Source: Acidobacteriota bacterium (GTDB lineage Bacteria > Acidobacteriota > UBA6911 > RPQK01 > JAJDTT01). Taken from it: a stretch of 64,000 nt of DNA. The position numbers and the translations under genes are program-made. The stretch spans positions 1,344,001 through 1,408,000 of the forward strand of contig CBDCJH010000002.1 in NCBI GenBank assembly GCA_965217775.1. Reading direction: 5' to 3'. Below the pieces are notes generated by a model. That model did no database searches. It was not told the DNA's origin and worked only from the letters and a program-made list of their open reading frames with translations. Position 1 is the stretch's first letter. Every line of letters begins with the position of its first letter. Below are positions 1 through 64,000 of this stretch, one piece after another.

Positions 1-411
1 CGTTCGCTGGTGTTGCGGATGACGCTGTCCGGACGTGGAGAGCTGCACCGTTTCCTGCGTCAACCCGGGTCCGTCGACGACTTGGCGGATGAATTGAAAC
101 GGGCTTCGGCCAACCTGCACCCCTTCGCCTGGTGTGAGCGGATCGAAGACCGCACGGCAGGGCCGTTCGATCGGAGCGTACGCCTTCGGGGATCCGATTT
201 CGTGGCGGATCTGCTCCGTCTCTGCGACCAGTCGAAGCAGGATCCCGAGTTGCTGGGACAACTTCGAGAGAGTCTCTCCGAGCTCTTTCATCATTGGAAA
301 TACAGGCGGTACTTGAAGGACGCTATTCCGGATGATCCGGCCCTGTGCTCGCTACTGGACGAGGCCGAGTCCATGGCCTTGAACCTGCTGATCGAGGACG
401 ACGGGTCGTGA
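1..411 (+). CDS. C-terminal part of an SbcD/YhaO-like DNA repair exonuclease (5' end outside window)
   Basis: Open frame from the window edge ('LRMTLSGRGELH...'); its stop overlaps the start of a YhaN-like ATPase, the usual yhaO-yhaN arrangement. Catalytic N-terminus not visible. Confidence 0.6.
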   Translation, partial: RSLVLRMTLSGRGELHRFLRQPGSVDDLADELKRASANLHPFAWCERIEDRTAGPFDRSVRLRGSDFVADLLRLCDQSKQDPELLGQLRESLSELFHHWKYRRYLKDAIPDDPALCSLLDEAESMALNLLIEDDGS

Positions 412-3400
412 GAATACAGGGGTTCCGGATCGAAGGCTTCGGCCGATTCGCCGACCACGCCGTCGGGCCTTTCGACCATCCCGTCACACTGATCTACGGC
501 CCCAACGAGGCGGGGAAGAGCACTTACCTGGCATTTATCCGCACCATCCTCTTCGGGTTTCCCCGTCGCCTTGGAAACCAGCACTACCCGCCGCTGTCGG
601 GTGGCCGTCACGGTGGACGAATCGATCTTGTCAGCGGCGACGGCAGTCGCTACTCGGTGCATCGAATCCAAGGCCGAGGCGCCGGGCCCGTCACGACCAC
701 AGGCGCCGGTGGAGAAAATCTCGACGAGAGAGTGCTGGCCCAACTTCTGGGACACCACAGCCGCGACGTCTTCGAGAGTGTCTTCGCCTTCACGCTCGAA
801 GAACTCCACAGTGGCGACCTGCTGGGGAAATCGAGCGTGAACCGCCAGATCTACAGTGCCGGCATGGGAGTCACGAAGCTCCCCGCGGTGATGCGGACGC
901 TCCAATCGGAGAGGGAAGCTCTGTTCCGCAAAGGGGGGAGCGTCAACCGGATCGCCCGTACGGCCCGAAAATTGGGTGAAATCGAGGCGAGGCTCCGAGG
1001 CATTGCGACCAACGCCGCAGCGTACGGTCGCCTCACGACCCGTCTCCAAGAGGTCGAGGCCAGACTGGTGGCCCTGAATCAGATCCGCCGTCACGGCCAG
1101 AATCGGCTCGACCGCCGGCGCCAGCTTCAGGATGCCTGGGAAGATTGGAACGACCTGATCACCATCGAGAGGCAGTTGTCCGAACTTCCGGCGATAGACG
1201 ACTTCCCGGCCGACGGCATACGCCGGCTGGAGGCCCTGGAGGAGCGGTTGAGGGGGGCAAGGCGGGAATACGATTCCGCCCGCACCAGCGTCGAGGAGGT
1301 CAAGTCGAAGACGACCGTCCGAATTGAGCATGACGCCATCGTCGACAGAACTGACGAGGTCCGGAACCTGGGGCGCCTCCGCGGGGCGTTCGACCAGTCG
1401 GTGCGCGATCTTCCCAAGCGGCAAGCGGAACTCGAGAACTACCAGAATGATCTGGCCAAGACCCTCCGGGAATTGGGACCGGATTGGGACCAACAGCGGC
1501 TGGACCACTTCGACCTCTCGCTCGCTGTCCGCGAGGAGATATCACGGCACGAGGAACGGCTGCGGCAGGCACGGGAGGGGTTGGGGCGTAGCGAGTCGGA
1601 TTTAGAGCAGGCGCAAGCCCGACTGAACGAGGCGTCCCATTCGGTGGAAAGAGCGAAAGAGGAGTTGGAATCCGCGCCCAGGCCGAAGTATGACGCAGCC
1701 GGGATCAGGCGGCGGCGAAATCAGATTCGAATGGCCAGGGTCCAGTTGGACCGGTATGCCCGGGAGGCCCAGCGTGCTGCGGACCTGAAGCGGCAACTGG
1801 ACGGTGTCTACCAGACGGGTTCTCCAAAGGCAGCGAGCGACATGAAGTGGCTCCCCGTCCTGTGCGCGGCGTTCGGCATCGCCCTGGCCGTGGCCGGAAC
1901 CATGGCCGGCGGGACGGTCTTGGCCATGGGCATGGTCACGAGCCTGTTCCTGATCGGCTTGGCGGTCTACCTCCATGTCCGAAACCGTTCCGATTCCGGA
2001 ATGGCGGAATCGCCGATTGCAGGTCCGATCCGCCGGTCGCTCGAAGCTGCCCGGCGGCGACTCGTGACCATACGATCCGAGCTGGATGAGACTGCCGCCG
2101 AGATGGGCCTCCGGGGGATCAATGAGTCCGTCCTCACCGGCGCCGAGGAGACGTTGGATGCGGAGAGCTCACGTCTCGTACAGTGGGAACGGCTGCGGGA
2201 GGTCTTGGATCGGGGCAAGGGGTCCCTGCAAAGGCGGGCGGCCAGGAAGGACGAAAAGGCCGAGAACGTCGAGCGGGCGCTACGGCGAGTCGACGCCGCG
2301 AAGCAGGCGTGGGAGGCCTGGCTCGGAGAGCGCAGTTTGCGGACGACCTTCAACCCGGAGGCCATGGGCGAGCTTCGAGGGCAGGTCGAACTGGGACGGA
2401 ACCAATTCTCCGAGGTTCGAAACTGGCGCCAACGGATCACGGCGATTCAGGAAGATATCGATTCATACACGGCGATGGTGGCGTCGCTGGCTTCGTCCTT
2501 CGAGGTCGAATTCGATCCCGGCGATGGTCAAGCGGTCGCCGCAGCGGCCGACACGTTGATCGATCTGCATGGACGGGTGGCGCAAAGGGTGAGGGATCGA
2601 TCCAACGCGGCTGACGACCTCCGGATGGCGGAGCGGGAGTTGCAGGAGCGGTACCAGCAACTGTCCGACGCCGAGGCCGAGATGGCTGGTCTTTTGCAGT
2701 CGGGGGGCGCCACGGATGCCGAGCACTTCAGGAGACGAGCCGAACGGTTCCGCCAGCGCACCGAACTCGGCGAGCGAAAGCGCGAGGTCGGGGGTCGGCT
2801 CCAGCGAATCAGCGGTCCGGGCGAGCATCTGCAATCGCTGGAGGAGAGACTCGAGAACACGGATCTTCAGTCGATCCTCGCCTGTATCAACGAGGTGCGC
2901 GACGAACTCGCCGAAGCCGACGAAGAGATCCAGACCCTCTCCACCGAACGCGGCGGAATCCGTAACGATCTGGACCGGCTCATCGGAGAGGAAGAGTCCT
3001 CAGGATGGCGAATGGAACGTCATCTGCTCCTGGAACAGATCCGGGGTCATGCCCGGGAATGGGTGATTCGCACGCTGGTCCACCGGCTGTTGGAAACGGC
3101 CCAGAACAAGTTCGAGAGGGAACGGCAGCCTGGCGTCGTCCGTCATGCCGAACGATTCTTCGGGCGGATCACCGGGGGCCGATACCCGCAGGTGTACGCT
3201 CCCCTGGGAGAACGGACGATCATCGTCACCGACGGTACCGGTCGCCGGAAGTCGCCCCAAGAGTTGAGCCGGGGAACTCGGGAACAGTTGTTCCTGTCGT
3301 TACGTTTCGGGCTGATCCGGGAACTGGGCCAGCGGACGGAACCGTTACCCGTGGTCGTGGACGAAGTCCTGGTGAATTTCGATCCGGACCGTGCATTGCG

Positions 3401-3530
3401 GGCGGCACGCGCCTTCGTTGAGTTGTCTCGGACCAACCAGGTCCTGGTCTTTACCTGCCACCCGACGGTGGTTGAATTATTCCAAGAGGCAGCGGGAGAG
3501 ATGAGCCCGGATTTGATCCGCGTTGGGTAG
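408..3530 (+). CDS. YhaN-like AAA/SMC-type ATPase with long coiled coil and central TM hairpin
   Basis: GTG at 408 gives 'MRIQGFRIEGFGRF', Walker A 'YGPNEAGKST', signature 'LSRGTREQLFLSLR', Walker B 'VVVDEVLVNFD', H-loop 'FTCHP'. Confidence 0.9.
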   Translation: MRIQGFRIEGFGRFADHAVGPFDHPVTLIYGPNEAGKSTYLAFIRTILFGFPRRLGNQHYPPLSGGRHGGRIDLVSGDGSRYSVHRIQGRGAGPVTTTGAGGENLDERVLAQLLGHHSRDVFESVFAFTLEELHSGDLLGKSSVNRQIYSAGMGVTKLPAVMRTLQSEREALFRKGGSVNRIARTARKLGEIEARLRGIATNAAAYGRLTTRLQEVEARLVALNQIRRHGQNRLDRRRQLQDAWEDWNDLITIERQLSELPAIDDFPADGIRRLEALEERLRGARREYDSARTSVEEVKSKTTVRIEHDAIVDRTDEVRNLGRLRGAFDQSVRDLPKRQAELENYQNDLAKTLRELGPDWDQQRLDHFDLSLAVREEISRHEERLRQAREGLGRSESDLEQAQARLNEASHSVERAKEELESAPRPKYDAAGIRRRRNQIRMARVQLDRYAREAQRAADLKRQLDGVYQTGSPKAASDMKWLPVLCAAFGIALAVAGTMAGGTVLAMGMVTSLFLIGLAVYLHVRNRSDSGMAESPIAGPIRRSLEAARRRLVTIRSELDETAAEMGLRGINESVLTGAEETLDAESSRLVQWERLREVLDRGKGSLQRRAARKDEKAENVERALRRVDAAKQAWEAWLGERSLRTTFNPEAMGELRGQVELGRNQFSEVRNWRQRITAIQEDIDSYTAMVASLASSFEVEFDPGDGQAVAAAADTLIDLHGRVAQRVRDRSNAADDLRMAERELQERYQQLSDAEAEMAGLLQSGGATDAEHFRRRAERFRQRTELGERKREVGGRLQRISGPGEHLQSLEERLENTDLQSILACINEVRDELAEADEEIQTLSTERGGIRNDLDRLIGEEESSGWRMERHLLLEQIRGHAREWVIRTLVHRLLETAQNKFERERQPGVVRHAERFFGRITGGRYPQVYAPLGERTIIVTDGTGRRKSPQELSRGTREQLFLSLRFGLIRELGQRTEPLPVVVDEVLVNFDPDRALRAARAFVELSRTNQVLVFTCHPTVVELFQEAAGEMSPDLIRVG

Positions 3531-3606
3531 ATTCCGGTCAAGTTTCCACGAAGGTCGGACAGGACCAGGTTCGGCAATCAGTGGAGGGTACTGGAACAGC
3601 GGTGAA

Positions 3607-3692
3607 CGTAGGGGCACCCCTTGTGGGTGCCCGCTGTCGCTCCTTGCTGATCGGCCCGGGCAGGGCGACCACACACAAGGGTCGCCCCTACG
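3607..3692. repeat. Inverted doublet of REP-like hairpins
   Basis: CGTAGGGGCACCCCTTGTGGGTGCCCG (3607-3633) and inverted AGGGCGACCACACACAAGGGTCGCCCCTACG (3662-3692); GTAG foot plus hairpin, also seen near 30160-30230, 38323 and 47690-47717. Confidence 0.8.
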
Positions 3693-3701
3693 CTCATTCC
3701 T

Positions 3702-3920
3702 GTGAAAACCGTGAAAACCGGGTTGACATTGGGTGTCCGCAACTTGTTCAATGTTGTTCCCGACGAGAACACAGTTGGACAGTCGCGGAGTGGGCGACTC
3801 GAAGATTCCGCTGGCAATTTGATCATCGACTCGCCGGGCATCTTCGTCTTCTCGCGCCGGTCTGCCCCGTTCGGCTTCAACGGTGGATTTCTCTACGCTC
3901 GCTACAGTGTTCGGTGGTAA
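3702..3920 (+). pseudogene. Orphan C-terminal fragment of a TonB-dependent receptor
   Basis: 'LTLGVRNLFNVVPD...APFGFNGGFLYARYSVRW*' resembles the last barrel strands of a TBDR with terminal aromatic residue; no upstream barrel coding sequence. Confidence 0.7.
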
Positions 3921-3958
3921 CCAATTGCAAATGTGAACGTGGAACGGAGTTGAAGCAG

Positions 3959-4792
3959 ATGAAGAAGAAGATCGCATCTCTCGCCATTTTGGTGTTCGGA
4001 TTTCAGGGCATGGCAGCAGCCCAGGATTCCATCTATTCGGCATCCGGAGATCTCGTCTTCGCCAGCAAGTACATCTGGCGCGGGCTGCGAGCGACCAATG
4101 ACTGGAGCCTGCAGCCGGCGATGACCCTGGGAATCGGCGGCTTCTCCGCCAATGTCTGGGGGACGATGGACCTGACCGCCGTAAACCCGGGCGATGCCTT
4201 GCCGATCCAGCCTGGTGACGGGCTCAAGGGGAAGTTTTCCGAAGTCAATTACGTCTTTTCCTACGATCACTCTTTTGAAGGCGCCACGGTCAGCGCGGGC
4301 ACCATTATCTATGTCTTTCCCGAACGGTCGGCTTCGCTGCCTGGGACCACCGAGATCTACGGAGGAGTGAGCCTGGATTCGGTGCCTCTGGCTCCTTCGT
4401 TTACTCTCCATGTGGATATGGACGAGAGCCAAGCCGGCGGTGGAAGCGCCGGACTGTACTTTCTTATCGCAGCCGGACACAGTTTCCCGCTCCAGCACGA
4501 CGTCCTGACCAGTTTCGACTTGTCCGCAACCGTGTCGCTCGTAAACGCCGGGTACACTGATTTCTTTTATAGTGTGAGTTCCGGCGGTTTCCATGACGCC
4601 AATATCACGGCGACCCTTCCCTTCACCATCAACGACAACTGGTCCGCCGGGGTTTTCGTCACCTATAGCGGCCTCATCGGCCAAGCGATTCGAGACAGCC
4701 AGTTGCAGGACCCGCGGCAACCAGCGAAACCTAGCGGCGCCTATCTGGCAGATACGCTCTGGGGTGGTTTCAGCCTGAGCGTCTCGTTCTAG
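3959..4792 (+). CDS. Outer-membrane beta-barrel protein (TIGR02001/Gcw_chp-like putative porin)
   Basis: Signal peptide MKKKIASLAILVFGFQGMAAA, motif 'SKYIWRGL...SLQP', terminal Phe 'GFSLSVSF'; GGAG RBS upstream. Confidence 0.75.
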   Translation: MKKKIASLAILVFGFQGMAAAQDSIYSASGDLVFASKYIWRGLRATNDWSLQPAMTLGIGGFSANVWGTMDLTAVNPGDALPIQPGDGLKGKFSEVNYVFSYDHSFEGATVSAGTIIYVFPERSASLPGTTEIYGGVSLDSVPLAPSFTLHVDMDESQAGGGSAGLYFLIAAGHSFPLQHDVLTSFDLSATVSLVNAGYTDFFYSVSSGGFHDANITATLPFTINDNWSAGVFVTYSGLIGQAIRDSQLQDPRQPAKPSGAYLADTLWGGFSLSVSF

Positions 4793-4822
4793 TCGTTGGG
4801 CGCTGAACCGAATCGTATTGCG

Positions 4823-5010
4823 ATGCAGTTACCAAGGGTTGTGTTGCGCGCCGTCAGCGGCGTTCTGGCGGCCGTGGTTCTCATCGGCATGGTGGCCGGG
4901 GCCGGGGCGCAGCCACGCCAGTCCCGCTGGTACGTGGGCGGAGGGGCCGGGGTGAACTGGCCGTCCAGGATGGAGCAGGAGGGCCACAATCTGGATACCA
5001 CCTGCTATCC
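4823..5010 (+). pseudogene. 5' half of an outer-membrane beta-barrel gene interrupted by the integrated element
   Basis: Signal peptide then 'WYVGGGAGVNW...HNLDTTCYP'; continues in frame at 14743 when the att repeats are joined. Confidence 0.85.
4999..5010 (+). repeat. attL core (12-bp direct repeat CACCTGCTATCC)
   Basis: Identical to 14731-14742; lies within GGATA-N8-TATCC (4993-5010). Confidence 0.9.
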
Positions 5011-5116
5011 CGATCAGCCGCTCCTGATAATTGACCATTATGGGGGATAGCTTGGGGATTATCAAATTCTCCCCGGCCGCGGTGGATGGGGAACATGTCG
5101 AAGGGAGGACTAGAAG

Positions 5117-5542
5117 ATGAGTTGCAAAGGACGATGTTTGGTCAGAACGAAGAACCCACGAACGGCGGAGGAGTTGATAAATTTGAGGCTCGATGGCCTT
5201 TGGGTCCGAGAGTTTCTGTGGCCGATGCCAAAGGACGGCGGCAGCGCCCACATCTGCCGGTCCTGTTACAAAAAGGCAGAGGTCATGCCGCAAGACGACG
5301 ACGCCAGACGGTTACGCGAGAGAAGGCGCGCCGCAGGCGACGGTCGGCACTCTACTGGTGACAACCGGATCATCGACTTGGTATTGGGGATCTCCATGCG
5401 ACTGGAGATCTGCCGTATACCGGGTTTCGACTTCATTTACTTCTGTGAGTGGTGCGAAACTCAAGAACTTGGTCTGATCGCTGACACAGAGGCTCTGGAG
5501 CGGCTGCCGGAAGATTGCCACTTCAAGAGCATCTCCGACTGA
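5117..5542 (+). CDS. Cys-rich hypothetical protein (possible zinc-binding)
   Basis: Strong RBS AAGGGAGGA; CxxxC, CxxC (CRSC, CEWC) pairs. Confidence 0.6.
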   Translation: MSCKGRCLVRTKNPRTAEELINLRLDGLWVREFLWPMPKDGGSAHICRSCYKKAEVMPQDDDARRLRERRRAAGDGRHSTGDNRIIDLVLGISMRLEICRIPGFDFIYFCEWCETQELGLIADTEALERLPEDCHFKSISD

Positions 5543-6191
5543 CGCCTGCGGTGAACTAGCCCCTGTCACCGGAAAATGGTAAGGTGAGGGCCGAGTCGGA
5601 CAGGGTGCTACCACACTGGGACTTTCAAGCTAACCCCTTGCACCCTGTCCGTGTTCCATCTTCTGTCAGGGGTTCCAGATAGAATTCCCGGCAGCTTGAA
5701 AGTTCTATCTCGGGACATTTCCAACATCCTGGATAACAGCCTCAAGCCGCGTTCGTTTGCTGTGGTCCATGCGCGGGCCGGACGCTCGATCAAGGCGATC
5801 TCCAACAGCGGGATCGACGGCGTGACACGGGACCTTCAAATCACGCGCGGCAACCCCCACGCAACGGGTAAACAGGCTCGTGCCTGCCTCGAAGCTGGGT
5901 CCAGGGCCGGAGGGGTGGTGGGTACAGTGGCCACCATGGAAATGTGCTGGACTACCGCAAGCAGGCAACTCCTGAACTAGCGGGCTCAAGATCTAACAGG
6001 GAAGTCAGACGGGGAACGGTTCACGCCTCGCGCGTAGGATCTGAAGACCCCTCTGATTTTTCCGATCCGCCGTAGGCGGGGGAGGAGAAAGCAGACGGGG
6101 TTCCCTAATTGCAGTACCCAATCTTTCCCCCGGTATGGTCCTGGGGTTAGTCAAGGGAGAAGGTGTGGTCAGAGGAAAAGGAGATTGAGTC

Positions 6192-6398
6192 ATGGCTGAA
6201 ACACTGTCCACTGAATTGGAAACCCTCCTCAGGCAAGAACGCATGATTCGTGAGTTCGTGCTGTCCCTTGATGGCAGTGACTCATTCACCCGTGAGATTC
6301 GTGATTTGGCGGAGGGACACCGCGTGGAGCAACTGAAGTCAATCCGGGACAATATCGAGAAGCAGGCCCAACCTGTGGTGAAGGGTCCATGCAAATAG
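6192..6398 (+). CDS. Small helical hypothetical protein
   Basis: RBS AAGGAG upstream of ATG; 68 aa with amphipathic helical composition. Confidence 0.6.
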   Translation: MAETLSTELETLLRQERMIREFVLSLDGSDSFTREIRDLAEGHRVEQLKSIRDNIEKQAQPVVKGPCK

Positions 6399-6426
6399 GC
6401 ACCAGCCTAATTGCAGGGTGTAGAAC

Positions 6427-6750
6427 ATGACGTGGCGAAAGGAGTCCGACATTGTGGACAACTGCCGACGCTGTGACGCCACCCTAAGCGATGGCTGCCT
6501 CCCTTCTCCTTGCGGCAAGCTGGAAGGCGGCTCTCAGGATTCCGGGGCCACATTGTGCCCCACGTGCCGAATGCTCTACTTCAGGGAGGCGGGAAAGCGA
6601 TCCGGCAGGATACGGCGACGGTGGCGGGAGGATCGGGATATCGGGATCGCCCACTTCAAGAAGGAGGGGATGACGAATAAACGGATTGCCGAGATTTCCG
6701 AGTGTTCCGAGCGCACTGTCTACTACGCCCTCAAGCGTCTTAACATCTGA
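6427..6750 (+). CDS. Zn-ribbon plus helix-turn-helix DNA-binding protein
   Basis: CRRC...CPTC, then 'GKRSGRIRR...GMTNKRIAEISECSERTVYYALKR' (HTH pattern). Confidence 0.7.
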   Translation: MTWRKESDIVDNCRRCDATLSDGCLPSPCGKLEGGSQDSGATLCPTCRMLYFREAGKRSGRIRRRWREDRDIGIAHFKKEGMTNKRIAEISECSERTVYYALKRLNI

Positions 6751-6940
6751 TCCTGCTACAATGAACCCCGCTTGAATCCAGAGCAACCAGGTCTCCATAA
6801 CATGACCTTGGAGGCCAACCAGGGCCGGGTCCATAGCTATGCTGCGACCAGGCTCGGCCCTGATCCTTCCCTCCTTCCTTCCCATCCTAAAAAGAAGTAC
6901 CGTCACCGGTCTTTTTACTAACTTCCAAGTGTGTTGATCT

Positions 6941-7240
6941 TTGATCGAGGGATTCTGCACACTCGAAATCGTGAGGACTTCAATCGTCAAGCGATGGGGA
7001 CCACGGACCACGACGCCTTCCTACTGGGGGTCTGTGTTGAGACCGGAATGGATCGCGTCCATGCGAAGGCACCGTCTCCACGAGCAGACCCGGCGGATTG
7101 CCTTGCCCTTCCTGGACCGAAACCAACCCGGTGCGCCTCGTAGTCTGATGTCCACGGAAGAGGCGTGGCTGCGGCTCAAGACTGCCGACCAGCTCATCCG
7201 CAAAGGCATCACCGAGTCCAGCAATGGAGAGGCCCGATGA
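6941..7240 (+). CDS. Hypothetical protein (start uncertain)
   Basis: Its stop overlaps the next start as ATGA (7237-7240), suggesting translational coupling. Confidence 0.45.
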   Translation: MIEGFCTLEIVRTSIVKRWGPRTTTPSYWGSVLRPEWIASMRRHRLHEQTRRIALPFLDRNQPGAPRSLMSTEEAWLRLKTADQLIRKGITESSNGEAR

Positions 7241-7623
7241 GCGTCCGGATCGGGATGGTCAATGAGAAGGAGGTCTTGTCCTCCATCGACCGGGTCATGC
7301 CCCGCGTTGAGACGGAGCTGACCACGGCCTTGGACGACGGCTTAGTATCAGCATTGCATCACTCTGAGCGCCGTGTGCCGGAGCGCACTGGTGATCTCAA
7401 GAGCACGGGCCGAGTGACCAAAACAGAGAAGGTAGGTGGCACTATCCTACGTGCTGAGATCGGCTATGGCGGCAAGGCGGCATCGGGACGGCAGGTTAAC
7501 TACGCCATCGAGCAGCATGAGAGCGTTCACAGTTCCGGAAGGAAGTACCTGCAAACCGCTATGGAACGTGCGGATCTTCCCGGTCGACTCGACAAGGCGA
7601 TGGCGAAGGCGCTGGGACTATGA
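7237..7623 (+). CDS. HK97 gp10-like neck/tail-completion protein
   Basis: 'RVPERTGDLKST...NYAIEQHE...GRKYLQTAME' follows the gp10 family pattern (PVxTGxL...YA..xE...xxL.PA); GGAGAGG RBS. Confidence 0.7.
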   Translation: MSVRIGMVNEKEVLSSIDRVMPRVETELTTALDDGLVSALHHSERRVPERTGDLKSTGRVTKTEKVGGTILRAEIGYGGKAASGRQVNYAIEQHESVHSSGRKYLQTAMERADLPGRLDKAMAKALGL

Positions 7624-7744
7624 CGGCGGCACCGGGGCACATAGTCACCTTGGGGACCCCTGTCCGGCTCGATCCGGCCCAGCCGGGCGGCGGGGTGGGG
7701 GTCAGCATCGAGTGCATGGAAAACGTTTTTACGGAGAGCCTGAA

Positions 7745-9412
7745 GTGAGCCTCCAGCGATACGAAAAGCGTCCATGTGGGTATTCGAGGTGTTCCAACCG
7801 CTTCGACGTCGTTGTGGGCCGTCGTGGGCGTCGTCGTGAGTATTGTCAGGCATCGTGCCGGGTGGCGGCCTGGAACCTGCGTAAACGGACCCATGAACCG
7901 CAGCCTGTGAAGGTGAAGGTTCCCAAGGACCCGTTCAGTGCATTGTGTTCGTGGGCGAAGGACACACTACGAATCCCTCCTGGACATCCCTTGTCCGGGC
8001 AGCCCATGTCCATTCCCAGGTTCGCCAAGCCCTTCCTCAAAGATGCGCTGGACCCTTCCAAATCCGAGTGCGCTCTGGTTTTGGGAAGGAAGAACGCAAA
8101 ATCTGCCATCTGCGCTGTGATTCTCTTGGGGTTTCTTGTGGGTCCCGTTCGGGCACATGGCTGGCGAGCGGGAATCTGTTCCATCTCCAAGGCGAAATCC
8201 AGGGAGTTGCGGGACCAGGTGGAGGACATCGCCAAGGCATCGGGACTGTCCGAAGACATCCTCTTCCGGAGATCCCCTTATCCGGGGTCCATCGAATCGA
8301 GCACCGGCAAGGTGGAGATCCTTTCAAGTGAAGGTGGTGGAGGACATTCTTCTTCCTTCGACCTTTCCATCATCGACGAAACGGGATTGCTCAAGGAGAA
8401 GGACCGGGGACTGGTCAACAGCATGAGGTCGGCGACTTCGGCGAAGGACGGCAAGGTTCTTCATCTGAGCATCTATGGAGACTCTCCTTTCATTCCGGAG
8501 TTGATCGGGATGAGGCACGAGCCCTTCATCAGCGTTCACGTTCATCAGGCGGACGAGGGTGCCCGTCTCGATGACCCGAAGCAGTGGAAGAAAGCGAATC
8601 CGGGGTTGGGGACCATCAAATCCATCTCCTACATGGAGAAGGCGGCAAGGAGGGCCATGCTCACCCCAAGCGACGAGGCCCACTTCCTGGCTCAGGACAT
8701 GAACAGGCCGGGGTCTCCGGATCGGATGATGCTTTGTTCGCCGTCGGACTGGGAACGGTGTCGGGTTCCAGTTCTTCCCCCGCGTTCGGGTCCCTGCCGC
8801 ATGGGGGTGGACCTTGGGGGCAGTTCTGCCATGACCTGCGCGGTTCTGTGGTTTCCCGACACGGGCCGCATGGAGACCTATGGAGCCCTGCCGGGGGTGC
8901 CGTCGATCAAGCACCGGCAACGGAAAGACCAATCCCGCTACGATCTCATGTGCCGATCCGGGGAGTTGCAGGTCTATGCAGGACATCGAACCGTTCCGGT
9001 GGACAAGTTCCTCCGTTACATGGCGGATGTCGTAAAGGGGGAGAATCTGGTCTCCATCGGTTCAGACCGATACCGGGATGCTGAAACGAGGCAGTTCGTC
9101 GACCAATCCGGACTCCCGTGGTTGAGGAAGTGGCTGTGGAGAGGCACGGGAGCATCGGCCACGGCGGACGGCAGCCATGACATTCGATCTTTCCAGCGTG
9201 CGGTCCTGAACCAGGAGATCAAGCACGACGGCGGCCTGATGATGTCATCGGCCATCAGTAACTCCAGCTTGAGGTTCCGGAACAACAACCCGGCCCTGGA
9301 GCGTTCTGGCCCTGGTCGAGTCGATGCCCTGCAAGCGGGAGTCATTGCCGTGGGGACCAGCACGGTCAAGGTGGCGAGATCCAGTTGGCGATACCGGGGG
9401 CGGGTTGGATGA
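7745..9412 (+). CDS. terL: Terminase large subunit (HK97-type) with N-terminal Cys4 zinc-finger extension
   Basis: Walker A 'GRKNAKS', Walker B 'LSIIDETG', 'WKKANPGLG', nuclease 'GVDLGGSSAMT', C-terminal 'RVDALQA'; GTG start at 7745 after GGAG. Confidence 0.9.
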   Translation: MSLQRYEKRPCGYSRCSNRFDVVVGRRGRRREYCQASCRVAAWNLRKRTHEPQPVKVKVPKDPFSALCSWAKDTLRIPPGHPLSGQPMSIPRFAKPFLKDALDPSKSECALVLGRKNAKSAICAVILLGFLVGPVRAHGWRAGICSISKAKSRELRDQVEDIAKASGLSEDILFRRSPYPGSIESSTGKVEILSSEGGGGHSSSFDLSIIDETGLLKEKDRGLVNSMRSATSAKDGKVLHLSIYGDSPFIPELIGMRHEPFISVHVHQADEGARLDDPKQWKKANPGLGTIKSISYMEKAARRAMLTPSDEAHFLAQDMNRPGSPDRMMLCSPSDWERCRVPVLPPRSGPCRMGVDLGGSSAMTCAVLWFPDTGRMETYGALPGVPSIKHRQRKDQSRYDLMCRSGELQVYAGHRTVPVDKFLRYMADVVKGENLVSIGSDRYRDAETRQFVDQSGLPWLRKWLWRGTGASATADGSHDIRSFQRAVLNQEIKHDGGLMMSSAISNSSLRFRNNNPALERSGPGRVDALQAGVIAVGTSTVKVARSSWRYRGRVG

Positions 9413-9711
9413 AGCGGTTGCACTCTCGAGAAATGGGGCGCCTGAGACGGCGGCTTTACAAGGAGCAGCAGAACAGGTGCGCGAAGTGTGGGCTGTTGTT
9501 CTTGTTGAGGGAGATGGAGGTCCACCACGTTCAGCCACTCGCCGAGGGCGGAACCCACGACGACGATAACGTCCAGCTTTGGTGCCTGGATGACCACCAT
9601 GAGGCCACTCGATATCAGAACACCGATCCCGCCATTCGTGACCAGAAGAGAGACTGGCGGGTGTTTCTACGAACGGAAGAACAAAGAATCTTTAGGAGGG
9701 TTCGAGCATGA
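9409..9711 (+). CDS. HNH endonuclease (gp74-like packaging cofactor)
   Basis: 'CAKCG...EVHHVQPLAEGGTHDDDNVQLWCLDDH'; ATGA overlaps with terL and capsid genes. Confidence 0.9.
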   Translation: MKRLHSREMGRLRRRLYKEQQNRCAKCGLLFLLREMEVHHVQPLAEGGTHDDDNVQLWCLDDHHEATRYQNTDPAIRDQKRDWRVFLRTEEQRIFRRVRA

Positions 9712-10979
9712 CCACGAAACAGAAACTGGAACTCCGGCGGAGTGAAGTCAGATCCAGGCTGGCCGAGATCGCCGGTCTGGACGAGTTGACGGACGAGATC
9801 CGCACCGAGTCCAAGGCACTGGAAACCGAGTTTGCCGACTTGGAGACGAGATACAGGGCGGCTCTGCTTTCCGAGCAGGACAACGGCAAGCTGGACGAGA
9901 CCGATACCAAGGGCCGGAAGCTCCGGAGCTTGGTCAAGAGGGCATCCCTTGTGAGCTATCTCTCGGAGAGCGTGCGCCAGAACGAGGTCCGGTCCGGATC
10001 TGCGGAGGCGGAGCTCAGGTCCGAGTTGTTGGGTAAGAACGCCCAGCCCGGACAGGTCCCCCTGGCGGTGCTCGCTCCGGAGGTCGTGAAGGAACGGAAA
10101 CGGGAGACTCGCGCCACCGATACGGCTACGGATGTGGGGGCCATCGGAATTCCGAACCGGCAAAACCAGATCATCCGGAGGGTGTTCTCGCAGAGCGCCA
10201 CTTCGTTCTTGGGAATCAGAATGCCCAGCGTCGCAATCGGCGAAACGTCGTTCCCGTACCTGAGCGCCGGGGTCAGTCCTGCGATGAAGGCCAAGGGGGC
10301 GCGTGCGGATGCGGAGGCGGCCACCTTCTCGGCCGAGTCCGTTGGGCCAACCCGTCTCAGTGCCCGATACCTGTTGAGGGTCGAGGACCTGCACCGTCTG
10401 GCCGGTATGGAAAGTGCGCTCAGGGCTGATTTGCGCGGCTCCCTGAGTGAAAGCCTTGATGCCCAGACCCTTGTTGGCGACGGAGTCGCCCCGAACGTGA
10501 CCGGGTTGTTGTCTGAACTGCCTGCGGCTGCGGCAGCGGGTGCGGCGGAGTTCTCGTGGCAGGAGGCGGTGCAAGTGATCGCCGATCAGGTCGACGGAAA
10601 ATATGCCGCCGATCCGAGCATGGTCCGGATGCTCTGTGCGAGTGATTTGTACTCGAAAATGGCCATCCGATTGGTGGCGGCCTCCTCAAGCGGCTCAAGT
10701 GTGAGCGCGGCATCGAGGTACATCCAGGAAATCAGCGGCGGACTGCGAGTCAGCGCGAACATGCCAGCCGCCGACTCCAACATCTCCACGGTGCTGTTAA
10801 GTCGGATGGGACACGCCGGCGCTTTTGCCCCGATCTGGGGAAATTCGTTCGAGCTCATTCGCGACCCGTATAGCCATTCGGCCACTGGCGAGGTGGCTCT
10901 GACGGCGATCATTTTGTGGGCATTCGTGGTGCCCCGTGAAGACGTTTTCGCACTGCGGAAGCTGAGAATCGCGGTCTGA
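9708..10979 (+). CDS. Major capsid protein, HK97 fold, with N-terminal coiled-coil delta domain
   Basis: Coiled-coil N-terminus, 'LDAQTLVGDGVAPNVTGLL', 'LIRDPYSHSATGEVALTA...VPREDVF'. Confidence 0.85.
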   Translation: MTTKQKLELRRSEVRSRLAEIAGLDELTDEIRTESKALETEFADLETRYRAALLSEQDNGKLDETDTKGRKLRSLVKRASLVSYLSESVRQNEVRSGSAEAELRSELLGKNAQPGQVPLAVLAPEVVKERKRETRATDTATDVGAIGIPNRQNQIIRRVFSQSATSFLGIRMPSVAIGETSFPYLSAGVSPAMKAKGARADAEAATFSAESVGPTRLSARYLLRVEDLHRLAGMESALRADLRGSLSESLDAQTLVGDGVAPNVTGLLSELPAAAAAGAAEFSWQEAVQVIADQVDGKYAADPSMVRMLCASDLYSKMAIRLVAASSSGSSVSAASRYIQEISGGLRVSANMPAADSNISTVLLSRMGHAGAFAPIWGNSFELIRDPYSHSATGEVALTAIILWAFVVPREDVFALRKLRIAV

Positions 10980-10982
10980 GTC

Positions 10983-11405
10983 ATGCCGATCGGCATCTTG
11001 AGAGGTCCAGCCGGAGCCGGTAAGTCCCAGTGGTTCGACGAGAACGCCGAACCGGGCGACTTGTGGCTTGACATCACGGCAATCTGGGCCGCCGTCCGGG
11101 GTCTCGAAAGGGGTCCCGATGGTCGCTATCCGGTGCGCTTGGACGACGACCAGGGCCTACGAATGGCTGCCTATCTGAAGGCCACCGGGATCGCCTTTGC
11201 CGAGCGTGAGGGCCTGGACGGATGGGCTACGACCAGTTCATCGGCACCGGAGGCCGTGGAGCGGATTCGGGAGCAGGGGGCAACGGGTCGGGCGCAAACC
11301 ATAGATCCTGGTGAAGCCGTCGTTCGGCGCAGGCTTGCCGATCCCGACACCGGCGAGTTGGACCCTCAATGTGATTCCGCGCTGTTGCGTTGGTACAGCG
11401 TATGA
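10983..11405 (+). CDS. Small P-loop NTPase/kinase-like protein
   Basis: Walker A 'ILRGPAGAGKSQW'; 140 aa; ATGA overlap with the protease gene. Confidence 0.75.
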   Translation: MPIGILRGPAGAGKSQWFDENAEPGDLWLDITAIWAAVRGLERGPDGRYPVRLDDDQGLRMAAYLKATGIAFAEREGLDGWATTSSSAPEAVERIREQGATGRAQTIDPGEAVVRRRLADPDTGELDPQCDSALLRWYSV

Positions 11406-11851
11406 AGATTGTTACGAACGTTGAAATCCGGGAGTCGTCCAAGGGAGTCAAGCGGCTCCACGCCGTCCTCATCCAAGAGGGCCGAGCCTCCACTGGAGGC
11501 CGTTCGGAGGTGATCATACCCGGAGCAATCACATGGCCCGATGCCGGGATTTCTTTAAGGGCCGTGCATCGGGGTCCCGCCATAGGAGTGGCGCATCCGG
11601 CGAGGCATCCGAACGGGGAAATCAGGATTGCCACGTTAGCGACCGGTGCCGTGATCCAGGCTGTCGAGTCAGGCAAGACCGGCATGAGCATCGAGTTCAC
11701 GGCGCTTCGCGAGAAAACCACCAAAGGCGGAATCCGTGAGGTACAGGCTGCTTATGTGGATGCTGCCGCACTCGTGAGCAATCCCGAATATGAGCAGGGC
11801 CGGGCCGAGATCCGATCCCGGAAGCGGAGGTCACAGCTATGGCGACTCTGA
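11402..11851 (+). CDS. HK97-type prohead maturation protease
   Basis: 'EVIIPGA...LRAVH...TGMSIEF...ALVSNPEY' matches the His/Ser motifs of the U35 protease family. Confidence 0.8.
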   Translation: MKIVTNVEIRESSKGVKRLHAVLIQEGRASTGGRSEVIIPGAITWPDAGISLRAVHRGPAIGVAHPARHPNGEIRIATLATGAVIQAVESGKTGMSIEFTALREKTTKGGIREVQAAYVDAAALVSNPEYEQGRAEIRSRKRRSQLWRL

Positions 11852-12231
11852 GCCCCTGGCCCGAAAGTGTGGGAGACCGAAACGCGGCTCTCCGTGAACT
11901 GGAACGCCATCTTAAGTATCCCGAGATCGACATCGACATCGGGGAGGAACGGGAGCGGCTGGAACTGGTCGGGGAGGCGGCTTCGGCCCTGGTCGAGCGG
12001 TACAGTCCTGGAGCTCCACAACGTATTCGGGATTTGGCCGTCGTCAGGACGTGTCAATACCTGCTTGCCCGATCCGGTGCCAGCGTGTCCAAGGTGACGG
12101 AGGAGTTGGGGGACTGGAACCACACCTTGGAATTCATGCCCAGTATGGTTTCGGCGCTCCGGGCGTCCGGATCAATGTCCCTATTGAGTCCCTTCAAGAT
12201 CCGCAGGGCGCGAAAGGTGACGGCGGCATGA
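11839..12231 (+). CDS. Head-tail connector (gp6-like)
   Basis: 'AASALVERY...APQRIRDLAV...LLSPFKIRR' is a gp6/gp15-like pattern; located in the head cluster. Confidence 0.65.
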   Translation: MATLSPWPESVGDRNAALRELERHLKYPEIDIDIGEERERLELVGEAASALVERYSPGAPQRIRDLAVVRTCQYLLARSGASVSKVTEELGDWNHTLEFMPSMVSALRASGSMSLLSPFKIRRARKVTAA

Positions 12232-13304
12232 AGTGGCAGGGACGGGAGGTCGACTTCGGTTTACGTGAGACTCGATCCAGCGGGTACACGGACCGGTTGA
12301 CCCAGCTCCTGGTGAGTCAGGCATCCACCGTGACCGAGACCGATCCCTCCCGGACTGGCGCTCTGGAGGTCTGCGCCGGGATTTGGGGCCGCGCCTTCGC
12401 ATCCGTGAAAGTGGAGCCGCAGACGGCGGCGCAGGTGCTCTCTCCCAACGTCCTGAACTTGATCGGCCGCCAACTGATCCGACAGGGTGAAGTCCTGTTC
12501 CGGGTCCAGGTGGTCAATGGTCAGCGCGTCCTGACCCCTTCGAGCGCCTGGGATGTCTCGGGAGGCGCGGACCCGTCCACATGGAGATTCACATGCTCTT
12601 TCAGCGGACCCGACTCCGAACAGGAGGCTACGCTGGAGTGGGACGAGGTGGTTCTGCTGACCTGGGCCACCGAGCCTGGAGCGCTCTACCGGGGCCTGGG
12701 ACCGCTTGAGGTGGGAGACTTGACCGGATCCCTGTGTGGGTCCTTGGAGAAGTCCCTCAGCAGCGAAATGGCGACGCCCAACGGATACTTGCTGACGGTC
12801 CCACAAGTGGACGAAGTGCCGGATGACGAGACCGATCCACTCGAAGATATGAGGGCCGATTTGAAGGGGCTCGACGGCGGTCTTTCATTGGTCGAAACGA
12901 CTCAAGGCGGGGGCGGCGAAGGCCGGGTAGCGGCTCCGGCGCGGGATTGGGTTCCGTCCCGGCTCGGTCCGTCTCCTCCCAAGGCGTTGTGCGACCTGCG
13001 CGAGGATGTCCACAGGACGGTCTTGTCCGCCTGCGGGATCTCCCCGGCGATGGTCGGCGGGCGTTCGGACGGAACTGCAAGGCGAGAAGCCTACCGAACA
13101 TTTGCGCATCTGTCCTTGACCCCAATGGGCCGGATGGTTGCAGCGGAACTGGCGGACAAGCTGGAGATCCCTGGCCTTCGATTCAACTGGTCGAACCTGA
13201 TGGCGGGAGACATCACAGGCAAGGCGAGGGCGTTCAGGAGCTTGGTTCAGGGCGGCATGGACGTAGCGAAAGCCGCCAGCCTCTCGGGGCTGATGACGGA
13301 TTGA
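12228..13304 (+). CDS. Phage portal protein (HK97-like, 358 aa)
   Basis: 'LIRQGE', 'YRGLGPL', 'VLSACGISPAMVG', 'F..LSLTPM...ELADKL'; ATGA overlap with the upstream gene. Confidence 0.85.
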   Translation: MKWQGREVDFGLRETRSSGYTDRLTQLLVSQASTVTETDPSRTGALEVCAGIWGRAFASVKVEPQTAAQVLSPNVLNLIGRQLIRQGEVLFRVQVVNGQRVLTPSSAWDVSGGADPSTWRFTCSFSGPDSEQEATLEWDEVVLLTWATEPGALYRGLGPLEVGDLTGSLCGSLEKSLSSEMATPNGYLLTVPQVDEVPDDETDPLEDMRADLKGLDGGLSLVETTQGGGGEGRVAAPARDWVPSRLGPSPPKALCDLREDVHRTVLSACGISPAMVGGRSDGTARREAYRTFAHLSLTPMGRMVAAELADKLEIPGLRFNWSNLMAGDITGKARAFRSLVQGGMDVAKAASLSGLMTD

Positions 13305-13442
13305 CGATAAACCCGCAGACCAGGACATGACGCTGGCAGCGGGCCGTCACTTGAAGATACACAGGTGATGGAAAACTCCCCGGTCGTGGGAACGGCGGGG
13401 AGTGAGTCAGGTTGTCCATGATGAGTTCGACCTGACAACAGT

Positions 13443-13471
13443 GGGGCGGGTGCTTCGAACACGCCCGCCCC
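13443..13471. terminator. GC-rich hairpin between convergent portal and integrase genes
   Basis: GGGGCGGG...CCCGCCCC stem; no clear U-tract. Confidence 0.35.
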
Positions 13472-13656
13472 ATCTTCCTCCCCCGCACGTAAGGGACCCT
13501 GCCCCATGGTTGGCCGGGCGTAGACTACCGGTGTCGGAGTGCACCCTACGTCCGCCACACGATTCCCTGGCCATCGGCGGCCCGTGCTGTCCTGGAGGTG
13601 TCAAAGCCATACCTGAGGACCCTCGAAACGCTCAGGCGCTCCTCTTGACTGGGCTT

Positions 13657-14640
13657 TCAGTCATCTTCCATGAACCGCGCGACGGCGTTCTTCTTGGCCC
13701 GTTCTCCCGAGACGTAATGGACGACCATCGCCGGACTTTTCCAGCCGCCGATCTCGGCAACGTCTTGCAAGCTAGCTCCCCGCCGCGTCAGTTCTTGAGC
13801 ACATCCTCTCCGCAAGGAATGGCCTCGGACTCGTTTCAACTCCACCCCGGCCTGCCGGGCGCGGACCCGGATAATGCGGCGCACGGTGTCGGTATGCAGA
13901 TCTTTGTCCAGAACGTTCGTGTTGGTGCAAGGACGGAAGAGCGGCCCGGTCTGGATTCGGGCTCTCTTGATCCACGCTCGCAGCAGCCGGGACGCGCGTT
14001 TCGTCAGGTAGCCATTACGTCCCGATCCCTGCGGGTCCGTCTTGCTCCGGCGGACGACGATCAGCGCCGATCCGTCCGCTTGAAAGGACACGTCTTCGAT
14101 TTCCAGGGCGCAGAGCTCACCGATCCGCAGGCAGCCGTCGTACATGACGCTGAGCAAGGCGGCGTCCCGGGTCCCCCAGAGCGGCCGGAACGTGGACTCG
14201 ATGATGGCCGACCCCACCATCTCCCGGACTTCATCGGCGCTCAGTCCCCGAGCCAGCTTGGTGCCCCGGTTCCAACCTTCTTTGGAGACGATACCGAGGA
14301 CTTCCTTGGTCTGCTCTCCAACCGGATCCAGCTCGTCTTTGGCCCTGGACCGCCATCTCGCGGCGTTGACGATCCCCCGGACGCTGGCCGGGGCGAGGCT
14401 GTCCGCGTCGAAGCGATGCTCGCAATACTCGGCCAGCAGGTCGTCGGTCAGATCACGACCTGCCAACCACTCGTCCAGTTTTCTCCAGACGTTTCGATAG
14501 GTTCGGCGGGAATTGGCGCTCAGCTTGCGGAGCTTGCGCCGGTAGCGGATGTCAGCCCGTGTCTGCATGACTGGTGTCCTTTCGGGTTCGGGTTCCCGTA
14601 CCGCGCGGCAGGCCGGGGTGAATTGAAGGATTCGTGCCAT
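13657..14640 (-). CDS. Cre-like tyrosine recombinase/integrase
   Basis: Catalytic R ('RDAALL..GCLRIGEL'), K ('RRSKTD'), HxxR ('GHSLRRG'), W ('GGWKS') and Y ('MVVHY'); RBS GAGGAGG upstream of the ATG at 14640. Confidence 0.92.
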   Translation of the reverse strand: MARILQFTPACRAVREPEPERTPVMQTRADIRYRRKLRKLSANSRRTYRNVWRKLDEWLAGRDLTDDLLAEYCEHRFDADSLAPASVRGIVNAARWRSRAKDELDPVGEQTKEVLGIVSKEGWNRGTKLARGLSADEVREMVGSAIIESTFRPLWGTRDAALLSVMYDGCLRIGELCALEIEDVSFQADGSALIVVRRSKTDPQGSGRNGYLTKRASRLLRAWIKRARIQTGPLFRPCTNTNVLDKDLHTDTVRRIIRVRARQAGVELKRVRGHSLRRGCAQELTRRGASLQDVAEIGGWKSPAMVVHYVSGERAKKNAVARFMEDD

Positions 14641-14730
14641 GTGTAACCTCCTCGGTTGCCCTCTACCTATCTCTTTCACCAAAACGAAAACGATCGAGGG
14701 CATTATTTTTTGAGGAGCGGTCTCGGAGAG

Positions 14731-14742
14731 CACCTGCTATCC
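14731..14742 (+). repeat. attR core (CACCTGCTATCC)
   Basis: Identical to 4999-5010; about 90 bp upstream of the integrase start. Confidence 0.9.
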
Positions 14743-15583
14743 GGACGAGGACTGCGATCGTCTACCTGGCGGCGGACCGCCAGGCTACCGCTGGCGCTAT
14801 GATGTCGAAGGGAAGAACGGAACCGCGTACGAGTTTTCCGTCGGCCGCAGGTTCAGCCATCTCCGAGTGGAATTTTCGGTCACCCGGCAGAAGAACGACC
14901 TCGAATCGGACTTTTCCGGGATCAGCTACGTGGACGGATCCCCCATCCTCTCCATCGAAACCGACCTTCAGGCGGAAGGAAGTTCCTCGGTCGGGGATCT
15001 GATCGCCCGCACGCTGTCGTTGAACCTCTACTATGACTTTCCGATGGCGTCGAATCGCTTTGCGCCTTATCAGCCCGTGGCAAAAGTCATCACGGCATTC
15101 GACCGTCCCTGCATCCCGGCGGACGGCGTTGCGATTCGGGCACATACTCCCGGTATGCACCCGAATCGCGCCTTGTCCGGCGGGCGCAGGAACGGTCTCG
15201 GTGCTCGCGGGACTTTCACCACGGACTGTTATGTCGGCGCAGGACTGGGGGCTTCCTTTGTCGAAGTGACCGATCTGTTTTATGAGAGCTCGTACAGCGG
15301 TCCCGGCGGGCCCTACGATCCTCCCTTGGAGTTTTACTCCAGTCGGACCAACGAGAACCTGTCCGATACGATTCTGGCGAAACACCTGTACGTCGGCGTC
15401 GACTTCGGATTGAGTGAAAGGACGCTGTTGGGCGTGAAGTTGTCCCACCTGCGGATGGGGGACTTCGCGGCCACGGGGGGCTACGACTTCCATCCGATCC
15501 CGGGATTGACCAGCGAGACCCGGTTCAGCGGCATGAACCACTGGTTGCTGGGGCTCACCGTCAAGTTGTTGCTCGGCCGCTGA
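14743..15583 (+). pseudogene. 3' half of the interrupted outer-membrane beta-barrel gene (contains in-frame MITE)
   Basis: 'TCYPDEDCDRLP...LRVEFS...LNLYYDF...FAPY[MITE]YVGAGLG...LYVGVDFGLSERTLLGVK...WLLGLTVKL', an OmpA/OmpW-like barrel pattern. Confidence 0.85.
15071..15228 (+). mobile_element. 158-bp MITE, copy 1 (TSD TTAT)
   Basis: 18-bp imperfect TIRs CAGCCCGTGGCAAAAGTC / GACTTTCACCACGGACTG; TTAT at 15067-15070 and 15229-15232. Confidence 0.9.
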
Positions 15584-15631
15584 CCGGCAAACACCGACCT
15601 GGAACCAATCTGGGCCGTGCCATACCCGTGG

Positions 15632-16447
15632 TCAGAGTTCCAGCTTGCCCTCGAAGACCATATCCTTGAGCTTGAACTTCTTGGCGACCTTACGACCCAT
15701 GAGCCGTGTGATGAACTCGATGTTCTTTTCCTTCACGATGATGGGGTTCGACGTGGGGCGGGGAAAGACGAAGATCAACTCGAAGCCGGACTGGCCGGTT
15801 CGCGCGTTCAGAAGATTAACCTGTTCCTTTCTCATCTGAACGGCCTGAAGAGAAATGGGCTCGCGGCCCTTGACCTTGAGGAAAGATTCGGACCTGAGGC
15901 GTTCGATGACCGCCTGCCGCCGATCGGGGGGAATCCTCGTCATGCGGGCGGGCAGTCCGGAGACGCCGATGATGAAGTAGTTCTCTTCCGGAGCCAGGAG
16001 TTCGGCCAACTCGGCCGTCGTCTCGGCCTGATCTCCGAACCGGGCTCGAGCGAATGCCTGCTTGATGGGCAGGGCGCTGTACCATCGCAGCGTCAGATTG
16101 ATGGCCGGGGGAAACCCCCGTCCCATTCCACGACCGCCAAAGCCTCGCCCCCCGCCTCGACCTCCGCCACCTCGACCTCCGCCGCCTCGACCCCCACCCG
16201 TGCCTAAGCCGCGCCCCGACCGGTTGGGCCCGTCGCGACGACCCGTGCGCATGGTGGTTCCAGTGACTCCCGGGCGCCGCTGCAAGCTCACGGTCAGCTC
16301 CTTTGCCCAGGGGGACTTGTTGAGCATCCGCATCACTTCCTTCTCGGACCAGTCGGAGTACGCGGATTCCTTCCAGAATTTACGGGGCCAGACCGGGGTC
16401 GTGGTCAGCAACAGGATGCAGGAGACAAGCAGGAACGATTTCCTCAT
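15632..16447 (-). CDS. Secreted hypothetical protein with RGG-rich insert
   Basis: Signal peptide, 'FWKESAYSDWSEKEVMRMLNKSPWA', Gly/Arg tract, C-terminal 'FKLKDMVFEGKLEL'. Confidence 0.75.
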   Translation of the reverse strand: MRKSFLLVSCILLLTTTPVWPRKFWKESAYSDWSEKEVMRMLNKSPWAKELTVSLQRRPGVTGTTMRTGRRDGPNRSGRGLGTGGGRGGGGRGGGGRGGGRGFGGRGMGRGFPPAINLTLRWYSALPIKQAFARARFGDQAETTAELAELLAPEENYFIIGVSGLPARMTRIPPDRRQAVIERLRSESFLKVKGREPISLQAVQMRKEQVNLLNARTGQSGFELIFVFPRPTSNPIIVKEKNIEFITRLMGRKVAKKFKLKDMVFEGKLEL

Positions 16448-16482
16448 GGGCTAACCTCGTTTCTCAGGCGACGGCCACGAAT

Positions 16483-18570
16483 TCAGACCCCATCCGGAAC
16501 GATCTGGAAGTCCTCAGCCAGACGGTGCCGCTGGGATGCGGCGAAGCGCACCTCCACCACAATTCGATATTTGCCGTGGCCGAGTTGTTGCAGCGGGAGC
16601 CGTGCATTGACGCTGGACGCACTTTCCAATCCCCCAGGAAGGGCCTTCCAAACTCCTTCGTATATCTTCCCCCCCGCGGCGTTCAGAATCAAGATCCTGT
16701 ATTCCCCGTCACCGTCATCGGCGGTTTCCACCTGACCGTGCAGGTAGAGGGTTTCGTGCCGGTGAAAGCGAGCCCCGACCCGGGGAATGAGAACCCGGGC
16801 TCCGATTTCGAGGGGATTGGCGATCTCCGTCACCTGCTTGCCCGTCTTGATCCGGTAGCGGGATTGAGACGCCGATTCCTCCAGCTTTCCGGCCAACACC
16901 AGGGAGCTGGACTGAATTCTCCCGCGCGTCGGAAGGTCCAATCGATGGTCCATTTGGGACAACAGTCCCGACCGGTTGTCCCGGAGCAGCACCCGAAGCA
17001 CGTATCGACCAGGTTCCAGGACCAGAAGGTTCTGGTAGACGAAACGGGTGTCCTTCTCCCCCTCCTGGCGCCGGCGGATCTCCACCCGGTCCCGGAGCCC
17101 GGCCCGAGCCACGTCCTGCAGGTCGCGCGCCAGGATGATCACCTCCAGGTTGAGCCGTCCTGACTCGTCGAAGGACGGGAATTCGGCTCGATCGAATGCC
17201 GCCAGGACGGGAACCCGGTACCGCCCCTCGAAATCGGGGAAGTACTCCGCCGAGATCTCCACCGGGAATTCGATCTTGGGGGCACCCTCCAGGACGGTCT
17301 GGAGCAGCTTGAATTCCTTTTCGGGAGTGCTCAGGGCGGCGTAGGACTTGTCCGCATAGTAACCCTGGCGGTAGGCCAGACGGATCCTGGGGCGGCTGAC
17401 GGTTACCTCGACCTTTCGGAACCGTCCGTCGCTGGGAGGAGTGGGAGCGTAGTAGCCGAGCAGGTAGTAGTGGCTCGAGTCCTCCTGGGCTCTGCGGAAG
17501 ATCTTTCCCAGGTCGTTGTCGTCCAGGAGCACCGCACCGCCGGTTTCGGCGGCCAGGGTGATCAGCCCCTCCCGCGACTGACTGAGCCGGACCAGTTGGT
17601 TGAGGTCCGCTCGGCCCGTGAAGATGCCTTGTCCTCCTCCCGAGCGGTGGGCACCGCCCCCGGGGGCAAGGGCCACCAGTCCCCGGGCGTCGACGGAATA
17701 GATGCTGATATTGGCCCGATTGCAGAGATCGGCGGTCCAGCGGAGCTGGTCGTCGTTCTCGATGCCCCGGCTGGTGAGTCCGGCAGAGAAGTACACCAGG
17801 GCCTTCCGTCCGGGAACGTCGCGGAAGGCATCGGCGATGGCCTGAATGGCGCTGAGCTGATGGTTGCTCTCGAACAGAGCGAATTCGGTCTCGTCGGCCA
17901 GAAACTCCCCGTCGGCGGCCGCATCCGAATCTTCATCCGGCAGCGAGACGTCGGTTTCCCGATCCTGTTGGGAGAGGCGTCCCAGAGCCTGGGACAATTC
18001 CCTGGAATCGGACGTGAAATCCACCAGAAGCTCGAGTCCCTGGTCGTATGCCAGGACGGCAACGGCGTCTTGCGGCGTCATTTCCCGGTCCAGGAATCGG
18101 AGAGCCGACTCGCGCATCATCCGCGAGTCCTGGATGTTGGCGTTGGAGAAGTTGAAGAGGAGGATCAGGTATCGCTTCTCCGGCGTGGCCGGAAAGTCCG
18201 ACTCCGGTTCGGAAGTAACTGTCGTCGGAGGAGGCTCGGGCAGGCCCCGGCGGACGGTGACGCGCTCGCTGGTGAGCGGCAGGAAGACTTCTTGGAAGTA
18301 CCCGATCTTCTGGGAGATTCCCTCCTCAAGAAGGGTAAAATCCTCCGATTTCAGATCCCGGACGGGCCGGCCCTCGGAATCCCGGACCTGGACGTCCACC
18401 AGAATCAGGTTGGTCCTCACGCGGAAGCGGACGGGGGAGTCCTGGCTCCACAGGCAGTGCCAAGCCAAAACGCAGACCATGGCGGAAGAAACCATCCGGG
18501 CCGGGTGCCGGGCTTTGGGCGCGGGCCGTCTCGGAAGATCCCTGTTTCCAGTTCTGGCAAGTAGCTTCAT
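16483..18570 (-). CDS. VWA-domain protein of the Acidobacterial (TIGR03436-like) type
   Basis: 'FRVRTNLILVDVQVRDSEGRPVRDLKSEDFTLLE', 'PGRKALVYFSAG', 'LAAETGG', 'YYLLGY...DGRFRKVEV'; start uncertain. Confidence 0.85.
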   Translation of the reverse strand: MKLLARTGNRDLPRRPAPKARHPARMVSSAMVCVLAWHCLWSQDSPVRFRVRTNLILVDVQVRDSEGRPVRDLKSEDFTLLEEGISQKIGYFQEVFLPLTSERVTVRRGLPEPPPTTVTSEPESDFPATPEKRYLILLFNFSNANIQDSRMMRESALRFLDREMTPQDAVAVLAYDQGLELLVDFTSDSRELSQALGRLSQQDRETDVSLPDEDSDAAADGEFLADETEFALFESNHQLSAIQAIADAFRDVPGRKALVYFSAGLTSRGIENDDQLRWTADLCNRANISIYSVDARGLVALAPGGGAHRSGGGQGIFTGRADLNQLVRLSQSREGLITLAAETGGAVLLDDNDLGKIFRRAQEDSSHYYLLGYYAPTPPSDGRFRKVEVTVSRPRIRLAYRQGYYADKSYAALSTPEKEFKLLQTVLEGAPKIEFPVEISAEYFPDFEGRYRVPVLAAFDRAEFPSFDESGRLNLEVIILARDLQDVARAGLRDRVEIRRRQEGEKDTRFVYQNLLVLEPGRYVLRVLLRDNRSGLLSQMDHRLDLPTRGRIQSSSLVLAGKLEESASQSRYRIKTGKQVTEIANPLEIGARVLIPRVGARFHRHETLYLHGQVETADDGDGEYRILILNAAGGKIYEGVWKALPGGLESASSVNARLPLQQLGHGKYRIVVEVRFAASQRHRLAEDFQIVPDGV

Positions 18571-18591
18571 GGACACTCGGGGACCTCGGCG

Positions 18592-21500
18592 TCAGAACAT
18601 GAATCTCAGGCGCAACTGGATCCGCCGCATCTCGGAGACCGATGTGATCTGTCCGAACCCGCGGGAGTTCACGATGGTGTTCAATCCAGTGTAGTTGACA
18701 TGATTCAAGAGGTTGGTGGCCTCGGCCTGCAGGATCAGCCGCATTCCTTCGCCTCCCAGCGGGATGGACCGCGCCAGGTTCAAGTCGATGGTCCAGGATC
18801 CCGGACCCTGGATGGTGTTGCGGCCCGCGTCCCCAAAACTCCCCGGATCGGGGAGACGGAATGCCGCGGTATTGAACCAGGCTCCGGTGGAGCGTTGGGA
18901 AGCGGGCAGCATGACGGAAAGTCCGGTCACGCTGGCCCGCTCACTGGCCTGGGAGGCGCTGCCGCTGTTGTTGATCTGATTGCCCAGCACACGGGCTGTC
19001 AGGAAGCGGCCGCTGTTGACCGTGAGACTCGTGTTCAGAAACCAGTTGCTGAAGATGGAACTGAGGATTCCCCGGTCCCGGAGCCAACGGTGGCGGTCTC
19101 CGAAGGGGAGCTCATAGAAACCGCCCAGCCGCAGGCTGTGGCGCCGGTCCAAGTTGGAGGGTCCCCACTCCGATCGCAAATCGTCGTCGTTCTGGGCCAC
19201 CACCCGTCCTCCCCCTGAGAGCGTGGCCGCGTTGTCCAGCGACTTGCCGTACTCGTAGCGGAGGTTCAGCCTGAAGCCGGATCGGACCCGTCTCACCGCC
19301 AACACCTGGAGGCCGTGGAAATAGGAGGAGGCCCCCGGAGTCAGGAACAGGAACTGGGCCGTGTCGCTGATCCGCAGGATTCCTTCCCGGAGCCGGTTGG
19401 GGGCTCGCAGCAGTTCCAGACCCGTCCCCCGGGAGCCGGCATATCCCAGGCTGAGGAAGAAGTTGCGGGGGAGCGACTGCTGCAAAGACAGGTTCCAGGT
19501 TTGCACCGTGGCCAACCGGAAGTGGGGGTCCACAGCGTAGGTGTTGGGGACTTCCTCCTCGAGATTTTCGGAAAACGCCGATTCGATGGGGAGAAAATCT
19601 TGTCCGGCCACCGTTTCTTGAATCGCGAATCCGAAGGGGGGCTGCGAGATCAGCTCTCCGGCCAGGGCGGTGTAGGACTCCTGGGGATGGAAGACTCCGT
19701 AATTGGCCCGGAGAACAGACGCCGTTCGGCCGGATCTGAGGCGGAGGGCCAGCGCGACTCGCGGGGCCAGGTTGTTGCGGTCGTCCCGGATCAGCGCTCG
19801 CGGAACGATTCCCGAATAGGGTCCCTGGCTTCCTGGAAATACGGTCGCCGCCGCCTGGAACCCGGGGGCCACGTCCAGATTGGCCATCCGGTCGTACAAT
19901 TCTTCCCAGGGCGCCACGTATTCGTAGCGGAGACCCCACTGGAGGGTGAGCCTGGAGTGAATCCTCCAGTTGTCGTTGATGAAGAGGGAGTATTCCGGCG
20001 CCCTCAGGTAGTGGTCGCTGTTGCCATATTGAATCCGGCTGCTCTGGGCCCGGCCGAGCAGGAAGTCGGCAAAGTCGTATCCGGTCCCCGCCACGGGCCG
20101 GCCCGAACCATAGGCGCTGGTGGCAACTCCGGCGAAGACCTGGACCCCCGCGCCTTCCGGGTTGCCCAACTGATTCCGCCGGTTCCAGGCCATCTCCCCG
20201 CCGATACGGAAATGGTGTCCCGCAAAGGTCAACTGGAGAGAGTCGCTCACCGAATGGGTCTCCCGGACGTTCACGAAGGAGCTGCCGTCGGAAAGGGACG
20301 TGTAATTCGTGAATTGAATCTGGGGGAGCCCGAAGTCGATGGGAGCCGTCGACGTGTTCCGGATGCCCAGATCGGAGCTCACGTTGGTTTGAAAGGCGAA
20401 GGGGTTGAGCCGTCGGCTCCGGTTCCGGTTCCAGCGGACGCGCACATTGTGCAGAAGCCCTCCGGCGGTGGTCTGGACCAGGTTCAGGGACAGGTTCTGC
20501 CCCCGTTCGCTGCGTTGTCCGTAAAGCGCCGGAAAGGTGTTGAATTCATCGCGATCGTTGCGGTTGAAGCTGTAGCCTCCCAGCAGTCGCAGGGAGTCGG
20601 AAAGGGAGTGGAAGATCCGGGAATTCAGCCGGTTTCCGGCAATGCCCAAGGGTTCCAGGTTCAAGTAGTTGAGGTAGGGATCGGAACGGTTGGGGAGGGG
20701 AAAGAAGGCGAGCAGGGATTGGGAAACGGGATTGAGCCGGCCGCTGGGAAGCGATGCCCCCCCGTAGGCTTGACCGCTGGAGGGATCGAATATTCGGACC
20801 GGTTCGCCGGCCAGAGGGCCGGATCGATAGGTGGTTTGGGAGAAGTCGCCTTGCCGTTCCGCGGCTGTGGGAACCGATGCGTATTGGGTTCGCAGTTCAT
20901 CTCCCCAGTTGGTGTTGAAGTCGACGAAAAAAAAGGAACGGCGGCGGCCGAAGAAGGATCCCCTCGACGAGTTGTCCTGCCGGGTCAGTGGGCCGCCTGC
21001 GGACACACCCGTGTTCCACGAAATATAGTCCGGATCCGGCGTTTCTCCCCCGTCCAGCGAATAGGGTTTCGCATCCAGCGCCGAGCCGGAGAATCCCATG
21101 GTAACGGCGCCCTGAACCCGATTCACTCGGCCACCGGCGATCCGGGCTCCCCGGAACCCGCCTCGTCCACCGCGCCCCCCGCGGCCCATGACGGCGCCCA
21201 TGATCTGACTCTCGCTGGCGCCGAATCCGCCTCCCTGGCGGAGTGACGCGCCTTGGATCAGCACCTCTTCCCTGGTCTCCTCCAGAGTCCTCTCCTGGGC
21301 CCCGACGCCCTGTTGAGCACCGATACGGATTTCTTCGAAGGGATCGTCGTCGAAGGAATTCTGGCGTCGCTGGCCGCGTTGTCTGGTCGGGGCAGGTCTG
21401 GCCTCGCCCTGGAAGAAGTCCTTCTCGAACTCCAGGCCCCATTGGTACCCCTTCCACGACTGGGAAGTTTCGAGCTCGATTCCTCCTCCGAAACCCATTC

Positions 21501-22221
21501 TGGCGCCGCCGCCTCGACCTCCGGGGCGATCCCCTCTACCAAAACCACCCCCGCGACCGAACCCGCCCATGGTGACTGTGGCTGTCTGAGATCGGGGCAC
21601 GGTGATCCCCTGGTTGGGGTCAGGAGCCAGATCCAGAGTCAGGCGGGCGTCGCTGATGAAGACGCCGGCCGAGAAACGCATCCGGACCCGTAACGGCATG
21701 GAAGTCTCCGGGTCGATCCAGATGCGGGCCTCCCGAACCTTCAACCCACGGATCTTTGGCTCCGTTTTCACCTCCACGGCCCGCCGCTCGTCGATCTGCG
21801 CCGGACCGATGACCTTCGCCTTCCTGAGGAAGTCCCGAGAGGTCAGAATGTCGAGCCCCTCCAGCGGACCGAGCGCATTCATGAAACGTCTGCCCCGGCC
21901 GCGGCGCGACGAGGGGTCCATGGGTCGACCATTGCGGCTCAGGCTCAAGATCTCTTTCTTGAACTCCTCCGTGCCGCCCAGGTAGTGGCGTTCCCGGGAA
22001 TCGAACCGCTGGTTTCCGAAGGGCGTGTTGGCTACGGTCCGGTTTTCAACCTCCACCGAATAACCCGATAGCAGCTCCTTTCTGAGCTCAAGCACACGAG
22101 CGAGGCGCTGCAGGAGGTCCGGGTCGGGAGCTCCGGAGCAGGGAATCAGGCAGAGCAGCGACGCCACCGCCGGAATGATCCAACGGTGGCGCCGCTTCCG
22201 GGGGGAAAGGTGTCGCATCAA
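18592..22221 (-). CDS. TonB-dependent-receptor-like barrel with an N-terminal LolA-like domain and RGG-rich linkers
   Basis: Barrel motifs 'SVPTAAERQGDFS', 'DRNNLAPRV', 'FGDAGRN..GPG', 'RRIQLRLRFMF'; N-terminal part 'ARIWIDPETSMPLR' is LolA-like. Confidence 0.8.
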   Translation of the reverse strand: MMRHLSPRKRRHRWIIPAVASLLCLIPCSGAPDPDLLQRLARVLELRKELLSGYSVEVENRTVANTPFGNQRFDSRERHYLGGTEEFKKEILSLSRNGRPMDPSSRRGRGRRFMNALGPLEGLDILTSRDFLRKAKVIGPAQIDERRAVEVKTEPKIRGLKVREARIWIDPETSMPLRVRMRFSAGVFISDARLTLDLAPDPNQGITVPRSQTATVTMGGFGRGGGFGRGDRPGGRGGGARMGFGGGIELETSQSWKGYQWGLEFEKDFFQGEARPAPTRQRGQRRQNSFDDDPFEEIRIGAQQGVGAQERTLEETREEVLIQGASLRQGGGFGASESQIMGAVMGRGGRGGRGGFRGARIAGGRVNRVQGAVTMGFSGSALDAKPYSLDGGETPDPDYISWNTGVSAGGPLTRQDNSSRGSFFGRRRSFFFVDFNTNWGDELRTQYASVPTAAERQGDFSQTTYRSGPLAGEPVRIFDPSSGQAYGGASLPSGRLNPVSQSLLAFFPLPNRSDPYLNYLNLEPLGIAGNRLNSRIFHSLSDSLRLLGGYSFNRNDRDEFNTFPALYGQRSERGQNLSLNLVQTTAGGLLHNVRVRWNRNRSRRLNPFAFQTNVSSDLGIRNTSTAPIDFGLPQIQFTNYTSLSDGSSFVNVRETHSVSDSLQLTFAGHHFRIGGEMAWNRRNQLGNPEGAGVQVFAGVATSAYGSGRPVAGTGYDFADFLLGRAQSSRIQYGNSDHYLRAPEYSLFINDNWRIHSRLTLQWGLRYEYVAPWEELYDRMANLDVAPGFQAAATVFPGSQGPYSGIVPRALIRDDRNNLAPRVALALRLRSGRTASVLRANYGVFHPQESYTALAGELISQPPFGFAIQETVAGQDFLPIESAFSENLEEEVPNTYAVDPHFRLATVQTWNLSLQQSLPRNFFLSLGYAGSRGTGLELLRAPNRLREGILRISDTAQFLFLTPGASSYFHGLQVLAVRRVRSGFRLNLRYEYGKSLDNAATLSGGGRVVAQNDDDLRSEWGPSNLDRRHSLRLGGFYELPFGDRHRWLRDRGILSSIFSNWFLNTSLTVNSGRFLTARVLGNQINNSGSASQASERASVTGLSVMLPASQRSTGAWFNTAAFRLPDPGSFGDAGRNTIQGPGSWTIDLNLARSIPLGGEGMRLILQAEATNLLNHVNYTGLNTIVNSRGFGQITSVSEMRRIQLRLRFMF

Positions 22222-22841
22222 TCCTTCTCGTAGACCAGTGTATGGTCCATGTCACCTCGGGGCGTCCTCAGCGTCACCGACGCGGTCAGGGTCTTGCCGT
22301 CATCCGCAAGGGTCCACCGGGTCTTCTGCTCGATCCTGAAGCTGCCCCGGGGAGTCTCCCGCTCCTGAATCTGTTTGACTTCCAGTTTGGAGCCCTTCCA
22401 TTTGGCCTCTATGGTTCCGGTGCCCCAGGGGGAGGAGACTTCCTGCGCTCCGGCGCCGGGCTTGAGGGTGATTTCCCTGGAGCCGCCTCGTCCTCCCTCC
22501 TGGACGACGATCAGAGTATCGCCATCCTGGCGCACCGAGATCCGAGAAGGCATCATTCCGCCGCCCCGACCGCCGCCGCGCCGGCCACCCCGAAAACCAC
22601 GATCTCGATCACCGTCGCGCCGACCGCCCCCGCCGCGGCCACCGCCACGAAATCCGCCGTCTCGCCCGCCGCCGCGGCCTCCCCCTCCGCCGCGGCCGAA
22701 ACGGGGCATCTCACTCTTGTCCTCGTTCAGGGTCCAGTCGCCCGAGAGGTTCGGGGTCTCCTCGGCGCGGGAATAAGTCCCCGCCCAGATCAGTACCAGA
22801 ACCGCAGCGAACAATGGAATAATCTGTCCCTGTCGTGACAT
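22218..22841 (-). CDS. Secreted lipocalin-like beta-barrel protein with RGG-rich insert
   Basis: Signal peptide, 'PNLSGDWTLNEDKS', long GGRGG tract, 'WTLADDGKTLT...LVYEK'; GGAGG RBS. Confidence 0.75.
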   Translation of the reverse strand: MSRQGQIIPLFAAVLVLIWAGTYSRAEETPNLSGDWTLNEDKSEMPRFGRGGGGGRGGGRDGGFRGGGRGGGGRRDGDRDRGFRGGRRGGGRGGGMMPSRISVRQDGDTLIVVQEGGRGGSREITLKPGAGAQEVSSPWGTGTIEAKWKGSKLEVKQIQERETPRGSFRIEQKTRWTLADDGKTLTASVTLRTPRGDMDHTLVYEKD

Positions 22842-22904
22842 ATCGTATTTACCTCCGGTTGCCGTCTGTTCCCGTGGTTGTCTCAGTCGCTGTCACCGAT
22901 TCAT

Positions 22905-22929
22905 TACGGGAGCGGGTCCCCTTTGTTTC
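22905..22929 (-). promoter_or_regulatory. Putative ECF-sigma promoter GAAAC-N16-CGTA
   Basis: Minus strand reads GAAAC aaaggggacccgctcc CGTA, 64 bp upstream of the 22841 start; matches the SigW-type consensus. Confidence 0.55.
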
Positions 22930-22993
22930 GTTCCGAGGCGTCTCCACCGGTTTGACCGGTTCCGGGGGCCGGTGTTATTAGAGAGCCGCGCTC

Positions 22994-25330
22994 ATGACCC
23001 CGGAAATCGGTTTTCTCTTTGTGCTTCTGGCGGTCATGGCCTACCTGTTCCTGACCGAAAAGCTTCCTGTCGATCTGACGGCCTTCCTGGGCCTCGTGGT
23101 CCTCACGTTGGTGGGATACGTGACGCCGGCAGACGCTTTCACCGGATTCTCGTCTCCGGCGGTGATTACCATGATGTCGGTCTTCATCGTCAGTGCTGCG
23201 CTCTTGCACACCGGCGTGGCCGATCGTGCCGGGGGGTTCATCTATACGCTCGTTGGGAGCCGGGAGATTCCCCTTACCGTGATCCTGATGGCGATTGCGG
23301 GATTGCTTTCCGCGTTCATGAACAACATAGCGGCGACGGCGGTTCTCATGCCGGCCGTCGGCAGCATCGCCTACCGGAGCGGGATTCCTCCTTCCAGACT
23401 CTTCATGCCTCTCGCCTTCGGGGCCATATTGGGAGGAACCACGACCTTGGTCGGTACGCCTCCCAATATCCTTGCCGGGACCATAATGCGGGAACGGGGC
23501 CTGGAGCCCTTCGGGCTGTTCGACTTCACTCCCGTCGGCTTGGCTCTTCTGGCGGCCGGCATCCTGTTCATGGTGACCCTGGGCCGAAAGTTGCTGCCCC
23601 GGCGCGAAATGGGACCCGTCACCAGCGAGTCGTCTCATCTGTCCCAGGTCTATCAATTGCACGAACGGTTGTTCTCAGTCCGGATTCCTCCCCAATCCCG
23701 GCTGGATGGAATCTCTCTGGGAGAGTCACGACTGGGGACCGCCCTGGGGATCCAGGTCGTCGCCATATTGCGGGGCGGCAGGAAACGGCTGGCCCCGGAA
23801 CCGGCCACGTTCCTAAGGGGTGGGGACATGCTGCTGGTGGAGGGAAACCGGTCGGATCTGCAAGATCTGATGAAAGTCCGGGACTTGAAAATTCAGCAGA
23901 CCACGGCAGGCCAGTTGCCGCGGCCGGTCAAGGGGGTGACGGGGGTTCGGCTCCGTTTGTCGGACGATTCTGACCTGCTGGGACGGAATCTGCGGGATGT
24001 ACGTTTCCGGAAACGCTTCGATGCCGTCGTGGTGGCCATCCATCGGGGTGACGAATATCTGAAGGATGACCTGGCGAGAAGGACGCTGCGGAAAGACGAC
24101 GAGTTGTTGGCGCTGGGGGCTCGTGCCCGGCTGGAGAGACTGCGGTCCCGGAATGCCCTGCGGGTGAAGGAAGTGGGATTGTCCGTGCTGAGGAACGTAT
24201 GGGATCACCTCTCTGTGATCCGGGTTTCCAAGGGATCCGCCTTGGTAGGCTCAACGGTCGGCAATAGCCGGATCGGCGAGTTGGCGGGTGTCACCGTGGG
24301 CGCCATCATCCGTGGAGGCATGACCCATTTGGGGGTGTTCGCAGATGCTGAGATCCGGGAAGGCGACGGGTTGTTGGTTTCGGGGAATGCGGAGGAGATC
24401 GTGCGCCGTCTCGGGACGGGAGATGTGGAACTCAATCCGGGTGTCGGAGGAATCTCCCTTGAAACGGACGACGTGGGTCTCGCCGAAGCCGCACTCGCGC
24501 CGCGCTCGTCTCTGGTGGGCCGCACCCTCAAGGAAGTGAAGTTCCGGGATCGATTCGGCCTTCAGATCCTGGCCGTCTGGCGAGAAGGCCGGCCCATCCA
24601 TTCGGGATTGGCGGATCTTGCCTTCCGTTTCGGAGATGCGGTGCTGCTGCAAGGACCCTGGGACCGGATTCGAAATCTTGGGCTGGACCCCGACCTGGTC
24701 CTCTTCTCGAGAATAGAACGCCGTCCTCGGCGAACTCACAAGGCGCCGTACGCCTTGGCGGGGTTGTTGGTGATGGTGGCCATGGTGGTCAGCGGCTTCC
24801 AGCCCATCCACGTCGCGGCGTTTACGGCGGCGAGCCTGGTTCTTCTGTTCGGAACCCTGACCATGGAGGAGGCCTACCGCGCCATCGAGTGGAGAGCGAT
24901 CTTTCTGGTGGCGGCGGTATTGGCGTTCGGATCCGCTATGGAGCACACGGGGGCAGCGTTATTGCTGGCCAATACCGTAACCGGATTGGCGGGTCCCTGG
25001 GGTGAATATGGGGTCCTGGCCACGTTGGTGTTGCTGACGAGCCTGATGAGCCAGGGCCTCGACGGCGCTCCCGCGGTGGTGCTGCTGGCGCCGGTCGCTT
25101 TGAATGCGGGCGCCCAACTGGGGCTTGACCCGCATACGGTCATGATGAGCGTCAGTCTGGCCGCATCGGCTGCTTTCATGACGCCGTTCAGCCACAAGGC
25201 AAACCTCCTGGTGATGGGAGCAGGCGGCTATCGAACCATCGACTACATCCGGGTCGGTACGCCACTGACCGTGGTGATTCTGATTCTTTTGGTTCTCCTG
25301 GTACCGATCTTCTCTCCCCAGGGGTTGTAA
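22994..25330 (+). CDS. SLC13/CitMHS-family permease with TrkA-C (RCK_C) domains
   Basis: 'SAFMNNIAATA', 'GGTTTLVGTPPNI', repeated TrkA-C segments, 'AFMTPFSHKANLLVMGAGGY'. Confidence 0.9.
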   Translation: MTPEIGFLFVLLAVMAYLFLTEKLPVDLTAFLGLVVLTLVGYVTPADAFTGFSSPAVITMMSVFIVSAALLHTGVADRAGGFIYTLVGSREIPLTVILMAIAGLLSAFMNNIAATAVLMPAVGSIAYRSGIPPSRLFMPLAFGAILGGTTTLVGTPPNILAGTIMRERGLEPFGLFDFTPVGLALLAAGILFMVTLGRKLLPRREMGPVTSESSHLSQVYQLHERLFSVRIPPQSRLDGISLGESRLGTALGIQVVAILRGGRKRLAPEPATFLRGGDMLLVEGNRSDLQDLMKVRDLKIQQTTAGQLPRPVKGVTGVRLRLSDDSDLLGRNLRDVRFRKRFDAVVVAIHRGDEYLKDDLARRTLRKDDELLALGARARLERLRSRNALRVKEVGLSVLRNVWDHLSVIRVSKGSALVGSTVGNSRIGELAGVTVGAIIRGGMTHLGVFADAEIREGDGLLVSGNAEEIVRRLGTGDVELNPGVGGISLETDDVGLAEAALAPRSSLVGRTLKEVKFRDRFGLQILAVWREGRPIHSGLADLAFRFGDAVLLQGPWDRIRNLGLDPDLVLFSRIERRPRRTHKAPYALAGLLVMVAMVVSGFQPIHVAAFTAASLVLLFGTLTMEEAYRAIEWRAIFLVAAVLAFGSAMEHTGAALLLANTVTGLAGPWGEYGVLATLVLLTSLMSQGLDGAPAVVLLAPVALNAGAQLGLDPHTVMMSVSLAASAAFMTPFSHKANLLVMGAGGYRTIDYIRVGTPLTVVILILLVLLVPIFSPQGL

Positions 25331-25334
25331 AAGG

Positions 25335-25874
25335 ATGTCCGATAGAGATTCGCGAACTCGATTGACGTGGCTGCTCCTGGCTCTGCTCACCACGCTGAGC
25401 CTGGTCCTGGGAACTCTCATTCTGAACGGCGCCAGGAGCCATTGGGGACCCATTGATCATCCTCAGTTCCCGACCATGCAACGCAGCGGCTGGAGTTGGG
25501 AGAACGATGATCCTCTCTTGGCCGGTGTCTGGCTGGCCGGGACGCTGCAGATCGCCGTGTATCTCTGCCTCCTGGGTCTGGGTCTGGCGGGACGAAAGGG
25601 ATTGGGCCCGCTACGGGTTCCCCTGTTGCTGGGAGGCCTCCTTCACGCCGGAATCTTTTCCTGGATGATTCTGGCCCACCTCTTTCCGATCGCCCCTTCT
25701 CTCTGGTCCTTCCCGCCGCCCACGGTGGTGATGGTGTTCTTCCTCTGGATTCTGCCCCCCTTCTATTTCGTGATCCTGTACGTCGTGGCCTTCGACCGGT
25801 GGATCCTGAACCATGAGAGTCGCCGGCGCTTTCGGGAACTCCTCCATTCCCGGAGAGGGAAGGGATCGGAGTGA
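25335..25874 (+). CDS. Hypothetical 4-TM membrane protein (possible SSS partner subunit)
   Basis: Four hydrophobic segments; stop overlaps the symporter start. Confidence 0.6.
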   Translation: MSDRDSRTRLTWLLLALLTTLSLVLGTLILNGARSHWGPIDHPQFPTMQRSGWSWENDDPLLAGVWLAGTLQIAVYLCLLGLGLAGRKGLGPLRVPLLLGGLLHAGIFSWMILAHLFPIAPSLWSFPPPTVVMVFFLWILPPFYFVILYVVAFDRWILNHESRRRFRELLHSRRGKGSE

Positions 25875-27355
25875 TGGACCCCTCCCGAAGCTCGGTGATC
25901 CTGGTCTTCGTGGGCCTGTACATGGGAATGTGCGTCGCAGTCGGCCTGTGGGCCCTGAGCCGGACGCGCTCCACTCGGGATTTCTTCATGGCGGGGCGCG
26001 ACCTGGGCATCTGGGTCACCGGCCTGGCCGTCTTCTCCAGCACCATGAGCGGATTCGGGTTCGTGGGGGGACCCGGTCTGGTCTATCGGATGGGAATGAC
26101 GTCGGTCTGGATGGTGATGAGCATCCCCCTCGGATACGTTCTCTGTTTCGCCCTGCTGGCCAAACGGATTCGGCTGCTTGCGGAACTCAGGGAACCAGTC
26201 TCGCTGCCCGATGCGGTGGCGGCCCGGTACGGCAGCGAGGGATGCCGTTTCCTCGCCGCTCTCGCCATTCTCCTCGGTGTGATGGGGTATCTCGCAACCC
26301 AGATCCTGGCAATGGCGACGGTGCTCAGGGACCTGGTGGCGGGCGCCGGCTTGGGCGATTTCAGCATGGAGGCGTGCGTCGCCTTCTCCTGTGCGGTCCT
26401 GGTCTTCTATTGCGTGACGGGCGGCATCATCGCTTCGGTCTATACGGACCTGGTACAGGGCCTGGTCATGGTGGCCGCCGCCGTCCTCGTCTTCCTGGCC
26501 ACCGCCAACGTGGCTCCTGGAGGCTGGAGCGGGATCGTCTCGTCCATAGCGTCCGACGACGCCGGTTCCATGAGCCCGTGGGGCACAATGGGGGCGTTCC
26601 AGGGACTCTCCTGGTACCTGCTCTTCATTCTGGGGGTCTCCGGTCAACCCCACGTGGTGACCAAGATGATGATGAACCGGCGGATCGAGGACGCCAAATA
26701 CATCCTGCCCGTCTCCGCACTCGGGTACGCCGTCTCCGCGCTGCTCTGGATCAGCATCGGACTGGCCATGCGTGCTCTGGTGATCCAAGGCATTCATCCG
26801 GAACTTCCGGGAGCCGATTCCGCCGCTCCCCAATTCCTGGCTCACTACGTGCCCCCGGTTCTGGCCGGCATCGTTTTCGCGGCCCTCTTCGCGGCCATCA
26901 TGTCGACGGCGGACGGCTTCCTCAACATCGGCGCCGCAGCCGTGGTCCACGATATTCCGCGGGCGCTCCGGGGATATTCGCTGGAAAACGAGCTCTTCTG
27001 GGCCCGGACAGCCACCGTGATCATCGCCGCCGTGGCTTCTGTTTTCGCCCTCTACAGCGGCGATCTCGTGGCCATTCTCGGAGCTTTCGGCTGGGGGACC
27101 TTCGCGGCGGCGCTGGTTCCGGTTGTGGCCCTGGGATTGAACTGGAAGCGGGCGACGGCCCTGGCGGCCAAGATGGCGATTCTGGTCAGCCTGATCATCA
27201 ATTTCGCGTTTCGACTGCTCGACGTCCAAATCCCGTGGGGCATCGATCCCGGCGCGATTTCGCTGTTGGTTTCGCTCACCCTGTTCGTCGGTATTTCACT
27301 GGCTTCCCCACCGCCGGTGCTGGATCCGGACATCGAACGGTTGCTGGACACGTAG
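25871..27355 (+). CDS. Sodium:solute symporter (PutP/PanF-like)
   Basis: 'DFFMAGRDLG', 'SGFGFVGGPG', 'GGIIASVYTDLVQG', 'AAIMSTADG'. Confidence 0.92.
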   Translation: MMDPSRSSVILVFVGLYMGMCVAVGLWALSRTRSTRDFFMAGRDLGIWVTGLAVFSSTMSGFGFVGGPGLVYRMGMTSVWMVMSIPLGYVLCFALLAKRIRLLAELREPVSLPDAVAARYGSEGCRFLAALAILLGVMGYLATQILAMATVLRDLVAGAGLGDFSMEACVAFSCAVLVFYCVTGGIIASVYTDLVQGLVMVAAAVLVFLATANVAPGGWSGIVSSIASDDAGSMSPWGTMGAFQGLSWYLLFILGVSGQPHVVTKMMMNRRIEDAKYILPVSALGYAVSALLWISIGLAMRALVIQGIHPELPGADSAAPQFLAHYVPPVLAGIVFAALFAAIMSTADGFLNIGAAAVVHDIPRALRGYSLENELFWARTATVIIAAVASVFALYSGDLVAILGAFGWGTFAAALVPVVALGLNWKRATALAAKMAILVSLIINFAFRLLDVQIPWGIDPGAISLLVSLTLFVGISLASPPPVLDPDIERLLDT

Positions 27356-27456
27356 GAGGAGGAGTGAGAGAAGACGATGTGTCGACAGGAATGGAAGGGC
27401 TCGGTCGGGCTTCCGCCTTGACCGGTCGCGGGAGGGCGGCTAGGCTCCCGGGTATC

Positions 27457-29604
27457 ATGAACAGAACATTCCGAAAAACATCACTCGCTATCTTTTTCTG
27501 CCTGCTGACGGTGTCTTTGAACGGGCACGAGGGACCTCCCAACACCCTGGTTCCGTTCACAGCCCCTGACTTTATCGGGGATCCGATCATCGGCCGCCAG
27601 CTCTCCGATCTGGCCGAGTTCTCCATCCATCTCTTGCAATGGACCGAAACCGACCGGAGCGTGGCGAAGCTGCAGCGAGCCCTCAAGGGCAAGGTCGGAA
27701 GTTTCTACCGGCGCTGGAACGGCACCGCCACCGAGGCTCCGGAGTTGGAGGAGATTGTCCGGTTCACGACCGAGAGTTACGAATCCCTCACCTGTCCCCA
27801 GCTCACCAAGATCGAAATCGGTTCCGCCGTGACCCTGCTGGAGGCACCCGAGAAACTGGATCTGCTGGGATTCGGAGGAACCGAGATTCCGGTGATCGTT
27901 CGAAACAACAGCCCGAACCAGGCGTCAGTCACCATCGGTTCCGGTTCCGAAGACGTGGAAGTGGAACCCAGGATAGTCCGTCTGAGAGGCGGGGAGACCC
28001 TGGGTGTCTGGCTGATCGTCTCGCCCATCGGGCCGGAGGCCTCGGAACTGGTGCTCAGGTTGGATGCGGGTGCCGTCAGGGGACGGGTTTCGGTCCCGGC
28101 GCAGGTGAGGAATATGAGTCTGCTGCGGGTCAAGGTGGTGGATGAATCGGGTCTCGAGACGCCCGCCCGCGTCTATCTCACCGGTGCCGACGGGAAGCGC
28201 CATACACCCGACGAGATCATTCCCCGCATCACCAGCGCCGACTACGGTCAGCCCTATGGCGGCGAATACTATTTCTACACCGACGGTGGTTTCTCCTTGA
28301 GTCTGCCCCAGGGCGAGACCCAACTGGAGGTGATCAAGGGATTGGAATACGCGCCCCTCAGAAAGACCTTTCAGATGCCGGCGTCCGGTCAGACGGAGAT
28401 CGTGGCCCGTCTGGATCGGCCCTACAACATGGCGGCCAAGGGGTGGTTCTCGGGCGACACCCACATCCACCCCAACCTCTTTTCCGACACCCGGATCCAG
28501 CCTCGGGACGTGCTGCGGATCACCAAGGCCGAAGATCTGAACGTGCCCCACCTTCTGGCCTGCAACGACACCGACGGATTCATCACCGACCTGGTGTATT
28601 TCGAAGGGAAACCCAACCGTCTCTCGGAGAAGAATTACATCCTCTACTGGAACCAGGAGATGAGAAACCTGAGAGTCTACGGTCACATGGCTTTTTTGAA
28701 GCTCAAGGAATTTGTCCACCCCTCCTATGTCGGATGGCCCCGGACCGATCACCCTTACGACTATCCGCCGAATCACGATTTGGCGGCTGCCGCCAAGCAG
28801 CAGGGAGCGGCCGTCATCCAAGTGCATCCGGGGTTGCCCCAGGAATACCCGGTGGACATCGCCCTGGGAGTGGTCGACACCATCGACGTCATGTGCCAGG
28901 GGAACGAGGAGAAGAACACGGCGGATTGGTACCGGCTTCTCAACTCCGGATTCAGGTGTGGGATCTCGGCGGGGACGGACTGTTTCCTGAACGTCCCCTA
29001 CCACTTGCTGGCGGGAGCCGGCCGGGTCTACGTCAAGACCGGGACCCGGCTGACCTATGACAAGTGGATCCAGGCCTATCTCGAGGGCAGGAGCTTCGCT
29101 TCCAACGCTCCCCTCGTCGAATTCAGCGTCGACGGCAAGGGGGCGGGGGAGGAGGTCCGCTGGAGTTCCGGCCCCCGGACGGTGCGCGTCGAGGCCCAAG
29201 CGGTATCCCACGTCCCCATGCAGACCATGGAGGTGGTGGTCAACGGAAAGCCGGTCTTTACGGTGGAGGCCACCGGCGGAGGCACGCGGGCGAGCTTGTC
29301 ACATGATATCCAATTGGACGAAAGCGCCTGGATCGCCGTTCGGGTCCGGGGCGAAGCTCATCGCCTGGTGCCCAACGACACCGAACTCTACGCCCACACC
29401 AGCCCGGTCTACTGCTATCGGGACGGATCCCGCATCCATTTTCGGGAGGATGCGCTCTATTTCGTGGAGCAGATCGACCGTCTGGTGGAGCGAGTCGACC
29501 GCAACGGGGTCTTCAAGGATGCGGCCCAGAAACAGAAGGTCGTAGACCTGTTTCGCAAGGGTCAGGACGTCTACCGCAAAATCGCCCGCGAGGCGACGCG
29601 GTAA
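27457..29604 (+). CDS. CehA/McbA-like (PHP-fold) metallohydrolase, secreted
   Basis: 'GWFSGDTHIH', 'GHM', 'VHP', 'WYRLLNSGFR..SAGTD', 'GRSFASNAP', 'AHTSPVY'; signal-like N-terminus at 27457. Confidence 0.8.
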   Translation: MNRTFRKTSLAIFFCLLTVSLNGHEGPPNTLVPFTAPDFIGDPIIGRQLSDLAEFSIHLLQWTETDRSVAKLQRALKGKVGSFYRRWNGTATEAPELEEIVRFTTESYESLTCPQLTKIEIGSAVTLLEAPEKLDLLGFGGTEIPVIVRNNSPNQASVTIGSGSEDVEVEPRIVRLRGGETLGVWLIVSPIGPEASELVLRLDAGAVRGRVSVPAQVRNMSLLRVKVVDESGLETPARVYLTGADGKRHTPDEIIPRITSADYGQPYGGEYYFYTDGGFSLSLPQGETQLEVIKGLEYAPLRKTFQMPASGQTEIVARLDRPYNMAAKGWFSGDTHIHPNLFSDTRIQPRDVLRITKAEDLNVPHLLACNDTDGFITDLVYFEGKPNRLSEKNYILYWNQEMRNLRVYGHMAFLKLKEFVHPSYVGWPRTDHPYDYPPNHDLAAAAKQQGAAVIQVHPGLPQEYPVDIALGVVDTIDVMCQGNEEKNTADWYRLLNSGFRCGISAGTDCFLNVPYHLLAGAGRVYVKTGTRLTYDKWIQAYLEGRSFASNAPLVEFSVDGKGAGEEVRWSSGPRTVRVEAQAVSHVPMQTMEVVVNGKPVFTVEATGGGTRASLSHDIQLDESAWIAVRVRGEAHRLVPNDTELYAHTSPVYCYRDGSRIHFREDALYFVEQIDRLVERVDRNGVFKDAAQKQKVVDLFRKGQDVYRKIAREATR

Positions 29605-29622
29605 AGTCTCCCGTTCGAAGGC

Positions 29623-30018
29623 TCAACCCTTCTTGTCGAGGCTCCAGATTCCCGCGCCCCTGGCCGCGATGTACAGAAAGACAAAGGCGTAGATGGCGGC
29701 CAACTCGCCCTTGTTCTGGATCGGCCACAATTCGTGAGGCTGATGGGCCACGAAGTAGGCAACGGCCATCTGACCGCTGGAGATGAAGGCGGCCCAACTG
29801 GTCAGGAGTCCCACGGCGATCAGAAGACCTCCCACCAGCTCGACGATTCCGGCCAGGCCCATGAGGCTGATCAGGGGCGCCGCCGCACCCGATTCACCCC
29901 CCACGCCACCGAAGAGGCCCAAGACCTTCTGGGCTCCATGGAAGGCGAACAAAAAGCCGGAGACGATCCGCACCAGAGCATAGGTCTGATTCGAGTACTT
30001 CGACAGGATACCTTGCAT
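29623..30018 (-). CDS. DoxX family membrane protein
   Basis: 'RIVSGFLFAFHGAQK', 'ELVGGLLIAVGL', 'MAVAYFVAH', 'GAGIWSLD'. Confidence 0.88.
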   Translation of the reverse strand: MQGILSKYSNQTYALVRIVSGFLFAFHGAQKVLGLFGGVGGESGAAAPLISLMGLAGIVELVGGLLIAVGLLTSWAAFISSGQMAVAYFVAHQPHELWPIQNKGELAAIYAFVFLYIAARGAGIWSLDKKG

Positions 30019-30121
30019 AAACACCCCTTGATAAAAAGAAATTAGTGTAATCTACTACCGGATTCTCTGCCCGGCGCCAACCGAATCGAATCATACCAAA
30101 TCAAGGAAACGGGAAATGGTT

Positions 30122-30328
30122 CCTTAATCTCGAATTCTTGTACAAATTGACGAAGAAGAATCGGTAGGGGCTCCCCTTGTGGGCGCAAATAGACGAAGAA
30201 TTATACGTAGGGGCGCCCCTTGTGGGCGCCCTCTTCGGTCCAAACTGGAGCAAAACGCGGCCAATAGAAGGTCCGGCGGGTGGAAAGCCGCTCCGTCGAA
30301 GAAGTTTTGGTTCCGGCAACGCCGGGTT
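30122..30328 (+). repeat. REP-containing dispersed repeat, copy A (internal ~43-bp tandem duplication)
   Basis: CCTTAATCTCGAATTCT...GTAGGGGCGCCCCTTGTGGGCGCCCTCTTCGGTCCAAA...GGTTCCGGCAACGCCGGGTT; homologous to 38281, 45218 and 47589. Confidence 0.8.
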
Positions 30329-30445
30329 CCTCAGGACTGTATGCCGTGGCGACTTTCGCCATGGACTGTTATAGTGCGCGCCCTGTTGGACGGGCGGATG
30401 GAAGCCGCTCGTTGGGGCCCTCTGATTGACGGGGCCGGAAAGGAC

Positions 30446-31228
30446 ATGATGTTGCAGAATCGGGTCAAGAAACTTCTGGCGGAGGGCAAGGCGGCATGGG
30501 GATCGGCCCTTTCGGACGCTTCCGAATTGATGGCCAAAGCCACCCTCAAACAAGGCATCGACTTCCTCTGGATCGACACCGAGCATCGACCCTTCGGGAT
30601 CAACGAAGTCCAATTGGTGCCCATGATCTGCCGGCTCGAGGGCCGGGACGCCCTGCTGCGGGTCCCCAATCTGGATCCGGGCCTGATCAAGAAGGGCTTG
30701 GACATGGGTTGCAGTTGCATCATGGTGCCGCAGGTGGACAATGCGGAGCAGGCCCGGCTGGCCGTTGAGTATTGCAAGTATCCTCCCGAGGGGAATCGGG
30801 GGGTGGGTCCGGTCTGGCCGATGCTGTTGGATGTGAATATCAACGACTATCTGGAGTCGGCCAACCGGGAGACCTGCGTCGTGGTCCAGGTGGAGACGGC
30901 GGAGGGCCTGGCGAACCTGGAGCGGATCGCCGAAGTCGAGGGAGTCGACGTGGTGTTCGCCGGTCCCGCCGACATTTCGGCATCGTTGGGTCATCTGGGG
31001 AACATCGGTCATCCGGAGGTTCAGAAGTGCCTGGAGGGCTTTCCCGCCCGCGCAGCCGCCTGCGGCAAGCCCAGCGGGATCACATTTCCCGGTTTCGACG
31101 ACTGTTGGAGAGCCTACGAACAGGGCTACCGCTTCATCAATGCCGGCAACCTCATGCATTTCGGCCAAGTCGGCCTGGGCGAGTGCCTGAACCGACTGCG
31201 GGAACTGGAGCTCTCCGCCTCCGGCTGA
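30446..31228 (+). CDS. HpcH/HpaI aldolase family protein
   Basis: 'DFLWIDTEH', 'LLRVP', 'KYPPEGNRG', 'VQVET', 'FAGPADISASLG'. Confidence 0.9.
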   Translation: MMLQNRVKKLLAEGKAAWGSALSDASELMAKATLKQGIDFLWIDTEHRPFGINEVQLVPMICRLEGRDALLRVPNLDPGLIKKGLDMGCSCIMVPQVDNAEQARLAVEYCKYPPEGNRGVGPVWPMLLDVNINDYLESANRETCVVVQVETAEGLANLERIAEVEGVDVVFAGPADISASLGHLGNIGHPEVQKCLEGFPARAAACGKPSGITFPGFDDCWRAYEQGYRFINAGNLMHFGQVGLGECLNRLRELELSASG

Positions 31229-31249
31229 ACCCCACCATTTCGGAAACCT

Positions 31250-32335
31250 CTACCACGTCCGAGTGGTTGACGCAGGGGTGGTTTCGGGCCCGGTCTGCGG
31301 TTGAGCGCCATCAGATGCGGGCATTTTCGCAGACGCCTCGACCGTTCCTTTGGGCTGGGTTGCCAAATCGGAGAACCCCTGTTGCAACCTACGGTCCAAG
31401 ACGGGCAGGCCGATTGCCAGCACGACGCTGACCGCCAGCCCGATGGCGGCCTTCCCCACGTCCTTTCCGGCGAGCAGGATCGATTCTGAAATCGTGCGGT
31501 GTCTGAGCCGGAAGGCCAACGCCAGCTCGCGGCCCGCCAACAATCCCAGAAAGACCCAGGTCGTGCTCATGGGGATATTGGACATCTCCTTGAAATACAG
31601 GAGGATGGACGCATAGATGAAATCGATGAGGGTGGCCACGCGGATATCAGTCGTATTGGTCTTGGAGGTGACGATTCCCTGAATCCGGCCCCCCCGATTC
31701 TTGAAGATGATGGCGTGAAGGACCAGCATGACGATGGCCGCAAAAATCAGCACCCCGACGTCTGCCGTGCGCGGCAGATAGACGAAGATGTTGGCCAGAT
31801 CCTGGATCAGCCACTGGCTCCACAAAAAAGCGGTCGCGGCCCACTGCAATACGACGAAGTAGGGCCTGGGAGGACGGTCTTTCGTCGCCATGAAACGCGA
31901 TTCAAGAAGGTTGGCGACGATCAGGTAGATGACGAAACCGACTCCGATGGCGACGCCGTAGCCCAGCAGAGATTTGGTCAGGATCTTCAGCAGATTCGTG
32001 GGGGCGAACACCGTGAGCACGAGAAACGTGGTGCTGACCGGCACTCCGAATCGGGTCAGCAGCAGGATGAACAAGGGAGGAATGGCGTGCAGCCAGGTAA
32101 TGCCTCCCGCGGGCTCCGGAAACTGCTCCAGGCGCCCGTAGGCGATGTCGCCGTCGTTCGTCAGCCATCCGTACACCAGAACCGCCAGAAGTATCAGGCA
32201 GGCGTAGATCCACAACACCCACCAGGGACGGCGAGAGTTGGAGCTGAGAAACGTCCCCAGGGTCTGGATGGCGTCGTTGGCCACGATGGAATAGGCCGCC
32301 AGGATAAACCCGACGAGCATGAACATTTCCGTCAA
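31250..32335 (-). CDS. Multi-pass membrane protein, distantly PiT-transporter-like
   Basis: 'YSIVANDAIQTLGTF', 'PVSTTF', 'QDLANI', 'PMSTTW': duplicated ND/PxSTT motifs as in PiT; TTG start with AAGGAG RBS. Confidence 0.65.
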   Translation of the reverse strand: MTEMFMLVGFILAAYSIVANDAIQTLGTFLSSNSRRPWWVLWIYACLILLAVLVYGWLTNDGDIAYGRLEQFPEPAGGITWLHAIPPLFILLLTRFGVPVSTTFLVLTVFAPTNLLKILTKSLLGYGVAIGVGFVIYLIVANLLESRFMATKDRPPRPYFVVLQWAATAFLWSQWLIQDLANIFVYLPRTADVGVLIFAAIVMLVLHAIIFKNRGGRIQGIVTSKTNTTDIRVATLIDFIYASILLYFKEMSNIPMSTTWVFLGLLAGRELALAFRLRHRTISESILLAGKDVGKAAIGLAVSVVLAIGLPVLDRRLQQGFSDLATQPKGTVEASAKMPASDGAQPQTGPETTPASTTRTW

Positions 32336-32560
32336 TAGAAACGCTCCTTTCCCCGCTCCCCAGCTTCTCCTTCGAAGGCCATTATTTCGTTCATCATCGG
32401 ACCTGCCGTGCCGATAGTAGCGGAGACTCTCCCAAGAATTCACGCGGGCGCGCCCGTGGGCCCGGACTATCGATCCCGAATGAATGGACGCCAGTCGTTC
32501 GCCGGTTGAGTTTTCGCTTTTCGGTGTGTCAGTCTGAGTCTCTCATGGAGGAGACTGGAA

Positions 32561-33673
32561 GTGCCTGAAACAGTCGTACTCTGGGGGCCGCCGGACCTGG
32601 ACGGATCCCCCGAAGGGACCGAGGACAGCCGCCTCTTGTCCGCATGGATGATGAAATGCGCCGATCATGGCGTCACCAAGATCATTGACGGCAGCGCCAG
32701 GGTCCTGCCGGCAGGCGAGCGGACGTTAGCGCGCGCCCGGGCCGCGCACCAGGCGGGGATGAAATTCGACACCTATGTGGACTACAACGGCTTTCCCCGG
32801 CACGGCAGCGCGCGGATGACGTACGGGTGGTCCCTCGACTTTCTGCGGCCTCCCGTGACTTCGGCTCAGGCTCGAGAGATTCTCGACCGGCACCGGCCCA
32901 TCTATCACGGTCCCTATGTCACCACCGAGATGTCCGATTTCGCAGTTCGACATCCCGAATACCGGAGTCTGACCCGCAGCCGTTCCTATGTGCTGGAGCC
33001 GGGACAGGATCTCTACCTGAGCGCCTCGTTTCCCGAGGTGCGGGATCACCAGGCCCATCTGTTCGTCGGTGCCCTGGAGGTGACCCGCGCCGACGGGCTT
33101 CAGGTCGAGTTCGTGTTGGGGAATGAAGACGAAAACGGGGTCGTGCCCTACGGCTACGAGGACCGCACCGTATCCGAGTTTCGCGCCAAAGTCGGCAAGG
33201 ATCCGTTCGACCTGCCCAACAACGACCCGGATTGGATGCAGTTCCGCGCCGACTATGTCACCTTGTTCCTCTCGGAAGTCCGGGCGAAGATCAAACGGTC
33301 TTCACCCCAGGCGGTTTTTTCGACCACCATCATCGCGGGGGACCCGGAGGACTACATCAAGGTGTTGCAGGACTGGCCGGCGTGGATCGAGAAGGGTCTG
33401 CTGGATGAATTCTACCTCTGGTTCAGGACCGACTCGGATCTGAAGGCGGTCCAGCGGCAGGTCCGGCACGCCGTGGACGTGGCCGCCGGCCGCGTACCCG
33501 TGATCGTCGAGCTCTCCTGCTATCACCCGGGAAGCTTTCAGGATCCGGACTCCATGTTGACTGCCGGCAAGATCGCGGTCGACAACGGAGCCGCGGGGAT
33601 CGGCATCTACCGGAGCCATGCCGTCCAGCAACTGAACTTCTGGCCGGTTCTGGAAGCCCTGAGCAAGATCTGA
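32561..33673 (+). CDS. GHL10-like glycoside hydrolase (TIM barrel)
   Basis: 'HPEY', 'PEVRDH...ADGLQVEF', 'DWMQFRADYVT', 'QDWPAWIEKGLLD'; GGAGGAG RBS. Confidence 0.7.
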   Translation: MPETVVLWGPPDLDGSPEGTEDSRLLSAWMMKCADHGVTKIIDGSARVLPAGERTLARARAAHQAGMKFDTYVDYNGFPRHGSARMTYGWSLDFLRPPVTSAQAREILDRHRPIYHGPYVTTEMSDFAVRHPEYRSLTRSRSYVLEPGQDLYLSASFPEVRDHQAHLFVGALEVTRADGLQVEFVLGNEDENGVVPYGYEDRTVSEFRAKVGKDPFDLPNNDPDWMQFRADYVTLFLSEVRAKIKRSSPQAVFSTTIIAGDPEDYIKVLQDWPAWIEKGLLDEFYLWFRTDSDLKAVQRQVRHAVDVAAGRVPVIVELSCYHPGSFQDPDSMLTAGKIAVDNGAAGIGIYRSHAVQQLNFWPVLEALSKI

Positions 33674-33767
33674 AATGGGGGGACGTCGACCGGGCCCGCG
33701 GCAATTCAGGCGCACGGCGGGTCCGGAACTGTTCCTCCGGAGTCCCTTTGCGCGGTTCGGCGTCCGG

Positions 33768-35285
33768 GTGAAGACAGGCCGCCTCTTCGGTCCCCTGGTA
33801 TCTCTTTTCCTGGTTTTTGTTTCTCTCCTCGGGGCAGGGAACCATCCCGTCGAGCTGGGCACCCGGCGCGAATTGATGCTGGACGACACCCTGTTCGAGA
33901 CGATTCGAGACCTGGAGTTCCGTCAGCACTCCCCTCGTGACGCCGAAAAGATCCTGGATCTGGATGCTCCATGGGAGGGCCGGAAATACCATGGCTTCAC
34001 CGTCTGCGGTTACCCGGTGGTGTTGGAGGACGGGGGCGGATTTCGCCTCTATTACGCCTCCTATCTGGGACTGCGTTTCGAACCCAGGGACCCCGAGATT
34101 CAGTTCACCTGCTACGCGGAAAGCAGTGACGGGGTGACCTGGAACCGAGTCCGGCTGGGCCGGGTTGAATTCGAGGGATCGACCGACAACAACATACTGC
34201 TCAAGGGAAGGGCTTCCCACAACTTCGCTCCTTTCATCGATACGCGCCCCGGAACCCCGCCCTCGGAACGATATAAGGCCGTCGGGGGAAACCCGGAGGC
34301 CTATGTCTTCGCCTCCGCCGACGGACTCGAATGGCGCAGGCTCAAGGAGGAGCCCATCCTGGACGGCGAGGAGCCGGCCTTCGACCGCTACGGGGCGATT
34401 CGTTGGGGAATGGATCCAAGCCGCAGAAGGGCGATCCTGGATTCTCTCAACGTCAGCTTCTGGGATCCGGCGAACCGCCGGTATGTCCTGTTCTTTCGGG
34501 CCTATCTGCCCTGTTTGTCCCGGGATGGAAGGCGCCGGCTTCCCGAGACCCGATCGGTGATGCGCGCCACTTCACGGGACTTCCTGAATTGGGAGAACAT
34601 CGAGCCGATCGAGTATGGGGAACCGCGCCGGGAATGGCGGCACTCCCTCTACACCAGCGGGCTGAAACCCTACCATCGGGCGCCCCACCTGATACTCGGG
34701 TTCCCCCTGCGTACGGCTCCCCGCAAGCCCTTCCACGGCACCTCCTACGGTCTGAGCGAGACAGCCTTCATGTACAGCCGGGACACGCGAAACTTCGTCC
34801 TGGTGGACGAGCCTTTCCTGCGCCCGGGGCGCGACCCCGGGAACTGGAGCAAACACGGAAACCTCATGGCCTGGGGCATGCTGCAGACGGCGCCCGACGA
34901 ACTCTCCTTCTACTACCTGCAGCACGACCATCAGCCGGACACCTTCATTCGGCGGGGTGTGCTTCGCGTCGACGGCTTCCGGTCCCTTCACGGCGGCGGT
35001 TACCCGGGAGGGACGGCGATCACTCGTCCTCTCGTCTTCCAGGGAACCCGGCTGGAGATCAATGCCGCCACCGGAGCCGGAGGCGGCATCCGGATCGCCA
35101 TTCTGGATGCGGCCACGAAGCGGCCGGTTCCAGGGTACGAGTCCAGCAAGGAGTTCTATGGCGACGAGATTCAGCACTTCGTCGAATTCGGTGAAGGCGG
35201 GAATCTGGCGCCCCTGTCAGGAAAACCGATCCGGCTCCGTTTCGAGATGTACGAAGCGGATCTTTACTCCTTGAAGTTTCATTGA
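33768..35285 (+). CDS. Secreted beta-propeller glycoside-hydrolase-like protein (GH32/43-like)
   Basis: 'CYAESSDGVTW', 'ASADGLEW', 'ATSRDFLNW' repeats, 'LRVDGF', 'ADLYSLKF'; start approximate. Confidence 0.7.
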   Translation: MKTGRLFGPLVSLFLVFVSLLGAGNHPVELGTRRELMLDDTLFETIRDLEFRQHSPRDAEKILDLDAPWEGRKYHGFTVCGYPVVLEDGGGFRLYYASYLGLRFEPRDPEIQFTCYAESSDGVTWNRVRLGRVEFEGSTDNNILLKGRASHNFAPFIDTRPGTPPSERYKAVGGNPEAYVFASADGLEWRRLKEEPILDGEEPAFDRYGAIRWGMDPSRRRAILDSLNVSFWDPANRRYVLFFRAYLPCLSRDGRRRLPETRSVMRATSRDFLNWENIEPIEYGEPRREWRHSLYTSGLKPYHRAPHLILGFPLRTAPRKPFHGTSYGLSETAFMYSRDTRNFVLVDEPFLRPGRDPGNWSKHGNLMAWGMLQTAPDELSFYYLQHDHQPDTFIRRGVLRVDGFRSLHGGGYPGGTAITRPLVFQGTRLEINAATGAGGGIRIAILDAATKRPVPGYESSKEFYGDEIQHFVEFGEGGNLAPLSGKPIRLRFEMYEADLYSLKFH

Positions 35286-35301
35286 GTCGCAGAGTTCCGG
35301 C

Positions 35302-37680
35302 CTATCGCTCCAGGACCATGGCCTTCCGGACCAATTGGACGAACTCGCCTCTGTGGCCGTGAGGATCGTCTCCGGTGGAGTCCCGGGCCCAATCCAGGAC
35401 TTCTTGCAGTGTGGCGGTTCCCCGGTGAGGCGAGTCGCGAAGAATCATGCCGAAGGCGGCCACGGCGGAGGCGAACCGGAAATCGGGCAAGGCTTCCTTG
35501 AAGCCGGCGGCGGACCCGGTGTGAGTGAACTCCAATAGCCGGCTCTCGGCCTGATCGGGCGGCTTGTAGCGGATCTTCAGCGTGAGCCACTCATTGGCAT
35601 TGCCGGCCCGATTCGGTTCAGGAGGAGTCTGATATTTGAGGGGATCGACGCCGGCAACCGGATACGCGGTCCCGGCGGGAACGATCTCGTACAGGACAGT
35701 CACCTGGTGGCCGGCTCCGATCTCACCGCCGTCCCGGCTGTCGTCGTTGAACTCCTCGTCGCGTAACGCCCGGTTCTCGTAACCGATCAGACGGTAGGAA
35801 TCGACCCGGGCCGGATTGAACTCGATCTGGATCTTGGCGTCCTTGGCGACGGTGACCAGAGTCGCTCCCATTTCCCGGACCAACACCTTCCGCGCCTCCT
35901 CCAAGCTGTCGAGATAGGAGAAGTTGCCGTTTCCCCGGTTGGCCAGGGACTCGAGGACGGCGTCCTTGTAGTTGCCCGTTCCGAGACCGAGAACGCTCAG
36001 GAAGATTCCACTGCGGGACTGCTTCCGGATCAATCGGATCAGGCTTCCCTCATCCGTCATGCCCAGGTTGAAGTCCCCGTCCGTGGCCAGGATCACCCGG
36101 TTGGTTCCGCCGGGGATGAAGTGGGCCGCGGCGGTAGCGTAAGCGTCGCGGATTCCAGCCTCCCCGTTGGTGGGACCGCCGGCCATGATGTACTCCAAGG
36201 CTCGGAATATTTCCTCTTTCCGATCACACGGCGTCGAGGGAAGGACCACCGCGGACTCTCCGGCGTAGGTGACGAAGGCGACCCGGTCCTTTTCCCCCAG
36301 GTTCTTGATCAGAAGCCTCATGGCCCGTTTCAAAAGAGGCAGCTTGTTGGCGGGCCGCATCGACCCGGAGACGTCCAGGAGGAACACGAGGTTGCTGGGA
36401 GGGCGCTGCGCGGGATCGATGGCCTCGGCTTGGATCCCGATGCGGAGCAGCAGATGTTCCTCCTTCCAGGGAGCCTGGGCCAGCTCCATGAGGGCGGAGA
36501 CGGGATGCTCTCCGCTGGGCGCGTCGTAGGCGTAAGAGAAGTAGTTGACCATCTCCTCGATGCGGACGCCATCCCTCGGAGGAAGCGAACCCTGGCGGAG
36601 AAAACGGCGGACGTTGGCGTAGGACGCCGTATCCACATCGATTCCAAAGGTGGAAAGGGGATTCCGGCTCACCTTCTGGAACGGGTTCTCCTCCTGATAG
36701 CGGTAGTCCTCGGTGCTGGACCGGCTGGGGACGGGTGCCGGTGCGGCCGGTAGCTCGTCGAGGCGGGCGCGCACCTCGACCATTGGCTGAAATGGAACCG
36801 ACGGTCCCAAACGCGACCTTCCGCGGTGAGGAAATCGCTCCCCAATGATTCCCCCGGGGAGCACCTGGGACTCGACGATCCTCGCTCCCGGGATTTTCCG
36901 AGCCTCAAGAACTCTCCCTTCAGGGTAGGCCGGGGGCTCGATTACTTTTGCTTTGGCATAGGAGATCCGGGAAGAACTGGATTCGGCGACTGAGGTCACC
37001 GTCTCCGCGGGTAGACCCATCTCAACAACGACGTCATGATCCGGCTCGGAGCGGGATGGCGACGCGGTAGGAGGATCAGCCGGTGCTGGAACTGCCGGGA
37101 GCGAGGACCCGGAGGTATCCTGGCGGGCGGAAGGCTCCGGTGAAACCTTCTCTACGACCGTGGGAACGCTTTGCACTGGTTCTTGCGGCGGTGCGACGGC
37201 AGCGGGACCGGGACTAGCCGTTTCATGGACTGTTGTTGTGAGTCCTGCCATGTCCGACGGGGCTTCGCCGGCGGGAGATGCTGGCTCCCGGAGACGGGCT
37301 GAGAGTGGTAACTCTTCCGTCTCCTGAAGGAAGAGGATCGCAGTGGAAACGACGACGGTTGCCGCGGCGGCCGTCGCCAGGCCCACGGGAAACCACCAGG
37401 ACCTGTTCCGAGGGCGACCCGATCGCCGCAGTTTCCACCAGCGTGGACGTTTGCCCAGATTGGCCAGTTGGTGGGGACTGAGGGAGGGAACAGGTTCCTG
37501 CTCCAACTCCAATCGGATCAGCTCCCCGGTGGCTCGCAGCGATTCCACTTCCCGTCTGAGTTCGGGAGACCCTCGCAACAGGGTCTCCACCGCCTCAATT
37601 TCCTTGGCGTCGGTCAGTTCCCCCAGGGCATAGGCCGTCAGTCTGGGGTCTTGGCCCGGATCTTGGGAATCTGTCTTCAT
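35302..37680 (-). CDS. Anti-sigma-like N-terminus + TM + Pro-rich linker + YfbK-type vWA/DUF3520
   Basis: 'RLTAYALGEL', TM segment, 'STFGIDVDTASY', MIDAS 'LDVSGSM', 'LATDGDFN', 'YRLIGYENR'. Confidence 0.85.
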   Translation of the reverse strand: MKTDSQDPGQDPRLTAYALGELTDAKEIEAVETLLRGSPELRREVESLRATGELIRLELEQEPVPSLSPHQLANLGKRPRWWKLRRSGRPRNRSWWFPVGLATAAAATVVVSTAILFLQETEELPLSARLREPASPAGEAPSDMAGLTTTVHETASPGPAAVAPPQEPVQSVPTVVEKVSPEPSARQDTSGSSLPAVPAPADPPTASPSRSEPDHDVVVEMGLPAETVTSVAESSSSRISYAKAKVIEPPAYPEGRVLEARKIPGARIVESQVLPGGIIGERFPHRGRSRLGPSVPFQPMVEVRARLDELPAAPAPVPSRSSTEDYRYQEENPFQKVSRNPLSTFGIDVDTASYANVRRFLRQGSLPPRDGVRIEEMVNYFSYAYDAPSGEHPVSALMELAQAPWKEEHLLLRIGIQAEAIDPAQRPPSNLVFLLDVSGSMRPANKLPLLKRAMRLLIKNLGEKDRVAFVTYAGESAVVLPSTPCDRKEEIFRALEYIMAGGPTNGEAGIRDAYATAAAHFIPGGTNRVILATDGDFNLGMTDEGSLIRLIRKQSRSGIFLSVLGLGTGNYKDAVLESLANRGNGNFSYLDSLEEARKVLVREMGATLVTVAKDAKIQIEFNPARVDSYRLIGYENRALRDEEFNDDSRDGGEIGAGHQVTVLYEIVPAGTAYPVAGVDPLKYQTPPEPNRAGNANEWLTLKIRYKPPDQAESRLLEFTHTGSAAGFKEALPDFRFASAVAAFGMILRDSPHRGTATLQEVLDWARDSTGDDPHGHRGEFVQLVRKAMVLER

Positions 37681-38240
37681 CGAATCGTCCTCGAGGCTGC
37701 GGCGGCCGGCTCGGAGTGCCTCTCCAGCTCGGCGCGCACCTTTTTCACAGCGGTATGGATGAGATAACCGACGTTGCTCACCGAGATGCCGACGGTGGCG
37801 GCGATCTCCCGGTAGCTGAGTCCGTTCTGAAACTTCAGCCGCAACACCTCCTGCTCCCTGGGGGGCAGGCTCTCCAAGGCCAGGAGAACACGGCTCAGGG
37901 TCTCCTGCCGCTCCAACAATTGTGCGGGTCCGGGCGCAGCGCTGGCCGGTTCCAGGTTCCAGGTCCCCGTCATCCGGTTCATCCGATTCTCCTTGCGCAA
38001 CACGTCCAGGGCCCGGTTCCGGCAGACGGTGAAGAGCCACTGGGGCAAGTGTCCCTCGACCTTTTGCCTCTTCTGTTTCCAGAGGCGCAGAAAAGTGTCC
38101 TGGACCACATCCCGGGCGAGGTCCAGGTCACCGGTGAGGTGCGCGGCGTATCGGACCAGCGGACCCTGATAGGCATCCAGAACGGATCGCATCCAATCGG
38201 CCTCCTCCAGCGTTCGAGAATTGGTCCCGGAATTGGTCAT
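37677..38240 (-). CDS. ECF sigma-70 factor
   Basis: 'ARDVVQDTFLRLW', 'WLFTVCRNRALD', 'LSYREIA'. Confidence 0.92.
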   Translation of the reverse strand: MTNSGTNSRTLEEADWMRSVLDAYQGPLVRYAAHLTGDLDLARDVVQDTFLRLWKQKRQKVEGHLPQWLFTVCRNRALDVLRKENRMNRMTGTWNLEPASAAPGPAQLLERQETLSRVLLALESLPPREQEVLRLKFQNGLSYREIAATVGISVSNVGYLIHTAVKKVRAELERHSEPAAAASRTIR

Positions 38241-38280
38241 CCTCTATGAGGGTAACGCTCGAGTCGGGATTTTCTTAGGT

Positions 38281-38449
38281 CCTTAATCTCGAATTCTGGT
38301 GCAAATTGACGAAGAATCTTTGGTAGGAGCACCCTTGTGGGTGCTCTCTTCGGTCCAAGGCGGAGAAAGACGGGGCCAGACGAAGAGTCGGCGGCTGGAA
38401 AGCCTCCGCTCCGGCAAAGAAATTATGGTTCCGGCTACAGTGGGTTAGG
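38281..38449 (+). repeat. REP-containing dispersed repeat, copy B
   Basis: CCTTAATCTCGAATTCT...GGTTCCGGCTACAGTGGGTTAGG. Confidence 0.8.
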
Positions 38450-38488
38450 AAAATGCGGCTAAACGACGTCTTGCGGAGGCGGCCGCAA

Positions 38489-38965
38489 TCAGTGACCGGT
38501 CCGGCCCTGCAGGAGGTCCACCGCGTGGGGTAGCAATTTGAGGACCGCTTCCAGAGATTCGACGGCCCCCTTGGGGCTGCCGGGGAGACAGAGGATCAGG
38601 GTCTGGCGGCGAGCTCCGGCCAGGGAGCGGGACAGGGCGGCAAAGGGAGTCTTCTTCAGGCCCTCCAGGCGCATGAGTTCCGCCAGGCCCGAGGCCTCTT
38701 TGGCCAGAAGAGGCCGCACTGCCTCCGGTGTGACGTCTCTGGGACCGAGTCCGGTTCCACCCGTCGTGACCAGGAGGTTGGTGTCGCCGGAGTCGCTGCA
38801 AGCGAGAACCTGTTCCTGAATGTCGGTCATCTCATCCGGGACGATGCGGTTCGCGGTCACTTCCCATCCCGCCGCCCGGAGCTGCTTCGCCAGAGCCTGT
38901 CCGGAAAGATCGGGCCTGTGGCCGTGAAAGCACCCGTCGCTGATGGTCAAAACGACGGCCTTCAT
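38489..38965 (-). CDS. mog: Molybdopterin adenylyltransferase (MogA/MoaB family)
   Basis: 'VLTISD', '[16 protein letters not shown]', 'LPGSPKG'. Confidence 0.9.
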
Positions 38966-39375
38966 GCGCCGTAACCCTCAATCCAGACCTCTCCGTCCTC
39001 GTAATGTTCCTGCTTCCAGATGGGGACCGAGGTCTTCAGCGTGTCGATGGCGAACCGGCAGGCCTCGAACGCGTCCGCTCGATGGGCCGAAGCGACGGCG
39101 ATGAAGACGCTGCTCTCTCCGATCTCGAGTCGCCCCGTTCGATGGACGATGGCCAATCCCTGAAGCGGCCATCTCTCCAGGGCCTGCTCGCGGATCTTGG
39201 CCATCTCGGTCTTGGCCATTTCCGGGTAGGCCTCGTAGAAGAGATGGGTGACCGACTTGCCCCGGGCGTGATCGCGAACGATTCCGTCGAAGGTGACCAC
39301 CGCACCCGCCTTGGGAGAAGCGACGGTGCGGACGACCTGGTCCCGATCGATGGGAGTCGTGACGAGCTCGATCAC
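38962..39375 (-). CDS. moaE: Molybdopterin synthase catalytic subunit
   Basis: '[11 protein letters not shown]', 'YEAY', 'HRTG', 'SAHRADAF', 'PIWKQE'; GTG start. Confidence 0.92.
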
Positions 39376-39626
39376 GCGGCTCCTCCGCTGACAGGGGGGA
39401 AGAAGGCGATCTCGTCCCCTGACGAAACCTCCTGTTCCCAATCCGTGTATTCCTGGTTGACGGCTACCAGGAGCGCCTTGCGATAGCGCTCCAGGCCCGG
39501 ATACTGGTGCACCAACCGGCGGAAGACTTGGCGCGCCGTGTTGCCCGGAGGGATCGAGTCGAGGAGTATTTCGGACTGGCCCACGACGTCCCGGAGAGAG
39601 GCGAACAAGCAGATCTTGACGACCAC
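39372..39626 (-). CDS. moaD: Molybdopterin synthase sulfur carrier
   Basis: 'LFASLRD', 'AVNQEY', 'FFPPVSGG' followed by AA. Confidence 0.9.
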   Translation of the reverse strand: MVVKICLFASLRDVVGQSEILLDSIPPGNTARQVFRRLVHQYPGLERYRKALLVAVNQEYTDWEQEVSSGDEIAFFPPVSGGAA

Positions 39627-39805
39627 GGAAGCAGTATAGCAGCCGCACCTTAAGCCGGGGATGAGCGTCAGGAAAGACCTGAAAAGGGCACTGAACGCTC
39701 TCGTGAAGATACCCCTTCAGTCGCCTTTCCTCTACTTCAGCAGGATCCGGACCCGACCGGATATCTTGGCGACTTTCGCCTGGGACTGATAAGATCGCTG
39801 GTCTG

Positions 39806-41113
39806 ATGAAGAGGGCGCTGGGCCTGCTATTGCTCCTCTCGACACCCGTTGTGCAAGCGGAAATCCTAAAGGTCGAGATCGACGGGCCCATCGATCCCAT
39901 CACCTCCGAATTCATCACTTCCGCCATCGACCAGGCAGAGGCTTCGAATGCCGAATTCCTCTTGATCCGTCTGGCCACGCCGGGCGGCCTGGGCATCTCC
40001 ATGCAGGAGATCATCCAGAGCATCCTGAACTCGCAGGTTCCCGTCGTCTGCTTCGTAGCTCCCCAGGGCGCCCGCGCGGCGTCTGCGGGCTTCTTCATCC
40101 TGCTCTCGGCCGATGTCGCCGTCATGGCTCCCGGAACCAATACGGGGGCGGCGCATCCCGTGTTCCCCTTCGGCATGGAGAACAAGATCATGCTGGAGAA
40201 GGTGAAAAACGACGCCGTGGCCGGTTTGAGGGCGATCGTCCAACAGCGGAAGCGCAACTACGATCTGGCCGAGAAGGGGGTCCTGGAGAGCAAGTCCTAT
40301 ACCGCCCGAGAAGCGCTGGAGGGCGGCCTCATCGACTTGGTGGAGGATAACGAGAGCGCACTGATGGCGACGCTGCAGGGAAGGCAGATCCAGCGTTTCT
40401 CCGGAGCCTCGCAGGTTCTGACGACCGAAGGACAGGATATTCGGGTCGTCGAGATGACGTTCCGCCAGAAGATTCTCAGTTCCATCGCCAATCCGAACGT
40501 TGCTCTCATCCTGGGCGTGATCGGCCTGTTGGGTCTCTACCTGGAGTTTTCGAACCCGGGCCTGATTCTCCCGGGCGTATTGGGAGGGATCAGCCTGCTT
40601 CTGGCTCTTCTCGGATTCTCGTTGCTTCCGGTGAACTACATCGGGATTCTACTCATCCTCCTGGCCCTGGGTCTGTTCGTGGCCGAGGTCACGGTCCAGG
40701 GATTCGGGATTCTGGGCGCCGGAGGAACCGTCGCTATGCTTTTGGGCATCCTGTTTTTGGTGGACTCCCCCTTTCCCGAGCTCCGAATCAGCTTCGGGTT
40801 GGCCTTGGCGGTCGCCATTCCCTTCGCCTTGATTGCCATCCTTCTGCTGCACCTGACCGTGAAGTCGGTGCGATTGAAAGTCACGACCGGGACGCGGGGT
40901 ATGGTGGGAAGTTTTGGCGTGGCTCAGACCCCCATCGAGGCGGATGAAGGTCGAGTTCTGGTTTTGGGAGAACGATGGAAGGCCGTGTCGGCGACATCCA
41001 TTCCCCAAGGGACCAGAGTCAAGGTGGTGGGGGCCAAGAATCTGGTCCTGGTCGTTGAGCCCTACGCCGGGTCGGGAGTATCTTTGGCGATGGCTACTGA
41101 GGAAGAGGGTTGA
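39806..41113 (+). CDS. nfeD: NfeD membrane-bound serine protease
   Basis: 'TPGG', 'RAASAG', 'APGTNTGAAHP', TM bundle, C-terminal OB domain. Confidence 0.9.
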   Translation: MKRALGLLLLLSTPVVQAEILKVEIDGPIDPITSEFITSAIDQAEASNAEFLLIRLATPGGLGISMQEIIQSILNSQVPVVCFVAPQGARAASAGFFILLSADVAVMAPGTNTGAAHPVFPFGMENKIMLEKVKNDAVAGLRAIVQQRKRNYDLAEKGVLESKSYTAREALEGGLIDLVEDNESALMATLQGRQIQRFSGASQVLTTEGQDIRVVEMTFRQKILSSIANPNVALILGVIGLLGLYLEFSNPGLILPGVLGGISLLLALLGFSLLPVNYIGILLILLALGLFVAEVTVQGFGILGAGGTVAMLLGILFLVDSPFPELRISFGLALAVAIPFALIAILLLHLTVKSVRLKVTTGTRGMVGSFGVAQTPIEADEGRVLVLGERWKAVSATSIPQGTRVKVVGAKNLVLVVEPYAGSGVSLAMATEEEG

Positions 41114-41173
41114 CCGACCCGAATCGATTTATCCGAATTCAGTGCGGGTCTTCCCGCGACAGTGGAGGTTTCC

Positions 41174-41971
41174 ATGTTTGACGCTATTCCATTTTCGACA
41201 ATAGTGCTGGTTGGCATCGGCATTCTCTATGCCCTCTCGGTCGTCAATGTTTTGAGGGAGTATGAGCGAGGAGTCATCTTCCGTCTCGGAAGACTCCTGC
41301 CCGAGTCGAAAGGCCCCGGATTGATCCTGGTTTTCTGGCCCATCGACCGCATGGAGCGGATCAGTCTGAGGATGGTGGCCATGGACGTCCCGGCCCAGGA
41401 CGTCATTACCATGGACAACGTCTCGGTCAAGGTCAACGCCATCGTCTATTTTCGAGTCATCGAGCCCAACAGCGCAGTCGTGTCCGTGGAGAACTACCTG
41501 TACGCCACCTCCCAGCTCGCCCAGACGACCCTGCGCTCGGTCCTGGGCCAAGTCGAGTTGGATGGCTTGCTGAGCAAACGGGAAGAGCTCAACGATCGGC
41601 TGCAGTCGATCCTGGATCAACATACGGATCCCTGGGGAATCAAGGTTTCCCTGGTCGAGATCAAGACCGTGGATCTTCCGGCGGAAATGCAACGGGCCAT
41701 GGCCCGGCAGGCTGAAGCCGAGCGGGAACGGAGAGCCAAGATCATCCATGCCGAAGGTGAGTTCCAGGCGGCGGCACGCCTGCGGGAAGCGGGCGCCACC
41801 CTTTCCACGGAGCCGGTGTCGCTGCAGCTGCGTTATCTGTCGACTCTCTCTGAGATCGCCACCGAGCAGAATTCCACCATCGTATTCCCCCTTCCGATGG
41901 ACCTCCTGTCTCCCCTGATGCAGATGGCCAAGAAGGCCGGGGGTCAGAGTGGCGGTGATTCCGAAGCTTGA
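41174..41971 (+). CDS. Stomatin/slipin SPFH-domain protein
   Basis: '[12 protein letters not shown]', '[10 protein letters not shown]', '[17 protein letters not shown]', 'LQLRYL'. Confidence 0.93.
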
Positions 41972-42509
41972 TTGGAGAGAGATAGTTCATCTTTATGGGC
42001 TGACTCTCCTGACAGTAACTGGATTCTTCCTCCTCGGCCTCTACGTGGGGCGCAGTTTCCCTGTCGAGGTGGAGCCGACGCGTTTGACGGCACCGGCAGG
42101 GATCGGCTCCTCCGGTTCCGAAACGAAGCCTCGGTTGGAGTTCTACGGGCGTCTGAATGACCCGACGACCCGGGGTGCGGATGCACCCGGCGCCAAGACT
42201 TCTCCCCTTCCGATACCGGACGCAACGGGCGCCGGCGCCCTGAGCAACGCGCATGTCCCGCCATCAGGCGCAGGCCGTTTCACCGTTCAGATTGCCGCCA
42301 TGGAGCGGGAAGCGGAGGCGCGGAAGGAGTTGATGCGAGTTCAGTCCCGGGGATACTTGGCCGAGATACGCCGCCTGGGGACAAACGATCGTTACTATCG
42401 GGTCTGGGTCGGAGACTTCCCCACCAAGGAGCAAGCCGACCATTTGGCCGACCGATTGTACGAAGACGGGTTTCCTACGTTCGTGCGAAGCATGTCCGAT
42501 TCCCCATGA
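41955..42509 (+). CDS. SPOR-domain cell-division protein
   Basis: N-terminal TM, 'FTVQIAA...YYRVWVGDF'; start uncertain. Confidence 0.8.
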
Positions 42510-43996
42510 AAGGCCGGACTCTGCGTCCGCTGGTCTCCGGGATCGGGATCTGTCTGGCCTTCCCCGGATTTTCTCTCTACCCCCTGGCGTGGGTCGCGCT
42601 GGCGCCCTACCTGCAATTTCTCCTGGAGACCAGCTCCCGGCGGCGGGTTCTGGCGGGACATCTGATCTTCTCGTCCCTCTATTTCGGCGGAGTCCTCTAC
42701 TGGATTCCGCGTGTCCTGGTCGAGTACGGCAATCTGGACTGGTTCACGTCCGCTCTCATCTTCGGGCTCATGGTCCTGGTGCTGGATCTGTTCCTGCTTC
42801 CTTTTTCCCTCCTGACGCACGCCGTGGCCCGAAAGTCCGCAAGCATCGCTCTATGGTCCGCCCCTGGCCTTTGGATCTTGACCGAGCTGCTGCGTAACTA
42901 CTACACCGTAAACGGATTTCCCTGGGCGTTGGTGGGCCAGACCCAATTCCCCTACCGCTGGATCGTCCAGGCGGCGGATCTGAGCGGCGTCTACCTGATC
43001 TCGTTTCTGGTGCTGCTGGGGAATGCAGCTCTCGTGGCGCTGTTTCGATACGGGAGTTGGAGAATTCCGATCGTTTTCGCAATCTGCTTCACGGGAGCCA
43101 ATTTGTATGGGTTGTACCGTTGCCATTTTTGGACTCCGCCCCCCGGTCCGAATCTACGCGTCGCGCTGGTGCAGCCCAATGTCGGGCTCTTTGCCGATCG
43201 CCGGCACTATGCCGAGAAATACTTCGATGAGCTTCCCCGGCACTATCGGAAGGCGGTTGAAGAAGGCGTCGACTGGGTGATCTTCCCGGAGGCCCAGAAC
43301 CCGTACCTGCTTCAGACGAACTCCGAATTTCGGGCATTCTGGCAACGTCAGGTCCGGACGGCGGGGGTCCCCCTGCTGCTGAATGTCACCTCGATCGAAC
43401 CGCCTCCCTCCACCCGCTATTTCAACAGCGCCTATCTCCTGGAGGGCGGGGAAGCGGTCTCCTACCGCTACGACAAGATTCACCTGGTTCCCTTCGGGGA
43501 GTACGTTCCGATGGCGGAGTGGCTTGCATTCGCCACACCCCTGGTTCAGGAGGTGGGCGGGTTCCATCCGGGGCGGGAATATGTCCTGGGTCAGGTCTCC
43601 GGAGTCCGGTTTGCGACGCTGATCTGCTTCGAGGGGATTTTCCCCGAGTTGGCGCGAGACTTTGTCCGGAACGGGGCGGAAGTCCTGGTCAACATCACCA
43701 ACGACACCTGGTACGGCGCGACGGCGGCTCCAATGCAACACTTTCAGTTCGGGGCCTTTCGAGCCATTGAACAGCGCCGTCCCCTGCTGCGCTGTGCCAA
43801 CAGCGGGTACTCGGCCCACATCGACGCCACGGGCGCCGTTCGAAGCCGGACCGATCTCTTCGAGGAGGGACTGCTGGTGGACACGGTTCATTCGAGTTCC
43901 TACCGGTCCGTTTACTCCCGGGTGGGGGAATGGATTAATATGTTTCTGGTCGGTTTGGCGCTTCTCGGTCTATTCTTTCCTCGGAGACGGCGATAA
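42506..43996 (+). CDS. lnt: Apolipoprotein N-acyltransferase
   Basis: 'GFPW', 'VQPN', 'FPE', 'YDKIHLVPFGEYVP', 'ICFE', 'NITNDTWY'. Confidence 0.93.
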   Translation: MKGRTLRPLVSGIGICLAFPGFSLYPLAWVALAPYLQFLLETSSRRRVLAGHLIFSSLYFGGVLYWIPRVLVEYGNLDWFTSALIFGLMVLVLDLFLLPFSLLTHAVARKSASIALWSAPGLWILTELLRNYYTVNGFPWALVGQTQFPYRWIVQAADLSGVYLISFLVLLGNAALVALFRYGSWRIPIVFAICFTGANLYGLYRCHFWTPPPGPNLRVALVQPNVGLFADRRHYAEKYFDELPRHYRKAVEEGVDWVIFPEAQNPYLLQTNSEFRAFWQRQVRTAGVPLLLNVTSIEPPPSTRYFNSAYLLEGGEAVSYRYDKIHLVPFGEYVPMAEWLAFATPLVQEVGGFHPGREYVLGQVSGVRFATLICFEGIFPELARDFVRNGAEVLVNITNDTWYGATAAPMQHFQFGAFRAIEQRRPLLRCANSGYSAHIDATGAVRSRTDLFEEGLLVDTVHSSSYRSVYSRVGEWINMFLVGLALLGLFFPRRRR

Positions 43997-44083
43997 GGCG
44001 TCGCCGCAAATTCTGATCGAACCGCACCGTCCGGAAAGCGCCATCGCCCGAATCCGTACGCCAGACATTGGGAGGCTGTAGCC

Positions 44084-45212
44084 ATGGACGATATTCAGGA
44101 ACGCTATCGGGATCTCAGGAACAGGATCGGCAACCTCTGGGAGTATCTTTGACGTCGAGGCCAAGGAAAAGGAATTGGGACAAATCGAGGAGGTGATCTC
44201 GGACCCGGCCTTCTGGACCCGGACCCAGGAGTCCCAACACGTTCTCCGCCGCCGCCGTTACTTGCACCGGAGCCTGGAATTATCCCGGAAGTGCGGGAAC
44301 GGTCTGGAGGACCTGGAGGTGTTGATGGAGCTGGGGAGGGAGGGGGAGGACGTCCTCGACGATATCCGGCAACAGGTGCGGGACCTCGAGGAACGGCTCT
44401 CCAAGGCCGAGTTGAACACGCTTCTCTCAGGCCGGGACGACGCCTGCAACGCCATCGTCACCATCCATCCGGGCGCCGGTGGCACCGAGAGTCAGGATTG
44501 GGCCCAGATGTTGATGCGCATGTACCTGAGATGGACCGAAAAGCGGGGCTACAAAACCCAGATCGTGGATTTTCAGGAGGGTGAGGAAGCCGGGATCAAG
44601 TCGGTGACGTTCCTGGCTCAAGGAGACTATGGGTACGGATACCTGTTGGGTGAGATCGGTGTCCATCGCCTGGTGCGAATCTCTCCTTACGATGCCGCGG
44701 CCAGGCGCCACACCTCGTTCGCCTCGGTCTTCGTCTCACCCGAGATCGACGACAGCGTGCAGGTTGTCATCGACGAGAAGGATCTCAAGATCGACACTTA
44801 CCGGTCCTCCGGTAGCGGCGGGCAGCACGTGAACGTCACGGATTCGGCCGTCCGCATCACCCATCTGCCGACGGGAATCGTCGTGCAATGCCAAAACGAA
44901 CGGTCGCAACACCGGAACAAGGACACGGCAATGAAGGTCCTCAGGGCCAAGCTCTACGACTACGAAATGGAAAAGAGACGGAAGGAACTGGATGAAGTCG
45001 AGGACTCCAAGGCCGATATCGCATGGGGCAGCCAGATTCGTTCGTACGTGCTGCACCCCTATCGTCTGGCCAAGGACCACCGGACCCGGATTGAGATCGG
45101 GGACGTGGATTCGGTACTGGACGGGGGAATCGATCGCTTCATCGAAGCCTTCTTGAAACGGCGCAGCCGAGAGAAGAGCCGGCGCGGAAGGATTACGAAT
45201 TCCGGATCTTGA
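44084..45212 (+). CDS. prfB: Peptide chain release factor 2 (programmed +1 frameshift at 44147-44153)
   Basis: ATG 44084 ... GGGAG TAT CTT TGA C, then +1 frame with 'GAGGTESQDW', 'ISPYD', 'GGQHVN'. Confidence 0.95.
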
Positions 45213-45217
45213 AGTCG

Positions 45218-45328
45218 GGGCGCCCTCTTCGGTCCAAAGCGGAGCAAGACGGGGCCCGAAGAAGAGTGGGCGGCTGGAAAGCCGCGGTTTCGGAGAAGAC
45301 AAGTTGGTTCTGGATATACTGGTTTAGG
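45218..45328 (+). repeat. REP-containing dispersed repeat, copy C (5'-truncated)
   Basis: GGGCGCCCTCTTCGGTCCAAAGCGGAGCAAGACGGGGCC...GGTTCTGGATATACTGGTTTAGG. Confidence 0.75.
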
Positions 45329-45336
45329 GATGTGTA

Positions 45337-46071
45337 GTGAAAGTAGAATCTGAACCTCCGGAGAACCCAATACCGGAGGAATCTCCGGAATCCCAAGATC
45401 AGGTCCCGGTCGAAGAGTTGCGGGAACAGGCCCGTAGACTCCGGGTGGCGGTTCGAAGGGACAGGACGGACGCGTCCGATCCATCCGATCCGTCCTTCCT
45501 CGGCAAGATCCTCTATCTGGTGTTCTTCATGGGGGTCATGGGAAGCACCATCTATCTCCTCATGTTCCCGTCCGTCCGACAGGAGTTGGTTCTTCAGGTT
45601 TCGGAACTGTGGATTGCGGCTGCCCGCGACGTCACCCGGTCCCATATCTATCGGCTGCCGCCCCCACCTCCCAAACCCGCCGACCAGAAGGTGGTCTTTC
45701 AGGCCCCGGTCCCGGTCGTGTCCGGTTCGAATGTGCCGGAGAGTGCAATAACCTCATCCGGGGCGACGCCTAGCGACGGTCCCCGCCAGGCCCAGGCTCT
45801 GAAAAAGACTCGAGACTCCGAGACGGCCTACGGGCTGCTCCTGAAACAGTCGGCCACCGCCAAGGATCTTACCGAGGGAAAGATTCCCGGACAGGCGTTC
45901 AAGGAGTGGAGATTGGTGAAAGACGATGTTCCCGTCTTGTGGATCGATCTCGTCGCGACCCCGGAGGCCGGTCCGGAAATCCACTTTATCTGGTCGGTGG
46001 ATCTGGAGAACCGAACCGTGACCGCATTGAGCCAGGCGGCACGAGACCTGGGGCAGCCCGAGTCCAATTGA
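45337..46071 (+). CDS. Hypothetical single-TM protein
   Basis: One TM segment, Pro-rich linker, small C-terminal domain. Confidence 0.6.
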   Translation: MKVESEPPENPIPEESPESQDQVPVEELREQARRLRVAVRRDRTDASDPSDPSFLGKILYLVFFMGVMGSTIYLLMFPSVRQELVLQVSELWIAAARDVTRSHIYRLPPPPPKPADQKVVFQAPVPVVSGSNVPESAITSSGATPSDGPRQAQALKKTRDSETAYGLLLKQSATAKDLTEGKIPGQAFKEWRLVKDDVPVLWIDLVATPEAGPEIHFIWSVDLENRTVTALSQAARDLGQPESN

Positions 46072-46108
46072 CCTTCACTGGTAGCCTGCGCCGCAGAAAT
46101 TGATCTAA

Positions 46109-46266
46109 CAGCCCGTGGCAAAAGTCATCACGGCATTCGACCGTCCCTGCATCCCGGCGGACGGCGTTGCGATTCGGGCACATACTCCCGGTATGCACCC
46201 GAATCGCGCCTTGTCCGGCGGGCGCAGGAACGGTCTCGGTGCTCGCGGGACTTTCACCACGGACTG
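46109..46266 (+). mobile_element. 158-bp MITE, copy 2 (TSD CTAA)
   Basis: Appears identical to copy 1; CTAA at 46105-46108 and 46267-46270. Confidence 0.92.
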
Positions 46267-47562
46267 CTAATGCGAAAGCGGTGAATCGGTGGCGGAGTCG
46301 GTTTGGGTTCCCGTCCGCCCGACACTGGGATAACGCCGCCGGAGTTCGCGGGCCAGAACCCGTCCCGTGATCCGGTTCCCCTCGCTGGTCAGATGAGCGA
46401 AGTCGAAATAGAGTTCCGATCCGCCGGCTTGCCGCAGATCGTGAGATAGATCCAAATACGGAATCTGTCGGGATCGACATTGTTCGATGGCTCGATCCAT
46501 CAGCTTACGGGCAAATAGGGCATGCTCCGGAGCGTCTTTCAGGAATACGAAACGGGAGGGAACCAACATGAGGAGAAACGGAATCCGGTCTCGCTCTAGA
46601 AGATCCCGGGTGCCTTCCAAGGCCCCGAAAAGCCTGCTCCAACCGGAGTCGATCCGATACCGATCCAGGAGAAACTTTTCGTAACCCATGGCGTAGTAGG
46701 TCAGCCCCCGGGTGCTGTGGAACGGTTCGGTGGGCCTGATTCGGTACAGAGATTCAAGTATTTTGCGAAGTAATATCGTGTAAGTGTAGGTTTTTTCGTA
46801 GAAATAGGGTCCTCGAGACCAAGTTCCCAGAAGCTGGCCGTCCCAACTCACAACGTATCGGCCTCCACGGACCGATCTCGGGAGACCGGCGTCGACATCT
46901 GACGACCAGCCGAGCAGAGCCTCGTCGGTCACGTCGTTGCAGAGTTCAATCTGGACCAATACCAGATCGGGGTTCAGTGCGAGACCTTCCTGATGGATGT
47001 AGGCTGCGTAACCGGAGGGGCTGTAGCCTTGCCCGGACGCGTTGACGACCCGGAAGCGGAAGGCCCCCGGTGATTTATTGAGTTCCCGCTGCAGAACTTG
47101 TCCGTAGCGGTCCTGGGACGGGACGCCGAGGCCGAATCCGATGGAATCCCCCAGTGAGAGGATACGGAATTCGCCCTCCGGGGGGACGGGGTCCAGTGGT
47201 GGCTCGTCCCGGAAACCGTGGGCGTTGGTGATGAAGGGTATGTCCCACATGACGCCTTCGTAGTCTCCCCTCAGGCGGACGGGCAGGTACCCGGTCTCCT
47301 CGGCGTGATCGCGAGGTTCCGCAGATTCCCCGAGAAAGGAATGGCGGAGCCAGAATTCGGTTGCGAGCAGAATCAGGAGGGCCGGAAGCCCGAAGAAGAT
47401 CAAAGCCAGGAGAAGGAGTCGACTTCGCAATTTGTTTCCTGCCTCAGCCGGTGGGATTTCAGACTTGGAAGTCAGTTTTCGGTACCGGATAGTCAAGATA
47501 GGGCTTCCATAGGAACGATTCAAGGTAGCCGGTCGCGGCCGTCTGACCTCCGGCCGACGCAA
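46267..47562 (-). CDS. SGNH/GDSL hydrolase family protein
   Basis: 'NAHGFRD', 'LGDSIGFG', 'NASGQGY', 'NDV', 'DFAHLTSEGN'; start uncertain, probably downstream of 47562. Confidence 0.85.
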   Translation of the reverse strand: MRRPEVRRPRPATLNRSYGSPILTIRYRKLTSKSEIPPAEAGNKLRSRLLLLALIFFGLPALLILLATEFWLRHSFLGESAEPRDHAEETGYLPVRLRGDYEGVMWDIPFITNAHGFRDEPPLDPVPPEGEFRILSLGDSIGFGLGVPSQDRYGQVLQRELNKSPGAFRFRVVNASGQGYSPSGYAAYIHQEGLALNPDLVLVQIELCNDVTDEALLGWSSDVDAGLPRSVRGGRYVVSWDGQLLGTWSRGPYFYEKTYTYTILLRKILESLYRIRPTEPFHSTRGLTYYAMGYEKFLLDRYRIDSGWSRLFGALEGTRDLLERDRIPFLLMLVPSRFVFLKDAPEHALFARKLMDRAIEQCRSRQIPYLDLSHDLRQAGGSELYFDFAHLTSEGNRITGRVLARELRRRYPSVGRTGTQTDSATDSPLSH

Positions 47563-47588
47563 GCGCTTCGGGAAACTTCCCTCTCATT

Positions 47589-47717
47589 CCCAACCCGGCG
47601 TATCCGAAACCGAAATGTATCCGCCGGAACGGCGGCGTTCCAGCTCCCGGACCTTCGATTGGCCGCGGTTTGCTCCGGTTTGGGCGGAAGAGGGCGCCCA
47701 CAAGGGGCGCCCCTACG
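47589..47717 (-). repeat. REP-containing dispersed repeat, copy D
   Basis: Reverse complement reads CGTAGGGGCGCCCCTTGTGGGCGCCCTCTTCCGCCCAAACC...GGATACGCCGGGTTGGG. Confidence 0.8.
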
Positions 47718-47757
47718 CCGTCCGGTGGGCGTCAGCAGACGTTGATAAGATCCGGTC

Positions 47758-49482
47758 ATGACACGCACGTGGACATTGCGGGAGCCGGAGCCCGAGGCGG
47801 TTCGGGCTCTGACTTCCGAGCTGGACGTATCGGCGCTGACGGCTCGCCTGCTGGTAAACCGCGGCATCCAGGATCCGGATGAGGCCCACCGTTTTCTCCA
47901 TCCCCGCTTCGAGAATCTTCATGACCCCTATCTCATGAAGGACATGGACAGGGCGGTCCCGCTCATCTGGCGTGCTCTGGAAGGGAAGAAACGGATCGTG
48001 GTCCACGGCGACTACGATGTGGACGGGATCACCTCCAGCCTGATCCTGAAACGGGCACTCGAGATGCTCGGTGGCCGGGTCGCCATCCATATCCCCAGAC
48101 GGCTCAAGGACGGATATGGAATTCAAACCGAGTTCGTGGAACGGTGCCACCAATCCGGGGTGGGGCTGTTGGTGACCTCCGACTGCGGAATTCGAGCCTT
48201 CGAGGCTTGTGGCCGGGCGAGCGAGTTGGGCCTCGACGTTCTGGTGTGCGATCATCACCTGCCCTCCGCAGAACTTCCTCCGGCGCGAGCCATCCTCGAT
48301 CCACACCGTGCGGACTGTCACTACCCGGACCACAACTTGTCCGCGGCCGGCGTCGTTTTCAAGCTGGTGCAGGGACTCTTCGAAAAAGCCGGGCGGGCTC
48401 GGATACTGCCCCATTTCCTGAAAGTCGTGGCCTTGGGAACCGCGGCCGACATGGTGCCGCTGACCGGAGAGAACCGAATCCTGGTCAAACTGGGGTTGGA
48501 AGGTCTGGCCCAACCGCACAACGTGGGCCTTCGGGCCCTGCTGGACGGCGCCGGGGTCTCCGGAGAGGTGGGGCTCAACGACGTGGCCTTCAAGATCGCT
48601 CCCCGCATCAATGCCGTAACCCGAATGGGGGGCGGCCCCGAGGTATTGGATCTTTTCAATACCCGCGACAGGTCACGGGCCCAGGCGATCGTCCGGGACA
48701 TGAACTCGAAGAACCGGGAGCGTCGGCGGCAGGAAGAGGCGATCCTGGAGGAGATCCATGAGTGGGAGCGTAGCCGGCCGGAATTGTTCCGGAAGACCTT
48801 CATCGTCCTTGCCGGAAAGGACTGGCACCGGGGCGTGATCGGGATCATCGCCTCGAGGGTAGCCAGGCGTTTCTTTCGCCCCACGCTGGTGTTCTCGATC
48901 GGGGAATCCGACTGTCAGGGCTCGGGGAGGAGCATACCCGGCTTCCATCTGTTGGAGGCATTAGAGGGGTGCGGCGATCTCCTCGATCGATATGGGGGGC
49001 ATGCGCAGGCAGTGGGTTGCGCCATGGAGGGAAGCGATTCTCTGGAGGACCGCCTCCGGAGCCTTTCGGATCGTCTCGATTCCCACGCCCGGCTCGTGCT
49101 GTCAACAGAGGATCTGACGCCCCTGGTCTCATTGGACTCCTATTTGAGGGCGGAGCACCTTTCGTTTTCGCTGTACCGGGATATCCAGCGGCTCGCGCCA
49201 TTCGGGGTCGGGAATCCGGTTCCCGTCTTCGCCACGAACGGGTTGGACGTGACCGGCGGTCCCTGGGTATTGAAAAACAGGCATCTGAAGATCCGTCTGG
49301 GCGCCAACGGAGCCGGTGTGGACGCGATCTGGTGGAAGAACGGGGATGCCGCTGCTACCATACCGAGAGGATCGAAGATCGATGTGGCCTATACCTTGAA
49401 TCGAAACGAGTACCGGGGCGTGGAGAGTCTGCTCATGACGGTCCAGGATCTTCGCACGCACCCGATCTCGTCCGATTCCTGA
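47758..49482 (+). CDS. recJ: ssDNA exonuclease RecJ
   Basis: 'GDYDVDG', 'DGYG', 'DHH', 'GSGRS', 'GGHAQA', 'PFGVGNP'. Confidence 0.95.
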   Translation: MTRTWTLREPEPEAVRALTSELDVSALTARLLVNRGIQDPDEAHRFLHPRFENLHDPYLMKDMDRAVPLIWRALEGKKRIVVHGDYDVDGITSSLILKRALEMLGGRVAIHIPRRLKDGYGIQTEFVERCHQSGVGLLVTSDCGIRAFEACGRASELGLDVLVCDHHLPSAELPPARAILDPHRADCHYPDHNLSAAGVVFKLVQGLFEKAGRARILPHFLKVVALGTAADMVPLTGENRILVKLGLEGLAQPHNVGLRALLDGAGVSGEVGLNDVAFKIAPRINAVTRMGGGPEVLDLFNTRDRSRAQAIVRDMNSKNRERRRQEEAILEEIHEWERSRPELFRKTFIVLAGKDWHRGVIGIIASRVARRFFRPTLVFSIGESDCQGSGRSIPGFHLLEALEGCGDLLDRYGGHAQAVGCAMEGSDSLEDRLRSLSDRLDSHARLVLSTEDLTPLVSLDSYLRAEHLSFSLYRDIQRLAPFGVGNPVPVFATNGLDVTGGPWVLKNRHLKIRLGANGAGVDAIWWKNGDAAATIPRGSKIDVAYTLNRNEYRGVESLLMTVQDLRTHPISSDS

Positions 49483-49551
49483 CAACCTCCGGCGCACGTC
49501 GTCACGGGCCCGTGAACGATCCCTTTCGGACTGCATCAAACCGGACTCTCT

Positions 49552-51909
49552 ATGCGTCCCCGTTCCCTCAAGCTCATCCGGCTGGTTCTGATAGTGGTGC
49601 TGGTGACGGCCATGGGAGCCGTGGTCTGGAGCTTTCTGACCAGGCGTGACGCACGGCCGCCCTTGGTGCGGGAACGGCTGCTCTCTCCCGAGGTGCAGCA
49701 GCAGAGCACCGAGTTCGAGCATACGGAGCACAAGGAAGGGCGAACGCTCTACAAGGTGGAGGCCGGGACCAGCACCCAGACGGTCAAGAATATCCATCGT
49801 CTTTTCGGCGTGAAACTGACTCACTTTGGTCCGGACGGAAACGCCACCGAAGAGATCTCGGGAAACGAAGCGATCTACCGGGTCGTTGATGGTGGGATCG
49901 AGTTCACCGGAAAGGTTCGAATCGAACTTTCGGATGGGACCACGATTGAAGCGGATCGTCTGAAGGCCGACTTGGCCCGTAATGTGGTGGCCATCGAGGA
50001 AGGTTTTCGCTTCGAAATGGAGAAGCTTTCCGGTCACGGCCGATCACTCAGCTATGAGATCCGGCGGAGCCGGCTTCGGGTCGACGAAGAGTTCGAACTG
50101 AATATCACTCAAGGGAGGGATCGGCTCCAAGTCACGGGTTCAAGGGCTTTGTACGATTTGGAGGATCGCCGGGTCGATCTCTTGGACGGAGCTCGCATCC
50201 GAGGTCCGCAGGGAGACTTGACTGCCGGGTACGTCCGGGTTTTTCTGACTGAAGACAGGGGCGTGGAGCGGATGTTCACCTCGCGTAGTGTTCGTCTGGT
50301 CCTGGATTCGGGCCGGTCCTTCAGCGGCGAGTCCATCCATCTGTTCTCCGACTCCGCAGAAGGGAGGATCGAACGCTTCTACGTCTACTCAGGCAAAGCC
50401 ACTCCGGAATCTCCCGAGCAGCGGGCTGTATACGAAGACCCCGAGACCTATTTGGAGGCGGACCGAATCGACGGCTTGGCCGGGGTTTCGGGTTCGGATG
50501 AGACTCTGTTTCTGGCGCACCGGCGTGTCGTCGTCCGCTCCCGGACTCTGGGTCTCGAAGAGGGGCGTGGCGACCGGTTGTATGCTCGCCTGAGTCATGA
50601 GCATCAACGTCTCAAGTGGTTGGAGATGAGGGGAAAAACGTCACTGGTCGGACGTCTTCGAGACCTCGATGATTCTCGGGAGTCCATTCAGGGAGACCTG
50701 CTGGTTCTGGATCTCGGCCCTGACGGAGTCCCGGATCGTGCGACCGTTTCAGGGAATGTGGTGGCTTGGTCCCGAAGCGGAAACGGGGCTTCGGCTCGTC
50801 TTCAAGCAGGACGAATGGACGCGTTCTACCGGGCTGGAGAACTGAGGCGGGTCGTTGCCACGCAAGATCCGATTCTGCGCCAGCAGGTTCCCGAAGGGGA
50901 ACGGACAGTGGAGTCGAAACGCATGGAGGCTGTCTTCAAGGAGGGGGGCGTGCTGAGTGTTGCGGCCGTGGGCGACGTCCATTGGGCCATGAACTCGAAA
51001 ATGAAGCGGCGAGACGGAGAAAGCGGGAGACTCGATCTTGGATTCATTCGCGAGCAACTCCAGGAAGCCCGAGGGGAGGGCCGGGTGGTCTATCGGGAAG
51101 AGAGCCCTGAGGGCCGCCTCACCCTGAGCGCGAACAACGCGGCGTATGACGCGGGGTCGGACCTTTTCTCCTTTTCGGACCCGGAAGGTGCGCATCTGTA
51201 TTACTCCAAGAACTCGATGGAAGGCACGGGTGTAGTGGAGTCGCGGACTCGGGCGGACGTTTTTCAAGTGGACGCGGACCGGGAAGAGCTGTCGGCACGT
51301 GGGGGTGTCCAAACCATCTTCAGTCGTCCCGGAAAAGAACCGGTCGTGATACAGGCTGAAAGTCTGGTGTTGGACTCCGGTGTCAAATCTCTGTCCTACG
51401 CCGGAAATCCGAGGATCCTCCGGGAGTCTCACCTGATCCAGGGAACGATGATTCGCTTGGACTCCGTCGGCGAACGGCTGGAGGTTCAGGACGTGGACAG
51501 CACCTTTTGGGAGCCTGGGGGAGCTTCGGGCCGCAAGTGCCGGATCCAGGCGCCCGAGCTTGTCTATCAGCGGAATTCCGGAAAGGCGGCCTACAGGGGC
51601 GGCGTCCGGATGGAGTCCGGTGACTTCAAAGTGGAATCCTCCCATTTGGACCTTCTGCTGGAAGATTCGCCTTCGAGCACGATTCGGAGCATCGCCGCGG
51701 GGGGTGAGGTCGAGATCCGGGAGGGGGATCGATGGGCTCGCGGAGACCAGGCGGTGTATCATCCCCGGGAGGGTCGCGTGGAGTTGACCGGAGAGCTCGC
51801 CGAGGTGGTGGAGCCGCTCCGCGGCAGCGCCTCCGGTCGGAGGGTGACTTTGTTCGTGGGAACCGACAAGATCGTGATCGATCAGCCGGCCTCCCTTCCG
51901 GCGCCGTGA
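49552..51909 (+). CDS. lptC: Long LptC/LptA-like LPS export periplasmic beta-jellyroll protein
   Basis: N-terminal TM, repeated OstA-like segments ('ARGDQAVY', 'ASGRRVTL'), upstream of lptB. Confidence 0.75.
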
Positions 51910-52000
51910 CCCGTGCTCAACGGGACTCGCCGCGGCCTGCCAGGGCTCGATACAGTCTTGTTTTTCCATTTCAAATTGCCAAGGGGGCATTCTGGACAAG

Positions 52001-52720
52001 GTGCTTGAGGCGCGGAGCCTCTGTAAGTCATATCGGAGCAGGGAGGTCGTCGGTGAAGTGAGCCTCACCATCTCATCGGGTGAGGTCGTGGGTCTGCTGG
52101 GCCCCAACGGCGCCGGAAAGACGACCACCTTCTACATGATTGTGGGATTGCTGGACCCCGACCGGGGTGAAGTCTTCCTGGACGGCGAGGACATTTCTCC
52201 GTTGCCCATGTACGTTCGGGCGCGAAGAGGGATCAGCTATCTTTCCCAGGAACCTTCCGTGTTTCGCAGGCTTTCGGTGGAGGACAATCTGTACGCCATC
52301 GCCGAAACCCTGGATCTCCCTCATGGTGAATCGGACCAGTTGGTCAGCGAATTGTTGGAAGAATTCGGCATCGCGGCATTGCGGGATCGTCCGGCCTACA
52401 CCCTTTCCGGCGGTGAGAGACGGCGTCTGGAAATTGCACGCGCGCTGGTCATCCGGCCCGATTTCATCCTGTTGGATGAGCCCTTCGCCGGAATCGATCC
52501 CATCGCCGTGTTGGATATCCAACGCATGGTCTCCCGACTCCAGGCGCGGAGAATAGGGGTGCTGATCACCGATCACAATGTTCGCGAAACGCTTCGGATC
52601 ACCGATCGGGCCTACATCATCACGGAGGGGAGAATCTTTCGATCAGGTACCCCGGATCTACTCTCCTCCGATCCGGACGTGCGCAAAGTTTACCTGGGAG
52701 ATCACTTCCAGCTATACTAA
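52001..52720 (+). CDS. lptB: LPS export ABC ATPase
   Basis: '[13 protein letters not shown]', '[13 protein letters not shown]', 'DEPFAGIDP', '[10 protein letters not shown]'. Confidence 0.95.
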
Positions 52721-52731
52721 TTTGGAGTGCC

Positions 52732-54177
52732 ATGAGTCGACGCGCTCAATTGAAACCCTCCCTGGTTCTTGGCTTGTCGCAACGGCTGGCCATCACTCCG
52801 TCGCTCCTCCAGAAGATCGAGCTGCTCTCCGTCAATCAGTTGGAACTCTCCGAGATCCTCCAGCAGGAGTTGGAAGAGAACCCCTTGTTGGATGAGATCT
52901 CGGATCACTTCGAAGCCGGACCGGAGGTTTCGGAACCGACCCATGAATCGGAGCAGGACGCGGGTCCGCTCGAAGAAGGAAGCCGTCTGGAGGACCTGGA
53001 CTTCGAATATTTCTTCGGAGATTACCTGGGTTCGAGTTACGAGCGGCAGGAGTTCGAACCCGTAGAACAGAAGGCTTCGTTCGAGCAGTTTCTCTCGTCC
53101 GCCGATTCTTTGTTGGATTACCTGAATTGGCAGTTGAATCTGAGTGGCATCGATTCGGACCTGCGAGAAATCGCCTATTTCATCGTGGGCAACCTGGACG
53201 AGGATGGCTACCTGACCCTCACCTTGGAGGAGATCTGCCAGCAGCTGCAGGTTTCTGCCCAGAGTGTCGATGCCGCGCTGGCGGCGGTTCAGGCCCTCGA
53301 CCCGGTGGGCATCGGGTGCCGGGACCTGCGCGAATGTCTTCTGCTACAGGCCAGAGCCGCAGGCCTGGAAGACTCTCTGGTCGGCGCGCTGATTCGGGAC
53401 TGCCTGCCGTTGATCGAAGCCAGAAATATCTCCGGAATACTGAATCGTCTGGCCTGCGACGCGAAGGATCTGTCCCGCGCTCTGGAGTTGATTCGAAGCT
53501 TTTCGCCGCGGCCGGGCCAGAAATATGCCGCTGCCAAACCCGTCTACGTCCGGCCGGACGTCCATATTCGAAAAGTAGAAGGCGAATACCAGGTCAGCCT
53601 CAACGACGATGGCTTGCCCAAGCTGAGAATCAACCGTTCCTACCGTAGGCTGCTTCGCAAGAACGGCGTCTCCAAGGAAACCAAGAGCTTCATCCGCGAG
53701 CGATTTCGGTCAGCCATCGAGTTGCTGCGAGGGGTGGATCAGCGGGAGAAGACCATCTTTCGAGTTTGCCGAGTGATCATCCGGCAGCAGCACGATTTCA
53801 TGGAAGCCGGCATTCGGAAGTTGAAGCCGTTGTTGATCAAGGATGTGGCCGATGAACTGGGGGTTCATCCGTCCACCATCAGTCGCGTCGTGGCCAACAA
53901 GTATGCTCACACCCCGCAGGGCGTGATGGAACTACGCCGATTCTTCTCCGTGGGCGTGGCGCACGCCAACGGAGAGAACGTTTCCACCATGCAGGTGAAG
54001 GACCGGCTCGGAACCCTGATCCGGCAAGAGGATCCCAAGAAGCCCTTGTCCGATCAGAAACTCACCAACCTGTTGAACCGGGATGGGATCCGTATTACCC
54101 GCCGCACCGTCGCCAAGTACCGGGATCAGATGAGAGTTCCCGGGTCGCTCGCCAGAAAGAAGGCGAATCTGTTGTAG
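52732..54177 (+). CDS. rpoN: RNA polymerase sigma-54
   Basis: 'EENPLL', 'HPSTISR', RpoN box 'RRTVAKYR'. Confidence 0.95.
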   Translation: MSRRAQLKPSLVLGLSQRLAITPSLLQKIELLSVNQLELSEILQQELEENPLLDEISDHFEAGPEVSEPTHESEQDAGPLEEGSRLEDLDFEYFFGDYLGSSYERQEFEPVEQKASFEQFLSSADSLLDYLNWQLNLSGIDSDLREIAYFIVGNLDEDGYLTLTLEEICQQLQVSAQSVDAALAAVQALDPVGIGCRDLRECLLLQARAAGLEDSLVGALIRDCLPLIEARNISGILNRLACDAKDLSRALELIRSFSPRPGQKYAAAKPVYVRPDVHIRKVEGEYQVSLNDDGLPKLRINRSYRRLLRKNGVSKETKSFIRERFRSAIELLRGVDQREKTIFRVCRVIIRQQHDFMEAGIRKLKPLLIKDVADELGVHPSTISRVVANKYAHTPQGVMELRRFFSVGVAHANGENVSTMQVKDRLGTLIRQEDPKKPLSDQKLTNLLNRDGIRITRRTVAKYRDQMRVPGSLARKKANLL

Positions 54178-54334
54178 CAGTCCGTGGTGAAAGTCCCGCG
54201 AGCACCGAGACCGTTCCTGCGCCCGCCGGACCAGGCGCGATTCGGGTGCATACCGGGAGTATGTGCCCGAATCGCAACGCCGTCCGCCGGGATGCAGGGA
54301 CGGTCGAATGCCGGACGACTTTTGCCGCGGGCTG
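54178..54334 (-). mobile_element. MITE, copy 3 (157 bp, inverted; flanks GTAG/GTAA)
   Basis: Near-identical reverse complement of copy 1; begins right after the rpoN TAG stop. Confidence 0.9.
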
Positions 54335-54380
54335 GTAACCCTCAATTCCCACCGGGAGGGCCGCAGGCGAGGCGTGAACC

Positions 54381-55373
54381 ATGCAGAATCATTCCGTGCC
54401 CTCGGTGACCGTTCGACAGTTCCACGAGTCCATGGATCCGACCCTGAACCTGGCACTGGCCTCCAGCGCGGCCGGGTTGGACAACTCCATCACGTCTCCC
54501 AGAATTCAGAAGTTGGGCTTGGCCCTTTCCGGATACACGCGCTATCTGCACCGGGGACGAGTGCAGTTCGTCGGCCGCACCGAGATCTACTACATGGAGG
54601 AGTTGTCCCCGGAGCACCGCCGGAAGGTTTTTGCCGACGCCTTCGACGTCGGACTCTGTTGCGTCCTGGTGACGACCGGATTGGCGCCGCCACCGGATTT
54701 TTTGGCCGAGGCGGAGAAGACGGCGACTCCGGTCCTCACGACTACGGCGCTCAGCTCCCAGGCCATCGTTGAGGTCACAGCGAATCTGCAGGAGCATCTG
54801 GCCCTCACCCAGACCATCCATGGGGTTCTGGTGGAACTCCTGGGACTTGGGGTGCTGCTGGTGGGGGAGTCGGGAATCGGAAAGAGTGAATGTGCGCTGG
54901 ACCTGATCCTGAGGGGCCACCGTCTGGTCACCGACGATCTGGTCGTATTGAAGAGGTATTCGGGCGACAGCCTGGTGGGGTCCGGTCCTCCGGATGCGCC
55001 CTTCCACATGGAACTGAGGGGCTTGGGCATCATCAACGTCAGGGATCTGTTCGGGATCTCCGTGCTGAGCCCCGCACGTCCCGTCGACCTGGTGATCCAA
55101 CTGGAAAAATGGCCGGAGCGGGAGACCCGGGACCGTTTGGGACTGGAGGAAGAGAAGTATCGCGTACTGGGAGTGGATCTTCCGTTGATCACGATTCCGG
55201 TGGCGCCCGGACGGAACCTGGCGACCCTGGTGGAGGTGGCCGTCAGAATCCAGAAATTGAAGATGCAAGGATATAATCCCGCGCTGGAGTCGATTCGCTT
55301 TCTGGAAAGGCGTATTCAAGTACCCTGGGATCGAGGAGAGCAACCCCGAGCGGGGGATCGAGACAATGAATGA
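54381..55373 (+). CDS. hprK: HPr(Ser) kinase/phosphorylase
   Basis: 'HGVLV', 'GESGIGKSECAL', 'LVTDD', 'MELRGLGIIN', 'PGRNLA'. Confidence 0.95.
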   Translation: MQNHSVPSVTVRQFHESMDPTLNLALASSAAGLDNSITSPRIQKLGLALSGYTRYLHRGRVQFVGRTEIYYMEELSPEHRRKVFADAFDVGLCCVLVTTGLAPPPDFLAEAEKTATPVLTTTALSSQAIVEVTANLQEHLALTQTIHGVLVELLGLGVLLVGESGIGKSECALDLILRGHRLVTDDLVVLKRYSGDSLVGSGPPDAPFHMELRGLGIINVRDLFGISVLSPARPVDLVIQLEKWPERETRDRLGLEEEKYRVLGVDLPLITIPVAPGRNLATLVEVAVRIQKLKMQGYNPALESIRFLERRIQVPWDRGEQPRAGDRDNE

Positions 55374-55785
55374 CACGGGTCGGCCCCATATCGGAGGACT
55401 GGTCGTCACTCACGGGAGACTGGGCCATGAACTGGTCGCCGCCGCGGAGATGATCGTCGGAGAGATTCCCCACATCCTGCCGGTCTCCATTGGGTGGCAC
55501 GACGACGTGGATCGGTCCCGGGAGGAGATCGAGGAAGCCATCAGCACCCTGGACCGTGGCGGCGGAGTCATCATTCTGACGGACATGTTCGGAGGGACGC
55601 CATCCAATCTCACCCTCGCCTGGTTGAAGAAGGGAGCGGTGGAAATCGTCACTGGGGTCAACCTTCCCATGATCATCAAGTTGGCCAATCAGACGGGGAA
55701 GGAGGACGTGAGCGAACTCGCGCGCCGGGTCCTGGAACAGGGGCAGAAACACATCGCGTTGGCCAGCGGGTTGCTGGGGGAATGA
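55366..55785 (+). CDS. PTS EIIA (mannose/fructose family)
   Basis: 'VVTHG', 'TDMFGGTPSN', 'GVNLPM'. Confidence 0.92.
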   Translation: MNDTGRPHIGGLVVTHGRLGHELVAAAEMIVGEIPHILPVSIGWHDDVDRSREEIEEAISTLDRGGGVIILTDMFGGTPSNLTLAWLKKGAVEIVTGVNLPMIIKLANQTGKEDVSELARRVLEQGQKHIALASGLLGE

Positions 55786-56057
55786 TGCGGCGGGTCGTGC
55801 AGATCCGGAATCGTCTGGGGTTGCACGCTCGGGCGGCGGCCAAGCTGGTGAAAACGGCGTCCCGCTATGACAGCGACGTCAAGCTCTCACGGGTCGGTGG
55901 GTCCCAGCAGATCGACGGCAAGAGCATTCTGGGCATTCTCTTGTTGGCCGCCTCCTACGGCACCGAGCTGGAATTCACGGTTCGCGGGTCCGACGAGATC
56001 GAGGCCGCCGAGGCCATAGAGAGTCTGGTCAGGAACCGCTTTGGTGAGAAGAAGTGA
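55782..56057 (+). CDS. ptsH: HPr phosphocarrier
   Basis: 'NRLGLHARAA' (His15), 'DGKSILG' (Ser46). Confidence 0.92.
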   Translation: MMRRVVQIRNRLGLHARAAAKLVKTASRYDSDVKLSRVGGSQQIDGKSILGILLLAASYGTELEFTVRGSDEIEAAEAIESLVRNRFGEKK

Positions 56058-56128
56058 AATCGCAGGGGTGATCAACGGGATTCGCTCCTGATAGGAAGAC
56101 CCGGGTCTTTGCTGTATTTTTGAGGGAC

Positions 56129-57928
56129 ATGGTGGAGAAGCTGCAACCCAACGAATCCGGCCGGAGACTGGTGGGCACACCCCTCTCTCCGGGAATCGGA
56201 GCTGGAAGAGCGTATCGGATCGAGCAACATGTGCCGGACTTCCATCGGCTACATCTTTCTCCGGCCGAAGCGCCGCGCGAGTTGGAGAGGCTGCAGGAAG
56301 CCCTGGCCAAGTCCCGAGACCAGTTGGTACGGATCAAGGAACGATTCGAGCAACAACTGGGCAAGGAACACTCCTACATCATCGATGCCCATCGGCTGAT
56401 CCTTGAAGATCAGGAATTCCTGGACCAGATCCGATCCAAGATCAGGGATCATCTGTACGGTCCCGAGCGGGCCGTCTGGGAGGCTACTGAGGAGTGGCTG
56501 GCCGTGTACCGCACTTTGACCGACCCCTTTTTCCGGGACCGTGGATCGGATCTGGAAGAAGTCGCGCGGAGGGTTGTTGCCAACCTGGGTGAATCCGGGC
56601 CGCCCCGCAGGGAGGAAGAACCATCCGAAGACCTGATCCTCGTGGGCTCGGAAATCGGACTCTCGGATCTGGCCAGTTTTCGTCTGAGCCAGGTCAAGGG
56701 ACTGGTCTCGATGCGCGGGGGACAGACCTCGCATATCACCATCATCGCCCGGGTGCACCGTATTCCGGCCGTATCCGGCGTTCGGGAGGTCGAGGGAACC
56801 ATTCGGACGGGTGATGAAATGATCGTCGACGGTTCCGAAGGTACCGTTCTGGTTCAGCCGTCGGCGGGAGAGCGCCACAATTTCCAGGTGTTGCTGCGGC
56901 AGGAGCAACGTCGGAGTTCCCAGTTGGAGGGGGATTCCAGACCGTCCCGTACGGCTGACGGGAGGGTGGTCTCGGTGCTCGCCAACACCGACATGGAAGA
57001 CGAAGCCACTGTCGCCTTCGGCCTGGGTGCGGAGGGTATCGGACTCTTTCGTTCCGAGTTCGTGTACATGGGTGAAAGGAGTGGTCCCGTCCGGTTCGAA
57101 GAGCAATTGACCATCTATCGGCGGTTGGCCCGATTGACCGGGCGGCGACCGGCCGTGATCCGGACTTTGGACATGGGAACGGAAGATCACCCTTACTTCA
57201 GCCGGCTGGCGGGCGGTGGACCGGTGTTGGGCCTCCGGGGAATTCGATTGAGTCTGGACCAACCCCATCTTTTTCGAGCCCAGGTGCGAGCCATTGTCAG
57301 TGCCCGTACGGAGGGAAACCTGCGGATTCTGCTCCCCATGATCTCGAGTGCGGACGAATTGGTCACCGCCCGCGAGTTGATTCGGGAAGTGGAGCGGGAG
57401 GTGTCCGAAGCAACGGGCATCGAGCCGGAATCGCCGATCCAGGTCGGCGCCATGATCGAGGTCCCTTCGGCAGTACTGGTTCTGGACGGAATCTGCCGGC
57501 ATGCCGATTTCGTGTCGGTGGGCAGCAATGATCTGATCCAGTTCACTCTGGCGGTGGACCGATCCAGCGACCTGCTGTCACCCCTTTTCAACCCCCTCCA
57601 CCCGGCCATCCTGAAGAGCCTGGAACGGGTTGCCCGCGTCGCGTCGGAGAACCGCATTCCCGCCTACGTCTGTGGCGAGGTCGCCGCGCAGCCACTCTAC
57701 GCGTACCTGCTCATCGGTATGGGTTTCCAACGGCTTTCCATGAATCCGTTCTCCATTCCGACGGTGAAGAAACGAATTCGAGAGATGGTCTACGAGGAAG
57801 CAAGGGAGCGAATTCGGGAGCTGTTGGAGTTCTCTACGATTCAAGAAGTCGAGAGCTTCGTAAAACGAGAGATGCCGTCGTGGGAAACCGTCGGGCAGGG
57901 ATCGGGATCCCGGTTCGTGAAGAGCTGA
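56129..57928 (+). CDS. ptsI: PTS enzyme I
   Basis: 'GGQTSHITI', 'GIGLFRSEF', 'LGLRGIR', 'MIEVP', 'GSNDLIQF', 'CGE'. Confidence 0.95.
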   Translation: MVEKLQPNESGRRLVGTPLSPGIGAGRAYRIEQHVPDFHRLHLSPAEAPRELERLQEALAKSRDQLVRIKERFEQQLGKEHSYIIDAHRLILEDQEFLDQIRSKIRDHLYGPERAVWEATEEWLAVYRTLTDPFFRDRGSDLEEVARRVVANLGESGPPRREEEPSEDLILVGSEIGLSDLASFRLSQVKGLVSMRGGQTSHITIIARVHRIPAVSGVREVEGTIRTGDEMIVDGSEGTVLVQPSAGERHNFQVLLRQEQRRSSQLEGDSRPSRTADGRVVSVLANTDMEDEATVAFGLGAEGIGLFRSEFVYMGERSGPVRFEEQLTIYRRLARLTGRRPAVIRTLDMGTEDHPYFSRLAGGGPVLGLRGIRLSLDQPHLFRAQVRAIVSARTEGNLRILLPMISSADELVTARELIREVEREVSEATGIEPESPIQVGAMIEVPSAVLVLDGICRHADFVSVGSNDLIQFTLAVDRSSDLLSPLFNPLHPAILKSLERVARVASENRIPAYVCGEVAAQPLYAYLLIGMGFQRLSMNPFSIPTVKKRIREMVYEEARERIRELLEFSTIQEVESFVKREMPSWETVGQGSGSRFVKS

Positions 57929-57986
57929 CCTCCCCGGATCATGACCGGTGCCGAATGGGGGTGAAACCACTTGGCGGTGAATCGCC

Positions 57987-58538
57987 ATGACCTCAGCAAA
58001 CCTGCTCACGTTGCTTCGCATCCTCTCGGTTCCGGTTTTTCTGGCGCTGGTGGTTTCCGGCGCCGTCGGAACCGCCCTGTTGGTTTTCCTTCTGGCCGGG
58101 GCGACGGATCTGTTGGACGGGCTGATCGCCCGGAAATTCGGGCAGCGGACCTCTTTGGGGAGGTTCCTCGATCCCCTGGCCGACAAATTCCTGATGGTCG
58201 GGGCTCTCGTCGTGCTCTCACTGGAGAACCCGGCTCTGGAGGTCCAAATACCCCAATGGTTGACCCTGTCGGTGGTGGCCCGGGACCTGCTTTTGGGAAT
58301 TGGCGCGCTCTCGACCTACGTCTTCACCGGCGCCAAGTCGTTTCCGCCGTCCCTCTTGGGAAAGTTGTCCACACTTGCCCAGTTCACGATCATCCTGGCG
58401 GTCCTGGTGGACAACCTGATCCCGTGGCGACTGCCGTTTCACAGCAGTCTTTTCGGTCTCACGGCGCTGCTGACGGTGGGCAGCGGTTTCCAGTACCTGG
58501 TCCGCGGCGCACGGATCTTTGCCTGTAATCGGGGATGA
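57987..58538 (+). CDS. CDP-alcohol phosphatidyltransferase (PgsA/Cls-like)
   Basis: 'ANLLTLLR', 'TDLLDGLIAR...GRFLDPLADK'. Confidence 0.9.
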   Translation: MTSANLLTLLRILSVPVFLALVVSGAVGTALLVFLLAGATDLLDGLIARKFGQRTSLGRFLDPLADKFLMVGALVVLSLENPALEVQIPQWLTLSVVARDLLLGIGALSTYVFTGAKSFPPSLLGKLSTLAQFTIILAVLVDNLIPWRLPFHSSLFGLTALLTVGSGFQYLVRGARIFACNRG

Positions 58539-58573
58539 ATCGTCTGCATTTGGGGAGTTGAATCAGATTCGTC

Positions 58574-59356
58574 ATGGAATTCCGCAACCTGAGGTTGGAA
58601 ATCGATTCGGGAGGAGTGGCCGAGCTCACCCTGGAACGGCCGGAGGTCCTGAACGCGTTGAACCAGGAAACGATTCGGGAGCTGGAGACGGCCTTCCGTT
58701 CCCTGGAGCGGAAGAAGGAAGTCCGCGTGGTGCTCCTCGCCGGCGGCGGGGCGGCGTTTTCCGCCGGGGCGGACATCCCTGAGGTGCACCGGTTGGACGC
58801 CGAGACCGCGCAGGCTTTCTCACGCCGGGGACATGCCGTCCTGAATCGAATCGAAGACGGCCCCAAACCGGTTGTGGCCGCATTGCGGGGCTTCTGCCTT
58901 GGCGGGGGCTGCGAACTCGCGCTGGCGTGTCATATTCGGATTGCGGCGACGGATGCTCGAATCGGATTGCCTGAAGTGAAGCTGGGCATCATTCCCGGCT
59001 ATGGCGGCACGCAGCGTCTGGCCCGGACCGTGGGGCGTTCCAAGGCCCTCGAGTTGTTGCTCTGCGGCCGGACCATGACCGCCCAGGAGGCCTTGCAGAC
59101 CGGTCTGGTGACTCTCGTGGTGGAACCGGACGAGCTGCTGCCCACCTGCAGAGCACTGGCGTCAAGGATCGCCGGGCTGGCGCCTTTGGCTGTAAGGTAC
59201 TGCTTCGAGGCCGTCAATCGGGGGTACGATCTGCCTTTGCAAGCCGGGCTTGCCCTGGAGACGGCCCTCTTCGGGCTGGCGTCGGGCACGGATGACATGA
59301 AGGAGGGGACCCGGGCCTTCATGGAAAAAAGAAAGGCCCGTTTCAAGGGCCGGTGA
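58574..59356 (+). CDS. Enoyl-CoA hydratase/crotonase
   Basis: 'FSAGADI', 'GGGCELALAC', 'PEVKLGIIPGYGGTQRL'. Confidence 0.92.
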   Translation: MEFRNLRLEIDSGGVAELTLERPEVLNALNQETIRELETAFRSLERKKEVRVVLLAGGGAAFSAGADIPEVHRLDAETAQAFSRRGHAVLNRIEDGPKPVVAALRGFCLGGGCELALACHIRIAATDARIGLPEVKLGIIPGYGGTQRLARTVGRSKALELLLCGRTMTAQEALQTGLVTLVVEPDELLPTCRALASRIAGLAPLAVRYCFEAVNRGYDLPLQAGLALETALFGLASGTDDMKEGTRAFMEKRKARFKGR

Positions 59357-59370
59357 AGCCGAAAGCCTGG

Positions 59371-59530
59371 CCGCCCGTGGCAAGAGTCATCACGGCATTC
59401 GACCGGGTCTGCATCGTGCGCGGACTGCGTTGCTCCTCGGTCACATACTCCAGGTATGCTCCCTCAGAGCGCCTTGTCCGGCGGGCGCAGCCCCGGTCCC
59501 GGTGCTGCGTGAGACTTTCACCACGGACGG
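59371..59530 (+). mobile_element. MITE, copy 4 (diverged, 160 bp; flanks CTGG/CTAG)
   Basis: CCGCCCGTGGCAAGAGTC...GACTTTCACCACGGACGG with diverged interior. Confidence 0.8.
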
Positions 59531-59566
59531 CTAGTCGTAGTAGACTGGGGTTTGGGAGAAACGAAC

Positions 59567-60040
59567 GTGAAGGAAATCACAGGACGTTTGGATGGCGCGG
59601 ATCTCAGGATCGGCGTGGTTGTCAGCCGCTTCAACGAGTTGGTCACCGATCGGCTTCTGAAGGGGGCGTTGGACCTGCTCGACCGGCTCGGAGTCCCGGA
59701 TGCGGGTGTGACCGTCGTTCACGTGCCTGGGAGCTTCGAAATCCCTTTTGCCGCCCGGAAACTGGCTTCCGCCGGGATCTGCGACGCGGTCGTCTGCCTC
59801 GGGACCCTGATTCGGGGAGAGACGGACCATTACGAGTACCTGGCTTCGCATGTGACCGGAGCCCTTTCGCGATTGGCGCTGGAGCAGGGCGTCCCCATCA
59901 CCTACGGCCTGATCACGGCGGATACCACGGAACAAGCCATCAATCGAGCCGGATTGAAGCATGGCAACAAGGGGGCGGAGGCGGCGTCCGCAGCCGTGGA
60001 AATGGCTGACCTGGCTCGTCAGAAGCTGGCGGACGGCTGA
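59567..60040 (+). CDS. ribH: 6,7-dimethyl-8-ribityllumazine synthase
   Basis: 'SRFNE', 'VPGSFEIP', 'IRGETDHY', 'GNKGAEAA'. Confidence 0.95.
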   Translation: MKEITGRLDGADLRIGVVVSRFNELVTDRLLKGALDLLDRLGVPDAGVTVVHVPGSFEIPFAARKLASAGICDAVVCLGTLIRGETDHYEYLASHVTGALSRLALEQGVPITYGLITADTTEQAINRAGLKHGNKGAEAASAAVEMADLARQKLADG

Positions 60041-60179
60041 TGCGCCCGGTGGACACGGGGAAGGGATACCCCTGTTGGCCTCCCGTTCCGTCGCTCAGAC
60101 CGGGGATGGCCTCCCGCGCGGTGCGAGACGATCAATCCCACTGCCTGGTGGGACCACTCCCCTCGTTCAGTAGATCGAT

Positions 60180-60599
60180 ATGAGCAGAAGGAGGGCCCGT
60201 GAATACGCCCTGCAGATGCTCTATCAGCAGGAGGTGACCCGGGACCCGGGCTCAGTAGTGGAGAGGTCCTTCTGGGACGCACATGCCGCGGCTGCAGCAG
60301 AGGTCCGCAGCTTCGCACGTCACCTGTTCGGGAAATCGCTTCAAGACCGGAGCAGAATCGACGCCCTGATCCGGCGCCATTGCGACAACTGGAGATTGAG
60401 GAGGATTTCGGCAGTCGATCGAAACGTGCTGCGCATGGGAATCGCGGAGTTCCTCTTCTTGGACACGCCCAAGGTGGTGGTTATCAGCGAGGCCATCGAG
60501 ATCGCACGAAAATTTGGGACCGAGCGATCGGCGGATTTCGTGAACGGTATCCTGGATGCCGTTCGGAAGGAACTGGACGGGGAAAGGGAGACCGGTTGA
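60180..60599 (+). CDS. nusB: Transcription antitermination factor NusB
   Basis: 'RRRAREYALQMLY', 'DRNVLR', 'FVNGILD'. Confidence 0.95.
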   Translation: MSRRRAREYALQMLYQQEVTRDPGSVVERSFWDAHAAAAAEVRSFARHLFGKSLQDRSRIDALIRRHCDNWRLRRISAVDRNVLRMGIAEFLFLDTPKVVVISEAIEIARKFGTERSADFVNGILDAVRKELDGERETG

Positions 60600-60660
60600 G
60601 GAGAGAGATGACGCACGCGGCGGGCCACGCAGAGGGGACCGGGGATTGGGGAGCGGCAAG

Positions 60661-62178
60661 ATGAGTTCCGGAAGCGAACTGCTCAACCGGCGGCTGGAGA
60701 AGCTGCGGAGCATACGGGCCGGCGGCTATGAACCCTATCCCGCCAACTACGACCTGACCCACGAAATTCCCTGGATTCTGGAGAGCTTCTCCCACCTGGA
60801 GGCGGCTGATCTGGAGGCCGCGCGGCAGAGAGTTCGAACTGCCGGCCGCATGGTCTCGATTCGGGGCCATGGCAAGGTCAGCTTCGCCCACTTGAGCCAG
60901 GGTGGAGGCCGGCTCCAGATCTACGTGCGGCGGGATCGGGTGGGACCCGGGGAACACGATCTGTTCCGGTTGCTGGACATCGGGGACTTTCTGGGGGTGG
61001 AGGGGGAGTTGCTGCGGACCCGTACGGGAGAATTGACCGTCTTCGCCGATTCGGTACAGTTGTTGTCCAAGTCGGTCCGGCCCCTTCCCGAGAAGTGGCA
61101 CGGCCTGGCCGACGTGGAAGTGCGTTACCGGCAACGCTATCTGGACTTGATGGCCAACCCGTGCGTGCGGTCCGTATTCGTCCGCCGCAACCGGATCATC
61201 TCGTTCCTCCGCCGCTTTCTCGAGGCCAGGGGGTTCCTGGAGGTGGAAACCCCCATGATGCAGGTCCTGGCGGGAGGTGCGACGGCCCGGCCCTTCAGGA
61301 CCTATCACGAAGCGCTGGGAATCCCGCTGTATCTGAGGATCGCGCCGGAGCTCTACCTCAAACGCCTCGTGGTGGGGGGGTTGGATCGGGTGTTCGAAAT
61401 CAACCGGAATTTTCGAAACGAGGGCGTGTCCACCCGTCACAATCCCGAGTTCACCATGTTGGAGTTCTACCAGGCCTACAGCGACTACGGCGATCTGATG
61501 GATCTGACGGAAGAGATGTTGGGGGGGCTGGTCCGGGAGGTCTGCGCAGGATTGGAAGTGGAGTACGGACCGGCGACCATCGACTTCTCCTCGTTTCAAC
61601 GGTACAGCATGGTGGATGCGATTCGTCATTTCTGGCCCGGGCCACAGGCTCCCTCGGCCGAGAACCTGATGGACTCCACCGGGCTGAAAACTCTGCTACG
61701 TGGACAGAACCTGGAAGCACCGGCGGGGTCGAGTTGGGATCGCATGCTGGGACTGCTGTTCGAGACGGTGGCCGAAAAGCACTTGATCCAACCCACGTTC
61801 ATCTATGATTTCCCGGCGCAGCTGTCCCCGCTCTCCAAGCGGAAAGCCGATGACCCGCGATTCACGGAGCGTTTCGAGCTGTTCGCCGGAGGTCTGGAGC
61901 TGGCCAACGCCTACAGCGAGTTGAACGATCCGGAAGAGCAGAGGCAGCGATTCCGGGAGCAGCTGATCGATCGGGAGCAGGGAAACGACGAGGCCCACGA
62001 GATGGACGAGGACTATGTTCGGGCCCTCGAGTACGGAATGCCGCCGGTCGCCGGCGAGGGAATCGGCATCGATCGGCTTGCCATGCTGCTGACCAACTCC
62101 CCCTCCATCCGGGAAGTGATTCTCTTTCCCCATCTCCGTCCGTCCCGAAGGGAAAGAGGCTCGCGGGATGAAGAGTGA
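60661..62178 (+). CDS. lysS: Lysine--tRNA ligase (class II)
   Basis: 'RYRQRYLDL', 'YLRIAPELYLKRL', 'FRNEG', 'HNPEFTMLE', 'GIGIDRL'. Confidence 0.96.
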   Translation: MSSGSELLNRRLEKLRSIRAGGYEPYPANYDLTHEIPWILESFSHLEAADLEAARQRVRTAGRMVSIRGHGKVSFAHLSQGGGRLQIYVRRDRVGPGEHDLFRLLDIGDFLGVEGELLRTRTGELTVFADSVQLLSKSVRPLPEKWHGLADVEVRYRQRYLDLMANPCVRSVFVRRNRIISFLRRFLEARGFLEVETPMMQVLAGGATARPFRTYHEALGIPLYLRIAPELYLKRLVVGGLDRVFEINRNFRNEGVSTRHNPEFTMLEFYQAYSDYGDLMDLTEEMLGGLVREVCAGLEVEYGPATIDFSSFQRYSMVDAIRHFWPGPQAPSAENLMDSTGLKTLLRGQNLEAPAGSSWDRMLGLLFETVAEKHLIQPTFIYDFPAQLSPLSKRKADDPRFTERFELFAGGLELANAYSELNDPEEQRQRFREQLIDREQGNDEAHEMDEDYVRALEYGMPPVAGEGIGIDRLAMLLTNSPSIREVILFPHLRPSRRERGSRDEE

Positions 62179-62246
62179 GAGGCAGGGCGTTGGCCGGGTT
62201 GTGCTCATTCGGAGTCGGTGAAAAGGCGACGAAAAAAGGGGCGTGA

Positions 62247-63473
62247 ATGCGTTTCGAGCTGTTTGTCGCCCTCCGGTATCTTCGAGCCCAACGCAAACAA
62301 GCCGTCATATCGGTCATCAGCATCATTTCCGTGGTCGGCGTTGCCGCCGGCGTGATGGCCCTCACCATCGCGTTGGCCCTGAACAATGGTCTGCAACGGG
62401 AGTTTCAGGCCCGCATTCTGGGGGCCACCTCCCATCTCAATCTCCTGCCCGCCCGGGACCGGGCGATCATGGGTTATCAGAAAATCGCGCGCACCCTGAA
62501 CGAGATGCCCCGGATCAAGAGCGTCGTGCCGACGGTCTACGGACAGACGATGTTGCGGATCGGTGCGAGACAGGGAGCGGCAATCCTGAAGGGGATCGGC
62601 GGAGACCCGAGCCGGCCGTCCAATCTGAGTGTCTCCATCATCGAGGGAACCACGGCAGGATTCCATGACGGCGGCAGGCCCTTTCCCATCATCCTCGGAA
62701 AGGACCTGGCGGGATCCCTGGGAGCGCTGGTGGGAGAACCGGTTCGGGCTTACGGGCTACGGGGTGAACTCTCGCCCTTCGGCCGCAGTGTTCGGGTCGG
62801 AAGTTTCCGGGTCATGGCTATTTTCGAGTCCGGTTTGTGGGAGTACGACTCCAATTGGGCTCTGGTGCCGCTGGCCGCCGCTCAGTCCTTCTTCGGTCTT
62901 TCGAAGGATCAGGCCTCGGCGTTGGAAATGCGCGTCGAGGACATCTACGCCGTGGACGGCCAGGCCAGGGCAGTGCAGGAGACGATGGGCGACGACTTCG
63001 CCACCAACACCTGGATCGAACTGAACAGGCCGCTGTTTTCAGCTCTGGAGCTGGAGAAACTGGCCCTGTTCGTCGCCATCGGACTCATCGTTCTGGTCGC
63101 TGCCCTGAACATTGTCAGCACCCTGACCCTCATGGTCATGGACAAGAACCGGGATATTTCCATCATCACCGCCATGGGAGGAACTCCTCGAACGGTCACC
63201 GTGGTGTTCATGCTCCAAGGCCTCATCATCGGACTGGGCGGCACCGGACTGGGCGGCATCTTGGGAGCGGTCACCGCCTGGTATCTGGATGCGTACCAGG
63301 CGATCGAGCTGGAACCTCGTGTCTATTCGATCCCCTACGTCCCCTTTCAGTTGAATCCGTGGGATCTCGTGGTGGTTTCGCTGCTGGCGATTCTCATCAG
63401 TTTTGCCGCCACTCTTTATCCGGCACGCGTCGCGTCCAGGCTGGATCCGGTGGAAGGGCTCCGCTATGAGTGA
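62247..63473 (+). CDS. lolE: Lipoprotein-releasing ABC permease (LolC/LolE family)
   Basis: 'FVALRYLR', 'VAALNIVSTL', 'TLYPA...[10 protein letters not shown]'. Confidence 0.9.
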   Translation: MRFELFVALRYLRAQRKQAVISVISIISVVGVAAGVMALTIALALNNGLQREFQARILGATSHLNLLPARDRAIMGYQKIARTLNEMPRIKSVVPTVYGQTMLRIGARQGAAILKGIGGDPSRPSNLSVSIIEGTTAGFHDGGRPFPIILGKDLAGSLGALVGEPVRAYGLRGELSPFGRSVRVGSFRVMAIFESGLWEYDSNWALVPLAAAQSFFGLSKDQASALEMRVEDIYAVDGQARAVQETMGDDFATNTWIELNRPLFSALELEKLALFVAIGLIVLVAALNIVSTLTLMVMDKNRDISIITAMGGTPRTVTVVFMLQGLIIGLGGTGLGGILGAVTAWYLDAYQAIELEPRVYSIPYVPFQLNPWDLVVVSLLAILISFAATLYPARVASRLDPVEGLRYE

Positions 63474-64000
63474 TCTTCTCAAGATCCGCGGCCTGTCGAA
63501 GTCGTATCGTTCCGGGCGGGAGCGACTGCGCATTCTCGTGGATTTGAAGCTGACGGTTGAGCCGGGGCAAATGGTGGCGATCACGGGAGCCAGCGGTTCG
63601 GGCAAGAGCACCTTTCTGCATCTGGTCGGGGGAATGGAGAGACCGGATTCGGGAAGTATTCTGTTCCAGGATCTTGAGATCACCGGACTGCAGGGGCGGG
63701 AGCTGGCCAGGTACCGGAACCGGACCGTCGGCTTCGTATTTCAATTCCACTACCTCCTTCCCGAGTTCAACGCCCAGGAAAACGCCATGTTTCCGCTGCT
63801 GTTGCGGGGGGCCTCCCACCAGGAGGCTTCCAAGCGGGCTGAAGCTCTTCTGGCGGAAGTGGGGCTGGGTGACCGGATGCGGCACCGGCCGGGCGAACTT
63901 TCAGGCGGTGAGCAACAGCGTGTCGCTATCGCGCGCGCCCTGGCGGGAGAACCCAGACTCTTGTTGGCCGACGAACCCACAGGCAATCTCGATCCGGCCA
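63466..64000 (+). CDS. lolD: Lipoprotein-releasing ABC ATPase (runs off the window; absent from the ORF track)
   Basis: Manual translation: '[14 protein letters not shown]...GASGSGKST...FVFQFHYLL...[15 protein letters not shown]...ADEPTGNLD'. Confidence 0.92.

Follow-up and report, generated by a model that had tools for sequence, protein, structure and literature searches.

An N-terminal treble-clef zinc finger on the large terminase of a small capsid-encoding island in which no small terminase was found

Within the window (the whole stretch of DNA that was analyzed, 64,000 nt; all coordinates are positions in it, position 1 being its first letter) we identified an integrase-bearing, head-only island of ~9.75 kb with the gene order TerL-HNH-capsid-P-loop-protease-unknown-portal-integrase. 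The gene of the terminase large subunit (TerL; 7745–9412, plus strand) starts with GTG and encodes a protein of 555 residues of the HK97 type, as judged from the list of open reading frames, Pfam, PHROGs, PDB and AlphaFold2 (AF2). Its 3′ end is overlapped by the gene for an HNH endonuclease (9385–9711, plus strand; Pfam HNH, E 2.1e-10, and many HNH PHROGs), which was found directly after terL in 38 of the 43 sources by clustering. Further downstream on the plus strand lie the genes for an HK97-fold major capsid protein (9708–10979; Pfam Phage_capsid, 27.2 bits, and TIGR01554, 35.3 bits), a P-loop protein of 140 aa with the motif GPAGAGKS (10983–11405), conserved only in the closest islands, and a probable HK97-type head maturation protease (11390–11851). 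The latter was assigned through its BLASTP cluster, in which seven of nine tested ORFs match phrog_80 ‘head maturation protease’; the window copy itself gave no such match. A conserved ORF of the head module, in the position of a head-tail adaptor (11839–12231, plus strand), was present in 26 loci by clustering, and none of nine tested members of its cluster matched a PHROG. The portal protein (12228–13304, plus strand; Pfam Phage_portal, 47.4 bits against a cut-off of 39.1) has an uncertain start, its ORF being open from 12051. A tyrosine integrase on the minus strand (13657–14733; Pfam Phage_integrase, E 1.5e-22, and phrog_1) marks the island's right end. Searches with Pfam and PHROGs revealed no tail or lysis family among the island genes, and searches with Pfam, PHROGs and NCBIfam no primase; the HTH_23 protein encoded at 6427–6750 is the sole regulator-like match. 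Related loci carry AlpA-like, RepA, primase, Replicase or Prim-Pol genes, together with matches to Neck1 (gp10-like) and Hc1.

The island borders were placed using the ends of metagenome contigs and a direct repeat. At the left border, the putative attL (4981–5010), contigs of X1, X2 and X4 (three of the four metagenome runs) end or start, and the depth drops from 45–78 to 8–16; in X5 no island contig lies to the left of 7939. At the right border, the putative attR (14731–14760), the flank contigs of all four runs begin at 14731, and 14760 is where the island contigs of X1 and X2 stop. The imperfect direct repeat pair is located at 4993–5013 and 14725–14745. No joint across an empty site was present among the listed contigs of the metagenome runs. 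A tRNA gene as integration site was considered and rejected, as no tRNA is found near the island or its sister loci and the ORF that contains the island is OMP-like.

The body of TerL is readily recognized. The protein matches phrog_9 (E 7.4e-46) and the solved HK97 TerL structure (6z6d_A; E 2.4e-28, query residues 78–544 on chain residues 27–498), and the AF2 model of the full protein has a mean pLDDT of 88.9. The Walker A motif or P-loop of the packaging ATPase, GRKNAKS (residues 114–120; 8084–8104, plus strand), was located in the homologue alignment, where R115, K116, N117, K119, and S120 are invariant among 28 aligned homologues. The endonuclease domain (residues 264–508; 8534–9268, plus strand) corresponds to Pfam TerL_nuclease (PF20441, 38.8 bits against a cut-off of 24). 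The first conserved helix (residues 63–74 in the AF2 model; 7931–7966, plus strand) is followed by a VPPGHP motif, and the residues W70, L75, P78, G80, and H81 are invariant in the alignment of homologues. The part shared with TerLs that have no extension begins at approximately 7931, as alignments with outgroup and HK97 proteins start at query residues 63–78.

Ahead of this common part, TerL carries a treble-clef zinc-finger domain (residues 5–49; 7757–7891, plus strand), supported by its Cys columns, the AF2 model and its profile relatives and situated ~50–60 residues before the region aligning with HK97 TerL. A probable flexible linker (residues 50–62, ~13 residues; 7892–7930, plus strand) connects the finger to the core; in the AF2 model block 51–60 has a pLDDT of 69 and no assigned secondary structure. 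The length of this linker differs between homologues and amounts to ~60 aa in a related locus, L048. A sequence-only reading of this DNA had pointed to a Cys-rich peptide in frame ahead of the ATPase, and we found this peptide as residues 11–48 (nt 7775–7888) of the ORF 7745–9412.

The same reading had considered that the true start might lie downstream of the Cys cluster. Such a start, for instance at residue 55, 57, or 88, would make the finger an untranslated leader. In-frame GTG, TTG or ATG codons do occur at residues 24, 40, 55, 57, 67, and 88, and one database homologue of 391 aa (P0011) begins at the equivalent of M88. However, a correctly spaced GGAG is found 9–13 nt upstream of the GTG at 7745, and the finger is conserved as protein sequence, with invariant Cys, in homologues that are just 36–41% identical over the segment. 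In four independent loci, namely those of the window, of L009 and L010 (sister islands, with three copies in L010) and of L048, finger and TerL also share an open frame that no stop interrupts ahead of the core, and AF2 folds the finger at high confidence. These observations speak against a downstream start, which we consider hardly credible. A start at another in-frame GTG, at 7712, would lengthen the protein by 11 residues only, and a public protein collection contains an identical 555-aa product with an identical start (P0001).

The putative zinc ligands of the finger are C11 (7775–7777), C16 (7790–7792), C34 (7844–7846), and C38 (7856–7858). Three of these, C11, C16, and C38, do not vary in an alignment of nine finger segments, and C34 is absent only in CxCxC forms, which have an additional Cys in the first knuckle. 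AF2 modeling of the full protein predicts two strands (residues 6–10 and 19–23) and a helix (residues 36–49) with block pLDDT values of 83–94; when the finger is modeled alone the topology is unchanged, at a mean pLDDT of 84.5. C11-x4-C16 is placed between the two strands and Y33-C34-x3-C38 at the start of the helix, and the models predict a confidently folded treble clef composed of a β-hairpin and a helix. The domain has a basic loop (GRRGRRRE) in addition to the basic helix 36–49, and the net charge of TerL residues 1–55 is approximately +10.

This arrangement resembles the zf-CGNR family (PF11706; Jann_2411, PDB 3H0N) in ligand layout and in the basic residues after the last Cys pair. The available text on Jann_2411 describes a CGNR finger with C-x4-C in the hairpin and an aromatic residue plus C-x3-C at the N-terminus of the helix, for which its authors proposed DNA binding (PMC2954205). 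Differences are that the finger described here is attached to a terminase rather than an ABATE domain, and that its relatives occur in tandem arrays. Moreover, the window finger has C38-R-V-A where zf-CGNR has CGNR, and after the last Cys only R or Q is common in our alignment. Pfam searches with the N-terminal 75 aa alone returned no family, including zf-CGNR, even at E ≤ 10. Structural matches were all weak (Foldseek E ≥ 2.4, VIA Z ≤ 3.5), with none at E ≤ 1e-3 in a Foldseek search against PDB. Comparison with 3H0N gave E 5.2 and TM 0.48 in Foldseek, and Z 2.0 with an rmsd of 2.6 Å over 47 residues in VIA, for a domain that is too small to reach significance with either method. The weak fold matches comprise YacG (the best, Z 3.5), the FCS finger, L24e and 3h0n. 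There are treble clefs of this sort with a protein partner, such as YacG, which binds gyrase. The CGNR-type treble clef proposed by the sequence-only reading therefore stands as far as the spacing shared with Jann_2411 is concerned; a Pfam match to zf-CGNR and the GNR motif are missing, and from its sequence we designate the finger CGNR-like by layout rather than a demonstrated member of zf-CGNR.

A profile built from nine fingers, searched against 1.84e9 representatives, retrieved 1647 proteins at E ≤ 1e-3, of which 34 reach E ≤ 1e-10; a single protein can contain as many as 15 copies, and most of these relatives are tandem arrays. When the 146 top hits were scanned with Pfam, zf-CGNR was matched by 21, of which 14 reached its 24-bit cut-off, and DUF2116 (‘probable treble clef’) by 21, in both cases on the same segments as the finger. 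For P0165, P0179, P0198, P0235, and P0244 the finger profile gave E 1e-7 or better, and the same segments scored 37–54 bits on PF11706; as these segments match both profiles, they provide a transitive link that points to homology with zf-CGNR. Fusions among the 146 top hits involved HNH, HNH_3 or Endonuclease_7 (7), TniQ (2), TnpB_IS66 (1), FtsK (1) and T5orf172 (2). Tandem CGNR-like fingers accordingly constitute a large uncurated family, and are probably a common targeting module of the nucleases of mobile elements. A word-based search with residues 1–55 recovered the query alone, because finger sequences have diverged too far to share 5-mers, and the finger alignment has no conserved stretch of 7–10 columns. 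When all 102 loci and the whole window are translated in six frames, the profile matches only TerL N-termini. Close relatives carry one, two or three tandem fingers on TerL, as expected for a modular DNA-reading device.

The finger is present in 9 of the 120 closest homologues. A comparison of ingroup TerLs, which form a single clade with a support of 100 in a FastTree tree, revealed an arm of at least 10 aa ahead of the first conserved helix in 107 out of 112 proteins. These arms have a median length of 37 aa and a K + R content of 32%, and carry a net charge of at least +5 in 97 of the 107. Judged on the sequences, the general feature of the clade is a Cys-free, Arg/Lys-rich arm, and the finger is the version found in one nested sub-clade. 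The Cys-free arms form simple helices rich in Arg and Lys, whose sequences are poorly conserved. Two possible origins for them find no support: comparison by hhalign gave a probability of 1% against the finger, as would concern degenerate fingers, and 0.1% against outgroup TerS, as would concern TerS remnants. Since no homology between the arms and the finger is detectable, a function shared by arm and finger is an assumption only. Among 50,697 deposited phage records, the N-terminal extension is absent from all 64 that match, with matches starting at query residues 67–77, and the identity between the island TerL and any of these records does not exceed ~26%. A scan of genome contigs with this single TerL yielded one weak locus, at 27% identity.

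The sequence-only reading had also noted that no terS is evident, and searches of the window and its relatives agree with this. Among the island ORFs of the window no TerS family was found in Pfam or NCBIfam, and the only PHROG labeled TerS was phrog_4581, reached via the HNH and P-loop ORFs. PHROGs detected no TerS among 127 unlabeled ORFs of 21 ingroup loci except for the P-loop part of phrog_4581, and the small-terminase families of Pfam had no match in 103 ORFs of 20 loci; these searches cover sequence families, terL is preceded by little or no DNA in 8 of the 21 ingroup loci, and several loci are near-duplicates of one another. As a control, the same PHROG scan was applied to outgroup loci, whose TerLs are 21–29% identical, have no N-terminal extension and align from query residue 63–84 onward. 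TerS (phrog_5601 or phrog_83) was found just upstream of terL in 17 of 17 loci, preceded by HNH in 13 of them. The co-occurrence of fusion and terS absence, a check proposed along with the original observation, is thus seen in our data: TerS was detected in 0/21 ingroup loci with an N-terminal extension, compared to 17/17 outgroup loci. This is a correlation with an effective n of ~1, since extension and TerS loss probably reflect one ancestral event in a single clade.

TerS families are notoriously divergent. A separate TerS that has diverged beyond recognition might be encoded in the island (at 6427–6750, 6941–7240, or 10983–11405), the finger then being an accessory that provides a non-specific grip on DNA or docks to a partner or the HNH protein. 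The gene at 6427–6750 (plus strand) encodes a protein of 107 aa that combines a Cys cluster with an HTH at its C-terminus (Pfam HTH_23, E 4.6e-6, residues 61–105). It is likely a regulator, and at the sequence level the only remaining candidate for a separate DNA-recognition protein. Some of its Atlas look-alikes, at a score of 0.86, are clusters with Terminase_5 in 22–26% of their members, a faint link, but the scores of the look-alikes (0.86–0.89) are below the lead threshold of 0.9; the protein is neither conserved in L009 and L010 nor matched by the finger profile. The 99-aa ORF at 6941–7240 (plus strand; ORF list) appears translationally coupled to the next gene, its stop overlapping the following start (ATGA), has no match in Pfam, PHROGs or NCBIfam, and shows weak similarity (E 0.021) to the L009 ORF in the same position. 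Directly upstream of terL lies a 128-aa ORF (7237–7623, plus strand), tentatively Neck1 or HK97-gp10-like on the basis of its position and its counterpart in L009, which matches phrog_5 ‘tail completion or Neck1’ (E 1.2e-4). The window copy has no Pfam or NCBIfam match, no TerS family among its matches and only a weak match to an unnamed PHROG, and its alignment with the L009 counterpart is colinear and not significant (E 0.16).

The P-loop protein matches positions 124–240 of phrog_4581 (‘terminase small subunit’, E 1e-7), with a weak AAA_33 match, and the HNH ORF matches positions 44–126 of the same PHROG, which could be taken in favor of a separate TerS. However, the match comprises a P-loop segment rather than a known TerS fold, and the P-loop gene, although 59–69% identical in L009 and L010, is found in just 5 of the 43 sources; it had no match in the 50,697 phage records. 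That segment apart, the TerS models of Pfam, PHROGs and NCBIfam match none of the ORFs 6192–6398, 6427–6750, 6941–7240, and 10983–11405. The ORFs in 6192–7240 have no BLASTP match at E ≤ 1e-4 in L009 and L010, the small ORFs adjoining terL upstream show no mutual similarity across the 13 loci compared, and no candidate is conserved clade-wide. We therefore regard a hidden TerS as unlikely.

The intergenic stretch between the 128-aa ORF and terL (7624–7744) is a candidate regulatory or packaging-site region, with short blocks conserved in the sister island L009. It contains just two imperfect 13-nt inverted repeats. As neither direct repeats nor sites resembling promoters or terminators were found in 7600–7760, this region offers no cos candidate. 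None of the metagenome contigs ends within 7624–7744, although contigs cannot show the ends of molecules. The many contigs beginning 0–260 nt before terL were considered as marks of a physical cos end and rejected as evidence, because provirus trimming at the first viral gene or assembly breaks could mimic such an end and some contigs begin inside the gene.

The lack of a cos-like repeat upstream of terL would also be consistent with an extension that has no part in DNA choice, and serves as a non-specific grip in the manner of gene transfer agents, in RNA binding or autoregulation through its own mRNA, or in portal assembly. Low conservation of the Cys-free arms is as expected for non-specific binding, and fold neighbors such as L24e, the JAZ dsRNA finger and YacG bind RNA or protein. 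On the other hand, the islands have integrases, to which relatives add AlpA and replication genes, and related islands appear as discrete 9–11-kb contigs in a virus-sequence collection. The metagenome contigs moreover show the window island to be variably present among co-occurring strains, with sharp borders. Integrases, discrete contigs and variable presence are easier to reconcile with an element that transfers itself than with a domesticated packager of random DNA, and the variation in finger copy number from one to three suggests tunable recognition. An extension unrelated to DNA choice is in our view decidedly unlikely.

In gene content, the island resembles the capsid-forming satellites known as cfPICIs in being a small integrase-bearing island with its own TerL, HNH, capsid, protease, and portal and without tail or lysis genes, and in the AlpA-like, primase or replication genes of its relatives; the variable presence of the window copy among strains, with sharp borders, is a further parallel. 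The available text of PMC10085698 lists TerS among 11 defining core components of cfPICIs and gives a median size of 14 kb. In contrast, the island measures ~9.75 kb, has no recognizable primase or replicase and no TerS that could be found, and its gene order (TerL-HNH-capsid-…-portal-integrase) is unusual. As it has neither tail nor lysis genes, the island would have to rely on a helper for those parts, and its TerL could likewise work with the TerS of a helper phage, the arm or finger acting as a docking site or discriminating against helper DNA. In phage lambda, the small subunit binds the N-terminus of the large subunit. Satellites are furthermore described as manipulating the terminase subunits of their helpers (PMC6739421 and PMC10690885, in the text available). 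Yet the capsid-forming islands with their own TerL that are covered in the available text of PMC10690885 and PMC10085698 also have their own TerS, and the strongly positive charge of the extension suits nucleic acid. The fusion of finger relatives to nucleases and transposition proteins likewise suggests DNA as the target rather than a phage protein. Dependence on a helper TerS thus appears very improbable.

The reading that we favor, with a probability of roughly 0.5, assigns to the arm or finger, acting in cis, the DNA recognition normally given by TerS. On this view TerL is the large terminase of a packaging module that is HK97-like, assisted by HNH and carried by the island, which presumably makes its own capsids, encodes no tail and resembles a capsid-forming satellite. 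The protein consists of three parts, namely a finger of ~45 residues, a probably flexible linker of ~13 residues and a normal ATPase-nuclease body. The finger would bind DNA, as would the Cys-free Arg/Lys-rich arm located at the same place in most relatives. Tethered in cis on TerL, the finger could provide genome recognition and recruitment in place of a TerS ring; a TerL pentamer would present five finger modules, and up to fifteen in the three-finger forms. The adjoining HNH protein may help to cut the ends, like gp74 of HK97. That the finger binds zinc and DNA, reads specific sequences and replaces TerS is inferred here, as are packaging specificity and recognition of the packaging site. 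One protein may thus perform both packaging and DNA choice in this island. The one-component terminase suggested by the sequence-only reading holds in that the fusion is real and coincides with the absence of TerS; it is weakened in that the finger is just one version of a clade-wide arm and the correlation has an n of ~1. A more far-reaching proposal, to which we give somewhat less than an even chance, is that of a natural single-subunit cos-type terminase. TerS would have been lost across a widespread clade of ~9–11-kb satellites, recognition would have moved to the TerL arm, and some arms would have been upgraded to one to three CGNR-like fingers as a swappable reader that sets specificity.

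To our knowledge, reviews of packaging in tailed phages and herpesviruses treat the small terminase as essential for the choice of DNA, with phi29 as the only well-known exception. Our literature search, in which subscription journals and supplements were outside the scope, returned no paper that describes a zinc finger or treble clef on a TerL, or a cf-PICI without TerS. HK97 (TerL gp2, TerS gp1, HNH gp74; 6Z6D) is similar in its TerL body, with a P-loop ATPase and a PF20441 nuclease, in the HNH gene adjoining terL, and in its capsid, protease and portal, which are of the same type. It differs in that the island TerL adds ~60 N-terminal residues of finger and linker. Gene order differs as well: HK97, as described in the available part of PMC9410871, and the 17 outgroup loci have the order HNH-TerS-TerL with a TerS of ~150 aa, whereas in the island no TerS was found and HNH follows TerL. 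Phi29-type motors have a packaging ATPase without a small terminase according to the available text of PMC13595956; they package unit-length DNA capped by terminal protein, with a pRNA and a vestigial nuclease, whereas the island TerL has an intact nuclease and an HNH partner, implying that concatemers or integrated DNA are cut. Herpesvirus pUL28 and pUL56 have zinc fingers and bind pac motifs, and are tied to recognition of the packaging signal (PMC9611059, available text). There, the finger is on the TerS-equivalent subunit, compared with the ATPase-nuclease subunit in the island, and in the absence of any sequence relationship the parallel is an analogy only.

If cis-recognition is correct, the island would represent a minimal and compact packaging machine, composed of TerL and HNH, in which TerS was dropped and a DNA-binding module was placed on TerL. 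This would account for the ability of very small satellites to retain packaging of their own, and the question of how a terminase finds its own genome would become testable with one polypeptide. Finger arrays might then offer a modular handle for re-targeting packaging in laboratory systems. A minor observation concerns the internal in-frame start codons of terL, which, going by the coding sequence, may give rise to an extra TerL isoform without the finger.

The large terminase gene (terL, forward strand, 7745–9412) lies in a frame that is open from 7436 to 9412, both in the ORF list and in the raw sequence, with the first 190 nt of the open frame overlapping the preceding gene (7165/7237–7623) in a different frame. 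The GTG at 7745, with a GGAG 9–13 nt upstream, is the sensible start, and its 555-aa product equals P0001 of the public protein collection in length and sequence. Residues 264–508 match Pfam TerL_nuclease (38.8 bits), the protein matches phrog_9 (E 7.4e-46), and residues 78–544 align with positions 27–498 of the HK97 TerL chain 6z6d_A (E 2.4e-28); the window TerL therefore carries approximately 50–60 extra N-terminal residues. The Cys-rich peptide that the sequence-only reading had placed in frame ahead of the ATPase is indeed part of this protein (residues 11–48, nt 7775–7888).

This N-terminal finger is conserved. The Cys pattern precedes the conserved core in nine of the 120 best (44–64% identical) among at least 808 TerL homologues, namely P0001–P0006, P0009, P0012 and P0021. 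The two sister islands, in genomes of the same genus, carry one finger (G088) and three tandem fingers (G260), and L048, a virus-collection contig of 9.7 kb with a TerL of only 39% identity, carries a single finger with a C-x2-C knuckle. An initiation codon downstream of the finger may serve as an additional start, but would not account for this conservation. C11, C16 and C38 are present in all nine fingers aligned, and C34 is replaced only where the first knuckle reads C-x-C-x-C, so that four cysteines are always available. AlphaFold2, run on full TerL with a 28-sequence alignment (mean pLDDT 88.9), predicts strands at residues 6–10 and 19–23 and a helix at 36–49 (block pLDDT 83–94), followed by low-confidence residues 51–60 (pLDDT 69) and the first conserved TerL helix at 63–74. 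The same topology was obtained when the finger was modelled alone (mean pLDDT 84.5). The predicted layout is that of a treble clef: the hairpin holds the knuckle Cys pair and the helix N-terminus carries the second. We infer that the finger binds metal.

No Pfam family matches the N-terminal 75 residues of TerL, even at E ≤ 10. A profile of nine fingers, searched against 1.84 billion representative proteins, yielded 1647 matches at E ≤ 1e-3, of which 34 reach E ≤ 1e-10; short proteins with two to fifteen tandem copies make up most of the matches. A Pfam scan covered 146 of the 150 matches listed. It identified zf-CGNR in 21 of the 146 (14 of these at or above the 24-bit cut-off) and DUF2116 ('probable treble clef') in 21, as well as YacG, zf-MYND, Ecl1, zf-FCS and TRASH_ZMYM4, all on the same segments as the finger-profile matches. 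Fusions to HNH, HNH_3 or Endonuclease_7 nucleases occur in seven of these relatives, to TniQ in two and to T5orf172/MUG113 in two; TnpB_IS66, FtsK/SpoIIIE, HNH_repeat and DUF3310 occur once each. The CGNR finger has a C147-x4-C152 hairpin knuckle and an aromatic167-C168-x3-C172 at the start of the helix, with conserved basic residues thereafter, and was proposed to bind DNA by the authors who defined it (PMC2954205). The window finger shares this spacing (C11-x4-C16 and Y33-C34-x3-C38), but reads CRVA where the family has CGNR. Structural matches of the 52-residue finger model are weak, yet coherent: Foldseek ranks L24e, YacG and 3h0n best (E 2.4–5.2), and VIA-align gives Z ≥ 2 for 10 of 48,161 chains, among them YacG (Z 3.5), an FCS finger (Z 3.0) and 3h0n (Z 2.0, rmsd 2.6 Å over 47 residues). 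We conclude that the window finger is a CGNR-like treble clef from a large, mostly uncurated family that serves as a modular array on mobile-element nucleases. The resemblance to CGNR-type fingers first noted from the sequence thus stands for the ligand spacing and for the relatives that match zf-CGNR, but stops short of demonstrated membership of PF11706, as the window copy has no Pfam match and a divergent signature. Six-frame translations of the 64-kb window and of all 102 loci gave no match to the finger profile besides TerL N-termini.

Across the TerL clade with an N-terminal extension (the ingroup), the shared feature is a basic arm. In 107 of 112 homologues with a locatable VPPGH anchor, the first conserved helix is preceded by at least 10 residues (median 37 aa, K+R 32%), with a net charge of at least +5 in 97 of the 107; only 10 have at least three Cys. 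In a FastTree phylogeny of the TerL core (113 ingroup and 7 outgroup rows, restricted to homologues with a locatable anchor followed by at least 400 residues), the outgroup of TerLs without the extension is split from the ingroup with a support of 100. Nine of the ten finger rows group in a clade of 12 rows (support 99) that is nested within Cys-free lineages, and P0021 lies outside it; P0021 and L048 represent separate lineages of the finger. The three 'basic' rows within the finger clade resemble gene calls that are truncated or begin at the wrong start. The arm may have come first and the finger later; as support values are local in FastTree and the outgroup branch alone provides the root, we offer this order as a suggestion. 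In the MAFFT alignment, the Cys-free arms line up with the finger's C-terminal half. Homology between these arms and the finger was not supported by hhalign (probability 1%, E 0.052), and neither was a likeness of the arms to outgroup TerS (probability 0.1%).

The sequence-only reading had also stated that no small terminase gene (terS) is evident, and our searches agree. None of the 13 island ORFs matches a small-terminase family of Pfam or NCBIfam, and the sole TerS-labelled PHROG in the window is phrog_4581, adjacent parts of which are matched by the HNH ORF (profile positions 44–126) and the P-loop ORF (124–240); this 395-position profile is labelled 'terminase small subunit' and its N-terminal part is HNH. 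For the ingroup we scanned same-strand, non-overlapping, unlabelled ORFs of at least 59 aa at 21 loci, 13 of which extend 1.5 kb or more upstream of terL; the other 8 begin at or near terL. No TerS PHROG was found among 127 ORFs of the 21 loci, except for the P-loop segment of phrog_4581 in one (L043), and no Pfam small-terminase family among 103 ORFs of 20 loci; the small ORFs adjoining terL show no similarity between loci (phmmer E ≤ 0.01). As a positive control, the identical PHROG scan was applied to ORFs up to 1.8 kb upstream of terL at outgroup loci, whose TerLs are 21–29% identical and align from query residue 63–84. Here, a TerS of approximately 150 aa (phrog_5601 or phrog_83) lies upstream of terL in 17 of 17 loci, several of which are near-duplicates so that the independent number is nearer ten; it abuts terL in most, and an HNH gene precedes it in 13 of the 17. 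A recognisable TerS is absent throughout the ingroup and present in the outgroup, and extension and terS absence co-occur as had been anticipated. Deposited phage records matched TerL in 64 of 50,697 cases, those listed being approximately 25–26% identical and starting at query residue 67–77. On one phage-like outgroup contig (L067), a homing endonuclease (phrog_655, 1167–1910) is inserted between terS and terL.

In HK97, whose packaging has been reconstituted, cos is recognised by TerS, which recruits TerL, and cutting is stimulated by the HNH protein gp74 (PMC9410871). Here, family searches of the island did not find the recruiting subunit, and TerL has gained an N-terminal module of nucleic-acid type that is positively charged and joined by a flexible tether. 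The simplest reading is that DNA recognition now resides on TerL itself, in cis, and that the HNH protein is kept for cutting. The finger would then bind DNA, the finger module would confer specificity, and TerL would suffice without TerS. Against this reading, a TerS can be too divergent to be recognised from its sequence, and the correlation between extension and TerS absence is probably a single ancestral change. A faint candidate for such a protein is ORF 6427–6750, which combines a Cys cluster with a C-terminal HTH_23 and has Atlas leads to Terminase_5-containing clusters (scores 0.86–0.89, below the lead threshold). Like ORF 5117–5542, also in the left arm of the island, it has CxxC pairs followed by Arg-rich stretches; the TerL-finger profile matches neither. 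A further counter-point is that no packaging site was found, the 121-nt spacer upstream of terL containing no repeats and only short blocks in common with a sister island. Recognition in cis would represent an unusual, directly testable division of labour for a known enzyme on a known kind of island. Within the literature covered, including reviews of TerS (2022) and of packaging (2026), we encountered neither a TerL of phage type fused to a zinc finger nor TerS-less capsid-forming satellites. The nearest analogy is the zinc fingers of herpesviruses, which are located on the TerS-equivalent subunit.

By BLASTP, the island shares with both sister loci a block of TerL, HNH, major capsid, 140-aa P-loop protein, protease, an unknown ORF, portal and, on the opposite strand, a divergent tyrosine integrase. 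HNH, capsid, portal and integrase were named from Pfam, NCBIfam or PHROGs, and the protease via its cluster (phrog_80, matched by 7 of 9 members, the window copy itself having no match). ORF 7237–7623, just upstream of terL, is tentatively Neck1/gp10-like. The P-loop ORF (10983–11405, GPAGAGKS), between the capsid and protease genes, is 59–69% identical in the sister islands, a higher conservation than that of the capsid protein. Its match to phrog_4581 is confined to the middle of the profile, and it has no match in phage records. In the three-finger sister island (L010), a long opposite-strand ORF (10949–12361), possibly a transposase, lies just upstream of the gp10-like/TerL block.

A further 40 relatives (17 metagenome and 23 virus-collection loci; TerL 34–48% identical) have the common gene order TerL-HNH-(gp10-like)-capsid-protease-unknown-portal. 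Many are contigs of 9–11 kb, and some carry P4-type integrases, AlpA-like proteins, RepA, primase, Replicase or Prim-Pol genes. This architecture is that of capsid-forming satellites, which are described as including TerS and as having a median size of 14 kb (PMC10085698, PMC10690885). Some relatives encode a very large protein (600–1000 aa) between the adaptor-position ORF and portal, with many repeats of the S-R-x-D-H-x-H-P type (L052:6179–8269, L056:4937–7990, L061:5780–7618 and L065:6–2582), which may be a head fibre or receptor-binding protein on a tail-less element. More than 10 independent metagenome and virus-collection contigs (L020, L022, L049, L050, L052–L054, L056, L058, L060 and L061) start within approximately 0–260 nt of the terL 5′ end; this could reflect a physical end of the genome, or else the trimming of proviruses or breaks in assembly.

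The island borders were located by mapping contigs of four metagenome runs (X1, X2, X4 and X5) from two studies on the window. In each of the four runs, flank contigs end at 5010 and begin again at 14731; island contigs begin at 4981–4988 (X1, X2, X4) and end at 14760 (X1, X2). These breakpoints, at 4981–5010 and 14731–14760, coincide with an imperfect direct repeat (4993–5013 and 14725–14745), and the island is therefore approximately 9.75 kb. It interrupts an outer-membrane-protein-like ORF (4796–5050 and 14867–15583). Island depth is 3- to 30-fold below that of the flanks (13–16 against 48–78 in X1 and X2, 2–6 against 78–89 in X5), a ratio that is not a cell fraction, as depth sums over organisms. 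The island is carried by only part of the co-occurring population. X1 and X4 contigs also break at approximately 9792–9858, the start of the capsid gene, where one contig runs on from 9792 with 112 unrelated letters (local depth 23.9 against 15.6), which points to either a recombination boundary or a variant island whose capsid has another N-terminus. Outside the island, a MITE-like repeat of approximately 165 bp at 15067–15228 has a second copy near 46106–46269. All 40 places scored in its own genome (311 first-look candidates) are 98–100% identical, its depth is 8,700–23,800 against approximately 50–80 in the flanks across the four runs, and the majority contigs omit exactly 15067–15228; it resembles a miniature element that was active very recently.
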